A DNA stretch of 64,000 nucleotides, from contig CAZRLK010000003.1 of NCBI GenBank assembly GCA_964600555.1, forward strand, positions 4,854 to 68,853. The letters run 5' to 3'. Within the stretch, counting starts at the first letter, position 1; each line of letters begins with the position of its first letter. Positions 1 through 64,000 of this stretch are shown piece after piece. A model generated the notes under the pieces. The model was given only the letters and a program-made list of their open reading frames with translations, was not told where the DNA came from and made no database searches. This stretch comes from an uncultured Bradymonadales bacterium (lineage in GTDB: Bacteria; Myxococcota_A; Bradymonadia; Bradymonadales; Bradymonadaceae). The translations under genes were made by a program, and so were the position numbers.

Positions 1-180
1 GCGGCGGAGTTCGATCGGGCGATTTCGGATTACCGGGAGCGCAACTGCGATCCGTACAACCGCCGGCAACTCGCTCAGCTCGTTCGCCGCTACTCGCGCG
101 AGGGGCGCGGCGGGTCGGTTGCGACGCCGGAGGAGGCGACCTCGCCGGGCGGTCGGCCCGAGACGCGCGACCGGGAAGCG

Positions 181-2019
181 ATGAGTCCGTCGGACTACGA
201 GGCGCCCCCCTCGAGCGTGTTGTACGATGGGAAGGGCGATGTGCCGCCGGAGAAGCCGACGCATCCGGCAGGCGACAGGGGGGGGGACGACAACCCGTTC
301 GGCGACGACGAACCGACCCGAGTCTGGAATCGCGACGGTGGCGGGCGCGGAGAAGCGTCGAGTGGCGGAGAGGCGGCGGGAAGGCGGGGCTCCGGAGGGG
401 GCGGGCGCCGGGATGCCGGCGGTGGAAGCGAGCGTCCGACAGGTGGAACACACGGTCGGCAACAGGAGACTCGCGAGCCCGACTCGGCGACGAGTACGGG
501 CGGAAGCGGGGGCAGGGAGGCACCGACCCGCGAGGTGGGGACGCCGGGCGCCGCAAGCGGCGCGGGAGCCGGCCAACAGAGGGGCGGGCAACCCGAGCAG
601 GACGACGACGGGGGAGTCCTGATCGACGAGGACGAGCTGCCGCCGATGCCGGACGCCGAGGAAATCGTCGCCCCGAGTCACCCTCCCGACGATCGGAGCG
701 ACGGCGACTCGGAGGCCGGGAGCGACGTCGAGACGGGATCGGCTCGCGTCGCCCGGGCTCCCTCCTCGGAGACGACGGCCCGGGAGCTTCGCGAACGGAT
801 GGCCGGAGGCGTCGACCGGGTGGCCGAGTGGCTCGAACGGGCCGGGGTGGCGAGACAGGTGCAGGTGTATCTCGGCGTCGCCCTCGGATTGACGCTGGTC
901 GTCGGTGTGGGAGTCGGGACGATGGTCGCCTGGAATACCTCGAGCGGCTCGTCGGCGCCGGAGACGATCGAGAAGGATCCCGAGGGGGCGTCGGCTTCTG
1001 GGGAGGCGGAGGCGTCGACCGTCGACGTGCCCGTTCGGAGCGAACCGGAGGGCGTCACGGTACGTATCGACGGAGAGTCGGCGGGAAAGACGCCGGTCGT
1101 CGTCGAAGATCTCGAGGTGGGGAAAAGCTACGAACTGACCTTCGACAAGGAGGGGTACCTGACGGAGGTGCGCGATCTGGCGGTGAGCGAAGAGGGCGAA
1201 TCCGTCTCGGTGTCGATGCGCGAGGCGGCCGGGGAGTTGAAGGTTACGACCGACCCGGAGGGGGCGGTCGTCGAGGTCGACGGCGAAGAGGTCGGCGAGT
1301 CGCCGGTCACCGTCGAGCGACTGGCCCGCAGCGACCAGCACGAGGTGGTGGTCCAACTCGACGGGGAGTCGAAGACCGAGACGGTCACCTGGGAGGACGA
1401 CGAAGCCGACCGCAAGGAGCTGGAGCTGGTCTTGGAGTCCGAGGCCGACGGGCGCGACGAGCACGTGGCATCGGCGACCAGCGGGGGGCGAGACCGCCCC
1501 GATCCGCGTCCCAGCCGGCGCCAGCCGAACGAGCAGGCGCGTTCGCAGGGCTCCGGGGGCGAAGGGAGGACGAAATCCGGCCGAGAGTCGGACTCGGAGA
1601 CGAAGACCGAGGATCTGTTCGCCGGAGGGTCCTCGAGTGGAGGAGACGAGGGGGCCGGCGGCGGCTCCCAGCAACCAGACCAGGGTGGAGACGAGGGAGC
1701 GTCGAAGGAAGAATCCGACGAGCCGACCGACCTCGACATCTGGGGGATGGGCGAGAAGGGAGGCGGGGAGGAGAAGAGCGGAAGCGGCGGGAGCGACGGA
1801 GCCGAAGAGGGGTATCTGTCGGTCCAGGTGCGCGGCGGGTGGGGCAAAGTCTATGTCGACGACGAACTCGTCAGCTCGGAGACGCCGCTCGTCGAACACG
1901 GCCTCGAGCCGGGAAGCTACACGATCAAGGTCTACTATCCGGTGCTGAAGCGCTCGTCCTCGGAACGAACCGTCGAGATCGAGGCGGGGGAGACGACGCG
2001 CTCGATTTTCGAGCCGTGA
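181..2019 (+). CDS. PEGA-domain protein with long Gly/Arg/Glu/Asp-rich low-complexity regions and one central TM helix; possibly 5'-partial
   Basis: ATG at 181. The same frame has no stop from window position 1, and the upstream translation (AAEFDRAISDYRERNCDPYNRRQLAQLVRRY...) looks protein-like, so the true start may lie off-window. TM segment VQVYLGVALGLTLVVGVGVGTMVAW. PEGA-type modules SEPEGVTVRIDGESAGKTPVVVEDL, TDPEGAVVEVDGEEVGESPVTVERL, and a C-terminal GKVYVDDELVSSETPL...GSYTIKVY. Confidence 0.6.
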   Translation: MSPSDYEAPPSSVLYDGKGDVPPEKPTHPAGDRGGDDNPFGDDEPTRVWNRDGGGRGEASSGGEAAGRRGSGGGGRRDAGGGSERPTGGTHGRQQETREPDSATSTGGSGGREAPTREVGTPGAASGAGAGQQRGGQPEQDDDGGVLIDEDELPPMPDAEEIVAPSHPPDDRSDGDSEAGSDVETGSARVARAPSSETTARELRERMAGGVDRVAEWLERAGVARQVQVYLGVALGLTLVVGVGVGTMVAWNTSSGSSAPETIEKDPEGASASGEAEASTVDVPVRSEPEGVTVRIDGESAGKTPVVVEDLEVGKSYELTFDKEGYLTEVRDLAVSEEGESVSVSMREAAGELKVTTDPEGAVVEVDGEEVGESPVTVERLARSDQHEVVVQLDGESKTETVTWEDDEADRKELELVLESEADGRDEHVASATSGGRDRPDPRPSRRQPNEQARSQGSGGEGRTKSGRESDSETKTEDLFAGGSSSGGDEGAGGGSQQPDQGGDEGASKEESDEPTDLDIWGMGEKGGGEEKSGSGGSDGAEEGYLSVQVRGGWGKVYVDDELVSSETPLVEHGLEPGSYTIKVYYPVLKRSSSERTVEIEAGETTRSIFEP

Positions 2020-2044
2020 CGTCCGATGCCCGGCATCCCGCCTC

Positions 2045-4639
2045 TCATGGCCCGACGATCAGTGGTTCGGGCGGCAACATCAGCGGCTCACGCTGGTCGT
2101 ACAGCAGGGGGAGCAGAACCGCCCGGTGCAGTCGGTCGGCGATGCGGTCGAGTGCGCTCTGGGGGTCGAGTTGGCCGCTCGAGGTCTCGATGCCGAGCCA
2201 TTCGGCGAGTTTGCCGAGGACCCCGGCTTGAGCGAGTGGTACGTTCAGCAGGGCGCCGAACTGCGGATACGAGCGGTACTTCGCCGATCCCGGCGGGATG
2301 CCCGCGGCGTTTTCGGCGTAGCGGATCGCGTCGACGAGCCCTCCCGTCTGGTCGACGAGCTTCTCGTCGCGGGCCTGCTCGCCGAGCCAGACTCGACCCC
2401 GGGCCACCTCGTCGACCTCCTCGCTCGTCAGCGGCCGCGTCTTGGAGACCTGCTCGAGGAAGAGTCGGTACAGATACTGGATCGATTGTCGGGCACTCTT
2501 TCGCTGCTCTTCGCTCCACGGCTCGAACAGGTCGAACTGGGCGGCGCGCTCGCCGCGCTCGATTTCACTCTGGTTGATACCCAGGACGTCGGCGAGGCGG
2601 CCGATCGAGAACTTGCCGGTGAAAATCCCGATCGAGCCGGTCATGGTGTTCGGTGTGGCGAAAATCGTGTCGGCGCCGGAGGCGACGTAGTAGCCGCCGC
2701 TGGCGGCGACATTGCCCATCGAAGCGACGACCGGCTTGACCTGAGCGATCCGCCGGATCTCCCGGTAGATCATGTCGCTGGCGACGGCACTGCCCCCCGG
2801 ACTGTCGACCCGGAGGACGACCGCGCGGATGCTCGGATCGCGGCCGACTTGTCCGAGGACTTCGGTGATCGTCTCACTGCCCGAGAGGACCTCGCCGAAC
2901 AGGGGGCTTTCGTTCGATTCGCCGCGGACGATGTTGCCATCGACGTACACGACCGCCACCTCGGGGCCGCCGTCCCAGCCTTGGGTCGGGGCCGGATTCG
3001 GATCGTAGCGGTCGGTGAGAAACTGGCTCGCCCCGAAGCTCTCGCGGATCTTGGTGTACACCTCGTCGGGATAGGCGACGTCGTCGGCGAACTCGTCTTC
3101 GACGGCGTCGCTCGGGAGCACGGGGACGTTGTCGACGGCCCGTTCGACCGCCTGGCGTTGGAGCTGTCGGTCTTCAGCAAGGCTGGAGACGACCTCGTCG
3201 TACAGCCCGTCGACGATCGCCTCGCGCTGCTCGAGCGCCGGCTCCGAGGGTTCGCGCCGAATGTACGATTCCGGGGCCGACTTGTACTCCCCGATCCGGA
3301 TGAACTCGGCCTCGATGCCGACATTCGACAGGGCCTGGGCGTAATGGAGGGTCGTCGAGCGAATCCCCTCCGGCGAATACGGGGCGGCGGGAGTCAGGTA
3401 CAGCCGGCTGGCTGCGGAGGCGAGATAGGTGCTCGAAAAGGAGGGGTCGGTCAGGAAGGCGGCGGTCTTTTTGCCGGAGTCGTGCAGATGGGCGATTTGC
3501 TGGCGAAGCTCCCAGAGCTGTCCGTAGCCGAGGTCGTTTCGGCCGATCTTCAAGACGACGCCGTCGACGCTCGGATCGTCGGCCAGCTCCCGGAGATACA
3601 TCTGCAGCTCGAGGAAGCTCTCGCGCGAGGAGCCGAAGGGACTGTCGAAGGCGCGTTCGGCGAGATTGCCGTCGAGCTCGATTTCGACCCAGCGCCCGGC
3701 CGGCCGGACCAGCGAGGCGCGCGGTCGGGGGGTCATCCAGATCGACTGAGTCTGACCGGCGTATCCCTCCTGGTTGTCGGGGCCCGAGCTCCGGAAATTC
3801 GCCGCCGAAGCCAGTCCGACGCGTCCGAGCGAAACCTCGACGCCGCCGAAAATCCGGGTGGCGGTGTTGGTGCGGTACGAAAAGTCGCTGTCGAGTGGAA
3901 AGTTGGCCCGTCCGAAGAGGCGAAAGCCCGAAAACGGAGTGACATCGAGGCGGGGCTGGTAGGCGAGGCGGGTATCGTCGTCGTCGGGAATCCAGTTGAG
4001 CTGCTGGTCGACGACGAGCCGCCCGCCGAACAATCGGAGCGCGGCGCCGCCCTGGATGCGGACGGGCAGGCCGCGCGAGATCTGCAAAAACGGGTGGTTG
4101 ACGTCGCGCAGCGCCAGCCCGAAGCCCAGCAGATGCGAGGGGCGCCACTGGGTCCCGACGTCGACGCTCGACAGGTCGTTGAGGCGGCGGTCGGCCCCGG
4201 TCCCGAACCAGTGGGTTCCGAAGCCGATACTCCAGTTTTTGGTCGGGCGGAGGGCCCCGGACAGGGAGTATTTCTGGAAGTTCGTGCGCTGCTCGGCGAT
4301 GACCGGGCGATCCAGCAGCTGGATACCGAATCCGCCGCCGATCCAGTCGTTGCCGGCACCGGCGAACAGGGCGTGCTGGTCGGCGAAGTTGGCCTCGGCG
4401 TCCTCGGCGAGCGCCGTGTCGAACTCCAGCGTATAACGGGCCTCGGCGGACTCGATAAATCCGAGCCCGGCCGGATTGACCTCGACGCTCGCTGCGTCAC
4501 TCTGGGTGGTCACCGACCGGTCCGGCAACTGCAGGCCGTCGGTCGGCGCCCGGGGGGTCTGCTGAGCCCTGAGCGTCGTCGCCGATGCAAACAAACATCC
4601 AATGCAAACGAGGAGACCGCTCAGGCGTCCATGCCTCAT
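2045..4639 (-). CDS. sppA: Signal peptide peptidase SppA (S49, two-domain 67K type) with an extra N-terminal ~300-aa beta-barrel-like region
   Basis: ATG at 4639 preceded by GAGAGGA. Signal peptide MRHGRLSGLLVCIGCLFASATTLRAQ. S49 motifs RAVVLRVDSPGGSAVASD and ASMGNVAASGGYYVASGADTIFATPNTMTGSIGIF. Confidence 0.85.
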   Translation of the reverse strand: MRHGRLSGLLVCIGCLFASATTLRAQQTPRAPTDGLQLPDRSVTTQSDAASVEVNPAGLGFIESAEARYTLEFDTALAEDAEANFADQHALFAGAGNDWIGGGFGIQLLDRPVIAEQRTNFQKYSLSGALRPTKNWSIGFGTHWFGTGADRRLNDLSSVDVGTQWRPSHLLGFGLALRDVNHPFLQISRGLPVRIQGGAALRLFGGRLVVDQQLNWIPDDDDTRLAYQPRLDVTPFSGFRLFGRANFPLDSDFSYRTNTATRIFGGVEVSLGRVGLASAANFRSSGPDNQEGYAGQTQSIWMTPRPRASLVRPAGRWVEIELDGNLAERAFDSPFGSSRESFLELQMYLRELADDPSVDGVVLKIGRNDLGYGQLWELRQQIAHLHDSGKKTAAFLTDPSFSSTYLASAASRLYLTPAAPYSPEGIRSTTLHYAQALSNVGIEAEFIRIGEYKSAPESYIRREPSEPALEQREAIVDGLYDEVVSSLAEDRQLQRQAVERAVDNVPVLPSDAVEDEFADDVAYPDEVYTKIRESFGASQFLTDRYDPNPAPTQGWDGGPEVAVVYVDGNIVRGESNESPLFGEVLSGSETITEVLGQVGRDPSIRAVVLRVDSPGGSAVASDMIYREIRRIAQVKPVVASMGNVAASGGYYVASGADTIFATPNTMTGSIGIFTGKFSIGRLADVLGINQSEIERGERAAQFDLFEPWSEEQRKSARQSIQYLYRLFLEQVSKTRPLTSEEVDEVARGRVWLGEQARDEKLVDQTGGLVDAIRYAENAAGIPPGSAKYRSYPQFGALLNVPLAQAGVLGKLAEWLGIETSSGQLDPQSALDRIADRLHRAVLLPLLYDQREPLMLPPEPLIVGP

Positions 4640-4666
4640 CGTTCCTCTCGTCGGGCGAAGGATCGG

Positions 4667-5791
4667 TTAGTTGGTTTTGTCTCCATTCGATTCGGACGAG
4701 TCGTCCGTCTCGTCGCTCGCTTCCCCGCTCGACTGGCCGGAGGACTCTCCGTCGCCGCCGGCGCCCGATGAGGGCATCGACATCCGGGACTGCGACTCGA
4801 CCATCTGGCGGAGGCTGGCGACGAGGGCGTCCAGTTCGGCCTCGTTCATCGACGTCGTCAACTCGACGGTCAGCCCGTCTCGTTCGACGGCCAGGTTGTC
4901 GACCAGCGGACCCGCTCCGAGCATCGCCACCATCGGGTTTTCGCCCCCGGATTTCTTCATCTCTTCGACCTGTTCGACGATGTTCTCGGCGTGAGCCTCG
5001 TCGGTGATGTGCGAGACGATCTGCAGGTCGATCCCCGTGTCGATTTCGATGCTGACGCCGGCGGAGTCGACCTTCGGGTCACTCTGTTCGGCCTCGTCGA
5101 CCAGGTGGTTGACCATCCAGACCATCCGCGAGCGGTCGATCCCCTCGAACAGACCCTGCTTTTGGCCTGTATCGGCGAACGACGTCCCTCCTTCGGCGGC
5201 GAGCTTCCAGACGCCGTCGCGATACGAGGTCGGTCCCATCGCCACGATCAGCCGATTCGAGCTCGGAAACCCGATCTCGGCCCGCTCGGTCTGCAACAAT
5301 TCGAGTCCGGCCTGCTCGCGCGACTGGACGTCGTCGCGTTCCTCCCGGATCAGGGACCGAATGGTGTCGGGCTCGAAGTCCCCGGCCAGCACGAACGTCC
5401 CGTGCTCGACGGTGCTGGGCGATTTGAACCGCGAGACGGGCAGGCCGACGGCGATTGTCTCCAGGTCCGATTCGATGTCGAATCCATTCTCGCCGGTGAG
5501 AAACCCCGCCAGCCGGGCGCCTCGACTGCCCTCTTCGCCGCTGCGGCCTTCGAGATATTCGACGACCTGGTCGAAGTACTTCGAGGTGCGGAGTTTCTCG
5601 ACATCGACGTGGCTGGCGAATCGGCTGTCTCCGGGCAGGTAAGCGAGCGGCTCGCGGGCGTCGCCGGCATCTCCGTCGGCGGCCGAGGCGAGGGACGGCG
5701 CCAGCACGAGAGCGAAGGCGAAGGTCAGGCCGACCGCGAGCAGCGCCGACGGCGAGGCGGTGGCCGATCGAGGTTTGGCTGTCGACTGCAT
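4667..5791 (-). CDS. Hypothetical secreted acidic protein
   Basis: ATG at 5791 preceded by GGGAGA. Signal peptide ...LLAVGLTFAFALVLAPSLASA. Coding-like composition. Lies 27 nt upstream of sppA on the same strand. No family recognised. Confidence 0.6.
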   Translation of the reverse strand: MQSTAKPRSATASPSALLAVGLTFAFALVLAPSLASAADGDAGDAREPLAYLPGDSRFASHVDVEKLRTSKYFDQVVEYLEGRSGEEGSRGARLAGFLTGENGFDIESDLETIAVGLPVSRFKSPSTVEHGTFVLAGDFEPDTIRSLIREERDDVQSREQAGLELLQTERAEIGFPSSNRLIVAMGPTSYRDGVWKLAAEGGTSFADTGQKQGLFEGIDRSRMVWMVNHLVDEAEQSDPKVDSAGVSIEIDTGIDLQIVSHITDEAHAENIVEQVEEMKKSGGENPMVAMLGAGPLVDNLAVERDGLTVELTTSMNEAELDALVASLRQMVESQSRMSMPSSGAGGDGESSGQSSGEASDETDDSSESNGDKTN

Positions 5792-6021
5792 GACATCTCC
5801 CGTGGGCAGACGCCGGATCGTCTGCCCGTTGAGTACATCGAATGAGACGAGCGGTGGTCGGAGTCGACGCCACCGATCGCCGTGCAGGCGAAGCGGAGCG
5901 CACCCGATCCGAGACCACCAGTCGCCCGGAGACTAGAGATTCGCCCGCGGGGTGTAAAGGACAGGGGGCCGATACGAGGCCAAACCTGCGTACGGTTGCC
6001 CCAGATCCAAGAAAGAAAAAA

Positions 6022-6095
6022 TGGACCTGGCTAGACTCGAACTAGCGGCCTCACCCTTATCAGGGGTGCGCTCTAACCGGCTGAGCTACAGGTCC
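6022..6095 (-). tRNA. tRNA-Ile (anticodon GAU), CCA not encoded
   Basis: The reverse complement GGACCTGTAGCTCAGCCGGTTAGAGCGCACCCCTGATAAGGGTGAGGCCGCTAGTTCGAGTCTAGCCAGGTCCA folds as a cloverleaf. Acceptor GGACCTG/CAGGTCC, D stem GCTC/GAGC, anticodon stem CACCC/GGGTG with loop CTGATAA, T stem GCTAG/CTAGC with TTCGAGT loop. The 3' end is followed by TTTTTTCTTTC on the minus strand. Confidence 0.9.
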
Positions 6096-6151
6096 AAACC
6101 CGACCGAATCGCCTCGGCGGGCCGGCAATGTAAGGACTGGGGGGGTGGGTG

Positions 6152-6649
6152 TCAACCATCCGGGTTCCCTCCGGAAAAGTCGCCCTCGTGGGTTGCTTTC
6201 CAGAGGCGTCGCTCGGCGGCTTTCATCCGGCGTTCGGTCTCGGGATCGGCGTGATCGAAGCCGGTCAGGTGCAAAAGCCCGTGGATCAGCAGAAATTCGA
6301 CTTCCTCGGCGAGTCCCCACTCGAGTGCGTCCGCCTCGACGCCCAGCTGTCGGGCGACTCGCCGGTGGTGCTGTCGGGTCTCGACCAGGCGCTCGGCGTA
6401 CTCGAGGTTGATGACGATGTCGCCGAGCAAGACCGGGAGATCGTCGCTCGGCCGCGGGGCCTGCGAGGGAAACGACAGGACGTCGGTCGTCTCGTCGGTC
6501 TCTCGCCACTCGGCGTTGAGCCTGCGCGTCTGCTCGTCGCCGGTCAGGACGACCGACAGCTCCGCGTCAGTCAGACTCCGGGTCCGGTCGCTGATCTTCT
6601 CCAAGGCGCGGAAGTGACTCGCGACCCTCTTCCGGATCATCGTCTCCAT
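6152..6649 (-). CDS. ybeY: rRNA maturation endoribonuclease YbeY
   Basis: Zinc-binding motif HGLLHLTGFDH plus TDVLSFP. ATG at 6649 is preceded by GGAG; an alternative ATG lies at 6640. The longer ORF to 6700 is not needed. Confidence 0.85.
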   Translation of the reverse strand: METMIRKRVASHFRALEKISDRTRSLTDAELSVVLTGDEQTRRLNAEWRETDETTDVLSFPSQAPRPSDDLPVLLGDIVINLEYAERLVETRQHHRRVARQLGVEADALEWGLAEEVEFLLIHGLLHLTGFDHADPETERRMKAAERRLWKATHEGDFSGGNPDG

Positions 6650-9290
6650 CTGCTCCGCCCTCGGATGATCCGTCTGCGTCGTCCGTATCGCTACTGGCAT
6701 CGGGTGATTCCGTCGATCTCGAGTCGTGCTTGTCTCGCTGCTCGGCGGCCTCCCGCTCGGTCTCGATCTGCATGCCCGCCTCGTTTTCGGCGAACTGCTC
6801 GGACTGTTGGCGCTCGGCGCTCTGTTTGCCCTGCTCGGCGGCTCCCGGCGCGTCGATCGAGGGGGTGACCTTCTGGCGGCGCTCGTCGTCGCGGTCGGGA
6901 TACTCGGGGCGCTGGTGGAAGATACCGGTCAAAATCCGTGTCATCGCCTTGGCGATGTCGTTGAGATCGCGGAGGGTCAGATCGCATTCGTCGAGCTGGC
7001 CGTCGGTGAAGGCCTTGTTGATCATCTTCTGGACCAGCCCCTTCAGGCGGGCCGGCGTGGGGTTGTGCATCGCCCGACTCGCCGCCTCGATCCCGTCGGC
7101 CAGAAGCGAGATCGCCGTCTCACGGGTCTGGGGTTTCGGGCCCGGATACCGGTAGTCGTCCTCGTCGACCTCCGGGATGTCCGGATCCTCCATCTTTTTG
7201 GCGCGGTGATAAAAGAAGCTGATCAGACTCGTGCCGTGGTGCTGGGCGATGAAATCCTGGATTTCGTTCGGCAGGCGGTGCTGTTTGGCCATCTCGAGAC
7301 CGTCTTTGACGTGGTTTTTGATGATCAGGGCACTCATGTTCGGCTTGAGCTTGTCGTGGGGATTTTCCCCGGGCTGCTGGTTTTCGGCGAAATACTGGGG
7401 ATTTTTCGCCTTGCCGATGTCGTGGTAGTAGGCCCCGACCCTCGCCAAAAGTGGATTCGCGTCGACCGCCTCGGCCGCCGCCTCGCACAGCGACCCGACC
7501 ATCATGCTGTGGTGGTACGAGCCCGGAGCGCGCATGATCAGCTCCCGGAGCAGCGGATGATTCAGGTTCGCCAGCTCCAGCAGCTTGATGTCGGTCGTGT
7601 AGCTGAAGACCGCCTCGAAGACCGGCAACGTCGCTAGGACGACCAGCCCCGCGAAAAGTCCCCCGCCGAATCCGATCAACGACGTCCCGAGTGTGGCCGT
7701 CGTCGACTGGAAAAACTCCCCCTGGATCAGCATGAATGCCAGGATCGCCGCGACGTTGACCGCCCCGACGGTCACTCCCGACCACATCAGCGCCATCCGG
7801 TGTTTGACCTGCTGGACGGTCGCCACACCCACCAGCGTCCCGACCGCCGTGTAGGTGGCGAAAAACAGCGAGGCATCGGCGACGACCCCGGTCAGAATGC
7901 TGAAGACGATGGTGAAGATGACGGCGTGCTCGTTGTTGAGGACCAGCCGGATCAACATCCCCGCCGCGGCGACCGGAATCAGGTAATACCAGGAGCTGGC
8001 CGAGGCGAGTTCGACCGGATCCGACAGTTCCCGGGCGAGCATGGTGCCGATCTGGGTGATCAGCAAAAACAGCAGCAGGATCGTCGCCATGAAAAAGATG
8101 TCTTTGGTCGACGGGCGGAAATCCCGGATGTTGCGCCGGCCGAAGACGAACAGGGTGACGATCAGCAGCAGTGCCAGAAAGACTGCGCCGGCGACGACCT
8201 GGACGCTGTTCAGATACTGCGCCTCCTGTTGCATCCGCTGGACGATGCGAAAGTGGCGCGGGGTGATCTCCTGGCCCCGCTCGACGATCAGCTCGCCCTT
8301 CGAAAACTCGTAGTGTTTGGCGCTCTCGCCGACCGTCTTGCGGGCCGCCTCGCGCTTTTGCTGGGTTTTCGACTGGTTGAACCGGGTGGTCGGTTCGACC
8401 ATCGAGACGGCGGCCGAGACGAGACTCGATTTGAGCGTTTGACTCTGGATCGAGCCGAGGCTCCGGGGGGCGGCCTCGCGGACCAGGCTCGGGACGTCTC
8501 GCATCGGGACGAGCCGCTCTTCGACGTCGGTGACGTGGTATTCGATCAGGAGTTTGTCGCCGCGCAGGCGCCGCAGGTAGATGCCCGACTCGGCGTCGGC
8601 GTGGGCCAGGGCGTCGTTGCCGACGATCGCCTTGCTCATCACCTGGCCGAGAATGTCGGCGAGGGCGTTTTCGGCGGCCGGCGAGAAGCCGGCGCGGGCG
8701 AGGGTGTCGAAATTGGCGTCGGCGAGGCGAGCCTCGAGCGGTTTCTCGAAATGCTCGCTGCGCAGGTTTCGGGCGAACGAGACGCGCTTGTCGGCCGGGA
8801 GTTCGTCGATCAGAGTCTGTCGGCGCATCGTGCCCGAACTGGCCTCGCGCAGTTCGGCGAGCCGCTCGGGGCGTTCGGCCTGCAACCAGCTGTCGGCCCG
8901 GTCGGACAGGGTGCTTCGCATGCTGGTGAACGCCTGGCTGATGCGCTTGCGGTAGACTTCGCCGCGGCCCTCCTGCCAGTCGAAGACCGGCGGGACGGCC
9001 TGGGCGGCGGCATTGCGCCGCTGCTCCGAAGCCTCGAGATTCGTCTCGGTGAATGAAAAGGCGTGGGTGGCCCGCACATCGTGGGGGGCGGGGCTTCCGA
9101 CCATCGACTCGCTGATGCCCGCTGCCCGCGAGTCGAACCCCGAAGTCACGATGGCGACCAGCGCGGCGACGAACACGCAAAAGGCTGCGAACTGAAACAG
9201 CGGATGCTCCAGGAGCTGATCGAGCAGCCCCTCTTCGTCCGTCCCCGCGAACGAAAAGACGCGTTTTAATCTCCGCACACCATCGGCCAT
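6567..9290 (-). CDS. 7TM-HD membrane phosphohydrolase (PgpH/YqfF-like) with ~110-aa acidic C-terminal tail
   Basis: HD domain HHSMMVGSLCEAAAEAVDANPLLARVGAYYHDIGK. Multiple TM helices in the middle region. Conserved phoH / 7TM-HD / ybeY gene order. Start chosen at the ATG giving MADGVRRLKRVF (9290); the track ORF starts at an upstream GTG (9365) whose translation is not protein-like. Confidence 0.85.
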   Translation of the reverse strand: MADGVRRLKRVFSFAGTDEEGLLDQLLEHPLFQFAAFCVFVAALVAIVTSGFDSRAAGISESMVGSPAPHDVRATHAFSFTETNLEASEQRRNAAAQAVPPVFDWQEGRGEVYRKRISQAFTSMRSTLSDRADSWLQAERPERLAELREASSGTMRRQTLIDELPADKRVSFARNLRSEHFEKPLEARLADANFDTLARAGFSPAAENALADILGQVMSKAIVGNDALAHADAESGIYLRRLRGDKLLIEYHVTDVEERLVPMRDVPSLVREAAPRSLGSIQSQTLKSSLVSAAVSMVEPTTRFNQSKTQQKREAARKTVGESAKHYEFSKGELIVERGQEITPRHFRIVQRMQQEAQYLNSVQVVAGAVFLALLLIVTLFVFGRRNIRDFRPSTKDIFFMATILLLFLLITQIGTMLARELSDPVELASASSWYYLIPVAAAGMLIRLVLNNEHAVIFTIVFSILTGVVADASLFFATYTAVGTLVGVATVQQVKHRMALMWSGVTVGAVNVAAILAFMLIQGEFFQSTTATLGTSLIGFGGGLFAGLVVLATLPVFEAVFSYTTDIKLLELANLNHPLLRELIMRAPGSYHHSMMVGSLCEAAAEAVDANPLLARVGAYYHDIGKAKNPQYFAENQQPGENPHDKLKPNMSALIIKNHVKDGLEMAKQHRLPNEIQDFIAQHHGTSLISFFYHRAKKMEDPDIPEVDEDDYRYPGPKPQTRETAISLLADGIEAASRAMHNPTPARLKGLVQKMINKAFTDGQLDECDLTLRDLNDIAKAMTRILTGIFHQRPEYPDRDDERRQKVTPSIDAPGAAEQGKQSAERQQSEQFAENEAGMQIETEREAAEQRDKHDSRSTESPDASSDTDDADGSSEGGADGDDDPEEGRESLPRLGEDQRPDPESD

Positions 9291-9516
9291 GGTTGACGGC
9301 CTGAAGTCGAGTCGCGAAACAGGGCAATCGTCGCCTCGCCGCCCGCGGCCACGGGAGTGAGGCACGCGATCGCGCCGGGTCGATCGGGGAGCCGATCGGT
9401 CGGTCCCTTACAACCGACCCGCCGAGCGATTCATTTCTCGCTCGAGGCCCGCCCACCGGGTACGGTCGCCCGAAGCCCCGTCCAATGCAACCGCCGCGGC
9501 GGACATCGCCGCCCGG

Positions 9517-10473
9517 TCACTCGGCCTGCTCGTACGCCAGGATGATGTCCTGGACGAGCGAGTGGCGGACGACGTCCGATTCGCTGAAGGTACAAAACGA
9601 GATGCCGTCGATGTCGCGCAGGATGTTGTTGGCGTGGACCAGCCCGCTTTGTTTGTGCGACGGGAGGTCGATCTGGGTGATGTCCCCGGTGACGATCGCC
9701 TTCGAGCCGAACCCGAGGCGGGTCAAAAACATCTTCATCTGCTCGTCGGTCGCGTTCTGAGCCTCGTCGAAGATGATGAACGAATCCTCCAGGGTTCGAC
9801 CGCGCATGAATGCCAGGGGGGCGACCTCGATGGTATCCTCTTCGAGCATCTGCTCGGTCTGGGACGGGTCGAGCATGTCGTACAGGGCATCGTACAGGGG
9901 CCGAAGATACGGGTTGACCTTTTCGGCCAGGTCACCCGGTAAAAACCCGAGCGTCTCGCCGGCTTCGACGGCCGGTCGGCACAGGATGATGCGCTTGATC
10001 CGGTTTTTGAAATAATACGACAGCGCCATGGCGACCGCCAGGTAGGTCTTGCCGGTGCCGGCCGGGCCGATCCCGAAGACGATGTCGTTTTTGCGCATCG
10101 CCTCGACGTATCTCTTCTGGGCGACGCCGCGCGGCGAGATGACGTCGTTGTGCTCGGAGACGAAGACGGTATCCAAAAAGATCTCGGTCAGATCGACCGA
10201 CGGCTCCGCCGCCAACACCTCGATGGCGCGTTCGACGTCCTCCTTCGCGATCGGGTAACCCTCGCGCCCGAGATCGTACAGTTGACGCAGGAGATTGGTC
10301 GCCAGGTCGACGTCCCGCGGCGCACCCGATATCGTCGCCTCCGTGCCCCGGGCCCCGATCTCGACGTCGAGTTCGGCCTCGACCGTCTTGAGGTGGGTGT
10401 CCCGTTGCCCGAAGACGAATCGCGTGACCTCCTGTTTGTCAAAGTTGACCCGCTGGGTCGCTTCGTTGTCCAA
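9517..10473 (-). CDS. phoH: PhoH-like ATPase
   Basis: Walker A GIGPAGTGKTYLAVAMA, also FIIFDEAQN. TTG start at 10473 preceded by GGAGGA. Confidence 0.9.
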   Translation of the reverse strand: MDNEATQRVNFDKQEVTRFVFGQRDTHLKTVEAELDVEIGARGTEATISGAPRDVDLATNLLRQLYDLGREGYPIAKEDVERAIEVLAAEPSVDLTEIFLDTVFVSEHNDVISPRGVAQKRYVEAMRKNDIVFGIGPAGTGKTYLAVAMALSYYFKNRIKRIILCRPAVEAGETLGFLPGDLAEKVNPYLRPLYDALYDMLDPSQTEQMLEEDTIEVAPLAFMRGRTLEDSFIIFDEAQNATDEQMKMFLTRLGFGSKAIVTGDITQIDLPSHKQSGLVHANNILRDIDGISFCTFSESDVVRHSLVQDIILAYEQAE

Positions 10474-10530
10474 AATTCTCGGTTCCTCCAGTTCGAGTCG
10501 TCTCGCGCGCCGGGAGGCTCGATGCGTCCC

Positions 10531-10974
10531 TCATTCTCTCGAGCGGTCGGTCAGTCGAAAACCTTCGGGAGATGGCGCATACGTCCAATTTCGACTCTCC
10601 AGAGGGTAAGACAGATCGCTGGCGCGCACCAATCCCCGGTCTGCCAGACGCTCGAGGGATTCCGGATATTCCCCGTGGTCGATGCGGTGGACCTCGAGCG
10701 CCCACTCCAGCCGCACGCGAGAGGAGGTGACGCGTGCCCGCTCGATCGGCGTGGGTTGGGTACCCGTCTCGGTCGGGGAGGCGCCGTCGGGAGGCGCCAG
10801 CACCGCCCAGACGCCGAGTGCCAGGGCGGCGGCGACCAGCAAGCCGGTACAGACGTGATGCAGCAGGGCGGTACCGGCGAGTTTCGCCGTGTGGCGCAGG
10901 TCGGCGCCGGGCTCGTCGCCGGCGGCACTCGGCGATGGCTGGTTGCGGGCCTCGGGTTCGGGGCGTTCAGCCAC
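10531..10974 (-). CDS. Hypothetical single-pass membrane protein with pseudopilin-like C-terminal segment
   Basis: GTG at 10974 preceded by GGGAGGAACATC; it overlaps the upstream stop by 8 nt (GTGGCTGA). TM helix LLHHVCTGLLVAAALALGVWAVL. The segment LEWALEVHRIDHGEYPESLERLADRGLV resembles the YP..L..L segment of T2SS GspG-type proteins, but there is no prepilin leader. Confidence 0.45.
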   Translation of the reverse strand: MAERPEPEARNQPSPSAAGDEPGADLRHTAKLAGTALLHHVCTGLLVAAALALGVWAVLAPPDGASPTETGTQPTPIERARVTSSRVRLEWALEVHRIDHGEYPESLERLADRGLVRASDLSYPLESRNWTYAPSPEGFRLTDRSRE

Positions 10975-13000
10975 GATGTTCCTCCCGACCGTCGAGATTG
11001 CTCGAAGGGACGACTGGTTCGATGTCACGGTACGCACTCGCGACGGCGGCGCCGACGACGCCGACGACGAGCAGCCCGCCGAGCCACCGCAGCCCGAGAA
11101 AATCGGGCCCGGCGATCGAGCGGGCCGGCTGCCACAGCCAGTCCGGTTGGGCGACCAGCAAGAGGCCGAGCCCGAGCGTCCCGCCGAGGGCGAACCCGGC
11201 GAAGACCCGGCCGGCGAGGGCGTGGCCGGCGCCGGGCACGAGGAGCGAAAGTGCGCGGCGCAAAAACATCTGGATCGTCGAGCGGCGGCCCAGCAGAGTC
11301 TCGTAGTGGACGCGCGCCCGATAGCCAAGTTCGGCGCCGCCGACGAACGTCCGGTAGCACGGCAGGCAGTGCGGATGGCCACCGGTCCGCTCGGGGTCGT
11401 CCGGCTCGCGGGCCAGCCCGCAGTTCGGACACGGCGAACTGGTGAATCCCAGGAGCGATAAGATCGACAGCAACAACAGCCCGGCGGCGGTCCCGATCCC
11501 GAACAACGGCGTATCGGCGAAGGGATGGGAGGGGCCCGCCGCCCGACGCCAGACGCGGCTGATCACCGTCCCGGCCGGGCCGGAGGTCTCGGCGGCGTCG
11601 GAGGGGGCCTGTCGGTACTGCTGCCACAGATACGTCGTCGGAAGCGGAGGCAGCATCAGGTAGCTCGCCGGATCGTCTCGGGTGAGCTCGGCCTTGCGCT
11701 GGACGCGCTCAGCGTCCCTCTCCGAGGCTTCGCTCGATGCCCGGCTCGCCATCTCGTCGCGTCCCGCACGTCGGGACGCCCGCATCAGATTGAACCAGGC
11801 CGCCACCGAGGCCGTCTCGGCCATCTGGGCGGTTGCCGTCTGGAACGCCTCGATGGCCGCCTCGGTTTGCCCGGAGGTGAATAGCGCCGCGCCCCGCAAA
11901 TTGTGGACGTGTCCGCGCACCGCCTCCGGCGTCGAGGCCGGGGTCTCGAGCAATTCGAGGGCTCGCTCGACTGCCCCGCGATCGCCGGTCTTGATCGAAG
12001 CGAGCGCGAGCGCATAGCGGGTCGGAAAGCTCTGTTCGCGCGTCTCGAGCTCCCCGGCGAGTCGGTCGCGACACCCCTCGCCACACCGGAGGTACTGGGC
12101 CTCGAGTACCTGGCGGGTGTCGCTGTCGAGATATCCGGCCCGCCGTTCGATCTGAGCTTCGACGAAGGGGAGGGGTGCGACGCACAGGGCACCGGCGACG
12201 GCGACGAGGCGTTCGCGCCAGTCCTGGGTCAGCGAGGCCAGGCCGACGAGTGCCAGGAGACCGACGAGATAGGATTTCGTCCACAACACCGCGGCGATGA
12301 CAGCGAGCACGAAGGCCGCCAGGACCTGACGGCGACTGAGGGCCTCGGGGAGCCGCCGGGCGAAGTCGTGGGCAGCGAGCGGGAGGTGGCGGATCGTCTG
12401 ACCGACGAATACGACGCCGAAGCCGGCGGCCAGAAAGACGACGATCGCCAGCAGACCGTAGCTCTCGAGGATGGTCCGGGTCGTCGGCCATCGGAGGGCC
12501 TGCGAGAGGCCATCGACGTACGTGCCGACCATCTGTTCGAGCTGGTCCGGGTGGTGCGAGGCGAGATACCGAGCCTCGATCAGGTGCGGATAGGGGAGAT
12601 CCGGAGCGAGGCTCTGGGCGGCGTCGAAGATGCCGCCGACGCGCTCGGCCTCGAGGTCGCCGCCATGCTCCTCGAGCGAGGTGTGGACGGCTGCAGCGTA
12701 GGCGGGGGCGTTGCGAAAGCCGAAGCCCTGCGCATCGGCGACGAGCTGCTCGAGCGGATCGGCGTCCGGCGCACCTTCGGCGAGGCTCTGACGCCAGTGG
12801 CGCAGATTCAGGTCGAGGTTCACCCGCGCGACGCTCGCGGCCGGCAGCCCCTCACCGGCCTCCTGCGAGGTCGAGTCGTCGAACGACTCGATCAGATCCT
12901 CGGTATTCTGTGCCGAGACGTCGGCCGGGCCCCCGAGGGTCACCGCCACGGCGACTACGACCAACCAGAGGTGAACCGATGAACGAGCCATACGAAACAT
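10967..13000 (-). CDS. Hypothetical polytopic membrane protein with TPR-like region and embedded zinc-ribbon
   Basis: ATG at 13000 or 12991 (MARSSVHLWLVVVAVAVTLGGPADVSAQ signal). Several hydrophobic helices. CPNCGLAREPDDPERTGGHPHCLPCY lies between TM segments. Coding-like composition. Confidence 0.6.
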   Translation of the reverse strand: MFRMARSSVHLWLVVVAVAVTLGGPADVSAQNTEDLIESFDDSTSQEAGEGLPAASVARVNLDLNLRHWRQSLAEGAPDADPLEQLVADAQGFGFRNAPAYAAAVHTSLEEHGGDLEAERVGGIFDAAQSLAPDLPYPHLIEARYLASHHPDQLEQMVGTYVDGLSQALRWPTTRTILESYGLLAIVVFLAAGFGVVFVGQTIRHLPLAAHDFARRLPEALSRRQVLAAFVLAVIAAVLWTKSYLVGLLALVGLASLTQDWRERLVAVAGALCVAPLPFVEAQIERRAGYLDSDTRQVLEAQYLRCGEGCRDRLAGELETREQSFPTRYALALASIKTGDRGAVERALELLETPASTPEAVRGHVHNLRGAALFTSGQTEAAIEAFQTATAQMAETASVAAWFNLMRASRRAGRDEMASRASSEASERDAERVQRKAELTRDDPASYLMLPPLPTTYLWQQYRQAPSDAAETSGPAGTVISRVWRRAAGPSHPFADTPLFGIGTAAGLLLLSILSLLGFTSSPCPNCGLAREPDDPERTGGHPHCLPCYRTFVGGAELGYRARVHYETLLGRRSTIQMFLRRALSLLVPGAGHALAGRVFAGFALGGTLGLGLLLVAQPDWLWQPARSIAGPDFLGLRWLGGLLVVGVVGAAVASAYRDIEPVVPSSNLDGREEHRG

Positions 13001-13259
13001 GTGTCGGACATCCACTAATACGCCCGCATGTTAGCCAGTCGAACCTCCGAGACGCAAGGCACTCGCCGCCCCCGAACGCCGGTTTCCAGTGATCGCCGCC
13101 CCTCCGGCATCTTGATTCCCCCCTCCCGCCATTTTTATAGTGGGCCAGCTTCGGACGCCCCCGCTCGCCGCGCGGACCCGTGGCGGGGACGAGCATGTCA
13201 GCCGACGGGCGGGTGGCCCGACCTCTCGATCCCCGACGACTTACACGAAGGAACTTCTC

Positions 13260-14966
13260 ATGAGTCCGAGACGCCGACGACGAGTGCGCACCTGCGAGGT
13301 TTGTCTGCTCAGTTTGCTCCTGGCTTTTCTGCTGGGCGGACTCGGTTGCTCCGGGGGGGAGGAAGGTCCCGATAAGAGCGGCGAAGGGGAAAGTTGCAGC
13401 GTCGCCGCCGACTGTCAGCAGCCGTTCGTGTGTCGAGACGGCGTCTGCACCGACGGCTCCAGCGGCGACGTCGGGGTCGAGGACGGCGGCGATACCGGCA
13501 CGAGCCTCACGTCCGAAGACTACTACATCTCGTATCTCGTCACCGACCGCGCGAATCCCCAGGAGCCGGGCGAGCTGAAAGTCTACTCGACCGCCGACCA
13601 GACCCACACCGTCGTCAACGACCCGGACGCGGTCGACTGCAGTTCGGAGTGTTGGCTGACCCGCGACATGCAGCATTTCGTCTACACCGAGAGCGCGGGC
13701 GGGAGCATGGTCGACGTGATGGTTGCCGGAGTCGGCGAGAATTTCGAGGCCGCCGGGGAGGGGACGGCGCTGGTCGAGGAAGTCACCGACGTCGAAATGC
13801 AGGGCAACCACGTCAGCTTCATGGACGGGAGTGTTCAGGGGGGCGGGACCGTCTTCACACGAGAAGTGTCGGCCGAGGGCGACGGTCAAGCGCAGAGCGT
13901 CGGCGACGTCGGCGGCAGCGACGACTGGGTCGTCGACCCCGTCAACGATGCCGGCCTGCTGTTCGTGGTCGGCGAGTCGAACTCGACGCTCGACGTCGAG
14001 ATCGGGGCGGCGACCGACCGCCAGGACGTCTCCAGCTTTCAGATCGACGGAGCGAACTTTCAGGAGGAGAGTGGGGCGTTTTTCGGCGGCGCGGTCCCGG
14101 CGGCGTTCTCGCGCGACGGCCGGGTCGGCGCGTTCGTCACCCAGGAGGCCCCCAACGACGGGGCGTATTGCACCCGCGACAACGAGCAAAACGCCTGGAG
14201 TACCTCCGATTGCGACACGGACCTGTACTACAAGTGCGGCAACGACCAGCGCTGCACCCGCCTGGAGGTCGTGCTCCACACCGTCGACATGCAAAACGCA
14301 GAGGAGCTGGGCGAGAACTGCGATGCCGCCGAGGAGTGTAGTCCGTATCACGAATGCTACATTCCGGCCGCCGACCGCAGTGACGAGGCGATGTGCGTGC
14401 CCGGCCGCACCGTGCTGGGCGTCCCGCCGACGACCCAGGGACCGGAGCGCGAGACGCCCGGGTGCCGGATTACGAGCGAAGACGACTCGATCGACTTCAC
14501 CAGTGTCAACGGCCCTCTGAGCTTCGATGCGGACAAAAACATCTACATGGTCGGCCAGCGTCAGCGCTCGGTCCCCGACGCGAGCCGCTACAGCTGTCCG
14601 GGAGACTACGACACCGACACCAGCCAGATTGTCCGCGTCGATCCGCGCGATCGCGAGTACGACGTGCTCGGCGGATTCGGGCCGGAGGAGAGCTACTCGG
14701 CCGACGCGTGTGCCGGGGGCGCCGAGGACCCCGAGGAGCTGGAGGGATGCGAGGTGTTCGTCGATTCGGCCGTCATCTCGCCGGGTGGAAACGAACTCGC
14801 CTACGCCGGAACCCATCCGAGCACCCAGAGCACCGGTCAGGCCGACTCGAACCTCTCGCTGTGGCACATGCTCTGGGACCGGAGTGAACGCTGGTTTGCC
14901 CGCGACGAGTCGACGGGCACGAGCGCCCAGGTCAGCTCGATTCACGTCCACCCGGCCGACGACTGA
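13260..14966 (+). CDS. Hypothetical lipoprotein with N-terminal Cys-knot module
   Basis: ATG at 13260 after GAAGGAA. Lipobox LLLAFLLGGLGCSGG. CSVAADCQQPFVCRDGVCTD module. Acidic, coding-like remainder. Confidence 0.7.
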   Translation: MSPRRRRRVRTCEVCLLSLLLAFLLGGLGCSGGEEGPDKSGEGESCSVAADCQQPFVCRDGVCTDGSSGDVGVEDGGDTGTSLTSEDYYISYLVTDRANPQEPGELKVYSTADQTHTVVNDPDAVDCSSECWLTRDMQHFVYTESAGGSMVDVMVAGVGENFEAAGEGTALVEEVTDVEMQGNHVSFMDGSVQGGGTVFTREVSAEGDGQAQSVGDVGGSDDWVVDPVNDAGLLFVVGESNSTLDVEIGAATDRQDVSSFQIDGANFQEESGAFFGGAVPAAFSRDGRVGAFVTQEAPNDGAYCTRDNEQNAWSTSDCDTDLYYKCGNDQRCTRLEVVLHTVDMQNAEELGENCDAAEECSPYHECYIPAADRSDEAMCVPGRTVLGVPPTTQGPERETPGCRITSEDDSIDFTSVNGPLSFDADKNIYMVGQRQRSVPDASRYSCPGDYDTDTSQIVRVDPRDREYDVLGGFGPEESYSADACAGGAEDPEELEGCEVFVDSAVISPGGNELAYAGTHPSTQSTGQADSNLSLWHMLWDRSERWFARDESTGTSAQVSSIHVHPADD

Positions 14967-14981
14967 CCCGGGGGAGGGGGG

Positions 14982-16451
14982 TTATTCGTTCGCCTCCTCG
15001 CTCTTTTTCTTGAGCTTTTTGCGCAGGTTCGGGTCGAGCTTTTTGACGGCGCCGGGCGAGGGCCGGTTTTTCTGCTGGATTTGCTCGAGAGCCTTCTTGT
15101 CGATCGTCCGCTCGTCGCCCTCCTGACCGGAGGCGTCGCCGAACTCGAAGCGCCCGAATTTGTCGACCTGGTGGAAGTCGCCGCGGGCGGCCGTGCTCCA
15201 GGCGTAAGTGTGGGTGGTCTCGTCGTCGGGCCGATCGTAGCGATACAGATTCACCGCCCAGGGCGTCTCGAAGGCGGCGTCGGCCTCCTCGAGGCCCGGC
15301 AGCGAGTCGACCGGGATCTTCAGCTCCACGCTCCATCCCTCGTCCTCGTCGGAGTCGTCGTTGAGCGTCCCGTCGACCGAGACCGCCGATTCCAGCCCCT
15401 CGAGCGTGAACTCTTTGGCGCGATCGATCTGGGCCTCCCGGCTTCCCTCCCCGTCGCCGAGTCGCGTCTCGAAGTGCGCGTCGAAGATCGTCCCCTTCGG
15501 ATTGATCTGTAGCTCGAGGTAATCCGCGCCGTCGCCGTCCGGGTCGACGAACAGCTCGAGGACCTCCTCCTCCCAGGTGTTCGCGTCTCGCTCGCTTTTC
15601 GTACTCCAGACGTGGGAATCCTCCATCTCGGCGCCGACGAACAGGTGGCTGTCGGTGCGAAAGACGTCGACCTCGGTGGCGAGTTTCGGAGTCGAGCCGA
15701 ACGGCGACAACTCGATGCTCTCGACCTCACCCCACAGATCCTCGTCGAGATCGCCGTCGATTTCGATCGCCTCGGCCTGCTCGGTGTCCACGTTGCGGAC
15801 CGTGTGGCTCGGCGTCTGGCCGGAGGGGGCCTGCTCGGAGTCGTTGGTGACGTTGAGGCTCGGGGCTTTGACCCGCCGGTCGTCGGTTTTGGGGACGTCG
15901 TTCTTGATGGCGAGTCGGCGCTGACCGCGATAAAATCCGATGTACGGCACCGCGGGCCCGGCCGGGTAGTCCTCGCGGATGGTCACCTCCTGGACATCCT
16001 CGACGATCTTGCCGACCGCGCGGGACCATTTGCCGGTCGGGAACAGGCCGCCGAGGGGTTCGTGGTCGAGGTTTTGACGACGCTCGGCGGGGGAGACGTC
16101 GGTGTTCTTCGAGTCGAAGTGCACGAAGATCTCCCAGTTTTTGTCGATCTTGTCTTTGACCTTCCAGTACCAGCGAAAGGTCGTCTTTTCGCCGGCGACG
16201 AGCGCCTCGTCTTTTTCGTCCGGCTCGCCGACCGAGAAGCCGACCAGCTCGATTTTGTCCTCGAAATTCGCGCCGATTTTGTACTCGGGGGTCGGCGCTT
16301 CGTCCGGCTTGTAGATGTGTTCCTGGACCTCGTTCCACTGTTTTTCGGTCAGCGTCGGCGACGGCTGCTCGACTTCCTGGCAGGCCGCCAGGGCGACGGC
16401 GCCGGCGACGAGGGCGACGAGGAGACAACGGCTTCGACGTGGCGTACTCAT
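14982..16451 (-). CDS. Lipoprotein with C-terminal CBM9-like (carbohydrate-binding family 9 / DOMON-like) domain
   Basis: ATG at 16451 giving MSTPRRSRCLLVALVAGAVALAACQE (lipobox). IDGDLDEDLWGEVESIELSPF...LFVGAEMEDSHVW...WEEEVLELFVDPDGDGADYLELQINPKGTIFDAHF matches the CBM9-like pattern from memory. Confidence 0.65.
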   Translation of the reverse strand: MSTPRRSRCLLVALVAGAVALAACQEVEQPSPTLTEKQWNEVQEHIYKPDEAPTPEYKIGANFEDKIELVGFSVGEPDEKDEALVAGEKTTFRWYWKVKDKIDKNWEIFVHFDSKNTDVSPAERRQNLDHEPLGGLFPTGKWSRAVGKIVEDVQEVTIREDYPAGPAVPYIGFYRGQRRLAIKNDVPKTDDRRVKAPSLNVTNDSEQAPSGQTPSHTVRNVDTEQAEAIEIDGDLDEDLWGEVESIELSPFGSTPKLATEVDVFRTDSHLFVGAEMEDSHVWSTKSERDANTWEEEVLELFVDPDGDGADYLELQINPKGTIFDAHFETRLGDGEGSREAQIDRAKEFTLEGLESAVSVDGTLNDDSDEDEGWSVELKIPVDSLPGLEEADAAFETPWAVNLYRYDRPDDETTHTYAWSTAARGDFHQVDKFGRFEFGDASGQEGDERTIDKKALEQIQQKNRPSPGAVKKLDPNLRKKLKKKSEEANE

Positions 16452-16653
16452 GGCAGGTGGGGGTGGTGGACGGCATTGACGGGACTTCGAACATTCGAAT
16501 CGCGTCCGAACGTAGTTCAGCCCAGACCGGTTTTCAAGATGGGCCGGTGAGCGGGTGAGGAAGTTGGCGAGCGCCACGTCGCCGAGGGATTTCAACGCGC
16601 GAGAGGCCTGTGATAGTAGCAGGGAGCGAATGGTGCCTGCATCGGGAGAGTTC

Positions 16654-18081
16654 ATGGAGTTCGATGCGCAAACGCAGTTTCATCTCATCGGGATCGGCGG
16701 GATCGGCGTCTCCGGCGTCGCCCGCATCCTCCACCAGCGCGGCTACACGGTCGGCGGCTCGGACGTACGCGAAAGTTCGATCACCGAGGCGCTCCGCGAG
16801 GAGGGCCTCGAGGTGACGATCGGCCACGAGGCGAGCAACGTCGACGGGGCGGACGTCGTCGTCACCTCGACGGCGATCCCGGAGGACAACCTCGAGTTGC
16901 AGGTCGCCCGCGACCGGGATCTGCGGATCGTGCATCGCTCGGAGCTTCTGCAGTGGCTGGTCGACGATCTGCGCGTCATCGGCGTCACCGGCACCCACGG
17001 CAAGGGGACGGTCGCGAGCATGATCGCCTGGATTCTCGAGTGCGCCGGTCTCGAGCCGGGCTTCGTCATCGGCGGGATGCTCGAGAATTTCGACACCAAC
17101 GCCCGCGACGCCGGCGGCCGCTGGATGGTCGTCGAGATCGACGAGTCCGACGGCACCCACCACAACCTCTCGCCGGACTACCTCGTCTGCAACTTCCTCG
17201 AGCTCGACCACCTCAACTACTACGACGGCCTCGAAGACATCATCGGCTCGATGGTCGAGTATTTCGAGGCGAACGAGCGGCTCAAAGAGACGTTCATCAA
17301 CCTCGATTGCGACGGCAACCGCCGGCTCGTCGAGCGGGTCGACCTGCGGCCGACCGGCTATTCGCGCAACCACCCGAGCGAATACCGCGGCGAGCTGGTC
17401 GCCCGCGAGCAGTTGCCGATCACCTTCGAGGCGGCCCGCCGCGAGGAGTCGTTCGGCAGCTTCGAGCTCGACCTGCCCGGCTACTACAACGTCGTCAACG
17501 CCCTCGGAGCGCTCGCCGTCTGCGACCGGATCGGCGTCGACATGGAGGCGATCCGCGAGGGGCTCGCCACCTACGAGGGCGTCGAGAATCGGTTCACCAT
17601 CTCGCGGGGCGGCGGCGTGACGATCGTCAAGGACTACGTCAGCCACCCGACCGGCATCCGCAAGGTGCTGGAGTCGGCGAGGGGCCTGGCCGACGGCCGG
17701 ATCGTGTCGGTGTTCAAGCCGTATCGCTACACGCTGATCGATTATCTCGGCGACGAGTACGGCGAGGCGTTTCAGGGCGCCGATCGGGCGGTGATCACGA
17801 AGATGTACGCCGCCGACGAGGATCCGATCCCGGGCGTCGACACCCACACCGTCGTCGACGCCATCCGCGACAACGGCGTCGAGGTGACCTACGTGCCCGA
17901 CGAGACGAACGTCCGCGAGCGTCTCCACGAGATCGTCGAGCCGGGGGACATCGTCGTCGTGTTCGGGGGCGACGACTTTTTCGAGATGGCCGAGCAGTTC
18001 GAGGCCGAACTCGCACAGCGCGCCGGTGAGACCGACGAGGCGGCCGAGCAGCAGCGCGTCGACGGTCCGCTGGTCGACTGA
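16654..18081 (+). CDS. murC: UDP-N-acetylmuramate--L-alanine ligase
   Basis: ATG at 16654 after GGGAGAG. HLIGIGGIGVSGVARIL dinucleotide-fold motif. GVTGTHGKGTVASM P-loop. Confidence 0.9.
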   Translation: MEFDAQTQFHLIGIGGIGVSGVARILHQRGYTVGGSDVRESSITEALREEGLEVTIGHEASNVDGADVVVTSTAIPEDNLELQVARDRDLRIVHRSELLQWLVDDLRVIGVTGTHGKGTVASMIAWILECAGLEPGFVIGGMLENFDTNARDAGGRWMVVEIDESDGTHHNLSPDYLVCNFLELDHLNYYDGLEDIIGSMVEYFEANERLKETFINLDCDGNRRLVERVDLRPTGYSRNHPSEYRGELVAREQLPITFEAARREESFGSFELDLPGYYNVVNALGALAVCDRIGVDMEAIREGLATYEGVENRFTISRGGGVTIVKDYVSHPTGIRKVLESARGLADGRIVSVFKPYRYTLIDYLGDEYGEAFQGADRAVITKMYAADEDPIPGVDTHTVVDAIRDNGVEVTYVPDETNVRERLHEIVEPGDIVVVFGGDDFFEMAEQFEAELAQRAGETDEAAEQQRVDGPLVD

Positions 18082-18092
18082 GGGGAGGTGCC

Positions 18093-19481
18093 ATGACGCA
18101 AAACTGGCTGCATTTCGACCGCTTCGCCGTCTTCGGGCTCGGCAAAAGCGGCATCGCCGTCAGCAATCTGCTGGCCGAGCGGGGCAAGCGGGTCGTCGCC
18201 TCCGATACCGCCGCCCGCGAGTCGCTCCGGCCCGGGATCGAGCGCGTCGACGAGGCGGTCGAGCTGGTGTGCGGCGGGCACCGCTTCGAGGGGGCCGAGG
18301 TCGTGGTCGTCTCGCCGGGCCTGTCGCCGGACCTCGAGATCGTCGGGCGGATCCGCGAGGCGGGACTGCCGATCGTCTCCGAGATCGAGATCGCCTACGA
18401 CGCCGCCCGGGCGCCCGTCGCCGCCATCACCGGGACCGACGGCAAGACGACCACGACCGCGCTTCTCGGGCACATCGCCGAGCTATCGGAGCGGCCGAGC
18501 GCCGTCGGCGGCAACATCGGCACGCCGCTCTCGGCCGTCGTCGACGAGGTCCCCGCCGGGGGGCTGGTCGTCGCCGAGGTGAGTGCCTTCCAGCTCTGGT
18601 CGATCCACCACTTCCGCCCCCGCATCGCCGGGTTCACCAACATCGCCGGCGATCATCTCGACTACTTCGAGACTCGCCGGGAGTACCGCGAGGCGAAGCG
18701 CCGGCTCGAGAGCAACATGCGCGGCGACGATCTCGTCGTCTACAACCTCGACGATCCCGTCGTCGAGACCTGGAGTCGCAACCCGCCCGCCGAACGGGGC
18801 GTGTACGGGTTCGAGGTGGCCTCGAGCGTCGAGGCCGAGGTGGCCGTCCGCGAGCAGGGCGGGGCGATCGTCGCCGAGTGCGACGGCCGGACCTTCGAGT
18901 TGCTGGAGCACGACGATCTGGCGCTGCCCGGCGATCACAACCTCTCGAACGCCATGTGCGCCTCGGCGATGGCGCTCGCGGCCGAGATCGACGCCGAGAC
19001 CGTCGCCGAGGGCCTGGCGAGCTTCGAGCCGCTGCCCCACCGCATCGAACCGTGCGGCAGCATCGACGGCGTCGAATTCGTCAACGACTCGAAGGCGACC
19101 AACGTCAACGCCGCGCTCGCCGGCCTGTCGAGCATCGACGGCCCGCTGGTCGCCGTCGTCGGCGGCGTCGACGAGGGCCTCGAGCTGGCGCCCCTGTGCC
19201 GCCATCTGGCCGAGCACGCCGTCGGCGTCGTCGTCATCGGCGAGATGGCCTCCCGGCTGAGCGACGAGCTGGCGGGCTTCGTCGACGACGACTTCCGCCT
19301 CGAGCCCGCCGAGAGCCTCGAGGAGGCGACCCGCCTGGCGTATCGATGGGCCCGCGAGTCGGCGGCGACGGTCACGCTCAGTCCCGCCTGTTCGAGCTTC
19401 GACATGTTCGATAGCTACGAGGACCGCGGCGAGTCCTTTCGCCGAGCCGTCGAGCGGTTGCGCAGCGAGCACGGCGGGTAA
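18093..19481 (+). CDS. murD: UDP-N-acetylmuramoyl-L-alanine--D-glutamate ligase
   Basis: ATG at 18093 after GGGGAGG, 11 nt after the murC stop. FGLGKSGIAVSNLLAERG and ITGTDGKTTTT motifs. Confidence 0.9.
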   Translation: MTQNWLHFDRFAVFGLGKSGIAVSNLLAERGKRVVASDTAARESLRPGIERVDEAVELVCGGHRFEGAEVVVVSPGLSPDLEIVGRIREAGLPIVSEIEIAYDAARAPVAAITGTDGKTTTTALLGHIAELSERPSAVGGNIGTPLSAVVDEVPAGGLVVAEVSAFQLWSIHHFRPRIAGFTNIAGDHLDYFETRREYREAKRRLESNMRGDDLVVYNLDDPVVETWSRNPPAERGVYGFEVASSVEAEVAVREQGGAIVAECDGRTFELLEHDDLALPGDHNLSNAMCASAMALAAEIDAETVAEGLASFEPLPHRIEPCGSIDGVEFVNDSKATNVNAALAGLSSIDGPLVAVVGGVDEGLELAPLCRHLAEHAVGVVVIGEMASRLSDELAGFVDDDFRLEPAESLEEATRLAYRWARESAATVTLSPACSSFDMFDSYEDRGESFRRAVERLRSEHGG

Positions 19482-19572
19482 GAGCCGGCGGAGGCCGGGC
19501 ACCTGCAAGAACCAGAAAAACCGACGGCCCCGAGGGGACCGCCGGTCGGTACGTCGGGGTTGCGGTCGGCTG

Positions 19573-19788
19573 TCACTCCAGCCGCGCCACCACGTCGCCC
19601 TCGTCGACCGAATCGTCCTTTTCGACCAGGATCTCGGCGACGGTCCCTTCGGCGGGAGACTCGATGGGCATCTCCATTTTCATCGACTCGAGGATGATCA
19701 GCTCGTCGTCCTCGCTGACCTCGTCGCCTTTCTCGACCTGGATCTGCCAGACCGTCCCGGTGATGTGTGCTTCGACGTCGGTTGCCAT
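19573..19788 (-). CDS. Small biotinyl/lipoyl-domain protein (biotin carboxyl carrier-like, 71 aa)
   Basis: ATG at 19788 after GAGGAG. Biotinylation motif ESMKMEMPI. Confidence 0.8.
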   Translation of the reverse strand: MATDVEAHITGTVWQIQVEKGDEVSEDDELIILESMKMEMPIESPAEGTVAEILVEKDDSVDEGDVVARLE

Positions 19789-19915
19789 AAATCTACTCCT
19801 CGCTGGATACACTCTCCATCAGTTCAATCTCGCTCCTTTACTTACCGGCTAGCCCGCGCGACCGCAAGATCGCCGCCGGCGGGCCATCCCCCGTTTTGCC
19901 GTCGGCCGTAGCCCC

Positions 19916-21262
19916 TCAATACCGCTCCTCGAGCCACCCGGTGTGGACGTCGCCTTCCCGGAACGCCTCCGATTGCAACACGTCCAGGTGCATCGCCTTG
20001 TTCGTCGTCAGCCCGCCGATCTCGTAGTCCTCGAGCGCGCCGACCATCCGGTCGATCGCCTGCGAGCGGTTCTCGCCGTGGGTGACGAGCTTGGCGACCA
20101 GCGGGTCGTAGTAGCGCGTGATCTCGAAGTTCTCCCGGGCGCCCGAGTCGACGCGCACTCCCTCGCCGGAGGGCTCCGAGTAGGTCGTGATTTCGCCGGG
20201 CTGGGGCATGAAGTTTTTGTCCGGGTCCTCGGCGTAGATGCGGCACTGGATCGAGTGGCCCCGCATCTTGAAATCCTCCTGGACGAACTCCAGCGGCTCG
20301 CCGTTCGCGATGCGCAACTGGTGCTCGACGATGTCCTGGCCGGTGATCATCTCGGTGACCGTGTGCTCGACCTGCAGCCGGGTGTTCATCTCGATGAAAT
20401 AGAAGTTCCCGTCGTTGTCGGCGACGAACTCGACGGTGCCGGCGTTGGTGTATTCGGCGGCGTCGGCGAGGTCGACGGCCGCCTCGGCCATCTCCGTGCG
20501 GAGCCCGCCGATCGAGTTGGTCAGCATCGAGGGCGTCTCCTCGATGACCTTCTGGTGGCGGCGCTGCACGGAGCATTCGCGCTCGAACATGTGCAGGGTC
20601 TTGCCGTGGTTGTCCGCCAGGATCTGGATTTCGAGGTGCCGCGGGTTTTCGATGTATTTTTCCATGTAGACGGTCGGGTCGCCGAACGACGACTCGGCGC
20701 GCCTCTGGGCGGCCTGGAAGGCCTTCCCGAGCGCGTCGGCGTCGTCGGCCTTGCGCATCCCGATCCCGCCTCCGCCGGCGGCCGCCTTGACCAGTACCGG
20801 GTAGCCGACCTCCTCGGCGAACGCCTCGGCGGCGTCGACGCTGTCGACCGGCCCGTCGGAGCCGGGGACGACCGGCACGCCGGCGTTTTCGGCGAACTCC
20901 CGGGCGTCGGCCTTGTCGCCCATCAACTCCATCACCTCGGCGCGCGGCCCGACGAACGTCAGGTCGTCTTGCGCCTCGACCTCCTCGACGAACTCGGGGT
21001 TTTCGCTCAACAGCCCGTAGCCGGGGTGGATCGCCTCGGCGTCGGTCTCCTCGGCGACCTCCAGGATCTTCGGGATGTCGAGGTAGCTGTCGAGCACCGG
21101 CGCCGGACCGATGTGGTGCGCCTCGTCGGCGATCTGGGTGTGGGGCGCCCCCTCGTCGGCGTCGCTGTAGACGGTGATCGTGTGGATGCCGAGTTGGTTG
21201 CAGGTCCTCGCAACACGTGCGGCGATCTCTCCACGATTGGCGATCAGAACTCGGTCGAACAT
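19916..21262 (-). CDS. accC: Biotin carboxylase (ATP-grasp)
   Basis: ATG at 21262 after GGAGGTG. MFDRVLIANRGEIAARVARTC N-terminus, GGGGIGMR, FIEMNTRLQVEHTVTE. Confidence 0.9.
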   Translation of the reverse strand: MFDRVLIANRGEIAARVARTCNQLGIHTITVYSDADEGAPHTQIADEAHHIGPAPVLDSYLDIPKILEVAEETDAEAIHPGYGLLSENPEFVEEVEAQDDLTFVGPRAEVMELMGDKADAREFAENAGVPVVPGSDGPVDSVDAAEAFAEEVGYPVLVKAAAGGGGIGMRKADDADALGKAFQAAQRRAESSFGDPTVYMEKYIENPRHLEIQILADNHGKTLHMFERECSVQRRHQKVIEETPSMLTNSIGGLRTEMAEAAVDLADAAEYTNAGTVEFVADNDGNFYFIEMNTRLQVEHTVTEMITGQDIVEHQLRIANGEPLEFVQEDFKMRGHSIQCRIYAEDPDKNFMPQPGEITTYSEPSGEGVRVDSGARENFEITRYYDPLVAKLVTHGENRSQAIDRMVGALEDYEIGGLTTNKAMHLDVLQSEAFREGDVHTGWLEERY

Positions 21263-21452
21263 GCGTCACCTCCGATGTCAGTATCCGATACGTCGGTACA
21301 AGTGAGCGTTTACTAACTTCGCGGCATGTCGGTTAGCACAGGGGGCGAAAAACCGTCAATGCGACGACCCGGAGCGGTCCGTGTGTCGCGGTCCGGAGAC
21401 AGCTACGGCAAACCGCAAAGCACCCGCAGGGCACAGGGACGCAAAGCACGCG

Positions 21453-21588
21453 AAGGCGCCCTCGGGCTCCCGGCGGTCCGGGATCCGTTACGCCAAGATC
21501 GCCAAGCTCGCCAAGATCGCCAAGGCGCCCTCGGGCTCCCGGCGGTCCGGGATCAGTTACGCCAAGGCGTCCTCGGGCCCCCGACAGG
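21453..21588. repeat. Intergenic repeat array A: two 45-bp copies at 69-bp spacing plus a partial third, bridged by 3 x 9-bp (A/C)TCGCCAAG
   Basis: AAGGCGCCCTCGGGCTCCCGGCGGTCCGGGATC(C/A)GTTACGCCAAG at 21453 and 21522. ATCGCCAAG CTCGCCAAG ATCGCCAAG at 21498-21524. Degenerate third copy to 21588. Confidence 0.85.
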
Positions 21589-21657
21589 ACCCGCTCAATC
21601 GAGGCACCGGCCCGGGAGACGCCGTCTCCCGGGAGGTCGCCGCAACCGGAGCGCAGT

Positions 21658-21681
21658 GAAAAGCCTGGAGTCCGGCTTTTC
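21658..21681. terminator. Bidirectional terminator-like hairpin inside a divergent intergenic region
   Basis: GAAAAGCCTGGAGTCCGGCTTTTC: an A-run, a GC stem (one bulge) and a T-run, readable on both strands. A 10-bp perfect hairpin CCCGGGAGAC-GCC-GTCTCCCGGG lies just upstream at 21611-21633. Confidence 0.35.
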
Positions 21682-21758
21682 ATCTGCGTCCGCATGAGGC
21701 GACCCGGGCGGCTTCGCCGCCGACCGGTGCCGTCGGTTGCGGGAGGCGCGCCGGGTGT

Positions 21759-21986
21759 TCTTGGCGTCTTGGCGTCTTGGCGTCTTGGCGAACCCGACCG
21801 GGCGCGTCGAGAGCCCTCGACGTCCCGGCGAACCCGACCGGGCGCGTCGAGAGCCCTCGACGTCCTGGCGAACCCGACCGGGCGCGTCGAGAGCCCTCGA
21901 CGTTCTGGCGAATGCGACCGAGCGCGTCGAGAGCCCTCGACGTTTTGGCGAATCCGACCGTGCGCGGGCGGCCCCGGCGAACGGTA
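21759..21986. repeat. Intergenic repeat array B: 4 x 8-bp TCTTGGCG followed by 5 x 40-bp units, each with an internal hairpin
   Basis: TCTTGGCG x4 at 21759-21790. Unit GGCGAACCCGACCGGGCGCGTCGAGAGCCCTCGACGTCC(C/T) starts at 21787, 21827, 21867, 21907 and 21947, with the last two degenerate. Each unit contains CGTCGAG-AGCC-CTCGACG. CTTGGCG is the reverse complement of the CGCCAAG words of array A. Confidence 0.9.
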
Positions 21987-22169
21987 CCGTGGCCGGCGCA
22001 TTGGCAAAGTCGCGCCGTCGACCTATCGTCGAGACCTGCGAGACGATAGTTCAGCGGAGATCCCCGTCCGTCGTCGCAGCAGTCGGTCCGTCGGTGATAT
22101 CGACGCCACGCGATCGGGACCGAGGGCGGCGGACAGCGCATCCAGTTGCCTCCAACACGGGTCGATTCC

Positions 22170-23789
22170 ATGCGAATCCACATCTGCTCACTCCTCGCTG
22201 CGACCGTCGTGATCGGCGCCTGCTCGGGCGGCTCGAACAACGGGGCTCGACCGAACTCGCCCTCCGACACCTCGGCGGACGACGCCGTGAGCCCCGACAC
22301 CGCGAGTCCCGACGCCGGCCCGACCGATCCGTCGACTCCCGACACCTCGCCCGGGGACGCCGCGACCGCCGATACCGCCGGGGACGCGAGCGCCGGCGAC
22401 ACCGACCCGTCGGATGGCGGCTCCGAGGAGATGCACACCTTCCGCATCACCTCGCCGCGCTCGGAGCGCCCGGTCGAATACCGGCTGCACGTGGTGGCCG
22501 AGCCCGAGAAGGTCCGCGACGGCAGCCGCTTCGAGGCCGAGGAGGACAACGACACCATTGCCGACCGCGAGGAGGTCTGGGCGATCACCGGCGAGACCGG
22601 CACCGCCGCCTCCTCCGAGCAGGTCCACGGCGATTCGTACCGCTGGCCGCGGGTCGACGACCCGGCCTGGGGCATCGCCGGCTGGTCGACCGACGCGCCC
22701 GCCGACGACTACACGATCACCATCGACGGCGAGGAGGTCGATCCGTCCGAACTCCCCGAGATCGACGACGAGACCGGGACGCCCGAGGATTGCCTCGGCG
22801 GCGGCGAATGCTACGCGCGGCCGGTGCGCGCCGCCGACGCCGATATCACCGTCGAGGCCCCGGCGACCCTCGAGGACCTGCAATCGGCCCTCCAGGACGC
22901 CTCCCGCAGCGAGGTCGTCTTCGTCGACGCGGCCGCCGAGATCGATCTCGGCTACTTCCCGGACTCCCCCTCGATCGAGGTTCCCGCCGGTGTCACGCTC
23001 GCCGGCGACCGCGGCGTCGACGGCTCCGAGGGCGCCCGGCTGCACGGCGACAAAAAGCCCGGCAGCGACTGGCAGGGCTCCGACACGATCCGGGTCGGCG
23101 ACGACACCCGCATCACCGGCCTGCGCATCGAGGGGCCGACCCCGGATCGCGACATGAACTGGCTGGGCGACGACCACGATTACACCGACGGCATCGACGT
23201 CGGCGACGCCTCGGGCGTCGAGATCGACAACAACGAGCTGTACGGCTGGCCGTACGCCGCCATCAGCGGCGGGAATCCGGTCCACGTCCACCACAACTTC
23301 ATCCACGACAACGACCAGAGCGGCCTCGGCTACGGGGTCGCCTCGTCGAAATGGGACTCGACCATCGAGTACAACCGCTTCGAGCGAAACCGCCACGCCG
23401 TCGCCGGCAGCGGCTCCGAGGGCGACGGGTACATCGTCCGCCACAACGTCTTCGGCTCCGAGGGCATCGGCGGCGCCGGCCACAAAATCGACATGCACGA
23501 AGACCCCGACAGCGCCGGGGACGCCGGCTCCCGGATCGAGATCTACAACAACACCGTCGAATTCGCCGACGCCCAGGCCGTGTACCTCCGGGCGACGCCC
23601 CGCGAGTCGGCCGAGATCTACGACAACTGGTTTTACAACGACACGCAGCCGTGCCTCTCCCAGAACGCCGACGGCTACTGCGCGATTCAGGTCAGAGCCG
23701 ACGACTTCACCAACGTCGACTATCACGACAACCACTACGGCGCCGATGAGCCGGACTGCGGGGTCGGTGCGCCCCGGGACGGGTGTTGA
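22170..23789 (+). CDS. Lipoprotein with right-handed parallel beta-helix repeats (pectate-lyase-fold)
   Basis: ATG at 22170 giving MRIHICSLLAATVVIGACSGG (lipobox). Beta-helix repeat-like run NNELYGWPYAAISGGNPVHVHHNFIHDNDQSGLGYGVAS...IEYNRFERNRHAVAGSG...IVRHNVFGSEG...IEIYNNTVEF. Confidence 0.7.
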   Translation: MRIHICSLLAATVVIGACSGGSNNGARPNSPSDTSADDAVSPDTASPDAGPTDPSTPDTSPGDAATADTAGDASAGDTDPSDGGSEEMHTFRITSPRSERPVEYRLHVVAEPEKVRDGSRFEAEEDNDTIADREEVWAITGETGTAASSEQVHGDSYRWPRVDDPAWGIAGWSTDAPADDYTITIDGEEVDPSELPEIDDETGTPEDCLGGGECYARPVRAADADITVEAPATLEDLQSALQDASRSEVVFVDAAAEIDLGYFPDSPSIEVPAGVTLAGDRGVDGSEGARLHGDKKPGSDWQGSDTIRVGDDTRITGLRIEGPTPDRDMNWLGDDHDYTDGIDVGDASGVEIDNNELYGWPYAAISGGNPVHVHHNFIHDNDQSGLGYGVASSKWDSTIEYNRFERNRHAVAGSGSEGDGYIVRHNVFGSEGIGGAGHKIDMHEDPDSAGDAGSRIEIYNNTVEFADAQAVYLRATPRESAEIYDNWFYNDTQPCLSQNADGYCAIQVRADDFTNVDYHDNHYGADEPDCGVGAPRDGC

Positions 23790-24388
23790 GCGGGGGCGGA
23801 GACGTCGGCTCGTCGGAATCGCGCTTTACGTCGCTTCGAGTCGTCTACGGTGCCGCTGAGATACATGGCTCCGAGAGCTGACACCGGACGTTCGTCGCCG
23901 TCGATCGAGCAAAGCGATGGAAGCGCGGGAGAGCCGGGGTGGGGAGATTCGGAGATCGGAGGTGTGAAGGGGGTACCCGGGGGGGATCCCCCCGGGGTGG
24001 GGGTGGTCGCTGCGATCCGGATGCGACAAATTTGCGTCGGCAAGGCAGAGCGTGCGATCCCGATGGCGCGGAAAACGATCTGGACGGCTCCGGCCACGGA
24101 CGCGATCGGCGCGAAGCGACGGCGGGAAGGCACCGACAAGGGGTGGCGTCGACGCGTCGCGGCGGCTCGAAGGTCCCGACCGGGGGTGGCGGCGGCACGC
24201 TGCGGCGTTTCGGCGGTGGTGAGAAGGGGATCCCCGGCGGGGATCGCGACGACTCGTCCGTTGCGGGAACGACCGGGGATCGAATTTTGCGGCGTCTGGA
24301 AGGCACCGGGAACGATCGGTGGTCGAAATTTGCGACGTCTGGATCGCACCGGCAAGGGGGGGAGCGACGACATTGGACAATCACATAC

Positions 24389-24480
24389 ATCGGACCATCG
24401 GACGCATCGGACCATCGGACGAGCGGACCATCGGACGAACTGAAAAACCAGCGGCGCGGACAATCGGACGGATCGGACGA
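24389..24480. repeat. ATCGGAC short-period repeat array (left copy)
   Basis: Seven exact ATCGGAC words at 24389, 24397, 24406, 24414, 24430, 24463 and 24472. The array embeds GGACCATCGGACGAACTGAAAAAC. Confidence 0.9.
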
Positions 24481-24568
24481 GCGGTTGGCATGAGCGGTTG
24501 CGCGATCGACCGGGTTTTGTTCTCATGGCGCTCCGAGATTCGAGACTCGAGACCGGGCGGAGGGCCCG

Positions 24569-25090
24569 ATGGACATCGACGAGGAGAGCGGCGTGGAGGG
24601 CGGGGCGGAGGGCGCCTCGATCGGAGAGGCGGTGGTGGTCGTGCTCGCCGGGGTGTTGGCCTGGATTCCGCTTGCGGCCTTCGCCGTCGGCATGGCCGAG
24701 GTGCCGGAGTTCGTCCACGCCGGCGTGGTGCATTTTATCGACCTGTTCGAGTCGTTCGGCCAACGGATCGGTTGCCACGTCGGCTGCACCCCGCCGGCCT
24801 ACGCGGTGATGGTCGCGCTGGTGGTCGCCTGGGGCGGCGAGAGCGTCGCATTTGCCGTCCACGCCTTCCGATCCGGACACGTCGAATCGTACTGGCTCGG
24901 GTTCCTGGCGGCCGGCGTCTTGTTCCCGATCTTTTTGCCGGTCGTCCTGCCGGCCTACTGGGCGGCGAACGTGTACGTGCCGTACCGCGACCGGAGAGAA
25001 CTCAGCGAGATCGACGGCGCGGTCGACCCGCCCCCCTCCGAGGGCGCCGGGGCGGAGGACGACCGGGAGCGAGACTACATCGAGCTGTGA
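24569..25090 (+). CDS. Hypothetical small integral membrane protein
   Basis: ATG at 24569 after GGAGGG. Four hydrophobic helices (VVVVLAGVLAWIPLAAFAVG..., VMVALVVAWGG..., WLGFLAAGVLFPIFLPVVLPAYW). The stop lies 3 nt before the GT2 start. Confidence 0.55.
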   Translation: MDIDEESGVEGGAEGASIGEAVVVVLAGVLAWIPLAAFAVGMAEVPEFVHAGVVHFIDLFESFGQRIGCHVGCTPPAYAVMVALVVAWGGESVAFAVHAFRSGHVESYWLGFLAAGVLFPIFLPVVLPAYWAANVYVPYRDRRELSEIDGAVDPPPSEGAGAEDDRERDYIEL

Positions 25091-25093
25091 GCG

Positions 25094-26257
25094 ATGTTCG
25101 TTTCCATCGTCATTCTGGTCGCCGCCACGAGCCTCGGGTGGGTCGCCTTTTGTGGCTGGTCGGGCTACCACCTCCGGCGGGTCGAGACGCTCGGCGACTG
25201 GCAGGGTCCGGCGCCCGCTCGCTGGCCGTCGGTCTCGATCATCGTCCCGGCCTGCAACGAGGCCGACCGGCTCGAGGGGGCGATGCAGTCGCTGGTCGAG
25301 CTCGCGTATCCGAACCTCGAGATCATCCTGGTCGAGGATCGCTCCGAGGATGCGACGCCCGAGATCGCCGACCGGCTGGCCGCCGAGCATCCGCGCCTGG
25401 AGGTCGTCCACGTCGAAAAGCTGCCGGAGGGGTGGCTGGGGAAGGTGCACGCGCTGCATCGGGGCGTCGAGCGCGCCTCCGGCGAGTGGCTGTTGTTCAC
25501 CGACGCCGACATCCACTACGAGCCGGACCTGCTGGGGCGGGCGATCCGGGCGGCCGTCGACCGCGATCTCCATCATCTCTCGCTGCTGCCCGACATGCGC
25601 GCCGAGGGGTTCTGGCACGAGGCGTCGGTGCTCGTGTTCGTCAGCGTCCTGCTCGGCATCACCCCTCGCCGGACGGAGCGAGGTGAGACCGACGAGTTCG
25701 TCGGCATCGGCGCGTTCAACCTGGTGCGGCGCGAGGCCTTCGAGCGCACCGAGGGCTTCGAGTGGCTGCGCATGGAGATCGCCGACGACGCCGGCCTCGG
25801 GCTGATGATCAATCGCCACGGGGGCCGGTCGGGGTTCGCCCTGGCGACCGACGGGCTGGCGGTCGACATCTACGAGTCGCTCGGCGACGCCGTCCGGGGG
25901 CTCGAAAAAAACGGCTTCCCGGTGATGGCGCAGTTCAGTTGGCTGCGGGTGCTGGGGGCCGGGGGCGTCGGTGTGTTGGCGTGCGCCGGTCCGCTGGTCG
26001 GTCTGGCGTGGCCCGCACTCGGCGCCTGGCCGCTGTCGCTGGCGGTGCTGGGCGCGATGGTCGGATGGGCCGCGGTCGGGGCCGACGCCCTGGATCGATC
26101 GCCGTGGCCGTTCCTCGCGGCACCCGTCGCCCAGTTGTTCCTCGTCTGGGGCGTGCTGCGCTCGGCAATCCTGTGCACCCGTCGCGGAGGTGTCGAGTGG
26201 CGCGGGACCCGCTATCCGCTCGACGACCTGCGCGACGGGCAGCGCCTGGAGATGTAG
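25094..26257 (+). CDS. Family 2 glycosyltransferase with C-terminal TM region (CrtQ/HpnI-like layout)
   Basis: SIIVPACNEADRLEGAMQSLVELAYPNLEIILVEDRSEDAT, PEGWLGKVHAL, LLFTDADIHYEPD (DxD region). Hydrophobic C-terminal third. Confidence 0.85.
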   Translation: MFVSIVILVAATSLGWVAFCGWSGYHLRRVETLGDWQGPAPARWPSVSIIVPACNEADRLEGAMQSLVELAYPNLEIILVEDRSEDATPEIADRLAAEHPRLEVVHVEKLPEGWLGKVHALHRGVERASGEWLLFTDADIHYEPDLLGRAIRAAVDRDLHHLSLLPDMRAEGFWHEASVLVFVSVLLGITPRRTERGETDEFVGIGAFNLVRREAFERTEGFEWLRMEIADDAGLGLMINRHGGRSGFALATDGLAVDIYESLGDAVRGLEKNGFPVMAQFSWLRVLGAGGVGVLACAGPLVGLAWPALGAWPLSLAVLGAMVGWAAVGADALDRSPWPFLAAPVAQLFLVWGVLRSAILCTRRGGVEWRGTRYPLDDLRDGQRLEM

Positions 26258-26265
26258 GCGGAATG

Positions 26266-26430
26266 CATCGGACAATCCGACAATCGGACCATCGGACGAG
26301 CGGACCATCGGACGAATTGAAAAAACGGCCCGGACTATCGGACTATCGGACGAGCGGACCATCGGACGAGCGGACCATCGGACGAACTGAAAAAACGGCA
26401 CGGACAATCGGACGATCGGAGGAGCGGACG
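26266..26430. repeat. ATCGGAC short-period repeat array (right copy, duplicated unit)
   Basis: Nine exact ATCGGAC words between 26267 and 26413, plus variants. Two copies of a ~66-bp unit ending GGACCATCGGACGAA(T/C)TGAAAAAACGGC. Confidence 0.9.
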
Positions 26431-26528
26431 GAGCTGGAGTCGGTTTGACTCGGGCGGTCGGATGTCTCCGATCGGAAGTAGTTCCTCGCGGTTGGCGATC
26501 ATGATTCGTCCATTGGCAGGGGGCCTTC

Positions 26529-28658
26529 GTGGCACGCCCGTTCGGTGTGGGGACGTTCCTTTCGGCGCTGTCTTCAATCCTCCTTTCGATACTCCTCGTC
26601 GCGTCGGCGGCCGGATGCTCGGCCGCCTCCGATCCGGCGGATCCACCGTCGGCCGGCGCAGACGAGCCGTCCGAGCAGCCCGGGGCCGGTGGGGGGCCGG
26701 TCGCCGTCGAGGCGCCGCCGGTGCGGGCGGTCGTCGGCGCGCGGTTCGACCGGCGCGGCGCAGATCGGGAGACGAACACCTACGGGTACCGCGAGCAGAC
26801 CGGGACCCACGAGTTGCTGGTGCTGTTCGCGGGATTCGACGACGCGCCGCTCGTGCACGGAAAGATGTACGGCTCGCGCCGGGAGCTGGTCGACGGGGGG
26901 GATCGGGTCGTCGCGGGCGGAGTCGACGACGAGCTTCTCGGGGTCGAAGACGTGAGCCTGGCGGACTACTACGAGGAGGCCTCCGGCGGGCGGCTGGAGG
27001 TCGAGCCGGAGGTCGACCGGGAGGTCGTCGAGCTGGAGCGCGAATTCCGCGATCATCTCGGAACGGCCGGGCGGCTGTCGGGGGCGGGGGAGCTCGTCGA
27101 GGCGGTGGTGGACGGCTATCACGCACGGGGCGGCGACGTGCTGGCCTACGATTCGTTCGCGGTCGTGGTGCCGGTCTGGCATCGGTGGTCGGCGTGTCCG
27201 AAGGGGCCGGGGGAGACGCCGGTCGGCTCGAAGGCCTACGAGCGGTGTTTCGGCCGCGAGGCGGGCGGGTGTTCCGGCAGCGAGTGCGAGGCGGAGTGCG
27301 GGAACGGCGCGATCGAGCGGGCCGGGGAGGGGTGGTCGGGCGGAAGCGAGGAGTGCGACGACGGGAACGACAGCGAGCTGGACGCGTGTACGAGCGACTG
27401 CCGGTACGCGCATCCGTTCGTCTCGACCGGCGGGTTCGTCTCCGACGGACGGTTCGTGGGACCGCAGGGCGAGCGCAGCGGGCGGCGGCGGTTCATGGTG
27501 CTGCCGACCGCCCAGGAGCTGGTGACGGGGTCGGTTTCGGCGCACGCCGACGATGCGGATGGCGACGGCGATCCGTTCGAGTACGGCGACGGGCAGGTCG
27601 ACGCCTCGAAATCGACGGTGGGGGTGGTGTGCCACGAGTTCGGGCACATCCTCGGATTGCCGGACACCTACGCCGCACGGAGCCCCCGGCCGATGGGGGG
27701 CTGGGATTTGATGGCGAAGGGGGGCTATCACCTGCCGGGGCTCGCTCTGCCGCACCGCGCGGCTCTGGGCTGGGTCGACGAGGCGGCGCTGGCGACTTTC
27801 GATCTGGCGTCCGGGTCGTTCGAGGGGACGGCGACGCTGGCGGCCGGGGCGGCGCCGGGCGGGGGCGACGAGGGGGCGGCGGGCGTGCGGATTCGGCTCG
27901 GGCCGGGGTGGTATCTGTTCGCCGAGTACCGGCGGGGCACCGACGGGCGGCTCGCCGACCCGCCGGCCTCGCCGGTGCCGCGGGCGCCGAAGCCGGGCGA
28001 GGTGGCGGTCACCGAGTTCGTCGCCGAACCGTACGCCCGAAGTGCCGAGCGCCGACCGACGGTGACGGCGGCGCAGGGGACGTTTCCGTACGTCGACGAC
28101 CGATCGCTGCAGGTCGGCCAGACCTTCCGGCAGCCGCAGATCGATAGCGGGCGACGCCTGACGATCGAGCCGACCGAGACCGACGGGTCGGCCGAGATCG
28201 CCGTGCGAAACGGCGAAACCCGCGGGACGTGCACGTCGGACGACGCGTGCGAGGATCTCGGCGACGTGCTCCGATTGCGATCGGCGGAGGAGGGTGCCGA
28301 GCAGGGCCCCGACCTCGAGCGGGCGCCCGCCGGCGGCGAGTCGGGCGAGGTGGTCCCGGGTGTCGACCACGAGATCCGGGCGACGGTGCGCAACGTCACC
28401 GACGAGACCTACAGCGCGGTGGCCGACTTTTACGCGCTGCGGCTCGACGGCGACGAGGGAGCGCGGCGGCCGGCACTGATCGACAGCGACATCGCGACGG
28501 TTCGTCCGGGCGAAAACACGATCACCGGCCGGTGGCGGGCGGCGAACGACAAGGATCTCGAGGTGCGGATCGGGGTCGAGGTGCGGCTGAAGACGTTCGA
28601 CGAGCGGCGAGAGACGGTACGCGAGAACAACCGGGTGTGGGAGGCGTACGGCAACTGA
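26529..28658 (+). CDS. Secreted M6-like (immune inhibitor A-type) zinc metalloprotease lipoprotein with Cys-rich insert
   Basis: GTG at 26529. Lipobox LLSILLVASAAGCSAAS. Zinc site VVCHEFGHILGLPDTY. Insert CGNGAIERAGEGWSGGSEECDDGNDSELDACTSDCRY resembles the myxococcal Cys-rich repeat. Confidence 0.75.
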   Translation: MARPFGVGTFLSALSSILLSILLVASAAGCSAASDPADPPSAGADEPSEQPGAGGGPVAVEAPPVRAVVGARFDRRGADRETNTYGYREQTGTHELLVLFAGFDDAPLVHGKMYGSRRELVDGGDRVVAGGVDDELLGVEDVSLADYYEEASGGRLEVEPEVDREVVELEREFRDHLGTAGRLSGAGELVEAVVDGYHARGGDVLAYDSFAVVVPVWHRWSACPKGPGETPVGSKAYERCFGREAGGCSGSECEAECGNGAIERAGEGWSGGSEECDDGNDSELDACTSDCRYAHPFVSTGGFVSDGRFVGPQGERSGRRRFMVLPTAQELVTGSVSAHADDADGDGDPFEYGDGQVDASKSTVGVVCHEFGHILGLPDTYAARSPRPMGGWDLMAKGGYHLPGLALPHRAALGWVDEAALATFDLASGSFEGTATLAAGAAPGGGDEGAAGVRIRLGPGWYLFAEYRRGTDGRLADPPASPVPRAPKPGEVAVTEFVAEPYARSAERRPTVTAAQGTFPYVDDRSLQVGQTFRQPQIDSGRRLTIEPTETDGSAEIAVRNGETRGTCTSDDACEDLGDVLRLRSAEEGAEQGPDLERAPAGGESGEVVPGVDHEIRATVRNVTDETYSAVADFYALRLDGDEGARRPALIDSDIATVRPGENTITGRWRAANDKDLEVRIGVEVRLKTFDERRETVRENNRVWEAYGN

Positions 28659-28671
28659 CAATATGACAATC

Positions 28672-28690
28672 GGACGATCGGATCGTCCGA
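28672..28690. terminator. Palindromic hairpin between convergent genes, built from two inverted ATCGGAC-family words
   Basis: CGGACGATC-G-GATCGTCCG lies between the M6 protease stop (28658) and the TrxR-like stop (28701). No clear U-run. Confidence 0.35.
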
Positions 28691-28700
28691 TGCCGTACGT

Positions 28701-29639
28701 CTACGCGTACCCCAGATCGATCGCCGCCGCGTGCGCCGCGCGGGCGGCGCCGCCGGTGGCGGTGGCGACGCAGGGCAGGGGCGTGTCGGTGACCTCGCCG
28801 GCGGCGTACAGACGCTCGAGCGAGGTGCGGTGGTGGCGGTCGACGGCCAGGTAGCCGCCCTCGTCGTGCTCGGGCTCGGGGGAGAGGTCGGGCCAGACGG
28901 GGTCGACGCCGATGCGGACGAACAGACAGGCGACCTCGAGGCTGGTGGCGGTGCCGGCGCGGTCGACGTGCAGGCGGCAGCCGCGCGGGTCGGAGAGGGG
29001 CTCGATGCGCTCGACGGTCGTCGGAAACGGGTGGATCGTGACGCGTCGGTGCTGTCGGGCGCGCTCGACGAACTGCGGGCGGGCCTTGAAGTCGCCGTTG
29101 CGCAGCAGCATGTGGACGTTGGCCTCGCGGTCGGCGAGCTGGAGGGCGCCCTCGAAGCCGGCGTCGCCGCCGCCGACGATGGCGACGGTGCAGCCGGCGA
29201 AACGGTCGGCGTCGCGGGCGGTCGACTGGCTGACGTAATCGCCGAGGCCCTCCTGTTCGCCGGGGATCTCGAGCCGGCGGTAGCGGGTGCCGGTCGCCAG
29301 AAGCACGGTCCGGGAGGCGAACCCCTTGCCGCCAGCGGTCTCGAGGCGCCAGAGGTCGTCGCGGCGGCGGATCGAGGTGACGCGGGCGGCCTCCAGATCG
29401 AGGTCGTCGAGTTCGTCGACCTGCGTGCAGAGGGCATCGGCGAGGTGGCGCCCCTTCTCGAAGTTCGCGCCGGGGAAGTTCTCCAGGGGGTTGTGGACGC
29501 GATCGAGGATGCCGCCGATCTCGCCATCCTCGGCGAGCCAGCGGGTCGGCAGCTCGAAGGTCCGCAGCCACAGCCGGGCGCAGACGCCGGCGACGCCGGC
29601 GCCGACGACGGTACACGCGACGGGCGGGTCGGCGCTCAT
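28701..29639 (-). CDS. Thioredoxin-reductase-like FAD/NAD(P)-dependent oxidoreductase lacking the CxxC redox centre
   Basis: ATG at 29639 overlaps the folE stop (ATGA). VVGAGVAGV and VAIVGGGDAGFEGALQLA dinucleotide motifs, C-terminal AAGEVTD. Where TrxB carries CATCDG the sequence reads YVSQSTARDADRFAG. Confidence 0.75.
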   Translation of the reverse strand: MSADPPVACTVVGAGVAGVCARLWLRTFELPTRWLAEDGEIGGILDRVHNPLENFPGANFEKGRHLADALCTQVDELDDLDLEAARVTSIRRRDDLWRLETAGGKGFASRTVLLATGTRYRRLEIPGEQEGLGDYVSQSTARDADRFAGCTVAIVGGGDAGFEGALQLADREANVHMLLRNGDFKARPQFVERARQHRRVTIHPFPTTVERIEPLSDPRGCRLHVDRAGTATSLEVACLFVRIGVDPVWPDLSPEPEHDEGGYLAVDRHHRTSLERLYAAGEVTDTPLPCVATATGGAARAAHAAAIDLGYA

Positions 29640-30208
29640 CGGTCACCTCGGGCCGTGCGGAAGGTCTCGAGCAGGTCGCGGCGGCGGGCGCCGTCGGCGA
29701 GGCTGCCGCGCGAGGCGGTGGCGACGGTGCGGCCGGTCTTCTCGGCGCCGCGCATCTCCATGCACATCTGGCGGGCGGTCGAGCGGACGAGCAGGCCCTC
29801 CGGCGAGAGGCGTTCGTCGAGGAGCCCGGCGATCTGGTCGGTGAACCGCTCCTGCAGTTGCGGGCGATGGGCGAAGTGATCGACGACCCGCCCGACGCTG
29901 CCGAATCCGGTCATCGCCTCGCCGGGCACGTAGGCGACGTCGACGGTCCCGAAAAACGGGACGAGATGGTGGATGCACATCGAGTAAAACGGCAGGCCAG
30001 CGAGGACGACCGGTTCGGCGTCACCGCCGCCGGTGTACTCGGCGCGAAAGGTCGACAGGTCGGGCGGTTCGTCGTCGGTCGCGGCAAAAAACTCGCCGAG
30101 AAACTCGGTGAATCGACCGGGGGTCTCGGCGAGTTCGTCGTCGCCCTCGGGGTCGAGGCCGAGCGACTCGAGCATGCGTCGGGCGTGGTCTTCCGGGTCG
30201 TCGCTCAT
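29636..30208 (-). CDS. folE: GTP cyclohydrolase I
   Basis: CIHHLVPFFG and RPQLQERFT motifs. ATG at 30208. Confidence 0.9.
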   Translation of the reverse strand: MSDDPEDHARRMLESLGLDPEGDDELAETPGRFTEFLGEFFAATDDEPPDLSTFRAEYTGGGDAEPVVLAGLPFYSMCIHHLVPFFGTVDVAYVPGEAMTGFGSVGRVVDHFAHRPQLQERFTDQIAGLLDERLSPEGLLVRSTARQMCMEMRGAEKTGRTVATASRGSLADGARRRDLLETFRTARGDR

Positions 30209-30265
30209 GGGTGGCTCGTCACTGGCGAGGGTCGCGCGTGAACGGCGAGAGGCGTCGGCGCGTCG

Positions 30266-31348
30266 TCAAAAGAGCGGTCCCTGCTGATCGCCGCTCGGGG
30301 GGGCGATCTCCATGTGCTCGAAGGCCTTGCGGGTCGCCTTGCGGCCCTGGGAGGTGCGTTCGATGAAGCCCTCCTGCAAAAGGTACGGCTCGACGACCAT
30401 CTCGATGGTGCGCGCCTCGGTGCTCAGGGCGGCGGTCAGGGTCTTGAGGCCGGCCGGGCCGCCGCCGAACTTGTCGCACAACACCTCGAGGTACTGGCGG
30501 TCGAAGGCGTCGAGGCCCTGCTCGTCGACGCCCTCCTCGCTAAGGGCGCGGTCGGCGAGCTCGACGCCGATGACGTCGACCTCGTCGACGGTCGCCCGAT
30601 CGCGCACGCGGTGTAATAAACGGTTGGCGATGCGCGGGGTGCCGCGGCTGCGGCGGGCGATCTCGCGGGCCCCCTCCTCGGAGATGCCGAGCCCCAGGAT
30701 TTCGGCCGAGCGGTGGACGATCTCGGTCAGATCCTCGGCGTCGTACAGGTTGAGCCGTCGGATCGCGCCGAATCGACTGCGCAGCGGAGCCGTCATCAGG
30801 CCGGTGCGGGTCGTGGCGCCGATCAGCGTGAACTTCTCGAGCGAAAACTCCATCGTCTCCGCCGACGGGCCCTCGCCGATGACGACGTCGATTTTGTAGT
30901 CCTCCATCGCCGGGTACAGGTTCTCCTCGATCACGCGGTCGAGGCGGTGGCACTCGTCGATAAACAGGGCGTCGCCGCGCTTGAGCGAGTTGAGAATGCT
31001 CGCCAGGTCGCCCTTGTGCTCGAGGGTCGGCCCGCTGGTGACGTGGATGTCGACGCCCATCTCGTTGGCGAGGATGTGCGCGAGGGTGGTCTTGCCGAGG
31101 CCGGGGGGGCCGGCGAGCAGGACGTGGCCGAGGACCTCGTCGCGCATCTTCGCCGCCTTGGCCATCACCTTCAGGTTGTCGACGACCTGCTCCTGGCCGA
31201 CGAACTGCTCGAAGTTCTGGGGCCGGAGGGCGACGTCGCTGGTGCGGTCGCCGGGGTTGGAGGCGGGATCGACCTCGGGGTTGCGGTCGGGTTCGGGGGC
31301 GCCACCCTTCGGTGCCACGTCGCTCTGTTCGATCGGGGAGTCGTCCAT
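30266..31348 (-). CDS. ruvB: Holliday junction branch migration ATPase RuvB
   Basis: LLAGPPGLGKTTLAHILANEMG Walker A, LFIDECHRL, GATTRTGLMTAPLRSRFG. Confidence 0.95.
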   Translation of the reverse strand: MDDSPIEQSDVAPKGGAPEPDRNPEVDPASNPGDRTSDVALRPQNFEQFVGQEQVVDNLKVMAKAAKMRDEVLGHVLLAGPPGLGKTTLAHILANEMGVDIHVTSGPTLEHKGDLASILNSLKRGDALFIDECHRLDRVIEENLYPAMEDYKIDVVIGEGPSAETMEFSLEKFTLIGATTRTGLMTAPLRSRFGAIRRLNLYDAEDLTEIVHRSAEILGLGISEEGAREIARRSRGTPRIANRLLHRVRDRATVDEVDVIGVELADRALSEEGVDEQGLDAFDRQYLEVLCDKFGGGPAGLKTLTAALSTEARTIEMVVEPYLLQEGFIERTSQGRKATRKAFEHMEIAPPSGDQQGPLF

Positions 31349-31374
31349 CGTCTCGCAGCCGAAAAGGGGAGGGG

Positions 31375-31977
31375 TCAGCGGAGCATCTCGAGGGCGCGAC
31401 GCAGAAGCGGCTCGACGCCGTCGGCTCCCTCGATCTCTCCGTCGAGTTCGTCGATGACTCCGTCGATTGTCTCGCGGTCGTAGCCGAAGTTGCCGAGGGC
31501 CGATCGCAGGTTGCGCAGGCGCTCGGAGTCGGCGGCGCCGTCGCCGTCGGCGGGCGGCGCGAGCTGGTCGAACTCGAGATCGTCGAGCGAATCCTTCAAA
31601 TCGAGGATCAGCCGCTGGGCGGTCTTCTCGCCGATGCCCTTGACGTCTTTGAAGGCGTCGGTGTCGTTCGAGCGCACGCCCTGGACGATTTCGGGCGGAC
31701 GCATCTCGGAGACGATCCGGAGGGCGGTCTTGGGGCCGATGCCCGAGACGGAGGTCAGCCGCTCGAACAGCCGCCGCTCGGAGCGGTCCTTGAAGCCGTA
31801 CAGGTCGATGGCGTCGTCGCGGACGTTGGTGTGGATGTACAGCGTCACCGCGCCGTCGTCGTCGAGGCGTCCGCTGAGACCGGCGGGGACGTGTACCTCG
31901 TAGCCGACGCCGTCGACGTCAACGAGCACGCGGTCGAGCGAGAGGGTCTCGAGTTGTCCGGTGAGTCGTCCGATCAT
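31375..31977 (-). CDS. ruvA: Holliday junction DNA helicase subunit RuvA
   Basis: MIGRLTGQL...VDVDGVGYEV N-terminus, SVSGIGPKTALRI and VKGIGEKTAQRLILDL HhH motifs. Confidence 0.9.
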   Translation of the reverse strand: MIGRLTGQLETLSLDRVLVDVDGVGYEVHVPAGLSGRLDDDGAVTLYIHTNVRDDAIDLYGFKDRSERRLFERLTSVSGIGPKTALRIVSEMRPPEIVQGVRSNDTDAFKDVKGIGEKTAQRLILDLKDSLDDLEFDQLAPPADGDGAADSERLRNLRSALGNFGYDRETIDGVIDELDGEIEGADGVEPLLRRALEMLR

Positions 31978-31983
31978 GGTCGG

Positions 31984-32469
31984 CTACCGCATCTTGGCCG
32001 GGACGTTGGCGTACTGACAATGACAGATCGCGATTGCGAGGGCGTCGGCGGCGTCCTCCGAGAGGTCGCCCTCGAGGTCGAGGCGCATCTTGACCATCCG
32101 CTGGATTTGCGACTTGTCGGCGCGCCCGTGGCCGGCGACGGTCTTTTTGACGCGGGCCGGCGGGTAGTCGTGCAGCGGCACCTCGACGTGGCGAATCGCC
32201 AGGACCGCGACGCCGCGGGCGTGCCCGAGCTTGATGGTCGACTTCGAGTTGTAGGCGGTGAAGATCGCTTCGACCGCCGCCGCGTCGGGGTCGAACTGCT
32301 CGAGGATCTGCGAGACCCCGTCGTACAAGATCGGGAGCCGGTCGTCGAGCGAGGAGGCGCCGGTGGCGTTGATGCGCCCGCTGGCGACATACTCGGTCTC
32401 GCGGTCTCGCCGGGTGACGAGACCGTAGCCGGTGTAGCGCGATCCCGGATCGATGCCGAGCACGAGCAT
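31984..32469 (-). CDS. ruvC: Crossover junction endodeoxyribonuclease RuvC
   Basis: MLVLGIDPGSRYTGYG N-terminus, DAADALAIAICH C-terminal motif. Confidence 0.9.
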   Translation of the reverse strand: MLVLGIDPGSRYTGYGLVTRRDRETEYVASGRINATGASSLDDRLPILYDGVSQILEQFDPDAAAVEAIFTAYNSKSTIKLGHARGVAVLAIRHVEVPLHDYPPARVKKTVAGHGRADKSQIQRMVKMRLDLEGDLSEDAADALAIAICHCQYANVPAKMR

Positions 32470-32538
32470 GCAACAACTCCCGGATTCCGAAGTCGAGCCG
32501 GTAGCTGGGTCCGGACGTCTGCCCGGAGTGTCCGTATT

Positions 32539-32555
32539 CTGTATACATGTTCAGT
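32539..32555. promoter_or_regulatory. Candidate LexA (SOS) box upstream of ruvC
   Basis: CTGTATACATGTTCAGT lies 70 nt upstream of the ruvC ATG. It matches 14 of 17 positions of the Myxococcus xanthus LexA-box consensus as I recall it (CTRHAMRYBYGTTCAGS), including the full GTTCAG core. It matches 13 of 16 positions of E. coli CTGTATATATATACAG. Confidence 0.4.
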
Positions 32556-32573
32556 GATTTGTAAATGAGCAAG

Positions 32574-32660
32574 TGAGTAAGGAGTATCGAGTAGGGAGTA
32601 GGGAGTATCGAGTATCGAGCAGGGGAGAATCGAGTGTGGGGCAGGGAGAATCGAGTGTGG
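32574..32660. repeat. Intergenic short word repeats (GAGTATCGAG x3; 21-bp GGGAGAATCGAGTGTGG-containing unit x2)
   Basis: GAGTAAGGAGTATCGAGTAGGGAGTAGGGAGTATCGAGTATCGAGCAGGGGAGAATCGAGTGTGGGGCAGGGAGAATCGAGTGTGG, inside the relatively AT-rich ruvC/RCC1 divergent spacer. Confidence 0.85.
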
Positions 32661-32755
32661 CGTATGGAATATGGAGGAAGTAGCGCGGAGGCTCGGTACG
32701 GCGGGGAGTTGGGATGAGATTACAGTCTAACTGAAACTGACCGGGCTCCTAGGTA

Positions 32756-32839
32756 GAAGTTCGATAAATGTGAAATTCTTGTTGAAACGCGGAAACGATT
32801 CCGTAAAAATACGTGGCGAACCGAAGTTCGGTAAATGTG
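32756..32839 (+). promoter_or_regulatory. 17-bp direct repeat GAAGTTCG(A/G)TAAATGTG x2 upstream of the RCC1 lipoprotein gene
   Basis: Copies at 32756-32772 and 32823-32839 (16 of 17 identical). The second copy ends 36 nt before the ATG at 32876. A third GTAAATG core occurs at about 32561. Confidence 0.4.
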
Positions 32840-32875
32840 CGAGACAGGTTGGAATATTCCTCAGCGGTGCGGCCC

Positions 32876-34840
32876 ATGTATACAACAGTGACCAAAGCAG
32901 CCAGTTATCTGCTCGTTCCGTTCGCCCTGGGTGCTCTGATCGTCGGTTGCGGGCCCGACGAGCCGCCCGAGGACGACGAGCAACCCGTGATCGACGTCGG
33001 CACCGACGTCGAAGAACCGGAGGATGCGGGGACGGACGCCGAGCCGGACACCCGGCCGGACACGGGGCCGGACGCCGAACCGGATACCTGCGAGCCGATG
33101 AGCTGCGAGGAGGCCGGGGTGCAGTGCGGCGAAGTCGACGACGGGTGTGGCGGGACGCTCGATTGCGGCGGCTGCGAGGGCGATGCGACCTGCGGGGAGA
33201 TCGCGCCCAACATGTGCAACTGCGCGCCGGAGAGCGACGAGGAATTCTGCGAGCGCCACGACAAGACCTGCGGGCGGTTCACCGCCGAAGACAACTGCGG
33301 GTTCGAACGCACCGCGACCTGCGGATCCTGCGGCGAAAACGAGGAATGCCAGTCGGACAACACGTGCGGGTGCGTCGAAAAGACGGACGTGACGCTGTGC
33401 AGCGAAAACGACCTCAACTGCGGCGAGGCGACCGTCGAGGGGCGCTGCAGCGAGGAGGTCGAAGTGACCTGCGGGCAGTGCACCGACCAGGGGGGCGACA
33501 TCTGCGTCGACAACGCCTGTGTCTGCGAGCCGTTCACCTGTGACGAAGTTCACGACCAGTGTGGAATCTACCCGGACGGATGCGGCGGCCAGATCACGTG
33601 TGAAGGCGGGTGCAGCGACACGCTGCTGGCCACCGGAGGTTACCACACCTGCTTTCAATCCGCCTCCTCCGACCAGCTCGAGTGCTGGGGGTGGAACAAG
33701 TACGGTCAGGTGGGGACGGGCTCGTCCAGCACGTCGGATTTCAATACGCCCCAGTCCGTGACCAGCCGATTCGACGATCTGTATTCGGTGACGGCCGGAG
33801 AGGATTTCACCTGCGTCGTCGACGGAACGGAAGCCAAATGCTGGGGGGCGAATTACGACTCGCAGGCCCTCGGCCGGGAGAACGACCCGTTCGGAAACGA
33901 GCTGAGAGAGGTGCTGACGCCGCGCAGTCCGGATGTGCCGGGAACCGGCATCAGCCAGATCAACGCCGGGGTCAACCACACGTGTGCGCTCAACACGGCC
34001 GGGGAAGTGTACTGCTGGGGGAGCAACTCGATTCTCGATGCCGACGACGGGGGCGGGGTCCTGGTGCCTGGCCCGGCAAATCCGGGGCAGTTTGACAATT
34101 ATTCGGTCGAGCCGACGCAATACGAATTCGGGCCGACCGGCGAAGCCCTGAGCGTGGAGGCCGGTTTGTGGCACTCGTGCGGTGAAGCAACCGACGGATC
34201 GCTGTGGTGCTGGGGCGCGAACTTCTTCGGGGCGATCGGAGAGGACGAGTACTTCTACGGGCGAGACGGCATTCTGTACACTCCGCCGGTGAAAGTCCCG
34301 GGCTTCGAGAACGGATTCGTGCAGGTCGCCGCCGGTGGACTCGACCAGGCCAGAGGGGAAGACCGCGGGTATTACGCGAACGACTTCAGTTGTGCCATCG
34401 ACCGCAACAACGCCGCCAAGTGTTGGGGCTCGGACGCGTTCCGCGGGGAACTCGGTGACGGGTCGGATCCGGAGCACGAGCATCCGAACCGCACACAGCC
34501 CGAGCCGGTCGAGGTCATCGGGCTCGACGGCGACGTCCTCGACCTCGCGCTGGGCGGAGCGCACGGGTGCGCGATCCAGAACAGCGAACTGTGGTGCTGG
34601 GGCGGCAACGAGTACGGCCAGATCGGGAACGGGAAATCGGGCGAGGGCGAGCAGGAGAACGTCCCGGTCGAGGTCACGATGCCCGACGACAAGGAGCCGG
34701 TGAATGTCGAGGCGGGCTTTTACCACACCTGTGCCGTCCTCGAGACCGACGAGCTGGCCTGCTGGGGGCGCAACTCCGACGGTCAGCTCGGCGACGGAAC
34801 CTACGAGATGCGCACGACGCCGAAAATCGTCTATCCCTGA
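32876..34840 (+). CDS. RCC1-repeat (beta-propeller) lipoprotein with N-terminal Cys-rich region
   Basis: ATG at 32876 giving MYTTVTKAASYLLVPFALGALIVGCGPD (lipobox). About 200 aa of Cys-rich modules (CGEVDDGCGGTLDCGGCEGDATCG...). Six or more RCC1 blades (YHTCFQS..LECWGWNKYGQVGTG, HTCALNTAGEVYCWGSN, HGCAIQNSELWCWGGNEYGQIGNG, YHTCAVLETDELACWGRNSDGQLGDG). Confidence 0.85.
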   Translation: MYTTVTKAASYLLVPFALGALIVGCGPDEPPEDDEQPVIDVGTDVEEPEDAGTDAEPDTRPDTGPDAEPDTCEPMSCEEAGVQCGEVDDGCGGTLDCGGCEGDATCGEIAPNMCNCAPESDEEFCERHDKTCGRFTAEDNCGFERTATCGSCGENEECQSDNTCGCVEKTDVTLCSENDLNCGEATVEGRCSEEVEVTCGQCTDQGGDICVDNACVCEPFTCDEVHDQCGIYPDGCGGQITCEGGCSDTLLATGGYHTCFQSASSDQLECWGWNKYGQVGTGSSSTSDFNTPQSVTSRFDDLYSVTAGEDFTCVVDGTEAKCWGANYDSQALGRENDPFGNELREVLTPRSPDVPGTGISQINAGVNHTCALNTAGEVYCWGSNSILDADDGGGVLVPGPANPGQFDNYSVEPTQYEFGPTGEALSVEAGLWHSCGEATDGSLWCWGANFFGAIGEDEYFYGRDGILYTPPVKVPGFENGFVQVAAGGLDQARGEDRGYYANDFSCAIDRNNAAKCWGSDAFRGELGDGSDPEHEHPNRTQPEPVEVIGLDGDVLDLALGGAHGCAIQNSELWCWGGNEYGQIGNGKSGEGEQENVPVEVTMPDDKEPVNVEAGFYHTCAVLETDELACWGRNSDGQLGDGTYEMRTTPKIVYP

Positions 34841-34979
34841 ACGAACGACGGCCCGGAGCGTCCGCTCGTCGCGGGCGTCGTCGGCCCGGACTCTACCACC
34901 CCGCGAGAAGCGGGTCGCAAGCGATACGCTCGTTGGATGACCGAGGTTGAGAATGTTGACGACTGCAGGAGAGCGAAGC

Positions 34980-37900
34980 ATGAGTGCCAGGATTCCTCGA
35001 TGGACGTATCGGGCCGTATTGAGCGGATGGATGCTCGTCGGTCTCGTCGCACTGGCGGCCTGCGGGCAGGACAACCCGTCCGGGACGGACCCGTGCGCGG
35101 AGACGACCTGCCAGTTCGGCGTCTGCAACAGCGATGCGGGCGGGGCGTGTACCAACCCCGAGACGTGTCGGGAGAGCAGCGAGTGTCTGCCGGGCTACGA
35201 GTGCGGGCCGGATGGTTCGTGCGTCGCCGCGAGCAGTTGCAGCTCCGACGGCGACTGCGAGTCGGGCGTCTGCGAGAGCGGAGCGTGCGTCAACCCGGAG
35301 ACCTGCGGGAGCGACGAAGAGTGTCTGCCGCGTACCTACTGCGCGGCCGACGGCACCTGCCAGCCCGACCCGTGCAACAACACCGAGTGCGAGCGGGGCA
35401 CCTGCGAGCGGGGCACCGGCGAGTGTGTCGAAGCCGAGTCGTGCACCGAGGAGACCGAGTACCGCGATTGCCTCTCCGACCAGCAGTGCATCGACGGGAC
35501 CTGCCAGACCGAAGAGGAGTTTTGCGACAGCCTCACCTGCGACCCGGGCGTCTGCAGCTTCGAGGAGCAGGGATGCGTCGAGCCCGACGAGTGTGAGAGC
35601 GACGAGGATTGCTTCGAGGGGAATCGCTGCAACGACATGAACCGCTGCGTCGAGAACCCCTGCGAGCAGGGCGATGTCGAGTGCGAGGGTGACGGCGTCT
35701 GCGACCCGGCGTCCGGGATGTGCGAGAACGCCGAGACCTGCACGTCGACCTCGGATTGCACGAACTCGCCGAAACACATCTGCGTGCAGGGGACCTGCCG
35801 GCTCGAAGCCAGTGCGTGCGGGGATGCCGAAGGGGAGGGCGGCTGTCCCGGCAATCAGGTCTGTCAGTACAGCGAAGAAGGCCTGCGCGCCTCGTGCATC
35901 GAGCCGGAGGATTGCGACACCTCGATCGACTGTCAGGAGAGCCGCCAGTGCAACGGCCGCAACTGCGTCGCGCCGTCGAGCTGTCGGGCGGACCGCTTCG
36001 AGGACAACGACACGGCGGAGAACGCGACCGACTTTCCGTCCGTCTCGATGGACAACGCGCTCACAGCATCGCTGTGTCCGGACGACACCGACGTGTACAC
36101 CTTCTCGACAACCGACCTGGTCGACGAATCGGCGACGGGGACTCTGCTGGTCGAGTTTCACCTGCCGCGGGCCGACGTCGGGCTCGGGGCGCTGGAAGCG
36201 AGCCTGAACGGGCCGGACGGCGGGGAGGTCGCATCCGGGTCGCTCGAGGCGAATGTCGACGAGGACCACCTGCGCCTGGAGGCGGAGCTGACGGAGTCGA
36301 GCCACGGCGAGTACACGATCGAGGTCGCGGCCGGCGCGTCGATGAATACGGCGGGGCTCGACTACGACCTGTCGGTCAACGTCGCCACCCAGGGAGTTGT
36401 CGAGGCGTGTGGGGACGCCGAACCTCTCGAGGTCGGTGAATTGGTCAGCGGGAACACGAACGACGGCGGCTCGAGTGGGCTGGAGTTGTCCTGCGCGCCG
36501 GACGCCGACGAGATGAACGAAAAGATCTACGCCCTCCAGCTCGACTCGCCACAGGAGCTTCACTTCGAGGCAGAGCCGAAATTCAGCGACGGGGACGTCT
36601 CGCTGGCGCTCCGGAGCCGCTGTACGGAGCCGGCGACCGAGTCGGCGTGTGTCGAATCGGCGGGCACCCACGAGGCCGAGACGCTGACGACGGTGCTCGG
36701 CGCCGGGACTCACTACGTCGTCGTCGAAACTCGTGACGCGGATGCGAGCGGGGCGTTCACCCTGCAGGCCGAGCATCTCAACGACAAGCGGTGCACGAGC
36801 CGAGACGACTACTGCAGCGGCTCGGTCACCTCGAACAAGTGTATCAACGACGGCGGGCGCTTCGAACAGCTCTCCTGCGATCTCGGCTGCAACCCCTCGA
36901 CCGGTCGATGCTACCCGCCGACGGGGAACTACTGCGAGGAAGTTACGACGATCACCGAGAACGCCTCGCGCGGATTCGATCTGCGGGAGTTTACCGACAG
37001 CTTCGACCCGGCGCCGGGCAGTTGCCTGGGCGACGACCCGCGAAGTGGCGGACCGGATCGTGTCTACGAGGTGGAAATCCCGGCCGACCAGGCCGTCCAG
37101 GTGACGGCGAACTACGAGCGAGAAGTCCAGGGGTCGTTGTACCTGGCGGAGTCGTGTGAGGAGCTGAGTGGAAGCTGCGAGAGCGGCGCGCAGGACTCGC
37201 GTGAAGAAGAGCCGTACGTCGAGCGGCTGACCTACTCGAACATGTCCGAGGACACCGAGACCCGCTACGTGGTCGTCGACTCCGAGGCAAACGAAAATCT
37301 GGCACCGGTGACCGTCAACTTCGAGTATCTGGACATCACCTGCGAGCCGGGTGTCCACCAGTGCGGCGACCAGACCGGCAACCAGCAGGTCTGCAACGAG
37401 TACGGGACCGCCTTCGAGATGTCCGACGAGTGTGGCGAGTGGCCGTGCCAGACCGGCGACGGCTCCAGCGCCTGCCGGCGGGCCGACGGTTGCTCGGACG
37501 TCCCGAACATCACCGATCAGGTGACCCCGGACGGCGGCAACCAGTACACGCTTTTGTGGGGCGACTACGACAGCAGCTTCGAATCCGACGACACCTGCGG
37601 GGGGAGTGCCGGCATCGACAGCTCGGAGACGGCCGGCAACGACGCGGTCTTCGAGATCGACGTGGCGGCCGGCGAGGTGCTGACCGCCTCCGCCGAGGGC
37701 AACGGCAACTACTCGCTGTACGTCAAGGAGTCGACCGAATCGCCGGCGACCTGCGGGTCGCTCGCCGACGAGTGTGTCGCGGCGGACAATCGGGACGGCG
37801 GGACGAGCGCCGAGATCGGGCAGTACTTCGACGAGGACAAGACGGTCTATCTGGTGTTGGATACGGAGAACGGCCAGGCGCCGGACGGGGCGTATCTGAA

Positions 37901-38981
37901 CGTCGACGTGGCACCGTCGATCTGCACGCCGGAGAATGTTGTCTGCGGGTCGAATGGAAACGTCCAGTACTGCGAGCAGCCGGGACTGAGCCAGAAGGCC
38001 TTCGCGTGTGACTCGAATGGCTGCTCGAGTGGCGTTTGCAACAGCAAGAATGCGGAGCACTGCTATGACCCCGACAATATCACGACGGACGTAGAGTCGG
38101 GGACGTTCAGTACCAGTGAGTTGTGGACGGACTTCGACAACGACTACGTCGGGAGTGGCTGTGGAAATATCGGAACCTCGGAGTCTGGCGGGCCGGAGTC
38201 GGTGTATCGCGTGGATCTTGAGGCAACCCAGACGGACGCGAAGCGATTGAGCGCGTCGCTGTCCGGTGATTCCGAGGACCATGCACTTTACGTCACTGAT
38301 GAGGCGAGCTGTGGGGCGGATCTTTCCGGTGCTGCCTGTCTGGCGTCGGCAACGGCGAGCGACGGAGCAACGGCGGACGTGACCTACACGAGTGGGACGA
38401 GCCCGGAAACCGTATACCTGGTGGCAGAAGGGTCCGATACGTCCGGCGAGGAGTACACCCTGGAAGCGAGCACGGAGTCTGTGTGTGCGTTGGGGACGGT
38501 CACGTGCAGCAGTGGGGGTGACATGGAATATTGCCCGCTGGGCTCGACGAGTCGCGAAACTGCCTCCTGTGAGGGTTGTTGTTCCGACGGGCTCGGCGGT
38601 GGATCCGACGTGAGTCGCTCGGTTCCCGCCGGCGGTACGATTACCGAGTCGGTGGATCTCGGGGCATGTCCGTCTGGCTCGGTCAGCCAGGTGCTGGTGG
38701 GCGTGCGTATGCCCGAGACCTTCCACATTGAAATTGAACTGCAGATTACGAGTCCGAGTGGCACGAATTTGACGCTGATGGAAGGGTCGGGTTCGCGAGG
38801 GAGTGGCTTCGGATATGGTATTGACGGAGTGTTTCCTCTCGGTGAATACCATTCCGCGGATTCGCTCGATCAACTTCAAGGCGAACCGGCCGCGGGAACG
38901 TGGACACTCACGGTCAACGAAGTTGGCGGATTTACATCCTATCCGTTCGAAGGATGGCACGTATCCGTTGCCTGCGACTGA
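34980..38981 (+). CDS. Giant Cys-rich modular lipoprotein, paralog A (1333 aa): Cys-knot array + PPC-like modules + C-terminal proprotein-convertase P-domain
   Basis: ATG at 34980 after CAGGAG (an in-frame ATG lies 9 codons upstream at 34953). Lipobox LVGLVALAACGQD. CAETTCQFGVCN... Cys modules. FEDNDTAENATDF...LCPDDTDVYTF (PPC-type signature). C-terminus ...IELQITSPSGTNLTLMEG...GEPAAGTWTLTVNEVGG...GWHVSVACD (P-domain-like). Confidence 0.8.
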   Translation: MSARIPRWTYRAVLSGWMLVGLVALAACGQDNPSGTDPCAETTCQFGVCNSDAGGACTNPETCRESSECLPGYECGPDGSCVAASSCSSDGDCESGVCESGACVNPETCGSDEECLPRTYCAADGTCQPDPCNNTECERGTCERGTGECVEAESCTEETEYRDCLSDQQCIDGTCQTEEEFCDSLTCDPGVCSFEEQGCVEPDECESDEDCFEGNRCNDMNRCVENPCEQGDVECEGDGVCDPASGMCENAETCTSTSDCTNSPKHICVQGTCRLEASACGDAEGEGGCPGNQVCQYSEEGLRASCIEPEDCDTSIDCQESRQCNGRNCVAPSSCRADRFEDNDTAENATDFPSVSMDNALTASLCPDDTDVYTFSTTDLVDESATGTLLVEFHLPRADVGLGALEASLNGPDGGEVASGSLEANVDEDHLRLEAELTESSHGEYTIEVAAGASMNTAGLDYDLSVNVATQGVVEACGDAEPLEVGELVSGNTNDGGSSGLELSCAPDADEMNEKIYALQLDSPQELHFEAEPKFSDGDVSLALRSRCTEPATESACVESAGTHEAETLTTVLGAGTHYVVVETRDADASGAFTLQAEHLNDKRCTSRDDYCSGSVTSNKCINDGGRFEQLSCDLGCNPSTGRCYPPTGNYCEEVTTITENASRGFDLREFTDSFDPAPGSCLGDDPRSGGPDRVYEVEIPADQAVQVTANYEREVQGSLYLAESCEELSGSCESGAQDSREEEPYVERLTYSNMSEDTETRYVVVDSEANENLAPVTVNFEYLDITCEPGVHQCGDQTGNQQVCNEYGTAFEMSDECGEWPCQTGDGSSACRRADGCSDVPNITDQVTPDGGNQYTLLWGDYDSSFESDDTCGGSAGIDSSETAGNDAVFEIDVAAGEVLTASAEGNGNYSLYVKESTESPATCGSLADECVAADNRDGGTSAEIGQYFDEDKTVYLVLDTENGQAPDGAYLNVDVAPSICTPENVVCGSNGNVQYCEQPGLSQKAFACDSNGCSSGVCNSKNAEHCYDPDNITTDVESGTFSTSELWTDFDNDYVGSGCGNIGTSESGGPESVYRVDLEATQTDAKRLSASLSGDSEDHALYVTDEASCGADLSGAACLASATASDGATADVTYTSGTSPETVYLVAEGSDTSGEEYTLEASTESVCALGTVTCSSGGDMEYCPLGSTSRETASCEGCCSDGLGGGSDVSRSVPAGGTITESVDLGACPSGSVSQVLVGVRMPETFHIEIELQITSPSGTNLTLMEGSGSRGSGFGYGIDGVFPLGEYHSADSLDQLQGEPAAGTWTLTVNEVGGFTSYPFEGWHVSVACD

Positions 38982-39137
38982 GCGAGCGTGCAGGACCTCG
39001 GGCCATGATCTGCGGTTCATGGGGGCGGCAGCAGTGAGGGACTGCAGGGACGGAAAGAAGACAAGATACGAGGCGTGATCGACAGGCGCAGAGGATTCAT
39101 GAAGGACGCAATGATGGAGACGTCAGGAGTCGAACCG

Positions 39138-42100
39138 ATGAGTACAGCAGTCTGGAAGCGAGGCGTGAAGGCGTTCCTGTTGGGAGCGTTTCTGGTCGGT
39201 CTAATCGGGGCCTCGGGGTGTGGATCCGACGACGACCAGCAACAGCAGTCGCTGTGCGAGGATACGACCTGTCAGTTCGGCACCTGCTCGCCGGAGACCG
39301 GGGAATGTGTCAACGAGTCGGGCTGTCAGGAGGATACCGACTGTCTGCCGGGCTATTCGTGCGGGGAGGGGAACACCTGCGAGGCGGAGCAGACCTGCAC
39401 GACGGACGCCGAATGCGAGATCGGCCAGTGCGACGGCGAGGCGTGCGTCAATCCCGATAGTTGCGAGAGCGACTCGGACTGCCACGAGCGCACCTACTGC
39501 GGGTCGGACGGGACCTGCCAGCCGGACCCGTGCAACCGGACCGACTGCCGGCGGGGTGTCTGCGAGCGGGGAGCCGGGGAGTGCGTCTCGGCGGAGAGCT
39601 GCACGCCGGACAACGAGCTGTACAAATGTGTGGCCGGAGAGCGATGTGCGAACGAGGCGTGTCATCCGCTCGAGGATGCGCGCATCGAGTTTTGCGACTC
39701 CATCACCTGTGACCGCGGTATCTGTAGCTTCGAGGAGCGAAGCTGTGTGAACGCGCCGGACTGCGGCGGCGAGGATGCGAACTGCCTGGAGGGATACTTC
39801 TGCAACGACTCGAATACCTGCCAGCGCAACCTCTGCGACCGCGACGACGTCGACTGCGACGGCGGCGGGGTGTGCGACCCGGTGACCGGCCAGTGCGAAA
39901 ACGCCGAGGAGTGCGAGTCGCACGACGAGTGTCGCTCGACGCCGGAGCACGTCTGCCTGGACGGCACGTGTACGCTGGCGGCCTCGGCGTGCGGGGACGG
40001 GACCGGCGAAGGGGGATGCCCGGGTGACCAGACCTGCGAGATCGATCGCGAGGAGATGACGGCGAGCTGTGTCGAGACGGACGGATGCGACACCTCGATC
40101 GATTGTACCGGCGACCGACAGTGCAACGGAAACACCTGCATCGACCCCGTCACGTGCCGCGAGGACGCCTTCGAGCCAAACGACTCGGCCGAAGAGGCGA
40201 CGAGTTTCTCGAACGCGGCGAAGGACGGGATCTTCAGCGGTTCGTTGTGCAGCGACGATACGGACGTGGTGACCTTCGATACGACCGAGTGGACCGACGA
40301 GTCGACGCAGGCGACGCTGCAGTTGGCGCTCACGATTCCCGAGCGCGACGTCGGGCTCGGCGACGTGCAGGTCGCGGTGACGAATCCGATGGGGACGGAG
40401 GTCGCGAACGAGACGCTCCCGGCGAGTGCCGGCGAGCGGACTCTGACGATCACCTCCTCGCTGGCGGCCGAAGATCACGGAAGCTACACGGTCGAGCTGA
40501 CGCCCGGCGATTCGATGAAAGGCGCCGGCGTCACCTACGAGATGACCGTCGACCTGCTCGACGGTGCGGAGCGGCAGGCATGCGAGAACGCCGAGGAGAT
40601 CGAAGTGCAGCAGCGCCTCTCGGGGACGACGGTCGATTCGACGTCGTCGAGGATCGGCTCGTCGTGTACGCCGCCGGACGGAGAGGACGGGGCCTCGAAC
40701 GAGAAGATCTATCGGCTCGACCTCGAGACCTCGCAGCGGCTCTCGATCGAGGCGACGCCGGAGGTTCCGGCGCCCCCGGAAGACGACGAGGACGACGAGT
40801 GGTCGCCGCCCGAGTCGACGGACCTGTCGGTTTCGGTGCGACGCCGCTGTGCGGAGTCGGCGACGGAGACGGCCTGCGTCGACGATCAGCCGGCGGGCAG
40901 CCCGGAGACGATCGTCCGGAACTTCAGTGCCGGGACGCACTTCATCGTGGTACAGACGCCCGCCGGGACGGACGGCCGGGCCTTCGATTTGACCGTCGAC
41001 CGGATGGCCGAGACGCAGTGTACGGACCGGGCCAACCACTGCTCCGACAGCGACACCTCGCAGGTCTGCGACGTCGAGGGCGGCGGGTTCACGGAGGTCG
41101 AATGTGACGAGGGGTGTCACCCGTCGACCGGCCGGTGCTTTCCGCCGGAGGGCAACGTCTGCCAGGACGCCCCGAGTGTCTCGTGGAGAGATTCGTCGAA
41201 CACCCGCTCGTTCGATCTCCTGCAGTATCGGAACAACTACGAGCTCGGCACCGACAGTTGCATCGATGCCGACGATCCGCGGACCGGCGGGCCGGACAAA
41301 GCCTACACGATCGAACTCGATCCCGAGCAGTCGGTCAACGTGAGCGCGGAGTTCGAAAACGATGTCGAGGGCGTGTTGTACGTCGCCGAGGAGTGCGGGG
41401 CGGCCGGCGACTCTTGCATCACCAGCGCCCAGGGGACGACCGAGAGTCCGTACCGCGAATCGCTCGACTACTCGAACACCTCGAGTCAGACCGAGACGGT
41501 GACGCTGGTCGTCGACACGGCGGCCGGGCAAAACTACGGGAACGTACAGCTGGAGTTCGAGTATCCGGAGGTCGTCTGCCAGCCCGGCACGAAAGTCTGT
41601 ACGCTCGACGACACGGTCGACACCTGCGGGGAGTACGGTCGGGAGTACAATCAGACCGACACCTGCGGGGTCGGCTGTACGTCGGGGACGTGTGACGGAG
41701 AGACCTGCGGCCAGCCGCAAGATATCACACAGGAGGTTCGTCGGGAGGGTGGGACGCGGATCTTCGCCTCGTGGGACGATTTCAACAACGACTACAACAG
41801 CACGTGCGGAAATCTCGGAGAGGGTGCGACCAACGGAGGCGACGCCGTCTTCGCGATCGACATGCAGGCCGACGACGTGCTGGAGGCGACGCTCAGCGGC
41901 GACGATACCGACGTCGGGATGTACCTGACGTCGAGTTGCAGTTCGACCGACAGTTGTCTCGCTTCCGTGCAGACGAACGGTCTGTCGGGGAGCCTCTCAT
42001 ATCACGCCGACACCCAGGAAACGGTGTATTTGCACGCCGACGCCGATGGAGGATCGTCCGGAGAATTCATGCTCGAGGTCAATACCAGCGAGTACGTGTG

Positions 42101-43196
42101 TACGCCGAACACCGTCGATGGATGCACGGACGGTGGAGACGTCGCCTACTGCTCGTCAAGTGGTGCGCAGAAGCTGACCTATGATTGCGGAACGGGCGGC
42201 TGCACGGACGCAATGTGTGACGATCGTGGATCGGACTATTGCTTCGACGCCGAAAACATCACTCAGGAGGCGCGTGGAGCTGACGGCGTGAACCGGGACC
42301 CGAACTGGGCGGCGCACGACAACAATCTGTCGTTCGACGCCTGTGGCATCTCCCGGGCCGACTCCCAGGGTCCCGATGCCGTCTACAAGGTCGACCTGGA
42401 GGGCGACGAGACACTGAGAGCGTCGCTGGAGGGTCAGTTGAACGGTCCGGATTCGAACCTGCGGTTGATAGAAGGGTGTATGGAGCCGGGTTCTTCGTGC
42501 AGAGAGGGTGTCATGGATAGCCAGGAGGCGTCTTTGACGTACGAAGCGTCGAGTGCGGAGACGCTGTATCTGGTCGGTGACTTCAACGACAGCGATCCGG
42601 GTAGCAACGAGTTCGAGGCGACGGTGCGGACCCGCTGCTCGACGACCGGTGCGACCAGTTGCGGGACGCGCGACCGTGTCCAGCACTGTACGAGTGAAGG
42701 GCTGGAGACGCCGTTTGGGTGTACGGACTGCTGCGGATCCGCCGGTGGAGGATTCGACGACGTCGGGATTGACCCCATTCCGATCGCCGACCCCGAATGG
42801 GATGAAAACACGAACCCGGATCCCGATCCGTCGACCGGCTTGACGCGGACGATCAACGTCCAGGGCTGTAGCGGGGACGTCTCCGATGTGCAGGTCGGGC
42901 CGGACATCGGCGACGGCAGTTTCCAGACCCAGTACCGACACAATCTGGTGATGGCCCTCGAGAGTCCGTCGGGCACGCTCGTCGACCTGGAGGACAAAGA
43001 AGACGAGTTCGAAGACTTCGATCCGTTCGGCCGGCTGAACTTTTACCCGCGGGACTACGAGCCCGAGGATTCGCTGGATGCCTTCAACGGCGAGAATGCG
43101 AACGGCGACTGGAACCTCCACGTGGCGCGGACCGGAGACGACGAGACGCTTCAGGGGCCGTTTCACTCCTGGTCGCTTCTCGTCGCGTGCGACTGA
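39138..43196 (+). CDS. Giant Cys-rich modular lipoprotein, paralog B (1352 aa), same architecture with C-terminal P-domain
   Basis: ATG at 39138 after CAGGAG (upstream in-frame ATG at 39111). Lipobox LVGLIGASGCGSD. CEDTTCQFGTCS... colinear with paralog A. FEPNDSAEEATSF...LCSDDTDVVTF. C-terminus NLVMALESPSGTLVDLED...GENANGDWNLHVARTGDD...SWSLLVACD. Confidence 0.8.
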   Translation: MSTAVWKRGVKAFLLGAFLVGLIGASGCGSDDDQQQQSLCEDTTCQFGTCSPETGECVNESGCQEDTDCLPGYSCGEGNTCEAEQTCTTDAECEIGQCDGEACVNPDSCESDSDCHERTYCGSDGTCQPDPCNRTDCRRGVCERGAGECVSAESCTPDNELYKCVAGERCANEACHPLEDARIEFCDSITCDRGICSFEERSCVNAPDCGGEDANCLEGYFCNDSNTCQRNLCDRDDVDCDGGGVCDPVTGQCENAEECESHDECRSTPEHVCLDGTCTLAASACGDGTGEGGCPGDQTCEIDREEMTASCVETDGCDTSIDCTGDRQCNGNTCIDPVTCREDAFEPNDSAEEATSFSNAAKDGIFSGSLCSDDTDVVTFDTTEWTDESTQATLQLALTIPERDVGLGDVQVAVTNPMGTEVANETLPASAGERTLTITSSLAAEDHGSYTVELTPGDSMKGAGVTYEMTVDLLDGAERQACENAEEIEVQQRLSGTTVDSTSSRIGSSCTPPDGEDGASNEKIYRLDLETSQRLSIEATPEVPAPPEDDEDDEWSPPESTDLSVSVRRRCAESATETACVDDQPAGSPETIVRNFSAGTHFIVVQTPAGTDGRAFDLTVDRMAETQCTDRANHCSDSDTSQVCDVEGGGFTEVECDEGCHPSTGRCFPPEGNVCQDAPSVSWRDSSNTRSFDLLQYRNNYELGTDSCIDADDPRTGGPDKAYTIELDPEQSVNVSAEFENDVEGVLYVAEECGAAGDSCITSAQGTTESPYRESLDYSNTSSQTETVTLVVDTAAGQNYGNVQLEFEYPEVVCQPGTKVCTLDDTVDTCGEYGREYNQTDTCGVGCTSGTCDGETCGQPQDITQEVRREGGTRIFASWDDFNNDYNSTCGNLGEGATNGGDAVFAIDMQADDVLEATLSGDDTDVGMYLTSSCSSTDSCLASVQTNGLSGSLSYHADTQETVYLHADADGGSSGEFMLEVNTSEYVCTPNTVDGCTDGGDVAYCSSSGAQKLTYDCGTGGCTDAMCDDRGSDYCFDAENITQEARGADGVNRDPNWAAHDNNLSFDACGISRADSQGPDAVYKVDLEGDETLRASLEGQLNGPDSNLRLIEGCMEPGSSCREGVMDSQEASLTYEASSAETLYLVGDFNDSDPGSNEFEATVRTRCSTTGATSCGTRDRVQHCTSEGLETPFGCTDCCGSAGGGFDDVGIDPIPIADPEWDENTNPDPDPSTGLTRTINVQGCSGDVSDVQVGPDIGDGSFQTQYRHNLVMALESPSGTLVDLEDKEDEFEDFDPFGRLNFYPRDYEPEDSLDAFNGENANGDWNLHVARTGDDETLQGPFHSWSLLVACD

Positions 43197-43333
43197 GCAG
43201 GCCCGACGTCCCGTCGCCCGACCGGCGGCGGGAGTGGGAGTGAACGAACAGCAGGACAGAGAGACGACGATCAGGTAGGTGTGTGGAGACTCGCACGGAA
43301 GAACCAATGTTGGTGACGTCAGGAGTACAAAAG

Positions 43334-45889
43334 ATGACCGACTCGATCTCGCGGATGCAACGCTTGGCTCTGCTCGCAGGGTTGGTGGCCCTGGGGGCGG
43401 GGATGTTCGTCGGATGCGGTGGAGACGACGATCCGCCGCCTCCCTGTGAGAACACGACCTGCCAGTTCGGCACCTGCTCGAACGAGGCCGACGGGGAGTG
43501 TGTGAACATGGATTCGTGCAGCGAGCACGACGACTGCGTGCCGGGGTATGTCTGCGGGGCGGACAACACCTGCGAGGCGCAGACGACGTGTGAGTCGGAC
43601 TCGGACTGCGAGCAGGGCATCTGCGGGGACGACGGGGTGTGCGTCAATCCCGACAGTTGCGAGCAGGACTCGGAGTGTGTCGACCGGACGTACTGCGGGG
43701 AGGAGGGCACCTGCCGACCCGACCCGTGCAACGAGGTGAACTGCGAGCGCGGAAGCTGCGAGCGGGGCACCGGCCAGTGCGTCTCCTCGGAGACGTGCAC
43801 GCCGGAGACGCAGGCGCTCGACTGCGTGCCGGGCGAGAAATGCATCGATGCGGGCTGCGAGGAGCAGGAGGCGTACTGCGAGACGATGACCTGTGAGCGG
43901 GGCGTCTGCAGCTTCGAGCAGGAGGGCTGTGTGAACGCCCGAGAATGCTCCGGCGACGAGGAGTGTGTCGAGGGGTATTTCTGCAACGACTCGGGGCAAT
44001 GCCAGGTGAATGTCTGCGAGCGCGACAACGTCACCTGCGATCCGTGTGAGCGGGCGACCGGAGGTTGTCCCGAGCGGGACGAATGTGAATCGAGCGCGGA
44101 CTGCATCAACGATCCAAACCACCTTTGCGTCGAGGGCACCTGCGAACTCGAATCGGTGGCCTGTGGGGACTCGGGCGGGGACGGGGGCTGCCCGGGCAAC
44201 CGCACCTGCAGCTACGACGCCGACAGCCTCGAGGCGACCTGCGAAGAGCCGGATGCCTGCGAGACCTCGATCGACTGCGACGACGGGCGTCGCTGCAACG
44301 GCGAAAGCTGCGTCGACACCATGGCCTGCCAGAACGACGCCTTCGAGCCAAACGAGGGGACCGACGAGGCGGTCGACTTCACGGCGTTTGCCGCGGACAA
44401 CTCGCTCGAGGCGGCGCTGTGCGAGGGCGACACCGACGTGTACGGCTTCGAGACGACGGAGTTCGTCGACGAGGAGTACGAGGGGACGATTCGCGCCGAG
44501 ATCGACGTGCCGCAACGAGACGTCGGGCTCGGGGATGTGGAGTTGAGGCTACTCGACTCCGAGGGGAGCGAAGTGACCAGTGCGACGCTTCCCGCCGGCG
44601 ACACGAGCGGCCACCTGGCGGTCTCGACGGGGGTGACCTCGGGTGAGCACGGCGAATACAGCGTCGAGGTGTCGGCGGGGGACGAGATGAGTTCCGGCGG
44701 CCTCGGCTACACGCTGTCGGTGAATCTGCTGGAGGGGACGGTCGCGGATGCATGCCGGGACGCCGAGAGCGTCGAGATCAACCAGCAGGTCTCGGGGACG
44801 ACCGAGGATGCTCCCTCCTCCGAGATCGGCTCGAGTTGCACGTCGGTCGACAACGCTTCGAACGAAAAGATCTTCCGGCTCGACCTCGAGCAGCCCCAGG
44901 AGATCGACATCGAGGTCGTGCCGCAGTTGAGCAGCGCCGACCTGGCGGTCTCCCTGCGAAAACGGTGCACGGAGCCGTCGACGGAGACGGCGTGCGTCGA
45001 ACAGGCCGACGACGACGGAGCGGAGACGCTCAGTCGGGTGGTCGGCGCCGGCTCGCACTACATCGTCGTGCAGGGCGCGGAGGCGGATACCGGTGGACCG
45101 TTTCAGATGACCGTCGAGCGGGGCTTTACGACCGAATGCGCGCCAGGCGAGGCGTACTGCAGCGGTTCGGAGACGGTGCGTCGATGCACCGACGACGGCG
45201 GCGACTACGAAGAGGTCTCGTGTTCGACGACGAGCTGTGACGTCTCGCACGGGGAGTGTCGGCCGGCCGACAACGATCTGTGTCTCAATGCCTCGTCGAT
45301 CAGTGGGGATACGACCGAGACGGTCGCCCTCGCGGATTTCTCGAACAACTACGAATTCGACGCGGACGACTACGACGAGTTCGACGAAACCGGGTGTCTC
45401 GCGGACGGCGAGCTCGACGACACCAAAACCGACGGTCCCGACCGCAGCTACGAAGTCGAAATCCCGGCGAACACCGAAATGGAGGTCATCACGACCTATC
45501 CGACGGCGGTCGAAGGTTCGGTGTATCTCGCTTCGGAGTGCCGCCGCGACCTGTCGGAAGCCTGCGTGGCGGGGGCGCGGGGCACGGACTACGACTTCGC
45601 CGCGAACAAGGAGCAGCTCGTTTACGCGAACGACTCCAGCGAGGCGCAGACGTACTATCTGGTCGTCGACGTCGGAGCCGACGAGGGCTACGAAGAGGGT
45701 GAAACCGAAGTGCAGTTCACGTTCACCGAGCAGGAGGGAGGCGAGGGCGACACGGGCGTCGATGCCGGCATGGACGCCGGCGGAACGGACGACGCCGGCG
45801 GAACGGACGACGCGGGCATGGACGCGGACGCCGGGATGACAGATGTCGGGTCGACGGACGCCGGACTGGATGCCGCCGACGGCAACTGA
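43334..45889 (+). CDS. Giant Cys-rich modular lipoprotein, paralog C (851 aa), shorter; lacks the P-domain and ends in an Asp/Ala/Gly-rich tail
   Basis: ATG at 43334 after CAGGAG (upstream in-frame ATG at 43307). Lipobox LGAGMFVGCGGDD. CENTTCQFGTCS... colinear with A and B through the first three PPC-like modules. FEPNEGTDEAVDF...LCEGDTDVYGF. Tail DTGVDAGMDAGGTDDAGGTDDAGMDADAGMTDVGSTDAGLDAADGN. Confidence 0.8.
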   Translation: MTDSISRMQRLALLAGLVALGAGMFVGCGGDDDPPPPCENTTCQFGTCSNEADGECVNMDSCSEHDDCVPGYVCGADNTCEAQTTCESDSDCEQGICGDDGVCVNPDSCEQDSECVDRTYCGEEGTCRPDPCNEVNCERGSCERGTGQCVSSETCTPETQALDCVPGEKCIDAGCEEQEAYCETMTCERGVCSFEQEGCVNARECSGDEECVEGYFCNDSGQCQVNVCERDNVTCDPCERATGGCPERDECESSADCINDPNHLCVEGTCELESVACGDSGGDGGCPGNRTCSYDADSLEATCEEPDACETSIDCDDGRRCNGESCVDTMACQNDAFEPNEGTDEAVDFTAFAADNSLEAALCEGDTDVYGFETTEFVDEEYEGTIRAEIDVPQRDVGLGDVELRLLDSEGSEVTSATLPAGDTSGHLAVSTGVTSGEHGEYSVEVSAGDEMSSGGLGYTLSVNLLEGTVADACRDAESVEINQQVSGTTEDAPSSEIGSSCTSVDNASNEKIFRLDLEQPQEIDIEVVPQLSSADLAVSLRKRCTEPSTETACVEQADDDGAETLSRVVGAGSHYIVVQGAEADTGGPFQMTVERGFTTECAPGEAYCSGSETVRRCTDDGGDYEEVSCSTTSCDVSHGECRPADNDLCLNASSISGDTTETVALADFSNNYEFDADDYDEFDETGCLADGELDDTKTDGPDRSYEVEIPANTEMEVITTYPTAVEGSVYLASECRRDLSEACVAGARGTDYDFAANKEQLVYANDSSEAQTYYLVVDVGADEGYEEGETEVQFTFTEQEGGEGDTGVDAGMDAGGTDDAGGTDDAGMDADAGMTDVGSTDAGLDAADGN

Positions 45890-45921
45890 CGTCGGTGCAA
45901 TGAAAAGTCGAGCTTTCGCAC

Positions 45922-45967
45922 AAAAAACCCGGCCCGGACTCGCTCGTAGAGTCCGGGCCGGGTTTTT
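45922..45967. terminator. Strong bidirectional rho-independent terminator between paralog C (+) and yebC (-)
   Basis: AAAAAACCCGGCCCGGACTC-GCTCGTA-GAGTCCGGGCCGGGTTTTT: a perfect 15-bp stem and 7-nt loop, with an A-run on one side and a T-run on the other. Confidence 0.9.
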
Positions 45968-46002
45968 GTCGTTCGAAGGAAGCGGCGACGAAGGCGAAGG
46001 CG

Positions 46003-46794
46003 TCAGCCGCGGACCTCCTCGTCGAGGTCGCCCGGCATCTCGCAGTTGGCGTAGGCGTCCTGGACGTCGTCGTGGTCGTCGAGTTGGCGGTAAAACTCGA
46101 GGAACTTCTCGGATTCGTCCCGGTTCAGTTCGACGGTCTGAGTCGGGAGACGGACCGGCTTGGAGCGTTTGATTTCGTAGCCTTCCTCGCGGAGGTGCTC
46201 GTCGACGTCGGCGAGTTCCTCGAAGCCGGTGAAAATCTGGTAGACCTCGATGTCGTCCGGATTTTTCTTCTCGCTCTCGGGGGTGAACATCTGCTCGTCG
46301 ATCTCCTGGGCGCCCAGCTCGATGATCTCGAGCTGGAAGGTCTCCTCGTCGTCGATCGAGCCCTTGTCGACCAGGATCTCGCCTTTTCGGTCGAACTGCC
46401 AGGCGACACAGCCGTCCTCGCCGAGGTTCCCGTCGTGGGTGTCGAACAGGTGGCGAAGCTCGGAGACGGTTCGGTTGGTATTGTCGGTCAGCGCCTCGAC
46501 GAAGACGGCGACGCCGGCCGGGCCGTACCCCTCGTAGGTGTGGCGCTCGTAGTCGACGCCCTCGAGTTCACCGGTGCCGCGCTTGATGGCGCGTTCGATG
46601 TTCTCTTTGGGCATGTCGGCTTCGTGCGCCCGCTCGATGGCCATCCGCAGATCGGGGTTGTACTCCGGATCACCGCCGCCTTCGCGCGCCGCGACGGTGA
46701 TCTCGCGGATAAGCTTGTTGAAGATCTTGGCGCGGCGGCGGTCGCGCTTTTTTTTCTTGTGTTTGATCTTGCTCCACTTGTTGTGACCCGACAT
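46003..46794 (-). CDS. yebC: YebC/PmpR family DNA-binding transcriptional regulator
   Basis: MSGHNKWSKIKHKKKKRDRRRAKIFNKLIREITVAAREGGGDPEYNPDLR is the characteristic YebC N-terminus. ATG at 46794. Confidence 0.9.
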   Translation of the reverse strand: MSGHNKWSKIKHKKKKRDRRRAKIFNKLIREITVAAREGGGDPEYNPDLRMAIERAHEADMPKENIERAIKRGTGELEGVDYERHTYEGYGPAGVAVFVEALTDNTNRTVSELRHLFDTHDGNLGEDGCVAWQFDRKGEILVDKGSIDDEETFQLEIIELGAQEIDEQMFTPESEKKNPDDIEVYQIFTGFEELADVDEHLREEGYEIKRSKPVRLPTQTVELNRDESEKFLEFYRQLDDHDDVQDAYANCEMPGDLDEEVRG

Positions 46795-46885
46795 GGGTGG
46801 CTCCCGATGAAGTCAGTGTGCAGACGTCGGAGTGCGGTCGTCGTGGCAAACAAGCGCAGGCGGCTGGTCATTCACACCGCCGGCC

Positions 46886-47347
46886 TCACCACTCGGCGAG
46901 TTCGTCCAGCCAGCGCTCGATACATTCGTACAAAAGATCGCGGGTGTCGCGAAAGGTCTCGAGGTTCTCGCCGACGGGGTCGGCGATGCCTTCGATCGGA
47001 GGGTCGGCATACTCCCAGAGTCGGACGAGGCGTTCGGCGGCCTCCGGGGCGGCCTGTTCGACGGCCCGGGCGTGTTTCGGCTCCATGACCGGCACGTAAT
47101 CGGCGCGTTTCAAAAGGGCCGGAGAGAGGCCCTGGGATCGCGTCGACGGCGGGGAGAGGTCGATCTCTTCGAGGACGCGCTCGGCGAGCGAGGCGGGGGG
47201 CCGACCGGTGATGCCGAGTGTGCCGGCGGAGATGACGACCGCCTCGAGCTCTCGCTGTTCGAGCAAGTCCCGCGCGATTGCCTCCGCCATCGGAGAGCGG
47301 CAGATGTTGCCGCTGCAGACGAAGATGATACGGAGCGTCTCGGTCAC
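46886..47347 (-). CDS. Low-molecular-weight protein-tyrosine phosphatase
   Basis: CX5R(S/T) active site IIFVCSGNICRSPMAEA. Start placed at GTG 47347, just downstream of the preceding gene's stop (47376). The longer track ORF overlaps that gene and its translation is not protein-like. Confidence 0.8.
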   Translation of the reverse strand: MTETLRIIFVCSGNICRSPMAEAIARDLLEQRELEAVVISAGTLGITGRPPASLAERVLEEIDLSPPSTRSQGLSPALLKRADYVPVMEPKHARAVEQAAPEAAERLVRLWEYADPPIEGIADPVGENLETFRDTRDLLYECIERWLDELAEW

Positions 47348-47375
47348 GGCGTCGTCCAGTCGCAGGTCGGGGAGA

Positions 47376-48458
47376 TCACTCGAAGAACTTCGCGTACTCG
47401 TCCGGAAGGTGGCGGTCGGGGCGTGCACTGGCGATGCGATCGGAGAGATCGACGCCGTTGAGCGTGTGCCAGTACAAGACGCGCCGCTCGGCGAGGTCGC
47501 GCGCCTCGAGCTGGTCGACCAGGGCGGCGAAGGTCTTGCCCGTATAGGTCGGCTCCAGCTCGAAGTCGGTGTGGCGCTCGACGAGATCGATCGCTTCGAG
47601 GCCGGCATCGGTCGGCGTGCCGTACGCCTCTCCGAAGTAATCGTGCAGGAGTGTCAGACGGCCGGTATCGACCTCGATGTCGTCACCGACGCCGGCCTCC
47701 TGGAGGCGTCGTTCGGTCTGGCGGACGAGCCGCAGGATGGCGGGCTGATTGCAGATCAGTCGATCGACGACGCGGACTGCGACGATTTCGCAGTCGAGGC
47801 CGGCCAGTTCCGTGCCGAGCAACAGCCCGGAGACGGTGCCGCAGGTGCCGGCAGCGACGAAGATGACGTCGGGAGCCGGAAGGTCGCCGGCCTCGATCTG
47901 GTCGGCGAGTTCGCAGGCGGCGTTGACGTAGCCGACGACGCCGGTCGCCGAGGAGCCGCCTCCGGGGATGTAATAGACCTCGGGGCCGCGGGCGAGCCAT
48001 TCGCGGACCCGGGTACGGATCACCTCGACCGGGATCTGGGCGCGATTGCCGACCAGGGTCAACTCCGGCCGCGTCGTGCTCAGGGCCCGGAGGTTGTCGC
48101 GGACGTGCTCGGTGAGGGGCTGGGGAAAGTGCAGGGCGGCCGGTTGCAGTCCCTGCTGGCGGGCGTAGATGCAGGTCGCCAGAACGTGGTGGCTGCCGAT
48201 GCCGCCGACGGTCCAGGCCTGGGAGTGGCCCTGCTCGAGCGCCTCGCCGAGCAGATACTCGAGTTTGCGGACCTTGTTGCCGCCGTACAACTCGCCGGTT
48301 CGGTCGTCGCGTTTCACCCACAGCTCCGGGATTCCGAGCTCTTCGCCGAGCGTATCGAGTCGCTCGACGGGGGTCGGAAGCGTCGCAAAATCGAGCCGGG
48401 CGAGCTCGGCCGTCGCCGGGTATCGTTGCTCGAGCGAAGTATCGGCCACGTCGGACAC
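47376..48458 (-). CDS. PLP-dependent ACC deaminase / D-cysteine desulfhydrase family enzyme
   Basis: GGNKVRKLEYLL (PLP lysine motif), FATLPTPVERL, GGIGSHH, GGGSSATGV. GTG start at 48458. Confidence 0.85.
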   Translation of the reverse strand: MSDVADTSLEQRYPATAELARLDFATLPTPVERLDTLGEELGIPELWVKRDDRTGELYGGNKVRKLEYLLGEALEQGHSQAWTVGGIGSHHVLATCIYARQQGLQPAALHFPQPLTEHVRDNLRALSTTRPELTLVGNRAQIPVEVIRTRVREWLARGPEVYYIPGGGSSATGVVGYVNAACELADQIEAGDLPAPDVIFVAAGTCGTVSGLLLGTELAGLDCEIVAVRVVDRLICNQPAILRLVRQTERRLQEAGVGDDIEVDTGRLTLLHDYFGEAYGTPTDAGLEAIDLVERHTDFELEPTYTGKTFAALVDQLEARDLAERRVLYWHTLNGVDLSDRIASARPDRHLPDEYAKFFE

Positions 48459-48621
48459 CGAGGGGCAGGGAAGCGAGGAGCATCGAAGACCAGCGGCTCG
48501 TATATACTACGCGAGCGTTCGATTTGGCAAAGATCTGGTTTACGAATACGACGCGGGGGGGAGGACGTTCCCCCCGAAGAGGTCTCGAGCAACTCCACCT
48601 TTTCATCGACGGAGGACGACG

Positions 48622-48945
48622 ATGAGCGACTCGCAAGAACGCTACGACGAGGAGACGGGGACGGTCTGGGTGTATTACGACTTCGACGAGCCTCAAACGC
48701 TGGTGCCGAACGGTGAGCTGCGCGAATGGATGGCCGCCGTACAGAAAGGCGAGACCGAGGACGGGCGGGACGTCGAGGCGGTCAACTACGTGTTCGACGA
48801 CGAGGGGAGTGCGAAATACAACTTCCAGGCGCTGGCGTACGGCGACATCGGCACCTATGTCGGGACGCTGGACGACTGTGAGGAGTACGAGCCGCCGGAG
48901 GGGGCCCCGGACTTCGAGACGAAAGAAGACTTCGGCATCGAGTGA
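48622..48945 (+). CDS. Hypothetical small acidic protein (107 aa)
   Basis: ATG at 48622 preceded by GGAGGACGACG. GC3-rich coding-like composition. No family recognised. Confidence 0.55.
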   Translation: MSDSQERYDEETGTVWVYYDFDEPQTLVPNGELREWMAAVQKGETEDGRDVEAVNYVFDDEGSAKYNFQALAYGDIGTYVGTLDDCEEYEPPEGAPDFETKEDFGIE

Positions 48946-48960
48946 GGGGGGAGCGCGTGG

Positions 48961-51150
48961 CTACCAGTCGCAGCCGAGGTGGGGCATGCTGAAGCGGTTC
49001 GGACAGGGGTCCAGGGGGTCGGGGAGGCGGTCGCGATCGGAGTCACGCCAGCAGGCGTCGCCGACGCCGTCGCCGTTCGAGTCGAGCTGATGGGGATTGG
49101 GGGTAGTCGGGCAGTTGTCCCATGCGTCGGCGACCCCGTCGCCGTCGACGTCGTCGTCGCAGGCGTCGCCGATGCCGTCGTCGTTGCGGTCCTCCTGGCG
49201 GGGGTTCGGCGCCTGCGGGCAGTTGTCGCGGTCGTCGGGGACGCCGTCGGCGTCGAAATCGCTCTCGAGGGTGCCGTCGTCGTCGAGATCCCAGGCGCAG
49301 CGTGTGCGCTCGGGCGGGGAGACGTCGCGGTTGGCGAGCAGCGGGCACGGGTCGCAGACGTCGCCGACGCCGTCGCCGTCCCAGTCGGTCTGGTAGGGGT
49401 TCGAGACCTCGGGACAGTTGTCGGCGCCGTCGGGGATGCGGTCGCCGTCCCGGTCGTCGGCACACGCCTCGTCGTCGCCGCGCCCCCAGGGGTCGGCGAC
49501 CTCGGGGCACGGGTCGCAGGCATCCCCGATCCCGTCACCGTCGGCGTCGGTCTGGTCGGGATTCGTGGTGCGGGGGCAGTTGTCGCGGACGTCGGCGACC
49601 CCGTCGGCGTCGGAGTCGGGGCCGCACGAGTCGCCGTCGGCCATCGAGGGCCAGACGGGACACGGATCCTCGCTGTCGGGGACTCCGTCGCCGTCCCGGT
49701 CGCGCGAGCCGTCGACACTGCAGGCATCGCCGAGGCCGTCGCCGTTGGCATCGCGCTGTTCGGGATTGGCGACGTACGGACAGTTGTCGACCTTCCACGA
49801 AATTCCGTCGCCGTCCCAGTCGTGCCGGCAGGCGGCCCCGACGCGCTGGTCGGCGGCGACCTCCTGGTCGGGGTCCGGGACCCGGGGGCAGACGTCGCAG
49901 ACGTCGCCGACGCCGTCTCCGTCGGAATCAATCTGGAGGGGATTGGCCCGCCAGGGGCAATTGTCGGCCCCGTTTTCGATCCCGTCGCCGTCGGCATCCT
50001 CGCCGACTTCCCCCTCGCAGGCGTCGCCGATCCCGTCGCCGTCGGCATCGGATTGGGCGGGGTTGGACGTCACCGGGCAGTTGTCGACGATGGCCCGAAC
50101 GCCGTCGTCGTCGCCGTCGAACCAGCCGAACCCGTACTCGCAGGCGTCGCCGACCCCGTCGAGATTGCGGTCGACCTGGAGGGGATTGTAGACGCCGGGG
50201 CAGTTGTCTTCGCCGCGGCCGAGGCCATCTCCATCCGGATCGTCTTCACCGCGGCATGTCTCGCTGGAGGTGCCGGGTCGGGTCGGACACGGGTCGCAGG
50301 CGTTGCCGGCGCCGTCGCGGTCGGCATCGGTCAGCCAGTGCTGGGGAACGGTCGGGCAGTTGTCGATGCGCCGGCGTCCCGGCCGGACGTTCGGCCATCC
50401 GTCGCCGTCGAAATCGCGATCTCCGGTGCGCTGGATGCCGCGCTCGCAACGGTCGCCCTTGCCGTTTTCGTTGACGTCGCGCTGCGCGGCGTTGGGCGTC
50501 CGGGGGCAGTTGTCGCACAGGTCGCCGATGCCATCTCCGTCGCTGTCGACCTGGCGGGGATCCGGCGTGTGGGGGCAGGTGTCGGCGGGATTGGGGACCC
50601 CGTCGCCGTCGGCGTCGCGCGATGGGTCGGTGCACGCCTCCGGTCGTCCGTCGGAGCCGGTCGTCTGGGAGGGATTGGCGACACGGGGACAGTTGTCGCA
50701 GACGTCCCCGACGCCGTCTCCGTCGACGTCGGTCTGGGCGTAGTTGGCGATCTCAGGACAGTTGTCGCAGGCATCACCGAGGCCGTCGGAGTCGATGTCG
50801 CGCTGGGTCGGGTTGACGGTCTCCGGGCAATTGTCCGACTCGTCGGGGATGCCGTCCATGTCGCGGTCGTGGCCGCCGCCGGTATCGGTGTCGGGAGCGA
50901 GCCCGGTATCGGAGGTGGCGTCGCCGGGGGCGGCGTCGGGCGCGGCGGAGGTGTCGGTGGCGTCGGCGGATCCGACGCCGACCGGAAGCAGGCACAGCCC
51001 TTCGATGCAGCGACGAGGGGCCGAACAGTCGGTATCGCTCGAACAGGTCCGCTCCTCGCCGCCGCCACCACTGTCCGGGCCGGTCGGGCAGCCGGTTGCT
51101 GCGAGCACCACTCCCCCGGCAAGGACGACGACGAACAACGGGCGGACCAT
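48961..51150 (-). CDS. Thrombospondin type 3 repeat (calcium-binding) lipoprotein, no OmpA domain
   Basis: ATG at 51150 giving [24 protein letters not shown] (lipobox). [18 protein letters not shown] module. About 20 units by my count of D-x-D-x-DG-x-x-D-x-C-D-x-CP (for example [43 protein letters not shown]). Confidence 0.85.
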
Positions 51151-51350
51151 GAACCGATCGGCGGAGGGAAGGAACGAACTGCAGGTCGGAGTCATTGTAG
51201 CGGGGATCGCCCCGCGTCTGAAGTGCGGGGGCGCGCCGATCGCCTCGCACAGATCGTCGAACGGGCCGAGGGGAGCGCGTTGACACTCAGATCGCGGCAG
51301 CCTTACCATTCGGTGCGGTCTGCGCGCAGGTCTTCTCGGGGTACGGGAAC

Positions 51351-52751
51351 ATGCTCATCAACCGTACGATTGGAAATTACATCCTCCTTCGCCGTCTGGC
51401 GGTCGGAGGCCAGAGTGAGGTCTTTTTGGCGATGAAGGAGGGACCGGAGCGCTACACCCGGCCGGTCGTCATCAAGGCCCTGCCGACTCGATACCGCAAC
51501 GATCCGACCTTCGTCGAGCTGTTCCACCGTGAGGCGTATCTCTCCTCTCGATTCTCGCACCCGAACGTCGTGACCGTCCACGATGCCCGGATGCTCGACG
51601 GCGAGCGGTGCATGGTGATGGATTTCATTTCGGGGCAGACCGTCGCCGACCTCGCTCAACGCGGCTACAAAGCCGGCGATCCTCCGTCGAGAAGCCAGGC
51701 CGTTCGCATCGTCGCCGATGCGTGTGCCGGACTCGATTACACGCACAATTTCCGGGACATCGACGAGACGGAGTATCGGGTCGTCCACCGGGACGTCAGC
51801 CCGCAGAACCTGATGGTCACTTATCAGGGGGTGACGATCGTGTTCGATTTCGGCATCGCGAGGGTCGTCGGGAACGATTCGACGGTCGAGACGCTCGCTG
51901 GCGGCAAGTACGCGTACATGAGCCCGGAACAGTGCACGAAGAGCCGAGAGGTCGACACCCGTTCGGACATCTTCAGTCTGGGGGTGATCCTGTACGAGCT
52001 GACCGTCGGCACCCGGCTGTTTCGCCGGGAGTCGGAAGAGGAGATCATCGAGGCCGTCACCGAGCAAGAGATCAAAGCCCCCGGGGATGTGCGTTCGTCG
52101 TATCCGCCGATCCTCGAACAGATCGTCATGAAGGCCCTTCGGCGCGATCCGGACCGTCGCTACCAGTCGGCCGGTGAGATGCGACGAGACCTCCAGGATT
52201 TTTTGGCGATGCAAGGGGAGGGCGGAAGGCACGAGGAACTCGGAGCGTACGTCGCGGGGTTGTTCGAGGAAGAACGGGCGGAGGTGGCGCGAGTCGTGCG
52301 GGCGGCCCAGGAGTCGGAGGAAGCACCGAAGCCGAAGGCGGGAACGCCGCTCGAGCAACTGGGACGGGAGTCGAGTTCGGAAGCGAGCGACTCTCCGGTG
52401 GTGCCGATGCCGGAGCCGGAAAACGATTCGAACCTGGCGGGTGGCCTCGAGACGTCGAGTCGCGAAGAGAGCGACACCGGCGCGGCCTCCGGCGAAGAGG
52501 GTCGGAGGCAAAACGAAGCATCGATCGGCAGAGCCGCCTCCGACGGCGGCGGGGAGGAACCGGGACGGCCGACCGCTCCCCGGGTCGCCCGGGAGCTCGA
52601 GTCGCTGCGAAAGCGCCACTCCGTGCTTCTGGCGGTGCTCGGGGTGGTCCTGGCTCTGCTGGCGGTTCTCTCCGTATTGACCTTCGTACAGGGACCGGCA
52701 GGGTTCGGCCAGCAGGAGACGGTCGAAATCGGGACCTCGGCCGGCGAGTGA
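51351..52751 (+). CDS. Eukaryotic-like Ser/Thr protein kinase, C-terminally membrane-anchored
   Basis: [30 protein letters not shown] kinase subdomains. Acidic linker. Single [23 protein letters not shown] about 25 aa from the C-terminus. Confidence 0.9.
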
Positions 52752-52777
52752 GGTGTGGCGGCCAGAGTTGCCACCGG

Positions 52778-52801
52778 CGGCAACCTCCGTTGCCGATTTT
52801 T
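52778..52801 (+). terminator. Rho-independent terminator after the kinase gene, with a competing upstream hairpin arm
   Basis: CGGCAAC-CTCC-GTTGCCG followed by ATTTTT. An identical GTTGCC arm at 52768-52773 can pair with the same GGCAAC segment. Confidence 0.6.
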
Positions 52802-52940
52802 CGAACAAGGTTCGACAGCCAGAGGGGCGCGAGGAAGGGCTTCGCCGGTTGAGCGGGCCCGGAATGTGATTTGCACACACAAATGGAGCGCGACAGCCCA
52901 TTCGATCCGCTCATCGCGCTTCCAAACCCCTTGCCTGCTC

Positions 52941-54323
52941 ATGCGAGACCGATGCCTGCTGTATGCTGCTACGTTCGTCCTTGTGCCGCTGCTTTTCGCC
53001 TCGGGGTGTGGACCGGCCGAGTCGGAGTCCGAGGGGGACGACGGGCCGATCGTCGTCTCCGAGGACGCCTCCGGGAGCGCCGAGGGAGCGGACACCGGCG
53101 TGGGCGACTCCGAGGAGACGGACGATTCGGACGAGTCCGATGAGGACGACGACGAGACAGACGATGACGATTCGAGCAACTGCCAGGCCGATGCCGACTG
53201 CAGCGGCGACTGGATCTGTGAGGACGGGGATTGCGTCGAATGCGCGTCGGATGCGGACTGCTCGGAAGGCGAAACGTGTCGCAACGGGCAGTGCGCTGCC
53301 GAGGAGACCGGCTGCGAGAGTGACTCCGAATGCGAGAACGGAGACATCTGCGCAGACGGCGGGTGTGTCGAGTGTGCCAGCGACGCCGATTGCTCGACCG
53401 ACGAAACGTGTGAAAACAACTCGTGTGTCGAGGAGATGAGCGGCTGCGAAAGCGACGCCGATTGTCCGGAGGGATACGTCTGCGGTGGCGACGAGTGCGT
53501 GCCGTGCACGACGGACGCCGACTGCGACGCCGGGGAAGTCTGTCGGGACAATCAGTGCGAGACGTCGACGTCGGGATGTACCTCGGACGCCGACTGCGCG
53601 AGCGGCGAGGTCTGCTCGACGGGCGGGAGCTGCGTCGAATGCGAGCTCGACGCGGATTGCGCGAGCGGCGAGATCTGCAACGCCAGCAACCAGTGCGAGA
53701 CGTCGACGTCGGGATGCACCTCGGACGCCGACTGCGCGAGCGGCGAGATCTGCTCGTCGGGCGGAAGCTGCGTCGAATGCGAGCTCGACTCGGATTGCGC
53801 GAGCGGCGAGTACTGCAACGCCAGCAACCAGTGCGAGACGTCGAGCACGGGATGCACCTCGGATGCCGACTGCGCCTACGACGAGATCTGCTCGACGGGC
53901 GGGAGCTGCGTCGAATGCGAGCTCGACTCGGATTGCGCGAGCGGCGAGTACTGCAACGCCAGCAACCAGTGCGAGACGTCGACGTCGGGATGCACCTCGG
54001 ATGCCGACTGCGGCATCGACGAGGTCTGCTCGAGTTACGGCAGTTGCGTCGAATGCAGCTCCGACGTTGACTGCGATTTCGACGAGGTCTGCCAGTCGAA
54101 CCAGTGCGTCGCCTCGAGCAGTGGATGCACCTCGGACACCGACTGTGGCTACGATCAGGTCTGCTCGACGGGCGGAAGCTGCGTCGAGTGCGAGTACGAT
54201 TCGGACTGTGGCTACGACGAGGTGTGCGACTACAACACCTGCCAGCCGGACTCGGGAGGGAGCTGCACGTACGACAGCGAATGCCCGGTCGGTGAGCAAT
54301 GCATCAACGGCGTCTGCGTCTGA
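52941..54323 (+). CDS. Cys-rich tandem-repeat lipoprotein (46-aa C-x-x-D-x-D-C repeat units)
   Basis: ATG at 52941 giving MRDRCLLYAATFVLVPLLFASGCGPA (lipobox). Acidic linker, then about 8-9 units such as CTSDADCASGEVCSTGGSCVECELDADCASGEICNASNQCETSTSG. Confidence 0.8.
   Translation: MRDRCLLYAATFVLVPLLFASGCGPAESESEGDDGPIVVSEDASGSAEGADTGVGDSEETDDSDESDEDDDETDDDDSSNCQADADCSGDWICEDGDCVECASDADCSEGETCRNGQCAAEETGCESDSECENGDICADGGCVECASDADCSTDETCENNSCVEEMSGCESDADCPEGYVCGGDECVPCTTDADCDAGEVCRDNQCETSTSGCTSDADCASGEVCSTGGSCVECELDADCASGEICNASNQCETSTSGCTSDADCASGEICSSGGSCVECELDSDCASGEYCNASNQCETSSTGCTSDADCAYDEICSTGGSCVECELDSDCASGEYCNASNQCETSTSGCTSDADCGIDEVCSSYGSCVECSSDVDCDFDEVCQSNQCVASSSGCTSDTDCGYDQVCSTGGSCVECEYDSDCGYDEVCDYNTCQPDSGGSCTYDSECPVGEQCINGVCV
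53553..54104 (+). repeat. 138-bp near-identical in-frame tandem repeats (4 copies) inside the Cys-rich lipoprotein gene
   Basis: CAGTGCGAGACGTCG... restarts at 53553, 53691, 53829 and 53967 (138-bp period). A degenerate fifth copy restarts at 54102. Copies 1 and 2 differ at about 7 positions by eye. Confidence 0.9.
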
Positions 54324-54352
54324 CGCTTCGACGTGACACCGCCGATCTTCGC

Positions 54353-54390
54353 CCGCCCGACCACCTCCGCGGTGGTCGGGCGGTTTTTTT
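54353..54390 (+). terminator. Rho-independent terminator after the Cys-repeat gene; its T-run overlaps the alaS stop codon
   Basis: CCGCCCGACCACC-TCCGC-GGTGGTCGGGCGG followed by TTTTTTT: a 13-bp perfect stem. Confidence 0.85.
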
Positions 54391-57106
54391 ACGACAGCTC
54401 GTCTCGAACCGCCTCGGAGAATCGGTCGATGGCCTGCTGCAGACCGGAGGCGTCCGGGCCACCGGCCTGGGCGAGGGTCGGTCGGCCGCCCCCGCCGCCG
54501 CCGACGTATTCGGCGGCCCGCTGGACGAGCGGTCCGGCCGCAAGCCCCCGTTCGTCGACGAGCGTCTCGCCGACCATGCAGACGAGCGCGGCACTGCCGC
54601 CGACCTCGGCGCCGAGCAGGGCGACCCCCTGCTCGAAGCGCTCGCGCAGGCGGTCGGCGTAGGTGCGGAGTTGATCGCGGGTGTCGACTTCGACGACGGC
54701 GGCGACGAGGGGCACTCCCTCGATTTCGACGGCCTCGTCGACCAGGGCGCCGGCCTCGAGGTGGGCGAGCCGTTGAGAGAGTTTGTCGACCTGGCGATCG
54801 AGTGCGGCCTTTTCGCCGGCGATCGCCTCGGCGGCATCGACGACGTTTTCGGGATCGGTCTTCAGCGCCTCGGAGACGCCGCGCAGGCGCCGGCGGTCCC
54901 GCTGGGCGGCCTCGTAGGCCTCGGGTCCGGTCACGGCTTCGATGCGACGGATCCCGGCCGAGACCCCGGACTCGCTCGTGATCCGGAAAGCGTTCAGATC
55001 GCGGGTGTTTTCGACGTGCGTGCCGCCACACAACTCGACCGACTGCAGCTCGACCCCCCGATCGGTGATCTCGACGACGCGCACGCGATCGCCGTACTTC
55101 TCGCCGAAGATCGCCATCGCGCCCATCTCCTCGACGGCGCGTTCACGGTCGACGTGCGGGTGGACGACCACCTCGATGCCCTTCTGGATCATCGCGTTGA
55201 TCCGGTCCTCGATCTCGCGGAGCTGCTCGACCGCCAGCGGTTCGTCGTGGCTGAAATCGAACCGCAGCCGGTCCGGGGCGACGAGTGAGCCGGACTGAAA
55301 GATCGACTCCGAGACGTCGTCGCGCAGCACGTAATGCAAGAGATGCGTTGCGGTGTGGTTCGAGGCGGCGTTGCGCCGGTGCCGGGCGTCGACTTCGGCG
55401 AGGAACGTCCCGTCCATCGCCTCGTCGTCGACCTCGCCGTCGACCAGTTCGGCGGTGTGGACGATGCCGATCTGGGCGTCCTGTGTATCGACGACTCGAA
55501 AACGCGGCGTTCCGTCCTTCGCCTCGATGACTCCCCGGTCGCCGACCTGGCCGCCGGATTCGGCATAAAAGGGCGTCTTTTCGAGCAGGATCTGGTAGGC
55601 CCCCTCTTCGAGGTCGCGGTAACGGGTGACGACCGTCTCGGTCCGCAGCGATTGGTCGGCGTAACCGAACGGATCGTCGTTGGGACCGGTCTCGTTGTCG
55701 TAGCCGACGAACCGGCTGCCCGGGCGCTCGTGGATGGTCGTCCACTCGCCGACCCCCGCCGCCTCGTCGTAGACGTCGTCGGCCCTGGAGGTTTCCTGGT
55801 GTTCGGTCCACAGCCGTTCGTATTCCGCCCAGTCGATCTCGAGCCCGCGCTCCTCGGCCATGATCTCGGTCAGATCCGGCGGGAACCCGTAGGTGGCGTG
55901 CAGGTCGAAGACCTCCTGGCCCTCGAGCTGCGTGCGGTCCTCGGCTTCGGCGCGCTCGGCGGCGTCCTCGAACAACTCGAGCCCTCGGTCGATGTTGCGA
56001 AAAAAGCGCTCCTCTTCGAGCCGGATCAGCTCGGCGGCCTCCTCGCCCATCGCCTCGAGCTCGGGATACACCCCGCTGTAGTGGTCGACGACCGCATCGG
56101 CGATATCGCACAAAAACGGCTCGGTGAAGCCGAGCTGGCGGCCGAACCGGACGGCCCGGCGCAGAATCCGGCGCAATACGTAGCCTCGCCCTTCGTTCGA
56201 AAACTGCGCGCCGTCGCACAGCGCAAAGGTCAGCGAGCGGATGTGATCGGCGATGACCGCAAAGTTGTTGAAGTCGTCCCGGGCGTAAAAGTCGCTCCAG
56301 GCCCCCGCCTCCTCGCCGAGCAACTCGAGCGTCCGCTCGAAGATCGGCGTGAACAGGTCGGTCTGAAAGACGTTGGTCTTGCCCGCCTCGATCATCGCCA
56401 CGCGGTCCAGGCCCATGCCCGTGTCGACGCTCTGCATCGGCAGGCGGTTGAGCTGGCCGGTCTCGTCCCGGTCGTACTGCATGAAGACGAGATTCCAGAT
56501 CTCGACGATCCGCTGCTCGTCGTAGCCCGGCGCAAAGTCGAGGGGGCGGTCCGGATGCAGGTCGTAGTGAATCTCGGTGCACGGGCCGCAGGGGCCGGTC
56601 GGACCCATCGACCAGAAGTTCTCCTCGTTGCCCTCCTCGATGTCGCCGAGCCGGATCACGCGCTCTTCCGGAACCCCGATCTCGTCGACCCAGTAATCGT
56701 ACGACTCGTCGTCATCTTTGTAGGTGGTGACGTACAGCCGGTCGCGGTCGAACTCCAGAACCTCGCAGACGAACTCCCAGGCCCAGTCGATCGCCTGCTT
56801 TTTGTAGTAGTCGCCGAACGACCAGTTGCCGAGCATCTCGAAGAAGGTCAGGTGCCGGTCGCTCTTGCCGACCTCGTCGAGGTCGTTGTGTTTTCCGCCG
56901 GCGCGAATGCATTTTTGGACGCTCGTGGCTCGATCGTAATCCCGGGATTCGTTGCCGAGCAGCACGTCCTTGAACTGGTTCATCCCGGCGTTGGTAAAAA
57001 GCAGCGTCGGGTCGCCTTTCGGGACGACCGGCGAGCTGTCGACGACGCGGTGGTCGCGCTGGTCGAAAAAGTCGAGAAAACGCTGGCGGATCTCGTCAGG
57101 TGTCAT
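54389..57106 (-). CDS. alaS: Alanine--tRNA ligase
   Basis: ATG at 57106 giving MTPDEIRQRFLDFFDQRDHRVV. FTNAGMNQFKD, GKHNDLDEVG, editing-domain HTATHLLH, and C-terminal DHHA1-like region. The upstream part of the track ORF is Arg-rich and not protein-like. Confidence 0.95.
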   Translation of the reverse strand: MTPDEIRQRFLDFFDQRDHRVVDSSPVVPKGDPTLLFTNAGMNQFKDVLLGNESRDYDRATSVQKCIRAGGKHNDLDEVGKSDRHLTFFEMLGNWSFGDYYKKQAIDWAWEFVCEVLEFDRDRLYVTTYKDDDESYDYWVDEIGVPEERVIRLGDIEEGNEENFWSMGPTGPCGPCTEIHYDLHPDRPLDFAPGYDEQRIVEIWNLVFMQYDRDETGQLNRLPMQSVDTGMGLDRVAMIEAGKTNVFQTDLFTPIFERTLELLGEEAGAWSDFYARDDFNNFAVIADHIRSLTFALCDGAQFSNEGRGYVLRRILRRAVRFGRQLGFTEPFLCDIADAVVDHYSGVYPELEAMGEEAAELIRLEEERFFRNIDRGLELFEDAAERAEAEDRTQLEGQEVFDLHATYGFPPDLTEIMAEERGLEIDWAEYERLWTEHQETSRADDVYDEAAGVGEWTTIHERPGSRFVGYDNETGPNDDPFGYADQSLRTETVVTRYRDLEEGAYQILLEKTPFYAESGGQVGDRGVIEAKDGTPRFRVVDTQDAQIGIVHTAELVDGEVDDEAMDGTFLAEVDARHRRNAASNHTATHLLHYVLRDDVSESIFQSGSLVAPDRLRFDFSHDEPLAVEQLREIEDRINAMIQKGIEVVVHPHVDRERAVEEMGAMAIFGEKYGDRVRVVEITDRGVELQSVELCGGTHVENTRDLNAFRITSESGVSAGIRRIEAVTGPEAYEAAQRDRRRLRGVSEALKTDPENVVDAAEAIAGEKAALDRQVDKLSQRLAHLEAGALVDEAVEIEGVPLVAAVVEVDTRDQLRTYADRLRERFEQGVALLGAEVGGSAALVCMVGETLVDERGLAAGPLVQRAAEYVGGGGGGRPTLAQAGGPDASGLQQAIDRFSEAVRDELS

Positions 57107-57242
57107 GGTGGATACGCGTGGCCGATCGGGACGATGAGTCTTCGATGGGACAGCAAATCTCGGGGCGCCCCTGTATATACTTCGACGGCGGCGTCTGACA
57201 ACAGATCGATGCGTTTGGCGTGGAGTGGCCCGAACGGGAAGA

Positions 57243-57518
57243 TCAGCCCTCGGAGGAGGTCTGCCCGTCGTCGCCGGCCTCGTCGTCCTCGCCGCCATTC
57301 TCGGAGTTGGTTCCCTCTTCGATCGTCGCCTCGATATCTTCGAGGTTTTCGATCGTCTCGTTGATCTCGCGGACGCGAGCACGTTTGAATTCGATTTTCT
57401 GCTCCAGGTCTCGGCGTCGTTCGTCGAGGGCCTCGAGTTTTCCTTCGATTTCCTCGATCACCCGGTCGAGCGACTCCCGGTCGTGCTCGTCGTTGTCCCC
57501 GTTGGATCCGTCGGACAT
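57243..57518 (-). CDS. Hypothetical small acidic coiled-coil protein (91 aa)
   Basis: ATG at 57518 preceded by AAAGGAG. Heptad-like LDRVIEEIEGKLEALDERRRDLEQKIEFKRARVREINETIENLEDIEATIEE. GC3-rich codons. Confidence 0.6.
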   Translation of the reverse strand: MSDGSNGDNDEHDRESLDRVIEEIEGKLEALDERRRDLEQKIEFKRARVREINETIENLEDIEATIEEGTNSENGGEDDEAGDDGQTSSEG

Positions 57519-57564
57519 CGTTGACTCCTTTCAGACGCGTCGGGGGCCGGCCGACCCCGCCCGT

Positions 57565-58275
57565 TCAGCGGTCGGCTTTGCGCAGGGCGGCGTTCATTTT
57601 CTGGGCGTGCGGCCACTTGTGACGCCCGCGCAACATGATGAACACCCGGTCGTAGCGGTCGGTCCAGCCGATGAGGTTCTGAAAGTCGAACGTGTCGTAC
57701 TGGCGGCGCATTCCGGGCCGCTCGGTGATGGTGAAGCCGACGTCGCCGTGGGTGAACTCGTGGCCCTCGCGGTGAGCGACGAATGGGTCGTAGACCGGGG
57801 CGATGTCGAGCCGGTCGGCGAGCTCGCAGCGTTGATCGACGGTCCACAGACCCGACGGCTCCCACAGCCAGGCGGCGCCGGTCTCCCCGCCGAAGGTCTC
57901 GACGAACGCCTCCAGGCGCTCGCGATTCCGATCGCCCGGCGTAAACTCCGGGGGCGTCGAGACGAGCAGGGCGCGCGCCGCCAGGGCCCCGGCGCGCTCT
58001 GTCGTCACATTCCACGCTTCGCGCACGGTCGGCGGGTACTCCGAGCGTTCGGAAGGAATCTCTCCGTCCGCCGCGGCCAGATACCTGCCGATCTCGGGGC
58101 GGACGTGCAGCATGAAACAGAAATTTTTCGGCGAATCGACCCGCCAGCCGTTGAGCGTCTCGAGGGTCGGCGTCTCCTGGAAGCCCTCCAGGTCGACCTC
58201 GAGCCCGTTGCACAGCTCGAGATACCGCTCCCAGCCCTCGTTGATCTCGTCGCAACCGAAAAAATACCTCGCCAT
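57565..58275 (-). CDS. DUF72 (YecE-like) family protein
   Basis: Colinear with the DUF72 pattern as I recall it: LEVDLEGFQETPTLETLNGWRVDSPKNFCFMLHV, LLVSTPPEFTP...LEAFVETF, AWLWEPSGLW. ATG at 58275 (alternative GTG at 58281). Confidence 0.6.
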   Translation of the reverse strand: MARYFFGCDEINEGWERYLELCNGLEVDLEGFQETPTLETLNGWRVDSPKNFCFMLHVRPEIGRYLAAADGEIPSERSEYPPTVREAWNVTTERAGALAARALLVSTPPEFTPGDRNRERLEAFVETFGGETGAAWLWEPSGLWTVDQRCELADRLDIAPVYDPFVAHREGHEFTHGDVGFTITERPGMRRQYDTFDFQNLIGWTDRYDRVFIMLRGRHKWPHAQKMNAALRKADR

Positions 58276-58391
58276 GGACACCGCTCGCCGTCGTCGAAAA
58301 AGTTGTCGGAAGCCGATACGCTCGTCTCGGAAGCGGACACGTGTTTAACCGGCCGCTCCGGGATTGTCCACCCGGCGCACCGGCGCACGGC

Positions 58392-60734
58392 TCACAGCCG
58401 ACCCCACCGGCGCCGCAGGGTCCACTCCGCCCCGAGCAACCCGACGATCAGCACGAAAATGCCGATCGAATCCCACAGGTGGATCACCCGGCGGCGGTGG
58501 ACTTCGACGCGCGAGGAGGCCTGGAAGCGAAGCTCGGCGGGCGAAAAGGACGGCAGCACAGAGTGGTAGCCGTCGGTGTGCTCGGCGATGCCGGCCATCA
58601 GCTCGTCACGGGGGACGATGTGGCGGAATTCTTCGACGTCGGGCACGGAGAGGACGACCTCGCTGTCTTCGAGGTCGCCGGCGTCGGTCGAGGCAGTCGC
58701 GGTGACGGTGTAGACGCCCGCCTCGTCGACGGGCAGCTCGGCGGTGTGTTGGCCGTTGTGGTCGGTCGTAAACTGCTTTGTGGTGACCGTCGCGCCGGAG
58801 TCTTTGCGCCCCTTTTTTTGGAACGTCTCGAAGCCTCGGTGATGCAACCGGAGTTCCCCGTCGACTTCCTCGGCCGGTCGGTAGTCCGCCCGCGAGATCT
58901 GGACGTTCGCCCGCAGGCTCCCGCCGGGTGGGATGCTCTCGTCCGGCACGTCGACCCGGATGAGCTTCAGTTCCGGATCCTTGATCAACCACCGCATCGC
59001 GCTGTTCCAGAACGCCTGGTATTCGCGCGGGGTGCCTCCCCGACCGAGATGCGAAAAGCCCCACCGCCACGACGAATCCGAGGTGAACGCCATCACGCGC
59101 CCGTCCCCCTTCTCCGAGATGGTCAACACCGGCATCGGCTCACCGCCGCGCCGAATCGTCGGGTGGCGAGCCAGGACCGTCGCGTCGGACTTGGCGCGCT
59201 CGACGACGTTCGTCCCCCGCAGTTTCGGCAAATTCTGCCAGATCCGGCGGTTGGACTGCGGATCGAACGCCATCTTCGTGATCGGATGGCGCTCCCCGGC
59301 CCCGGTCAACTCGGGGCGGTACGGCCGGGTATCGAGCACCTCCTCGGACGACGTCGACTTCGGGAGGTGCACCGGCAGGATCTCTTCGATCGGCGTCCCC
59401 TCGTAGCCGCCGCTGGCAAACGACAGGTTGCCGCCGAGCATCGCAAACGCCCCTCCGTCCCGGACGTACTCGGCAATCGAGCCGAGATAGCGATCCATGT
59501 CGTAGGGGCCGAAATTGAAGTTCTGGAAGATGACGAGATCGAAGCTCCCGAGTTCGTTTTCGAACAACTCCCGGGTCGGAAACGGGATCAGACTCAACTC
59601 GTCGGAGGGGACGAGCTGGACGTTGGAGTTGGTTCGGAGGATGAAAAAGCTGATCAGGTCGATGTTCGAGTCTTTTTTCATCAACCGACGCAGGAATCGT
59701 TCGTCCCAGCTCGGCTGGCCGACGACCTGCAGCACCCGGATCTTGTCGCGAATGACGTTCTGCAAAAAATACGAGACGTTGTTCTCGTGCAGCGCCTCCC
59801 CGGAAAACTCGGGCGCCTCGACCGAATAGATCTCGTTGCCCAGCTTTTTCGGAACGAACTCGAAGCTGACCTCGTAGCGGGTCTTCTCGGGGGTCACTTC
59901 GAGTTCGCGGGTCTGCATCAATTCGCCTTCGCGTCGCAGACTGACCGGAAAGGTCGTCTCTCCCATCCCAACAACCTGAAGTTCGACTTCAACGCTGGTC
60001 TTGTTGTGCACGAAGGCGAAATCGTCGTGGCGCACCTCGGTGATGGCGACGTCTTTGATGCCGTCGGCATCGGCTGCGGAGAGGGTATTGATCGGGACGT
60101 CGAGTTCGTCGAGCAGCTGGCGGGTCTGTTCGTCGAGCGACTCACCGCGCTCGATGCGCGTGCCGACCGCTCCGGTGTCGATCCCGTCCGAGACGACGAC
60201 CAGACCCCCGAGTTCCTCGGGCCCGAAATCCTTCGAGATCTGCTCGAGAGCTCCCGTCAGATCCGTCTCCGATCCGTCGGGTGCCTGGCGCTCGAGGGCG
60301 TCTCGGCTCGCAGTCTCGAGCGACGAGTCGAACCGGTAAAAGTGCAGATTGTGCTCGGCCTCGAGCTCGTCGCTCATTCCCCGGATCTGGTCGAGGGCTG
60401 CGCCGGCGCGCTCATAACGGGTCGTTTCCTCGTCGGTCGACAGCGACATCGTCCGGCTCGTGTCGACCAGGATCGCGACGTCGTTTTTGACCTTCGAGAC
60501 ATTCTTGAGGTCGATCGCCGGCTCGAGCAACAATCCGACGGCCAGGGCGTACACGGCGCCCCGGAGTCCCACGAGTGTCCAGCGTCGAATCGGCGACAGC
60601 GTCCGCAGATCGTAGGCACTGACGGCGATGACCGCCGCGCCGAGCAGGCCGAGCGCCACCAACCACGTCGGCGACCACTCCCCCAGCCACAGCAGGTCTC
60701 CATCGTTGTAGGCTTCGAAAAAGACGTCGAGCAT
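58392..60734 (-). CDS. BatA-type N-terminal double-TM / VWA / GATase1-like membrane protein
   Basis: ATG at 60734. N-terminal two TM helices. VWA MIDAS-like DVAILVDTSRTMS and GLVVVSDGIDTG. Class-I amidotransferase-like block FDLVIFQNFNFGPYD...YVRDGGAFAMLGG. C-terminal TM. Confidence 0.8.
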   Translation of the reverse strand: MLDVFFEAYNDGDLLWLGEWSPTWLVALGLLGAAVIAVSAYDLRTLSPIRRWTLVGLRGAVYALAVGLLLEPAIDLKNVSKVKNDVAILVDTSRTMSLSTDEETTRYERAGAALDQIRGMSDELEAEHNLHFYRFDSSLETASRDALERQAPDGSETDLTGALEQISKDFGPEELGGLVVVSDGIDTGAVGTRIERGESLDEQTRQLLDELDVPINTLSAADADGIKDVAITEVRHDDFAFVHNKTSVEVELQVVGMGETTFPVSLRREGELMQTRELEVTPEKTRYEVSFEFVPKKLGNEIYSVEAPEFSGEALHENNVSYFLQNVIRDKIRVLQVVGQPSWDERFLRRLMKKDSNIDLISFFILRTNSNVQLVPSDELSLIPFPTRELFENELGSFDLVIFQNFNFGPYDMDRYLGSIAEYVRDGGAFAMLGGNLSFASGGYEGTPIEEILPVHLPKSTSSEEVLDTRPYRPELTGAGERHPITKMAFDPQSNRRIWQNLPKLRGTNVVERAKSDATVLARHPTIRRGGEPMPVLTISEKGDGRVMAFTSDSSWRWGFSHLGRGGTPREYQAFWNSAMRWLIKDPELKLIRVDVPDESIPPGGSLRANVQISRADYRPAEEVDGELRLHHRGFETFQKKGRKDSGATVTTKQFTTDHNGQHTAELPVDEAGVYTVTATASTDAGDLEDSEVVLSVPDVEEFRHIVPRDELMAGIAEHTDGYHSVLPSFSPAELRFQASSRVEVHRRRVIHLWDSIGIFVLIVGLLGAEWTLRRRWGRL

Positions 60735-60741
60735 CGGGATC

Positions 60742-61503
60742 TCAGTCGACCTTCCATTTGCGCCGTTTCAAGATGAACGGCACGTGAACCTGGTCGGATT
60801 TGTAGTTGACGCAGAGGGCGTACATCACGAGGTTGATTCCGAGCCGGAAAGCCATCTCGCGCTGTTGTTCGCCGCCGGGGCGGACCTCGTATTTCCATTT
60901 CCCGAAGTTGTCGCGGGCGAGGGCCCCGAACAGGTCGTTTTGGTTGACGACGGCGTACAATCGGTCGTCGCCGAAGACGGCGTGCAGATCGTCGGAGATG
61001 TCGAGCCGGCCGATCGGGTCGTCGACGAGGTAAAACGACTTGTACAGCACGTGATCGGAGGGGACGACCTCGAGTGTCTGGTCCGGGAAGAGCCGACCGA
61101 ACATCCGCTCGACCGAACTCATGAACGGCCCGTCGACGATGCCTTCGGCCGAGTCGACGAACAAAAATCCGCCGGCCTGAAGATAGGTGCGCAGCTGGTC
61201 GATCGGTTCGTCTGCGAGCGGGTCGAATTTCCGGTCGCCGATCAGGGTCGTCATCGGATGTTCGAACAGCTCGCGGCTGGAGGGAGCGAGCGTCGGGTAC
61301 TCGGAGTTGACGCCGATGCTGGTGCGTTTGTCGACTTCCTGCAAAAGCCTGCGGATGCCCGAGGCGCGGCTGCTGGAGTCGGGGCCGTGATCGAGGTGGC
61401 CGAGCGTGACCCGGGAGGCCTCCCCGATCGCGGCGGCCCCGCCCGGCAGGAGGCTGCCGAGGCCGGCCAGACTCGTCGTCCAGAGAAATTGGCGTCGATC
61501 CAT
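60742..61503 (-). CDS. DUF4159 domain protein with Tat-type signal
   Basis: ATG at 61503 giving MDRRQFLWTTSLAGLGSLLPGGAAA. GGFLFVDSAEG and the C-terminal NLVMYALCVNYKSDQVHVPFILKRRKW, characteristic of DUF4159. The stop lies 7 nt before the next gene. Confidence 0.8.
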   Translation of the reverse strand: MDRRQFLWTTSLAGLGSLLPGGAAAIGEASRVTLGHLDHGPDSSSRASGIRRLLQEVDKRTSIGVNSEYPTLAPSSRELFEHPMTTLIGDRKFDPLADEPIDQLRTYLQAGGFLFVDSAEGIVDGPFMSSVERMFGRLFPDQTLEVVPSDHVLYKSFYLVDDPIGRLDISDDLHAVFGDDRLYAVVNQNDLFGALARDNFGKWKYEVRPGGEQQREMAFRLGINLVMYALCVNYKSDQVHVPFILKRRKWKVD

Positions 61504-61626
61504 CGTCTCTCGCCGTCCACGAGGGTCAGTCGACCGGGTGAACTTCGCAGCGTCGGTCGTGCGAGTGGTTGGAACGCGGCATTCGCCGACGATCATTCCA
61601 TCGTTTTCATCTCCTCCCCGGCGCCG

Positions 61627-63675
<2,049 letters not shown>

Positions 63676-63817
63676 GATCGGATGCAACCAACCTGCGGAA
63701 CGACCAGACCATCCACCGTCGATCCCGCGTGATCGCACGAAACGCCCGGCCGGACAACCCGGAGGATCTTCGGAAGGGGGCTCATCGCAGGTTCGCCCGG
63801 TCCCTGCATCCGTCCTC

Positions 63818-63943
63818 GTCTCCGCATTCCGCGTCTCCGCATTCCGCGTCTCCGCATTCCGCGCTCCGTGTTCCGCGCTCCGTGTTCCGCGTCTCCGCGC
63901 TACGATCTCCGACCTCGGATCTCCGAACTCCGAACTCCGATCC
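63818..63943. repeat. Intergenic short word repeats upstream of uvrD (15-bp x3, 14-bp x2, 7-8-bp words)
   Basis: GTCTCCGCATTCCGC x3 (63818-63862), GCTCCGTGTTCCGC x2 (63863-63890), then ATCTCCGACCTCGGATCTCCGAACTCCGAACTCCGATCC. Confidence 0.9.
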
Positions 63944-64000
63944 ACTTCGCCTTACACCTCCCCCACTCGACCCCCACCCCCGCCGGACGAGCACCGACTC

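What the first reader, a model, noticed from the sequence alone, without database searches (positions are those of the whole stretch)
32470..46002. Conserved yebC-ruvCAB cluster split by a 13.5-kb opposite-strand block of four Cys-rich lipoprotein genes
yebC (46003-46794) and ruvC-ruvA-ruvB (32469 down to 30266) are all on the minus strand in the order typical of the yebC-ruvC(-ruvAB) arrangement of E. coli and many other bacteria. Here they are separated by four plus-strand genes: an RCC1 lipoprotein and three giant paralogs. The left border is a ~400-bp relatively AT-rich spacer with word repeats. The right border is a perfect 15-bp-stem bidirectional terminator. This looks like an accessory block inserted into a housekeeping operon, although no integrase, transposase or att-like tRNA is present.
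Basis: partly seen in the sequence, partly recalled or inferred. Interest (0 to 1): 0.65.

Follow-up and report, generated by a model that had tools for sequence, protein, structure and literature searches.

The report
Lipoprotein gene block between yebC and ruvC
In this predatory-bacterium (Bradymonadales) genome, a 13.5-kb set of four cysteine-rich surface-lipoprotein genes was inserted long ago between two normally adjacent housekeeping genes; it is a real but fairly ordinary lineage-specific gene gain, not a mobile island.

Summary
ruvB, ruvA, ruvC (30266-32469, minus) and yebC (46003-46794, minus) are separated by four plus-strand lipoprotein genes: one RCC1 propeller and three paralogs sharing 38-44% identity.

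Relatives with 79%, 76%, 72%, 71% and about 60% RuvC identity all keep PALP-LMWPc-yebC-ruvC-ruvA-ruvB-folE contiguous. The gap between yebC and ruvC there is about 7-117 nt. One sister species (RuvC 89%) has the same block with 1:1 orthologs on a single contig, plus a fifth gene. The block is therefore a single gain that predates that species split.

It is not a recent mobile island. Codon usage is native. The odd tetranucleotide usage is explained by 6.9% cysteine. There is no integrase, transposase, tRNA or flanking repeat.

It did not break an operon in this sub-lineage. ruvCAB has its own promoter with a LexA-box-like palindrome (32539-32554), which is also present in the relatives without the block. 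The block landed between the yebC stop and that promoter.

The paralogs belong to a small, uncharacterised family seen in Bradymonadales wherever a source organism is named. Each has a lipid anchor, a disulfide-rich stalk and collagen-binding-like (PPC) beta-sandwich domains; two also have a C-terminal P-domain. No catalytic domain was found, so they are probably surface binding proteins. Interest is modest.

The parts
30266..31348 (-). ruvB
   Evidence: Pfam RuvB_N, AAA_lid_4 and RuvB_C. It is 82% identical to the sister-species ortholog.
31375..31977 (-). ruvA
   Evidence: Pfam RuvA_N and HHH_5.
31984..32469 (-). ruvC
   Evidence: Pfam RuvC, E 4e-46. Identity to relatives runs from 89% down through 79, 76, 74, 72 and 71 to about 60%.
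32536..32565 (-). ruvCAB promoter-like site (TTTACA-N18-CAGAAT). It overlaps the LexA-box-like palindrome CTGAACATGTATACAG at 32539-32554.
   Evidence: The promoter scan gave one of only two hits in 14.6 kb here. The box is conserved upstream of ruvC in L168, L170-L174 and L176, with or without the block. The relaxed motif occurs nowhere else in 276 kb. It resembles the M. xanthus SOS box CTRHAMRYBYGTTCAGS (PMC9705874).
32581..32666 (.). Four tandem copies of a 21-22-nt unit that starts GGAGWATCGAGT.
   Evidence: 4 exact copies, none elsewhere, and no shuffle out of 100 reached the number of matches found. The function is unknown. They could be regulator sites or slippage repeats.
32756..32839 (+). 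Putative promoter region for the block. A 17-nt direct repeat GAAGTTCGRTAAATGTG (32756-32772 and 32823-32839) brackets TTGAAA-N17-AAAAAT (32782-32810).
   Evidence: This is a consensus match only, not tested.
32876..34840 (+). RCC1-type beta-propeller lipoprotein with an acidic linker and a Cys-rich N-terminal region. The ORF opens at 32813.
   Evidence: Pfam WD40_RLD, RCC1 and RCC1_2. The lipobox IVGC is read. The 654-aa gene call in L082 fixes the start. It is 62% identical to the ortholog in L083.
34980..38981 (+). Paralog G1. It has a lipobox, a Cys-rich stalk, five PPC-like beta-sandwich domains separated by small Cys knots, and a C-terminal P-domain. The ORF opens at 34947.
   Evidence: Pfam P_proprotein, 30.7 bits against a cut-off of 21. 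P0001 (1333 aa) gives the start. It is 61% identical to the sister-species ortholog. The five-domain count is read from the sequence and not modelled.
39138..43196 (+). Paralog G2, same architecture as G1. The ORF opens at 39075.
   Evidence: Pfam P_proprotein, 37.7 bits. P0008 (1352 aa) gives the start. It is 38% identical to G1 and 61% to its ortholog.
43283..45889 (+). Paralog G3, a short form. It has a Cys-rich stalk, three beta-sandwich domains and a disordered acidic tail. The probable start is between 43307 and 43358.
   Evidence: It is 43-44% identical to G1 and G2. The AlphaFold2 model has pLDDT 85.4. Foldseek matches the ColG collagen-binding domains (5iku) and a collagenase PPC domain (5sv5).
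45923..45967 (.). Bidirectional intrinsic-terminator hairpin shared by the convergent G3 and yebC.
   Evidence: Perfect 19-bp stem and 7-nt loop, with A and T runs on both sides, z = -5.9. A hairpin sits at the same position in L176 and L083.
46003..46794 (-). yebC (TACO1/YebC family)
   Evidence: Pfam TACO1_YebC_N and Transcrip_reg. It is 92% identical to the sister-species ortholog.

Best explanation
The organism is a member of Bradymonadales (Myxococcota, class Bradymonadia). In the common ancestor of this organism and one sister species, surface-lipoprotein genes were inserted into the few nucleotides between the yebC stop codon and the ruvCAB promoter. The inserted DNA has native composition and belongs to gene families typical of the lineage. 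It most likely came from another place in the same or a closely related genome, by recombination that left no mobile-element traces (inferred).

The paralog family then diversified into G1, G2 and G3 before the two species split. This may have happened by tandem duplication in place, but that is only weakly supported.

The block works as its own plus-strand transcription unit (inferred from sequence). It runs from a promoter in the AT-rich repeat-bearing spacer to a bidirectional terminator, which now also ends yebC transcription. ruvCAB keeps its older promoter with a LexA-box-like operator and remains a separate, probably DNA-damage-inducible, unit (inferred).

The encoded proteins are lipid-anchored and disulfide-rich. 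Each has a rigid Cys-rich stalk. One carries an RCC1 propeller. The other three carry strings of PPC/collagen-binding-like beta-sandwich domains, and two of them also have a P-domain. No catalytic domain was found. They are most likely cell-surface binding or adhesion proteins of this predatory bacterium (inferred from fold only).
For: Synteny:
- PALP-LMWPc-yebC-ruvC-ruvA-ruvB-folE-Pyr_redox_2 is contiguous in L170 (RuvC 76%) and in L171/L172 (72%).
- LMWPc-yebC-ruvC-ruvA-ruvB is contiguous in L173 (79%), a 3.6-kb contig cut at both ends.
- yebC-ruvCAB-folE-Pyr_redox_2 is contiguous in L001, L002 and L003.
- The window has the same genes, order and strand on both sides of the block.
- L176 (RuvC 89%) carries ruvBAC, a 465-aa lipoprotein, RCC1, G1, G2, G3, yebC, LMWPc and PALP on one 96.9-kb contig.
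- L083 and L168 are the same species as L176 (97.7% nt identity) and their ends overlap by exactly 55 nt.

Age and origin:
- Orthologs are 1:1 at 61-62% identity. The flanks range from 82-92% (yebC, ruvCAB) to 67-68% (folE, Pyr_redox_2).
- The RSCU distance of the block genes (0.64-0.68) is among the lowest in the window. GC3 of 0.82-0.85 is inside the window's range.
- The tetranucleotide correlation is 0.83. The same proteins recoded with flank codon usage give 0.77 +/- 0.02.
- The family occurs as tandem arrays at other loci in other Bradymonadales: at least 9 copies in L175/L084 and 2 copies in Persicimonas caeni L087.

Promoter:
- The box plus -35/-10 is conserved in 7 loci, with or without the block.
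- It matches the M. xanthus SOS box at 14 of 17 positions, my own count against the consensus quoted in PMC9705874.

Proteins: Pfam, AlphaFold2 model at pLDDT 85, Foldseek hits to ColG CBDs and a PPC domain, and nearly invariant Cys columns.
Against: - No donor locus was identified and no mechanism of insertion is visible. There are no repeats, IS elements or integrase.
- Monophyly of G1+G2+G3 has only 58% NJ bootstrap support. In-place triplication versus import of an existing array is therefore open.
- L174 (RuvC 74%) has 278 nt of AT-rich non-coding DNA instead of yebC upstream of the ruvC promoter. The history of this site may involve more than one event.
- Relatedness of the genomes was judged from identities of a few proteins, not from a species tree.
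- Promoters, terminator, LexA binding, lipidation, surface exposure and binding function are all untested predictions.
Confidence: 0.75

Rival explanations
1. The block is ancestral at this site, and the other Bradymonadales lost it by deletion.
For: Two species carry it with diverged orthologs. L174 lacks yebC directly upstream of ruvC. The sister species and the window differ by one gene, so gene loss or gain does happen at this site.
Against: At least six block-free genomes, at successively lower RuvC identity (79, 76, 72, 71, 60 and 59%), all have yebC followed within about 7-117 nt by ruvC. In three of them the yebC stop lies 1-20 nt from the -35 element. Repeated, equally precise deletions would be required.
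Confidence: 0.07
2. The block is a recently acquired foreign genomic island, brought in by horizontal transfer through a mobile element.
For: It has the opposite strand to its neighbours and an AT-rich border. Presence is patchy among relatives. GC is slightly lower than the rest (0.646 against 0.670). The tetranucleotide correlation is lower (0.83 against 0.94-0.98).
Against: Codon usage is not an outlier. The tetranucleotide deviation is reproduced, and even exceeded, by recoding the same proteins with native codons. No integrase, transposase, tRNA or terminal repeats were found. The block is conserved with 61-62% orthologs in a second species. Where hits carry a source name, the family is found in Bradymonadales and Myxococcota.
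Confidence: 0.08
3. The arrangement is an assembly artefact: a chimeric join through repeated paralog sequence.
For: Short-read assemblies of this organism and of the sister species break inside or next to the block.
Against: Both junctions are reproduced in separate contigs. L082 carries ruvB-ruvA-ruvC-spacer-RCC1-G1. L081 carries yebC-terminator-G3. The whole arrangement lies on one 96.9-kb contig in the sister species.
Confidence: 0.02
4. A larger rearrangement (inversion or translocation) separated yebC from ruvC, rather than a simple insertion.
For: The block is on the opposite strand. Two further opposite-strand gene sets interrupt the same syntenic region.
Against: yebC and ruvCAB keep their relative order and strand. 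Genes beyond them on both sides are collinear with relatives. Only the intervening DNA is new.
Confidence: 0.05

Closest known systems
yebC-ruvC(-ruvAB) conserved gene neighbourhood (E. coli yebC-ruvC operon with the LexA-regulated ruvAB operon next to it; established knowledge)
   Same: The window has the same genes in the same order and orientation. In 71 of 78 informative loci from diverse phyla, a RuvC match lies within 10 kb downstream of yebC, and in 25 it is directly adjacent.
   Different: Here 13.5 kb of opposite-strand genes lie between yebC and ruvC. In this clade the LexA-like box sits in front of ruvC, so ruvCAB would be one damage-inducible unit. In E. coli only ruvAB is LexA-regulated (from memory).
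Non-mobile lineage-specific gene insertions, and tandem paralog arrays of surface proteins, in bacterial genomes
   Same: The block is patchily present among relatives, made of tandem paralogs, and encodes secreted or surface proteins. It lacks mobility genes and sits in an intergenic gap between conserved genes.
   Different: It has none of the classical genomic-island hallmarks (tRNA, integrase, direct repeats, skewed composition). It is old enough to have 61-62% orthologs in a second species.
Collagen-binding / pre-peptidase C-terminal (PPC, PF04151) domains of clostridial and Bacillus collagenases (PDB 5iku, 5sv5)
   Same: The beta-sandwich domains of the G3 model match them by fold: 5iku at E 1e-12, and 5sv5 at TM 0.79 normalised to the target. 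Several family members carry weak PF04151 hits.
   Different: No peptidase domain is attached. The sequence match to PF04151 in the window proteins is below threshold (9.9 bits against 25.9). The domains are separated by small Cys knots and preceded by a Cys-rich stalk of about 300 aa and a lipid anchor.
Myxococcus xanthus SOS box CTRHAMRYBYGTTCAGS (PMC9705874)
   Same: The element is an imperfect palindrome with CT..A.....GTTCAG conserved. It overlaps the -35/-10 elements of a DNA-repair operon.
   Different: Three of 17 positions depart from the consensus in the window copy. LexA binding is untested, and no lexA or recA promoter of this lineage was available for comparison.

Membership tests
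Mobile genomic island | Integrase, recombinase or transposase gene in or next to the block | tested here: not met
   Pfam and NCBIfam scans of all four block proteins and their neighbours found none.
Mobile genomic island | Insertion at a tRNA/tmRNA gene or att site with flanking direct repeats | tested here: not met
   The only tRNA is at 6021-6096. The longest word shared between the two borders is 9 nt, which 26% of shuffles also reach.
Mobile genomic island | Composition or codon usage different from the host genome | tested here: not met
   RSCU distance is 0.64-0.68, not an outlier. The tetranucleotide deviation is explained by amino-acid composition.
Mobile genomic island | Present in some close relatives and absent in others | tested here: met
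   Present in the window and the RuvC-89% species. Absent in relatives at 79% and below.
yebC-ruvCAB conserved cluster | yebC immediately followed by co-oriented ruvC in the lineage | tested here: met
   Met in relatives L001-L003 and L170-L173, with gaps of about 7-117 nt. In the window the two genes are co-oriented but 13,533 nt apart.
Bacterial lipoproteins | Signal peptide ending in a lipobox with an invariant Cys | tested here: met
   IVGC, LAAC, ASGC and FVGC follow hydrophobic N-terminal segments, read from the translations. No dedicated predictor was available and lipidation is untested.
RCC1-like beta-propeller proteins | Repeated RCC1 blades above the Pfam threshold | tested here: met
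   PF25390 at 173 bits (cut-off 150), PF00415 at 122 bits and PF13540 at 122 bits.
Subtilisin-like proprotein convertases | Peptidase S8 catalytic domain preceding the P-domain | tested here: not met
   Only the P-domain (PF01483) is found in G1 and G2, with no S8 hit even at E <= 10. The JGI name 'subtilisin-like proprotein convertase family protein' given to two homologs is therefore misleading for these proteins.
PPC / collagen-binding domain superfamily | PPC beta-sandwich fold | tested here: met
   Foldseek on a model with pLDDT 85: 5iku at E 1e-12 and 5sv5 at TMt 0.79. By sequence the match is below threshold.
LexA (SOS) operator, Myxococcus type | Match to CTRHAMRYBYGTTCAGS within a core promoter | tested here: inconclusive
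   14 of 17 positions match (my count) and all the fixed letters are present. The element overlaps the -35/-10 and is conserved in 7 loci.
LexA (SOS) operator, Myxococcus type | Bound by LexA and de-repressed on DNA damage | not testable with these tools
   Needs a gel-shift (EMSA) or ChIP experiment and expression data.

The most novel reading that the evidence does not exclude
The few nucleotides between yebC and the SOS-type ruvC promoter may be a recurrent landing site for surface-protein genes in this Bradymonadaceae clade. Three states are seen: the window with 4 genes, the sister species with 5, and L174 with a different AT-rich sequence. The paralog arrays (3 copies here, at least 9 elsewhere) may be a fast-diversifying repertoire of lipid-anchored, PPC-domain prey- or substrate-recognition proteins used in contact-dependent predation. 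They could also be co-regulated through the repeat-bearing divergent promoter region that they share with the damage-inducible ruvCAB operon.
Probability: 0.15. Interest if true: 0.55.

Novelty: new member of a known kind. Interest (0 to 1): 0.3.

Why it matters
The finding is a clean, datable example of a conserved housekeeping cluster being opened by lineage-specific surface-protein genes without any mobile-element signature. The pre-existing promoter of the downstream operon was preserved.

It also points to an uncharacterised, narrowly distributed family of large Cys-rich lipoproteins. Only 256 cluster representatives match among 1.84 billion proteins. The family is amplified in tandem in Bradymonadales, a group of bacterial predators (PMC7460792), whose prey-contact machinery is, to my knowledge, poorly understood.

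Finally, it suggests a Myxococcus-like SOS box in front of ruvCAB in this class. None of this overturns current understanding. The value is mainly annotation and a set of candidate genes for predation or adhesion studies.

Tried and rejected
It was uninformative for close relatives.
- Exact-protein look-ups of the window's YebC and RuvC: these found only fragments of the same organism, so no strain lacking the block is available.
- NCBIfam scan of the four block proteins and a PDB sequence search with G1: no meaningful hits.
- Search for terminal direct or inverted repeats between the two borders: nothing beyond chance.
- Search for a remnant of the sister species' 465-aa gene in the window spacer: none found.
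- Alignment of the RCC1-proximal spacer between the window and the sister species: not convincingly homologous. Only the ruvC-proximal promoter is conserved.
- Tetranucleotide deviation as evidence for foreign origin: rejected after the recoding simulation.
- A literature search for Bradymonadales Cys-rich lipoproteins returned nothing relevant.
Full report
WHAT IS THERE. The window is high-GC DNA (66.5%). Its nearest relatives in public genomes are Bradymonadales: a Bradymonadaceae MAG has YebC at 75% identity and Persicimonas has it at 64%. Pfam confirms ruvB (30266-31348), ruvA (31375-31977) and ruvC (31984-32469) on the minus strand, and yebC (46003-46794) on the minus strand.

Four plus-strand ORFs lie between ruvC and yebC. 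The first (32813/32876-34840) is an RCC1 beta-propeller protein. The other three are G1 (34947-38981, 1344 aa), G2 (39075-43196, 1373 aa) and G3 (43283-45889, 868 aa), which share 38-44% identity. Each of the four has a signal peptide ending in a lipobox cysteine. Together they are 6.9% Cys, against 1.7% in the other genes of the window.

The left spacer (32470-32875) is 406 nt at 51.7% GC. It carries four copies of a 21-22-nt unit and a 17-nt direct repeat. The right border is a perfect 19-bp hairpin (45923-45967) flanked by A and T runs, with z = -5.9. The only caveat is that G3 is a shorter form.

IS IT AN INSERTION? Yes.
- Relatives with RuvC identities of 76% (L170) and 72% (L171/L172) carry PALP-LMWPc-yebC-ruvC-ruvA-ruvB-folE-Pyr_redox_2 without interruption.
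- L173 (79%), a 3.6-kb contig cut at both ends, carries LMWPc-yebC-ruvC-ruvA-ruvB without interruption.
- L001 (71%) and L002/L003 (about 60%) carry yebC-ruvCAB-folE-Pyr_redox_2.
- The window has exactly these genes, in the same order and strand, on both sides of the block.
- A sister species (YebC 92%, RuvC 89%) has the block at the same place. On one 96.9-kb contig (L176) the order is ruvB-ruvA-ruvC, a 465-aa Cys-rich RCC1_2-like lipoprotein on the ruvC strand, then RCC1, G1, G2 and G3 on the other strand, then yebC-LMWPc-PALP.
- Two contigs from another sample of that species (L083, L168; 97.7% nt identity to L176) end in the divergent spacer and overlap by exactly 55 nt.
- Orthology between the two species is one-to-one, at 61-62% identity for all four proteins.

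The simplest history is one gain in the common ancestor of these two species. The fifth gene was either lost in the window or gained in the sister; no remnant of it is left in the window. L174 (RuvC 74%) is a caveat. It is a short contig in which 278 nt of 45.7%-GC non-coding DNA, not yebC, precede the ruvC promoter. The site may therefore have been hit more than once.

Across other phyla, yebC and ruvC are usually linked. In 71 of 78 informative loci a RuvC match lies within 10 kb of yebC. Only 25 are directly adjacent, so intervening genes are not unprecedented.

IS IT FOREIGN OR MOBILE? There is no evidence for either.
- GC3 of the block genes (0.82-0.85) falls within the window's range of 0.82-0.95. 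Their synonymous-codon profile is among the closest to the window average.
- Tetranucleotide usage does deviate: r = 0.83 to the rest of the window, against 0.94-0.98 for control segments of equal size.
- Rewriting the same four proteins with codons drawn from the flanking genes gives r = 0.77 +/- 0.02. The deviation therefore comes from the unusual amino-acid composition.
- There is no integrase, transposase or tRNA. The borders share no repeat beyond chance.
- The paralog family itself looks native to the group. Where hits carry a source name, they are Bradymonadales, such as Persicimonas caeni FIV42_19050, or Myxococcota. The family occurs as tandem arrays at unrelated loci: at least nine copies in the genome that also has an uninterrupted yebC-ruvC (L175/L084 with L171), and two copies in P. 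caeni.
- An exhaustive HMMER search finds only 256 cluster representatives at E <= 1e-3, and 125 at <= 1e-30, among 1.84 billion proteins.
- In an NJ tree the three window paralogs pair with their sister-species orthologs at 100% bootstrap. Together they form one clade with only 58% support. Duplication in place after insertion is possible but not established.

EFFECT ON THE HOUSEKEEPING GENES. A 16-nt imperfect palindrome, CTGAACAT(NN)ATACAG, lies about 60-85 nt upstream of ruvC. It is embedded between a TTGNNN -35 element and a CAGAAT -10 element. It is present in the window (32539-32554), in the sister species, and in the block-free relatives L170-L174.

The element matches the Myxococcus xanthus SOS box CTRHAMRYBYGTTCAGS (quoted in PMC9705874) at 14 of 17 positions by my count, including all fixed letters. 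In this sub-lineage ruvCAB therefore very probably already had its own promoter, likely LexA-controlled.

In three block-free relatives the yebC stop lies only 1-20 nt from the -35 element (L171/L172, L170, L173). The block went exactly into that gap, leaving the yebC reading frame and the ruvC promoter intact.

The insert brought or evolved a bidirectional terminator, needed now that G3 and yebC converge. A hairpin is conserved at the same position in the sister species. The only two sigma-70-like matches in 14.6 kb are the ruvC promoter and a site 66 nt upstream of the RCC1 start. No terminator-like hairpin comparable to the one at 45923-45967 was seen between the block genes. The four genes are therefore plausibly one transcription unit. 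All of this is inference from sequence.

WHAT THE PROTEINS ARE. An AlphaFold2 model of G3, built on a 51-sequence family alignment, is confident (mean pLDDT 85.4). It shows the following layout:
- a stalk of short disulfide-bonded beta-hairpins, about residues 55-350; nearly every Cys column is conserved across the family;
- three beta-sandwich domains separated by small Cys knots;
- a disordered acidic tail.

Foldseek's best PDB match is the tandem collagen-binding domain pair of ColG (5iku, E 1e-12). A collagenase pre-peptidase C-terminal domain (5sv5) aligns with TM 0.79 normalised to the target. The other hits are generic binding beta-sandwiches.

G1 and G2 extend this layout, by my reading of the sequence, with two more such domains. 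They also carry a C-terminal proprotein-convertase P-domain above the Pfam threshold, but no protease domain.

The first gene combines a similar Cys-rich region with a seven-blade-type RCC1 propeller. With a lipid anchor, many disulfides and only binding-type modules, these are best read as cell-surface binding or adhesion proteins. Bradymonadales are bacterial predators (PMC7460792), so a role in contact with prey or particles is a reasonable but untested guess.

VERDICT. The finding is real and the insertion reading is right. It is not a recent accessory island, and it did not disrupt an operon in this sub-lineage. It is an old, compositionally native, lineage-specific gain of a tandem surface-lipoprotein family at a spot between two transcription units. 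This is a new instance of a familiar kind of genome change. As by-products it yields an uncharacterised protein family and a putative SOS box. Interest is modest (0.3).

Noticed in passing
window 32539-32554 (also L168 1589-1604, L170 3709-3724, L171 9938-9953, L172 5418-5433, L173 1944-1959, L174 279-294, L176 1964-1979): A conserved LexA-box-like palindrome, CTGAACATNNATACAG, sits between the -35 and -10 elements upstream of ruvC. It resembles the M. xanthus SOS box. It suggests that ruvCAB is one damage-inducible unit in this clade. It is absent from the more distant L001-L003, where yebC and ruvC are 7-73 nt apart.
   Followed up: yes
window 21263-28700: A second opposite-strand insertion interrupts the same syntenic region. 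Four plus-strand genes lie between accC and the Pyr_redox_2 gene: a beta-helix protein (22146-23789), a small ORF (24569-25090), a GT2 glycosyltransferase (25094-26257) and an M6-like peptidase (26529-28658). accC and Pyr_redox_2 are adjacent in L170, L171 and L172. The sister species (L168) has different genes there (TetR, DUF6261).
   Followed up: partly
window 51310-54388: A third plus-strand interruption is present. A 522-aa Cys-rich protein with Dickkopf_N and DUF7107 hits (52755-54323) lies between the TSP_3-repeat protein and alaS. Those two genes are adjacent in L171. Its Cys-rich part is weakly similar to the N-terminal stalk of G2 and G3.
   Followed up: partly
L176 2042-3439 (= L168 69-1466): The sister species has a fifth block gene. 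It is a 465-aa Cys-rich lipoprotein with degenerate RCC1_2 blades, on the ruvC strand directly upstream of the ruvC promoter. It is absent from the window without a trace.
   Followed up: yes
L174 1-278: In a relative with 74% RuvC identity, the DNA upstream of the ruvC promoter is 45.7% GC, non-coding and unrelated to yebC or to the window spacer. This may be an independent event at the same site. The contig ends there.
   Followed up: partly
L175 1-22859 and L084 1-23456 (overlapping loci on one contig): Another Bradymonadales genome has at least nine tandem, co-oriented paralogs of the G family (about 950-1330 aa each). The same organism keeps yebC-ruvCAB uninterrupted.
   Followed up: partly
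window 32581-32666: There are four exact copies of GGAGWATCGAGT at 21-22-nt spacing, about two helical turns apart, in the divergent spacer. They may be regulator sites or a slippage repeat. No clear counterpart was found in the sister species.
   Followed up: partly
window 48961-51309: A 782-aa minus-strand protein consists largely of thrombospondin type 3 (calcium-binding) repeats: 12 stretches, E 8e-122. It is conserved next to PALP in L171 and L172.
   Followed up: no
window about 24000-54000: GC skew is positive throughout, whatever the gene strand, so the plus strand is probably the leading strand. All three lineage-specific inserts are plus-strand, while the conserved genes around them are minus-strand.
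   Followed up: no
L171 16129-16533: An IS200-type Y1 transposase gene lies between accB and the mur ligase genes in one relative. This shows that mobile elements do visit this neighbourhood, although none is near the block.
   Followed up: no

Follow-up and report, generated by a model that had tools for sequence, protein, structure and literature searches.

Three co-oriented genes (A, B and C), lying in tandem within the analysed stretch of DNA, a window of 64,000 nucleotides from an uncultured Bradymonadales bacterium, appear on balance to be old duplicates encoding non-catalytic, disulfide-rich envelope lipoproteins that serve as tethered, multivalent binding proteins of an adhesin-like kind. 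We infer surface exposure and a binding function for these proteins, as well as the kind of ligand. The initial annotation had described three tandem genes, whose coordinates and product lengths were reproduced from the ATG starts (Table 1). In each gene an AGGAG sequence is situated 8 nt before the ATG, inside a conserved stretch of ~30 nt, and the G+C-rich hairpin downstream of C is a probable bidirectional terminator that ends the array. Domain limits were drawn from the cysteine map together with an HMM of the repeated modules. Every module of A (M1 to M4) is followed by a Cys linker of ~45 aa, module M1 of B contains an acidic, Pro-rich insertion, and C is devoid of M3, M4 and the C-terminal P-domain. 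The AF2 model of C has a pLDDT of 85.9, with values below 50 in the tail.

Table 1. Features of the A-B-C array and its surroundings (nucleotide positions in the window; aa, residues of the product)
Feature	Position	Strand	Basis or remark
Upstream gene, Cys-rich lipoprotein with RCC1 beta-propeller	32813-34840	+	Pfam RCC1, WD40_RLD
Gene A	34980-38981	+	ORF; ATG 34980; product 1333 aa
Gene B	39138-43196	+	ORF; ATG 39138; product 1352 aa
Gene C	43334-45889	+	ORF; ATG 43334; product 851 aa
AGGAG ribosome-binding sites	34967-34971 (A); 39125-39129 (B); 43321-43325 (C)	+	
Cys-repeat stalk	A 35091-35984; B 39249-40157; C 43442-44329	+	Cys spacing
EPND...DxD beta-sandwich	A 35985-36407; B 40158-40580; C 44330-44752	+	profile matches
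Module M3 of B	41706-42101	+	representative PPC / collagen-binding-domain-like module, modelled
P-domain (PF01483)	A 38667-38978; B 42870-43193	+	Pfam, above gathering cut-off
G+C-rich hairpin between A-run and T-run	45925-45965	.	between convergent genes C and yebC
Layout of A (aa)	lipobox Cys28; Cys stalk 38-335; EPND beta-sandwich 336-476; M1 477-605; M2 652-788; M3 838-982; M4 1028-1169; P-domain 1230-1333		
Layout of B (aa)	lipobox Cys28; stalk 38-340; EPND beta-sandwich 341-481; M1 482-628; M2 675-814; M3 857-988; M4 1035-1167; P-domain 1245-1352		
Layout of C (aa)	lipobox Cys28; stalk 37-332; EPND beta-sandwich 333-473; M1 474-602; linker; M2 650-800; acidic low-complexity tail 801-851		

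By inspection, all three products begin with a signal peptide composed of a basic n-region and a hydrophobic core, followed by the lipobox that had been claimed for them (LAAC in A, ASGC in B and FVGC in C), which places the acceptor residue at Cys28. This cysteine is at least 90% conserved among 50 family members, and A, B and C are probably lipoproteins, lipidation being predicted from the lipobox. The proteins contain 93, 93 and 65 cysteines, respectively; the even number that remains besides Cys28 (92, 92 and 64) is consistent with all of them forming disulfides outside the cytoplasm. The tight N-terminal spacing of these residues that had been pointed out is borne out by 49 cysteines in ~300 aa, with gaps mostly of 4-6 residues, and the common start C-[AE]-[EDN]-T-T-C-Q-F-G-[VT]-C is present in each protein. 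In B, this region is composed of 12 units of ~23 aa with four cysteines per unit; in the model of C, it consists of short beta-hairpins with pLDDT mostly above 90. It probably acts as a stalk or spacer of rod-like shape. The stalk of B had no match in Pfam at E up to 10, and comparison with PDB sequences returned only spurious Gly/Ser-linker matches to scFv16. A 522-aa lipoprotein encoded elsewhere in the window (52755-54323) carries Dickkopf_N/DUF7107 repeats, which resemble the stalk in their C-x5-C spacing and in the D-x-D-C and G-x-x-C motifs, although their period comprises eight cysteines with CxxC, whereas that of the stalk comprises four without it. Kinship between the two was not upheld, as the BLAST score (40.8 bits) was not clearly above that of shuffles keeping the Cys positions (39.3 bits); a stalk-unit HMM, in which the units were badly split, was uninformative.

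The ~135-aa Cys-framed modules of the distal part are, by predicted fold and transitive homology, divergent beta-sandwiches of the PPC (pre-peptidase C-terminal) / collagen-binding-domain type. The landmarks originally listed for them (NEKIY/F, GGPDxxYxVE, GxDAVFxID and AGxHY/FxVV) are all present, and an HMM seeded solely with the ten modules of the window retrieved 254 copies in 50 homologues, indicating that the modules form one repeat family. The AF2 model of module M3 of B (pLDDT 90.5) has as its best PDB match in Foldseek the PPC domain of a Bacillus anthracis collagenase (5sv5; E 5e-5, TM 0.74 (target), rmsd 3.0), followed at ranks 2-12 mostly by collagen-binding domains of ColG and ColH, and the best match of the whole-C model is the tandem collagen-binding domain of ColG (5iku; E 5e-13). 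Sequence profiles agree weakly, with 2luw and 5sv5 among the top PDB matches of the module profile. The window modules themselves have no match to Pfam PPC (PF04151) at E up to 10; equivalent modules of three homologues exceed the cut-off of 25.9 bits (P0049, 80.8 bits; P0045, 46.4; P0019, 27.4), and these PPC-positive modules are also retrieved by the window-module HMM. The module profile reaches 12,011 representative clusters, PPC-positive proteins included, and single proteins hold as many as 23 modules; a large set of PPC-like modules evidently escapes present Pfam thresholds. The initial annotation had put the proteins down as a candidate undescribed system. That their parts are unrecognisable cannot be upheld, since the modules belong to a known type, by Foldseek and by Pfam matches in homologues, and Pfam detects a P-domain in A and B. 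The annotation's description of the proteins as rich in disulfides and jelly rolls stands as regards disulfides and beta-sandwiches, the repeated modules being of the PPC / collagen-binding type by predicted fold. In common with the modules of A, B and C, the ColG, ColH (s3) and 5sv5 domains of clostridial and Bacillus collagenases have a beta-sandwich fold, and s3a-s3b of ColG are likewise arranged in tandem. However, collagenases carry one or two such domains, whereas members of the A/B/C family carry up to 14 with no protease attached and, unlike in the collagenases, each module is bracketed by conserved cysteines and leads into a mini-domain with seven Cys. PPC domains are known as binding modules: they bind collagen in collagenases (PMC6168687), and the PPC fragment of Myxococcus xanthus FibA is located in the matrix and the spore coat (PMC3236237). 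No specific link to phage receptor-binding proteins emerged, as Foldseek against viral structures aligned the whole-C model only to generic tandem beta-sandwiches (tail fibres, CUB) at TM ~0.1-0.2.

The first beta-sandwich, between the stalk and the modules, is the least securely PPC part of the three proteins. The FEPND...DTDV motif is confined to it, occurring once per protein, and this EPND...DxD pattern resembles the start of collagen-binding domains, a class that binds triple-helical collagen and whose Ca2+ site is formed by N-terminal E-x-N-D and D-x-D residues. It had previously been called a PPC-type module on the basis of the signature FE[PD]N[DE] ... LCxxDTDVxxF; the signature is confirmed, but the PPC identity is not, as the body of the domain fits Ig-like/filamin profiles better. 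In profile comparisons with the PDB, positions 6-44 align weakly with ColG collagen-binding domains (E 0.07-0.65) and positions 53-119 with Ig repeats of filamin-C (E 2e-7), whilst Pfam gives weak matches only, to Ig-like families and PPC. As a single sequence, the first 59 aa retrieved nothing relevant from the PDB. A common origin with the modules is not supported by hhalign, which aligned 41 columns of the two profiles at a probability of 12%.

A C-terminal P-domain, absent from the initial description, was detected in A (E 3e-7, 30.7 bits) and B (E 2e-9, 37.7 bits) above the cut-off of 21, and C has none. These ~105 aa match the proprotein-convertase P-domain (PF01483) known from kexin/furin-type proteases and bacterial subtilases, here without the S8 catalytic domain. 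The P-domain is the sole match in whole-protein and per-module scans of A, B and C with Pfam and NCBIfam, which found no catalytic domain and no peptidase family, S8 included, in keeping with the earlier statement that catalytic motifs are lacking. Amongst 117 domain-mapped family members, none has a catalytic domain, 115 leave no stretch of 90 aa or more unassigned and 12 possess the P-domain; the P-domain members examined all end in A-C-[DNQ]. Nor is there a characterised full-length homologue, named matches being either 'hypothetical' or named for their P-domain or PPC domain; an exact look-up of protein B yielded no record.

The three genes are clear paralogues, as had been proposed, with BLASTP scores of 839 bits for A/B (38% identity over the full length), 617 for B/C (43%) and 620 for A/C (44%). 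A related locus (L001) preserves the whole triplet in synteny, with all three genes intact; the orthologue of C there has 819 aa and the same short plan, and identity between orthologues (~60-70%) exceeds that between paralogues (35-50%). Divergence does rise towards the C-terminus, amino acid identity falling from 53% to 22-32% between paralogues and from 69% to 30-55% between orthologues. The N-terminal conservation claimed at the DNA level is real but modest (64-67% identity in the stalk versus 51-65% in later parts), and nothing points to recent gene conversion. The genes are under purifying selection: dN/dS between orthologues is 0.17-0.52 in all regions where it could be computed (dS 0.5-1.8, sometimes saturated). 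No region has dN/dS above 1, and hence there is no arms-race signature such as some receptors would be expected to display, although near-saturated dS weakens this test. Conservation of the triplet in a related genome, coupled with these ratios, indicates that the genes are old, functional duplicates. The full architecture has been seen only in Bradymonadales (Persicimonas, Lujinxingiaceae and Bradymonadaceae) and in metagenomic sequences, with module numbers from 0 to 14 and an optional P-domain among the 117 mapped members; a scan of a genome collection with a single peptide pattern found 5 loci only and is a poor census. The upstream RCC1 lipoprotein gene also adjoins the triplet in L001 and is absent from the other family loci examined. 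The RuvABC/RCC1/YebC context as a whole is shared only with this close relative, other loci having unrelated neighbours (MutL/LexA/Nuo and FGGY/AAT), and near the family loci examined neither a conserved partner nor a gene for secretion or predation was found. These differing neighbourhoods point to a gene family and not to the multi-gene 'system' that had been suggested.

In the adhesin-like model, A, B and C would be exported by Sec and then lipidated at Cys28, and the ~300-aa region of twelve 4-Cys units would hold the remainder of the protein off the membrane. The distal part would present the EPND-motif beta-sandwich and then a chain of PPC / collagen-binding-domain-like sandwiches, four in A and B and two in C, with small Cys-knot linkers between them and the P-domain as a cap in A and B. 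The ligand may be a polymer, either protein or glycan, that is carried by prey or kin cells or belongs to the matrix, and the three paralogues may differ in specificity or reach. The proteins may lie at the inner membrane, at the periplasmic face of the outer membrane or, as this model would have it, at the cell surface. The earlier suggestion of an adhesin or a target-recognition protein, put forward as speculation, is compatible with the predicted fold.

A different reading, possible though unlikely, is that A, B and C are structural components of the envelope or matrix, forming a coat, scaffold or S-layer-like assembly in which the sandwiches associate with each other or bind the cell's own exopolysaccharide. 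There is a precedent in Myxococcus xanthus, a member of the same phylum, in which the two PPC repeats of FibA (spore-coat Protein C) remain, without catalytic activity, as part of the matrix and coat, the PPC-repeat fragment accumulating in the matrix and the spore cuticula (PMC3236237). Unlike A, B and C, however, FibA is the precursor of an M4 metalloprotease; it has no more than two PPC repeats and lacks a Cys stalk. The composition of the three proteins is extremely acidic (D+E 19-23%, K+R 4-5%), as might suit a structural role, but this may merely mirror a halophilic proteome. Purifying selection over the whole length and a multi-copy family with housekeeping neighbours are also consistent with such a role; nevertheless, a lipid anchor and Cys-repeat spacer are more in keeping with a tethered receptor than with a lattice, and a range of 0-14 modules would be unusual in a lattice-forming protein.

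A function as accessory proteins that dock, stabilize or position secreted proteases, or offer them substrates while the cell feeds on lysed prey, is less probable again. PPC and P-domains are typical of secreted proteases (PMC3236237, PMC6168687), an association that keeps a protease-related role in consideration, and homologues go under the JGI name 'subtilisin-like proprotein convertase family protein'. In addition, an M6-peptidase-like gene (26529-28658) lies ~6 kb upstream of the array. Against this, no peptidase fusion occurs among the mapped family members, no peptidase is a conserved neighbour at the loci examined and few members possess a P-domain at all.

TraA of Myxococcus xanthus, the kin-recognition receptor of outer-membrane exchange, is characterized by a C-terminal MYXO-CTERM tag, a Myxococcus Cys-rich repeat and a PA14-like variable domain, none of which was found in A, B or C with NCBIfam and Pfam. 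It does share a design principle with them, a lipid anchor bearing a very Cys-rich stalk (~80 Cys in TraA) and a distal variable recognition domain, with lipidation at the terminal Cys (PMC10433427). It is improbable, however, that A, B and C are kin-recognition receptors of this sort, in which a variable domain at the far end of the lipid-anchored stalk would mediate homotypic recognition between cells. The 93 cysteines, the lipobox and the distal position of the most divergent parts would accord with it, as does the kin discrimination without T6SS reported for bradymonabacteria (PMC11509652). Yet the anchor is N-terminal, the opposite polarity to TraA, the distal part consists of PPC arrays, and the NCBIfam scan detected no sequence relation to TraA, assigning no family to A, B or C and matching no TraA-type model. 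Furthermore, no gene similar to TraB, the outer-membrane beta-barrel partner of TraA, is annotated next to the loci examined, and the orthologues are under purifying selection and not hypervariable. The last alternative, that protease-type accessory domains without a catalytic domain betray decaying protease-gene remnants, pseudogenes or non-functional ORFs, is effectively refuted by long intact ORFs with ribosome-binding sites, conservation of all Cys positions, an intact and constrained orthologous triplet and confident AF2 models.

No paper on this lipoprotein family was found, and it is probably best regarded as unstudied yet unexotic, being built from known binding-type domains. If A, B and C were ordinary matrix or coat components, their recognition would be of annotation value only. 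As binding proteins, their interest lies in the biology of the bradymonabacteria, whose predation is contact-dependent and prey-selective and in which adhesion to prey has been postulated, with no adhesin or recognition protein identified so far (PMC11509652). The family thus provides a concrete adhesin candidate that is, so far, lineage-restricted, multi-copy, enzyme-free and probably tethered by a lipid and a Cys-repeat spacer, with domains that bind insoluble polymers elsewhere, and it is amenable to testing in culturable relatives, e.g. through FIV42_19055 of Persicimonas caeni and the neighbouring gene with a product of 1122 aa. A bolder proposal, and a doubtful one at present, is that the family constitutes a Bradymonadia-specific recognition and adhesion toolkit for contact-dependent, prey-selective predation or for T6SS-independent kin discrimination. 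Were this the case, the number of paralogues and of modules (0-14) would set which cell surfaces are gripped and at what distance, and A, B and C would be three receptors with different targets.

The Cys-framed modules of ~135 aa that recur in A, B and C are divergent domains of the pre-peptidase C-terminal (PPC; PF04151) and collagen-binding-domain type. All ten window modules are mutually alignable, and an HMM seeded with nothing else detects 254 copies across the 50 family proteins, which have 2-10 apiece; a linker of ~45 aa with seven Cys follows every copy. None of the window's own modules reaches the Pfam threshold, and their placement in the PPC superfamily is based on profile and fold searches together with Pfam matches in homologues. 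Against PDB sequences, the weak top matches of the profile include a metalloprotease PPC (2luw, E 0.2) and the B. anthracis collagenase PPC (5sv5, E 0.58). The AF2 model of the third module of B (pLDDT 90.5, pTM 0.87) has 5sv5 as its best match (E 5e-5, target-normalised TM 0.74, rmsd 3.0), ranks 2-12 being mostly collagen-binding domains of ColG and ColH, and for the whole model of C the top PDB structure is 5iku, a tandem collagen-binding domain of ColG (E 5e-13). In the homologues, Pfam PPC matches lie within the equivalent modules and exceed the gathering score in P0049, P0045 and P0019. Run against 1.84 billion proteins at E up to 1e-3, the profile also retrieves 12,011 representative clusters, whose proteins include ones with as many as 23 modules and ones clearly Pfam PPC-positive. 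Three proteins from outside the window (P0084, P0088 and P0098, one of them from a Myxococcales MAG) are giants of 2700-3700 aa with 16-23 module copies but neither the Cys-repeat stalk nor the first beta-sandwich; reuse of the module in other architectures is therefore widespread. An insertion that is acidic and rich in proline, PEVPAPPEDDEDDEWSPPEST, interrupts the first module of B; it is absent from A, C and the orthologue in L001, a related metagenomic contig.

Each N-terminus comprises a basic and hydrophobic signal sequence ending in a lipobox at Cys28, a Cys at least 90% conserved among 50 family members. After a tether of ~10 aa follow 49 Cys within ~300 aa, arranged as twelve units of ~23 aa with four Cys each, mostly spaced by 4-6 residues. 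Without the lipid Cys, the totals are 92, 92 and 64 in A, B and C, even numbers as expected if each Cys is paired. An AlphaFold2 model of C, generated from an alignment of 50 family sequences (mean pLDDT 85.9, pTM 0.67), shows this region as short beta-hairpins, mostly with pLDDT >90, and it is treated here as a disulfide-ladder stalk. No relatives of the stalk were found in Pfam or among PDB sequences. A nearby lipoprotein made up of Cys repeats over nearly its whole length (8-Cys period, spacing 5,5,4,2,5,5,4,6) has similar Cys spacing; the comparison gave no clear sign of homology, the BLAST score against the stalk (40.8 bits) hardly exceeding the 39.3 of shuffles with unchanged Cys positions. 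The domain following the stalk, the EPND block, is confidently predicted to be a beta-sandwich, for which PPC and Ig topologies are both candidates. Searched against PDB sequences, a 17-sequence profile weakly resembles the N-terminal portion of the collagen-binding domains of ColG at positions 6-44 (E 0.07-0.65) and, more strongly, filamin-C Ig repeats at positions 53-119 (E 2e-7); Pfam gives only sub-threshold matches, to Ig-like MG2, Invasin_D3 and Big_1 and to PPC.

A and B terminate in a proprotein-convertase P-domain, above the Pfam cut-off, and C ends after its second module with an acidic low-complexity tail of 51 aa (pLDDT <50). This short form is old rather than a truncation artefact, because the orthologue in L001 has the same plan. 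Every P-domain member examined (A, B, P0002, P0003, P0004, P0011, P0014, P0017, P0019 and P0024) ends in A-C-[DNQ], whose Cys probably pairs with one at the start of the domain (C1244 and C1351 in B); a sorting tag looks unlikely, no hydrophobic segment following the last Cys. All three proteins are highly acidic (D+E 19-23%, K+R 4-5%), as would suit secreted proteins of a bacterium adapted to saline surroundings, since the homologues belong to saltern and hypersaline Persicimonas-like bacteria.

Features of the array and its surroundings in the window
Feature	Position	Strand	Remarks
Protease-like gene	26529-28658	plus	709 aa; partial Peptidase_M6 (immune inhibitor A) match, DUF4215 Cys repeat
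ruvBAC	30266-32469	minus	left border of four-gene plus-strand run
RCC1-propeller lipoprotein gene	32813-34840	plus	directly upstream of A, same orientation
A	34980-38981	plus	paralogue, 1333 aa
B	39138-43196	plus	paralogue, 1352 aa
C	43334-45889	plus	paralogue, 851 aa
EPND block	A 35985-36407; B 40158-40580; C 44330-44752	plus	FE[PD]N[DE]...LCxxDTDVxxF
Insertion in first module of B	40788-40850		aa ~551-571
A-C-[DNQ] ending	A 38970-38978; B 43185-43193	plus	C-terminal residues
yebC	46003-46794	minus	right border of four-gene plus-strand run
Thrombospondin type-3 protein gene	48961-51309	minus	782 aa; 14 (Ca2+-binding) repeats
Cys-repeat lipoprotein gene	52755-54323	plus	522 aa; Pfam Dickkopf_N E 2e-23, DUF7107 E 6e-26

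The initial annotation described three tandem modular lipoproteins, accurately, and its product sizes are borne out by the start codons, which are fixed by an AGGAG at -13 to -9 before each ATG, inside a stretch of ~30 nt conserved across all three genes. Window G+C is 63-72%. From the RCC1 gene to the end of C, the plus strand showed nothing resembling a terminator, so that co-transcription of the four genes is possible; 3' of C lies a G+C-rich hairpin between an A-run and a T-run. The RCC1 gene product has a Cys-rich N-terminal region with CGxxxDxCGGxxxCGxC-like motifs before its beta-propeller; its gene is kept at the same place in L001 and absent at other family loci. The thrombospondin type-3 protein is another large non-enzymatic secreted protein near the array, and the closest protease-like gene lies ~6 kb upstream.

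The paralogues share 38-44% identity across their full shared lengths (pairwise BLASTP, 617-839 bits). L001 has the same gene order (ruvBAC, RCC1, A', B', C', yebC, LMW phosphatase, PALP enzyme), and the window proteins are 60-70% identical to their positional counterparts there vs 35-50% to paralogues, which places the triplication before the split of the two genomes. Between orthologues the stalk is most conserved and the fourth module, last linker and P-domain least. Nei-Gojobori dN/dS is 0.17-0.52 in all regions with computable dS, which shows purifying selection; small diversifying patches would be compatible with this, dS being high. That the genes are pseudogene remnants is contradicted by the conserved triplet, these identities and these ratios, and is very improbable.

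A full-length search returned 49 clusters, unnamed, labelled 'hypothetical' or named after a P-domain or PPC domain, the named sources being Persicimonas, among them P. caeni FIV42_19055. Additional searches extended the family to larger proteins of up to ~2950 aa with 14 modules, to smaller ones of 465-756 aa, and to MAGs of Lujinxingiaceae and Bradymonadaceae and one labelled only 'Myxococcota bacterium'. Among 117 mapped proteins with both stalk and first beta-sandwich, modules number 0 to 14, the P-domain occurs in only 12, and no room for an enzyme domain was found; two have one unassigned stretch of ~130 aa apiece. The earlier statement of 'no recognisable enzymatic core' thus holds for enzymes but not for domains, given the PPC-type modules and the P-domain. 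At other loci, members stand alone or paired amid unrelated housekeeping genes (e.g. MutL/LexA/nuo; FGGY kinase/acyltransferase), and one MAG contig has three dispersed copies. Because no conserved partner gene was found across the family loci examined, this is a gene family rather than the 'system' first proposed.

No experimental work on any family member was found in the literature. The lipid anchor, disulfide-rich spacer, domains with polymer-binding relatives and absence of an enzyme domain together point to tethered, multivalent binding proteins: the anchor would hold the protein at the membrane, the stalk would serve as spacer and the distal domain chain would bind, its characterised relatives attaching to insoluble polymers. 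Collagen is the ligand of collagen-binding and PPC domains (PMC6168687), and the PPC fragment of FibA localises to matrix and spore coat (PMC3236237). A structural role of A, B and C in matrix or coat is unlikely, if the best placed of the alternatives, and docking of proteases as accessory proteins is less probable again. A TraA-like kin receptor is quite improbable: TraA follows the same logic, with a lipid anchor, a stalk rich in Cys and a distal domain (PMC10433427), but its defining sequence features are all absent here. For the tethered binders favoured here, prey or kin adhesion is an attractive candidate role because Bradymonabacteria kill by contact only, select their prey and discriminate kin without a T6SS (PMC11509652). 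The architecture is uncharacterised and lineage-restricted, its parts being known extracellular binding-type domains, and its value lies chiefly in a candidate adhesin family of a little-studied predator group.
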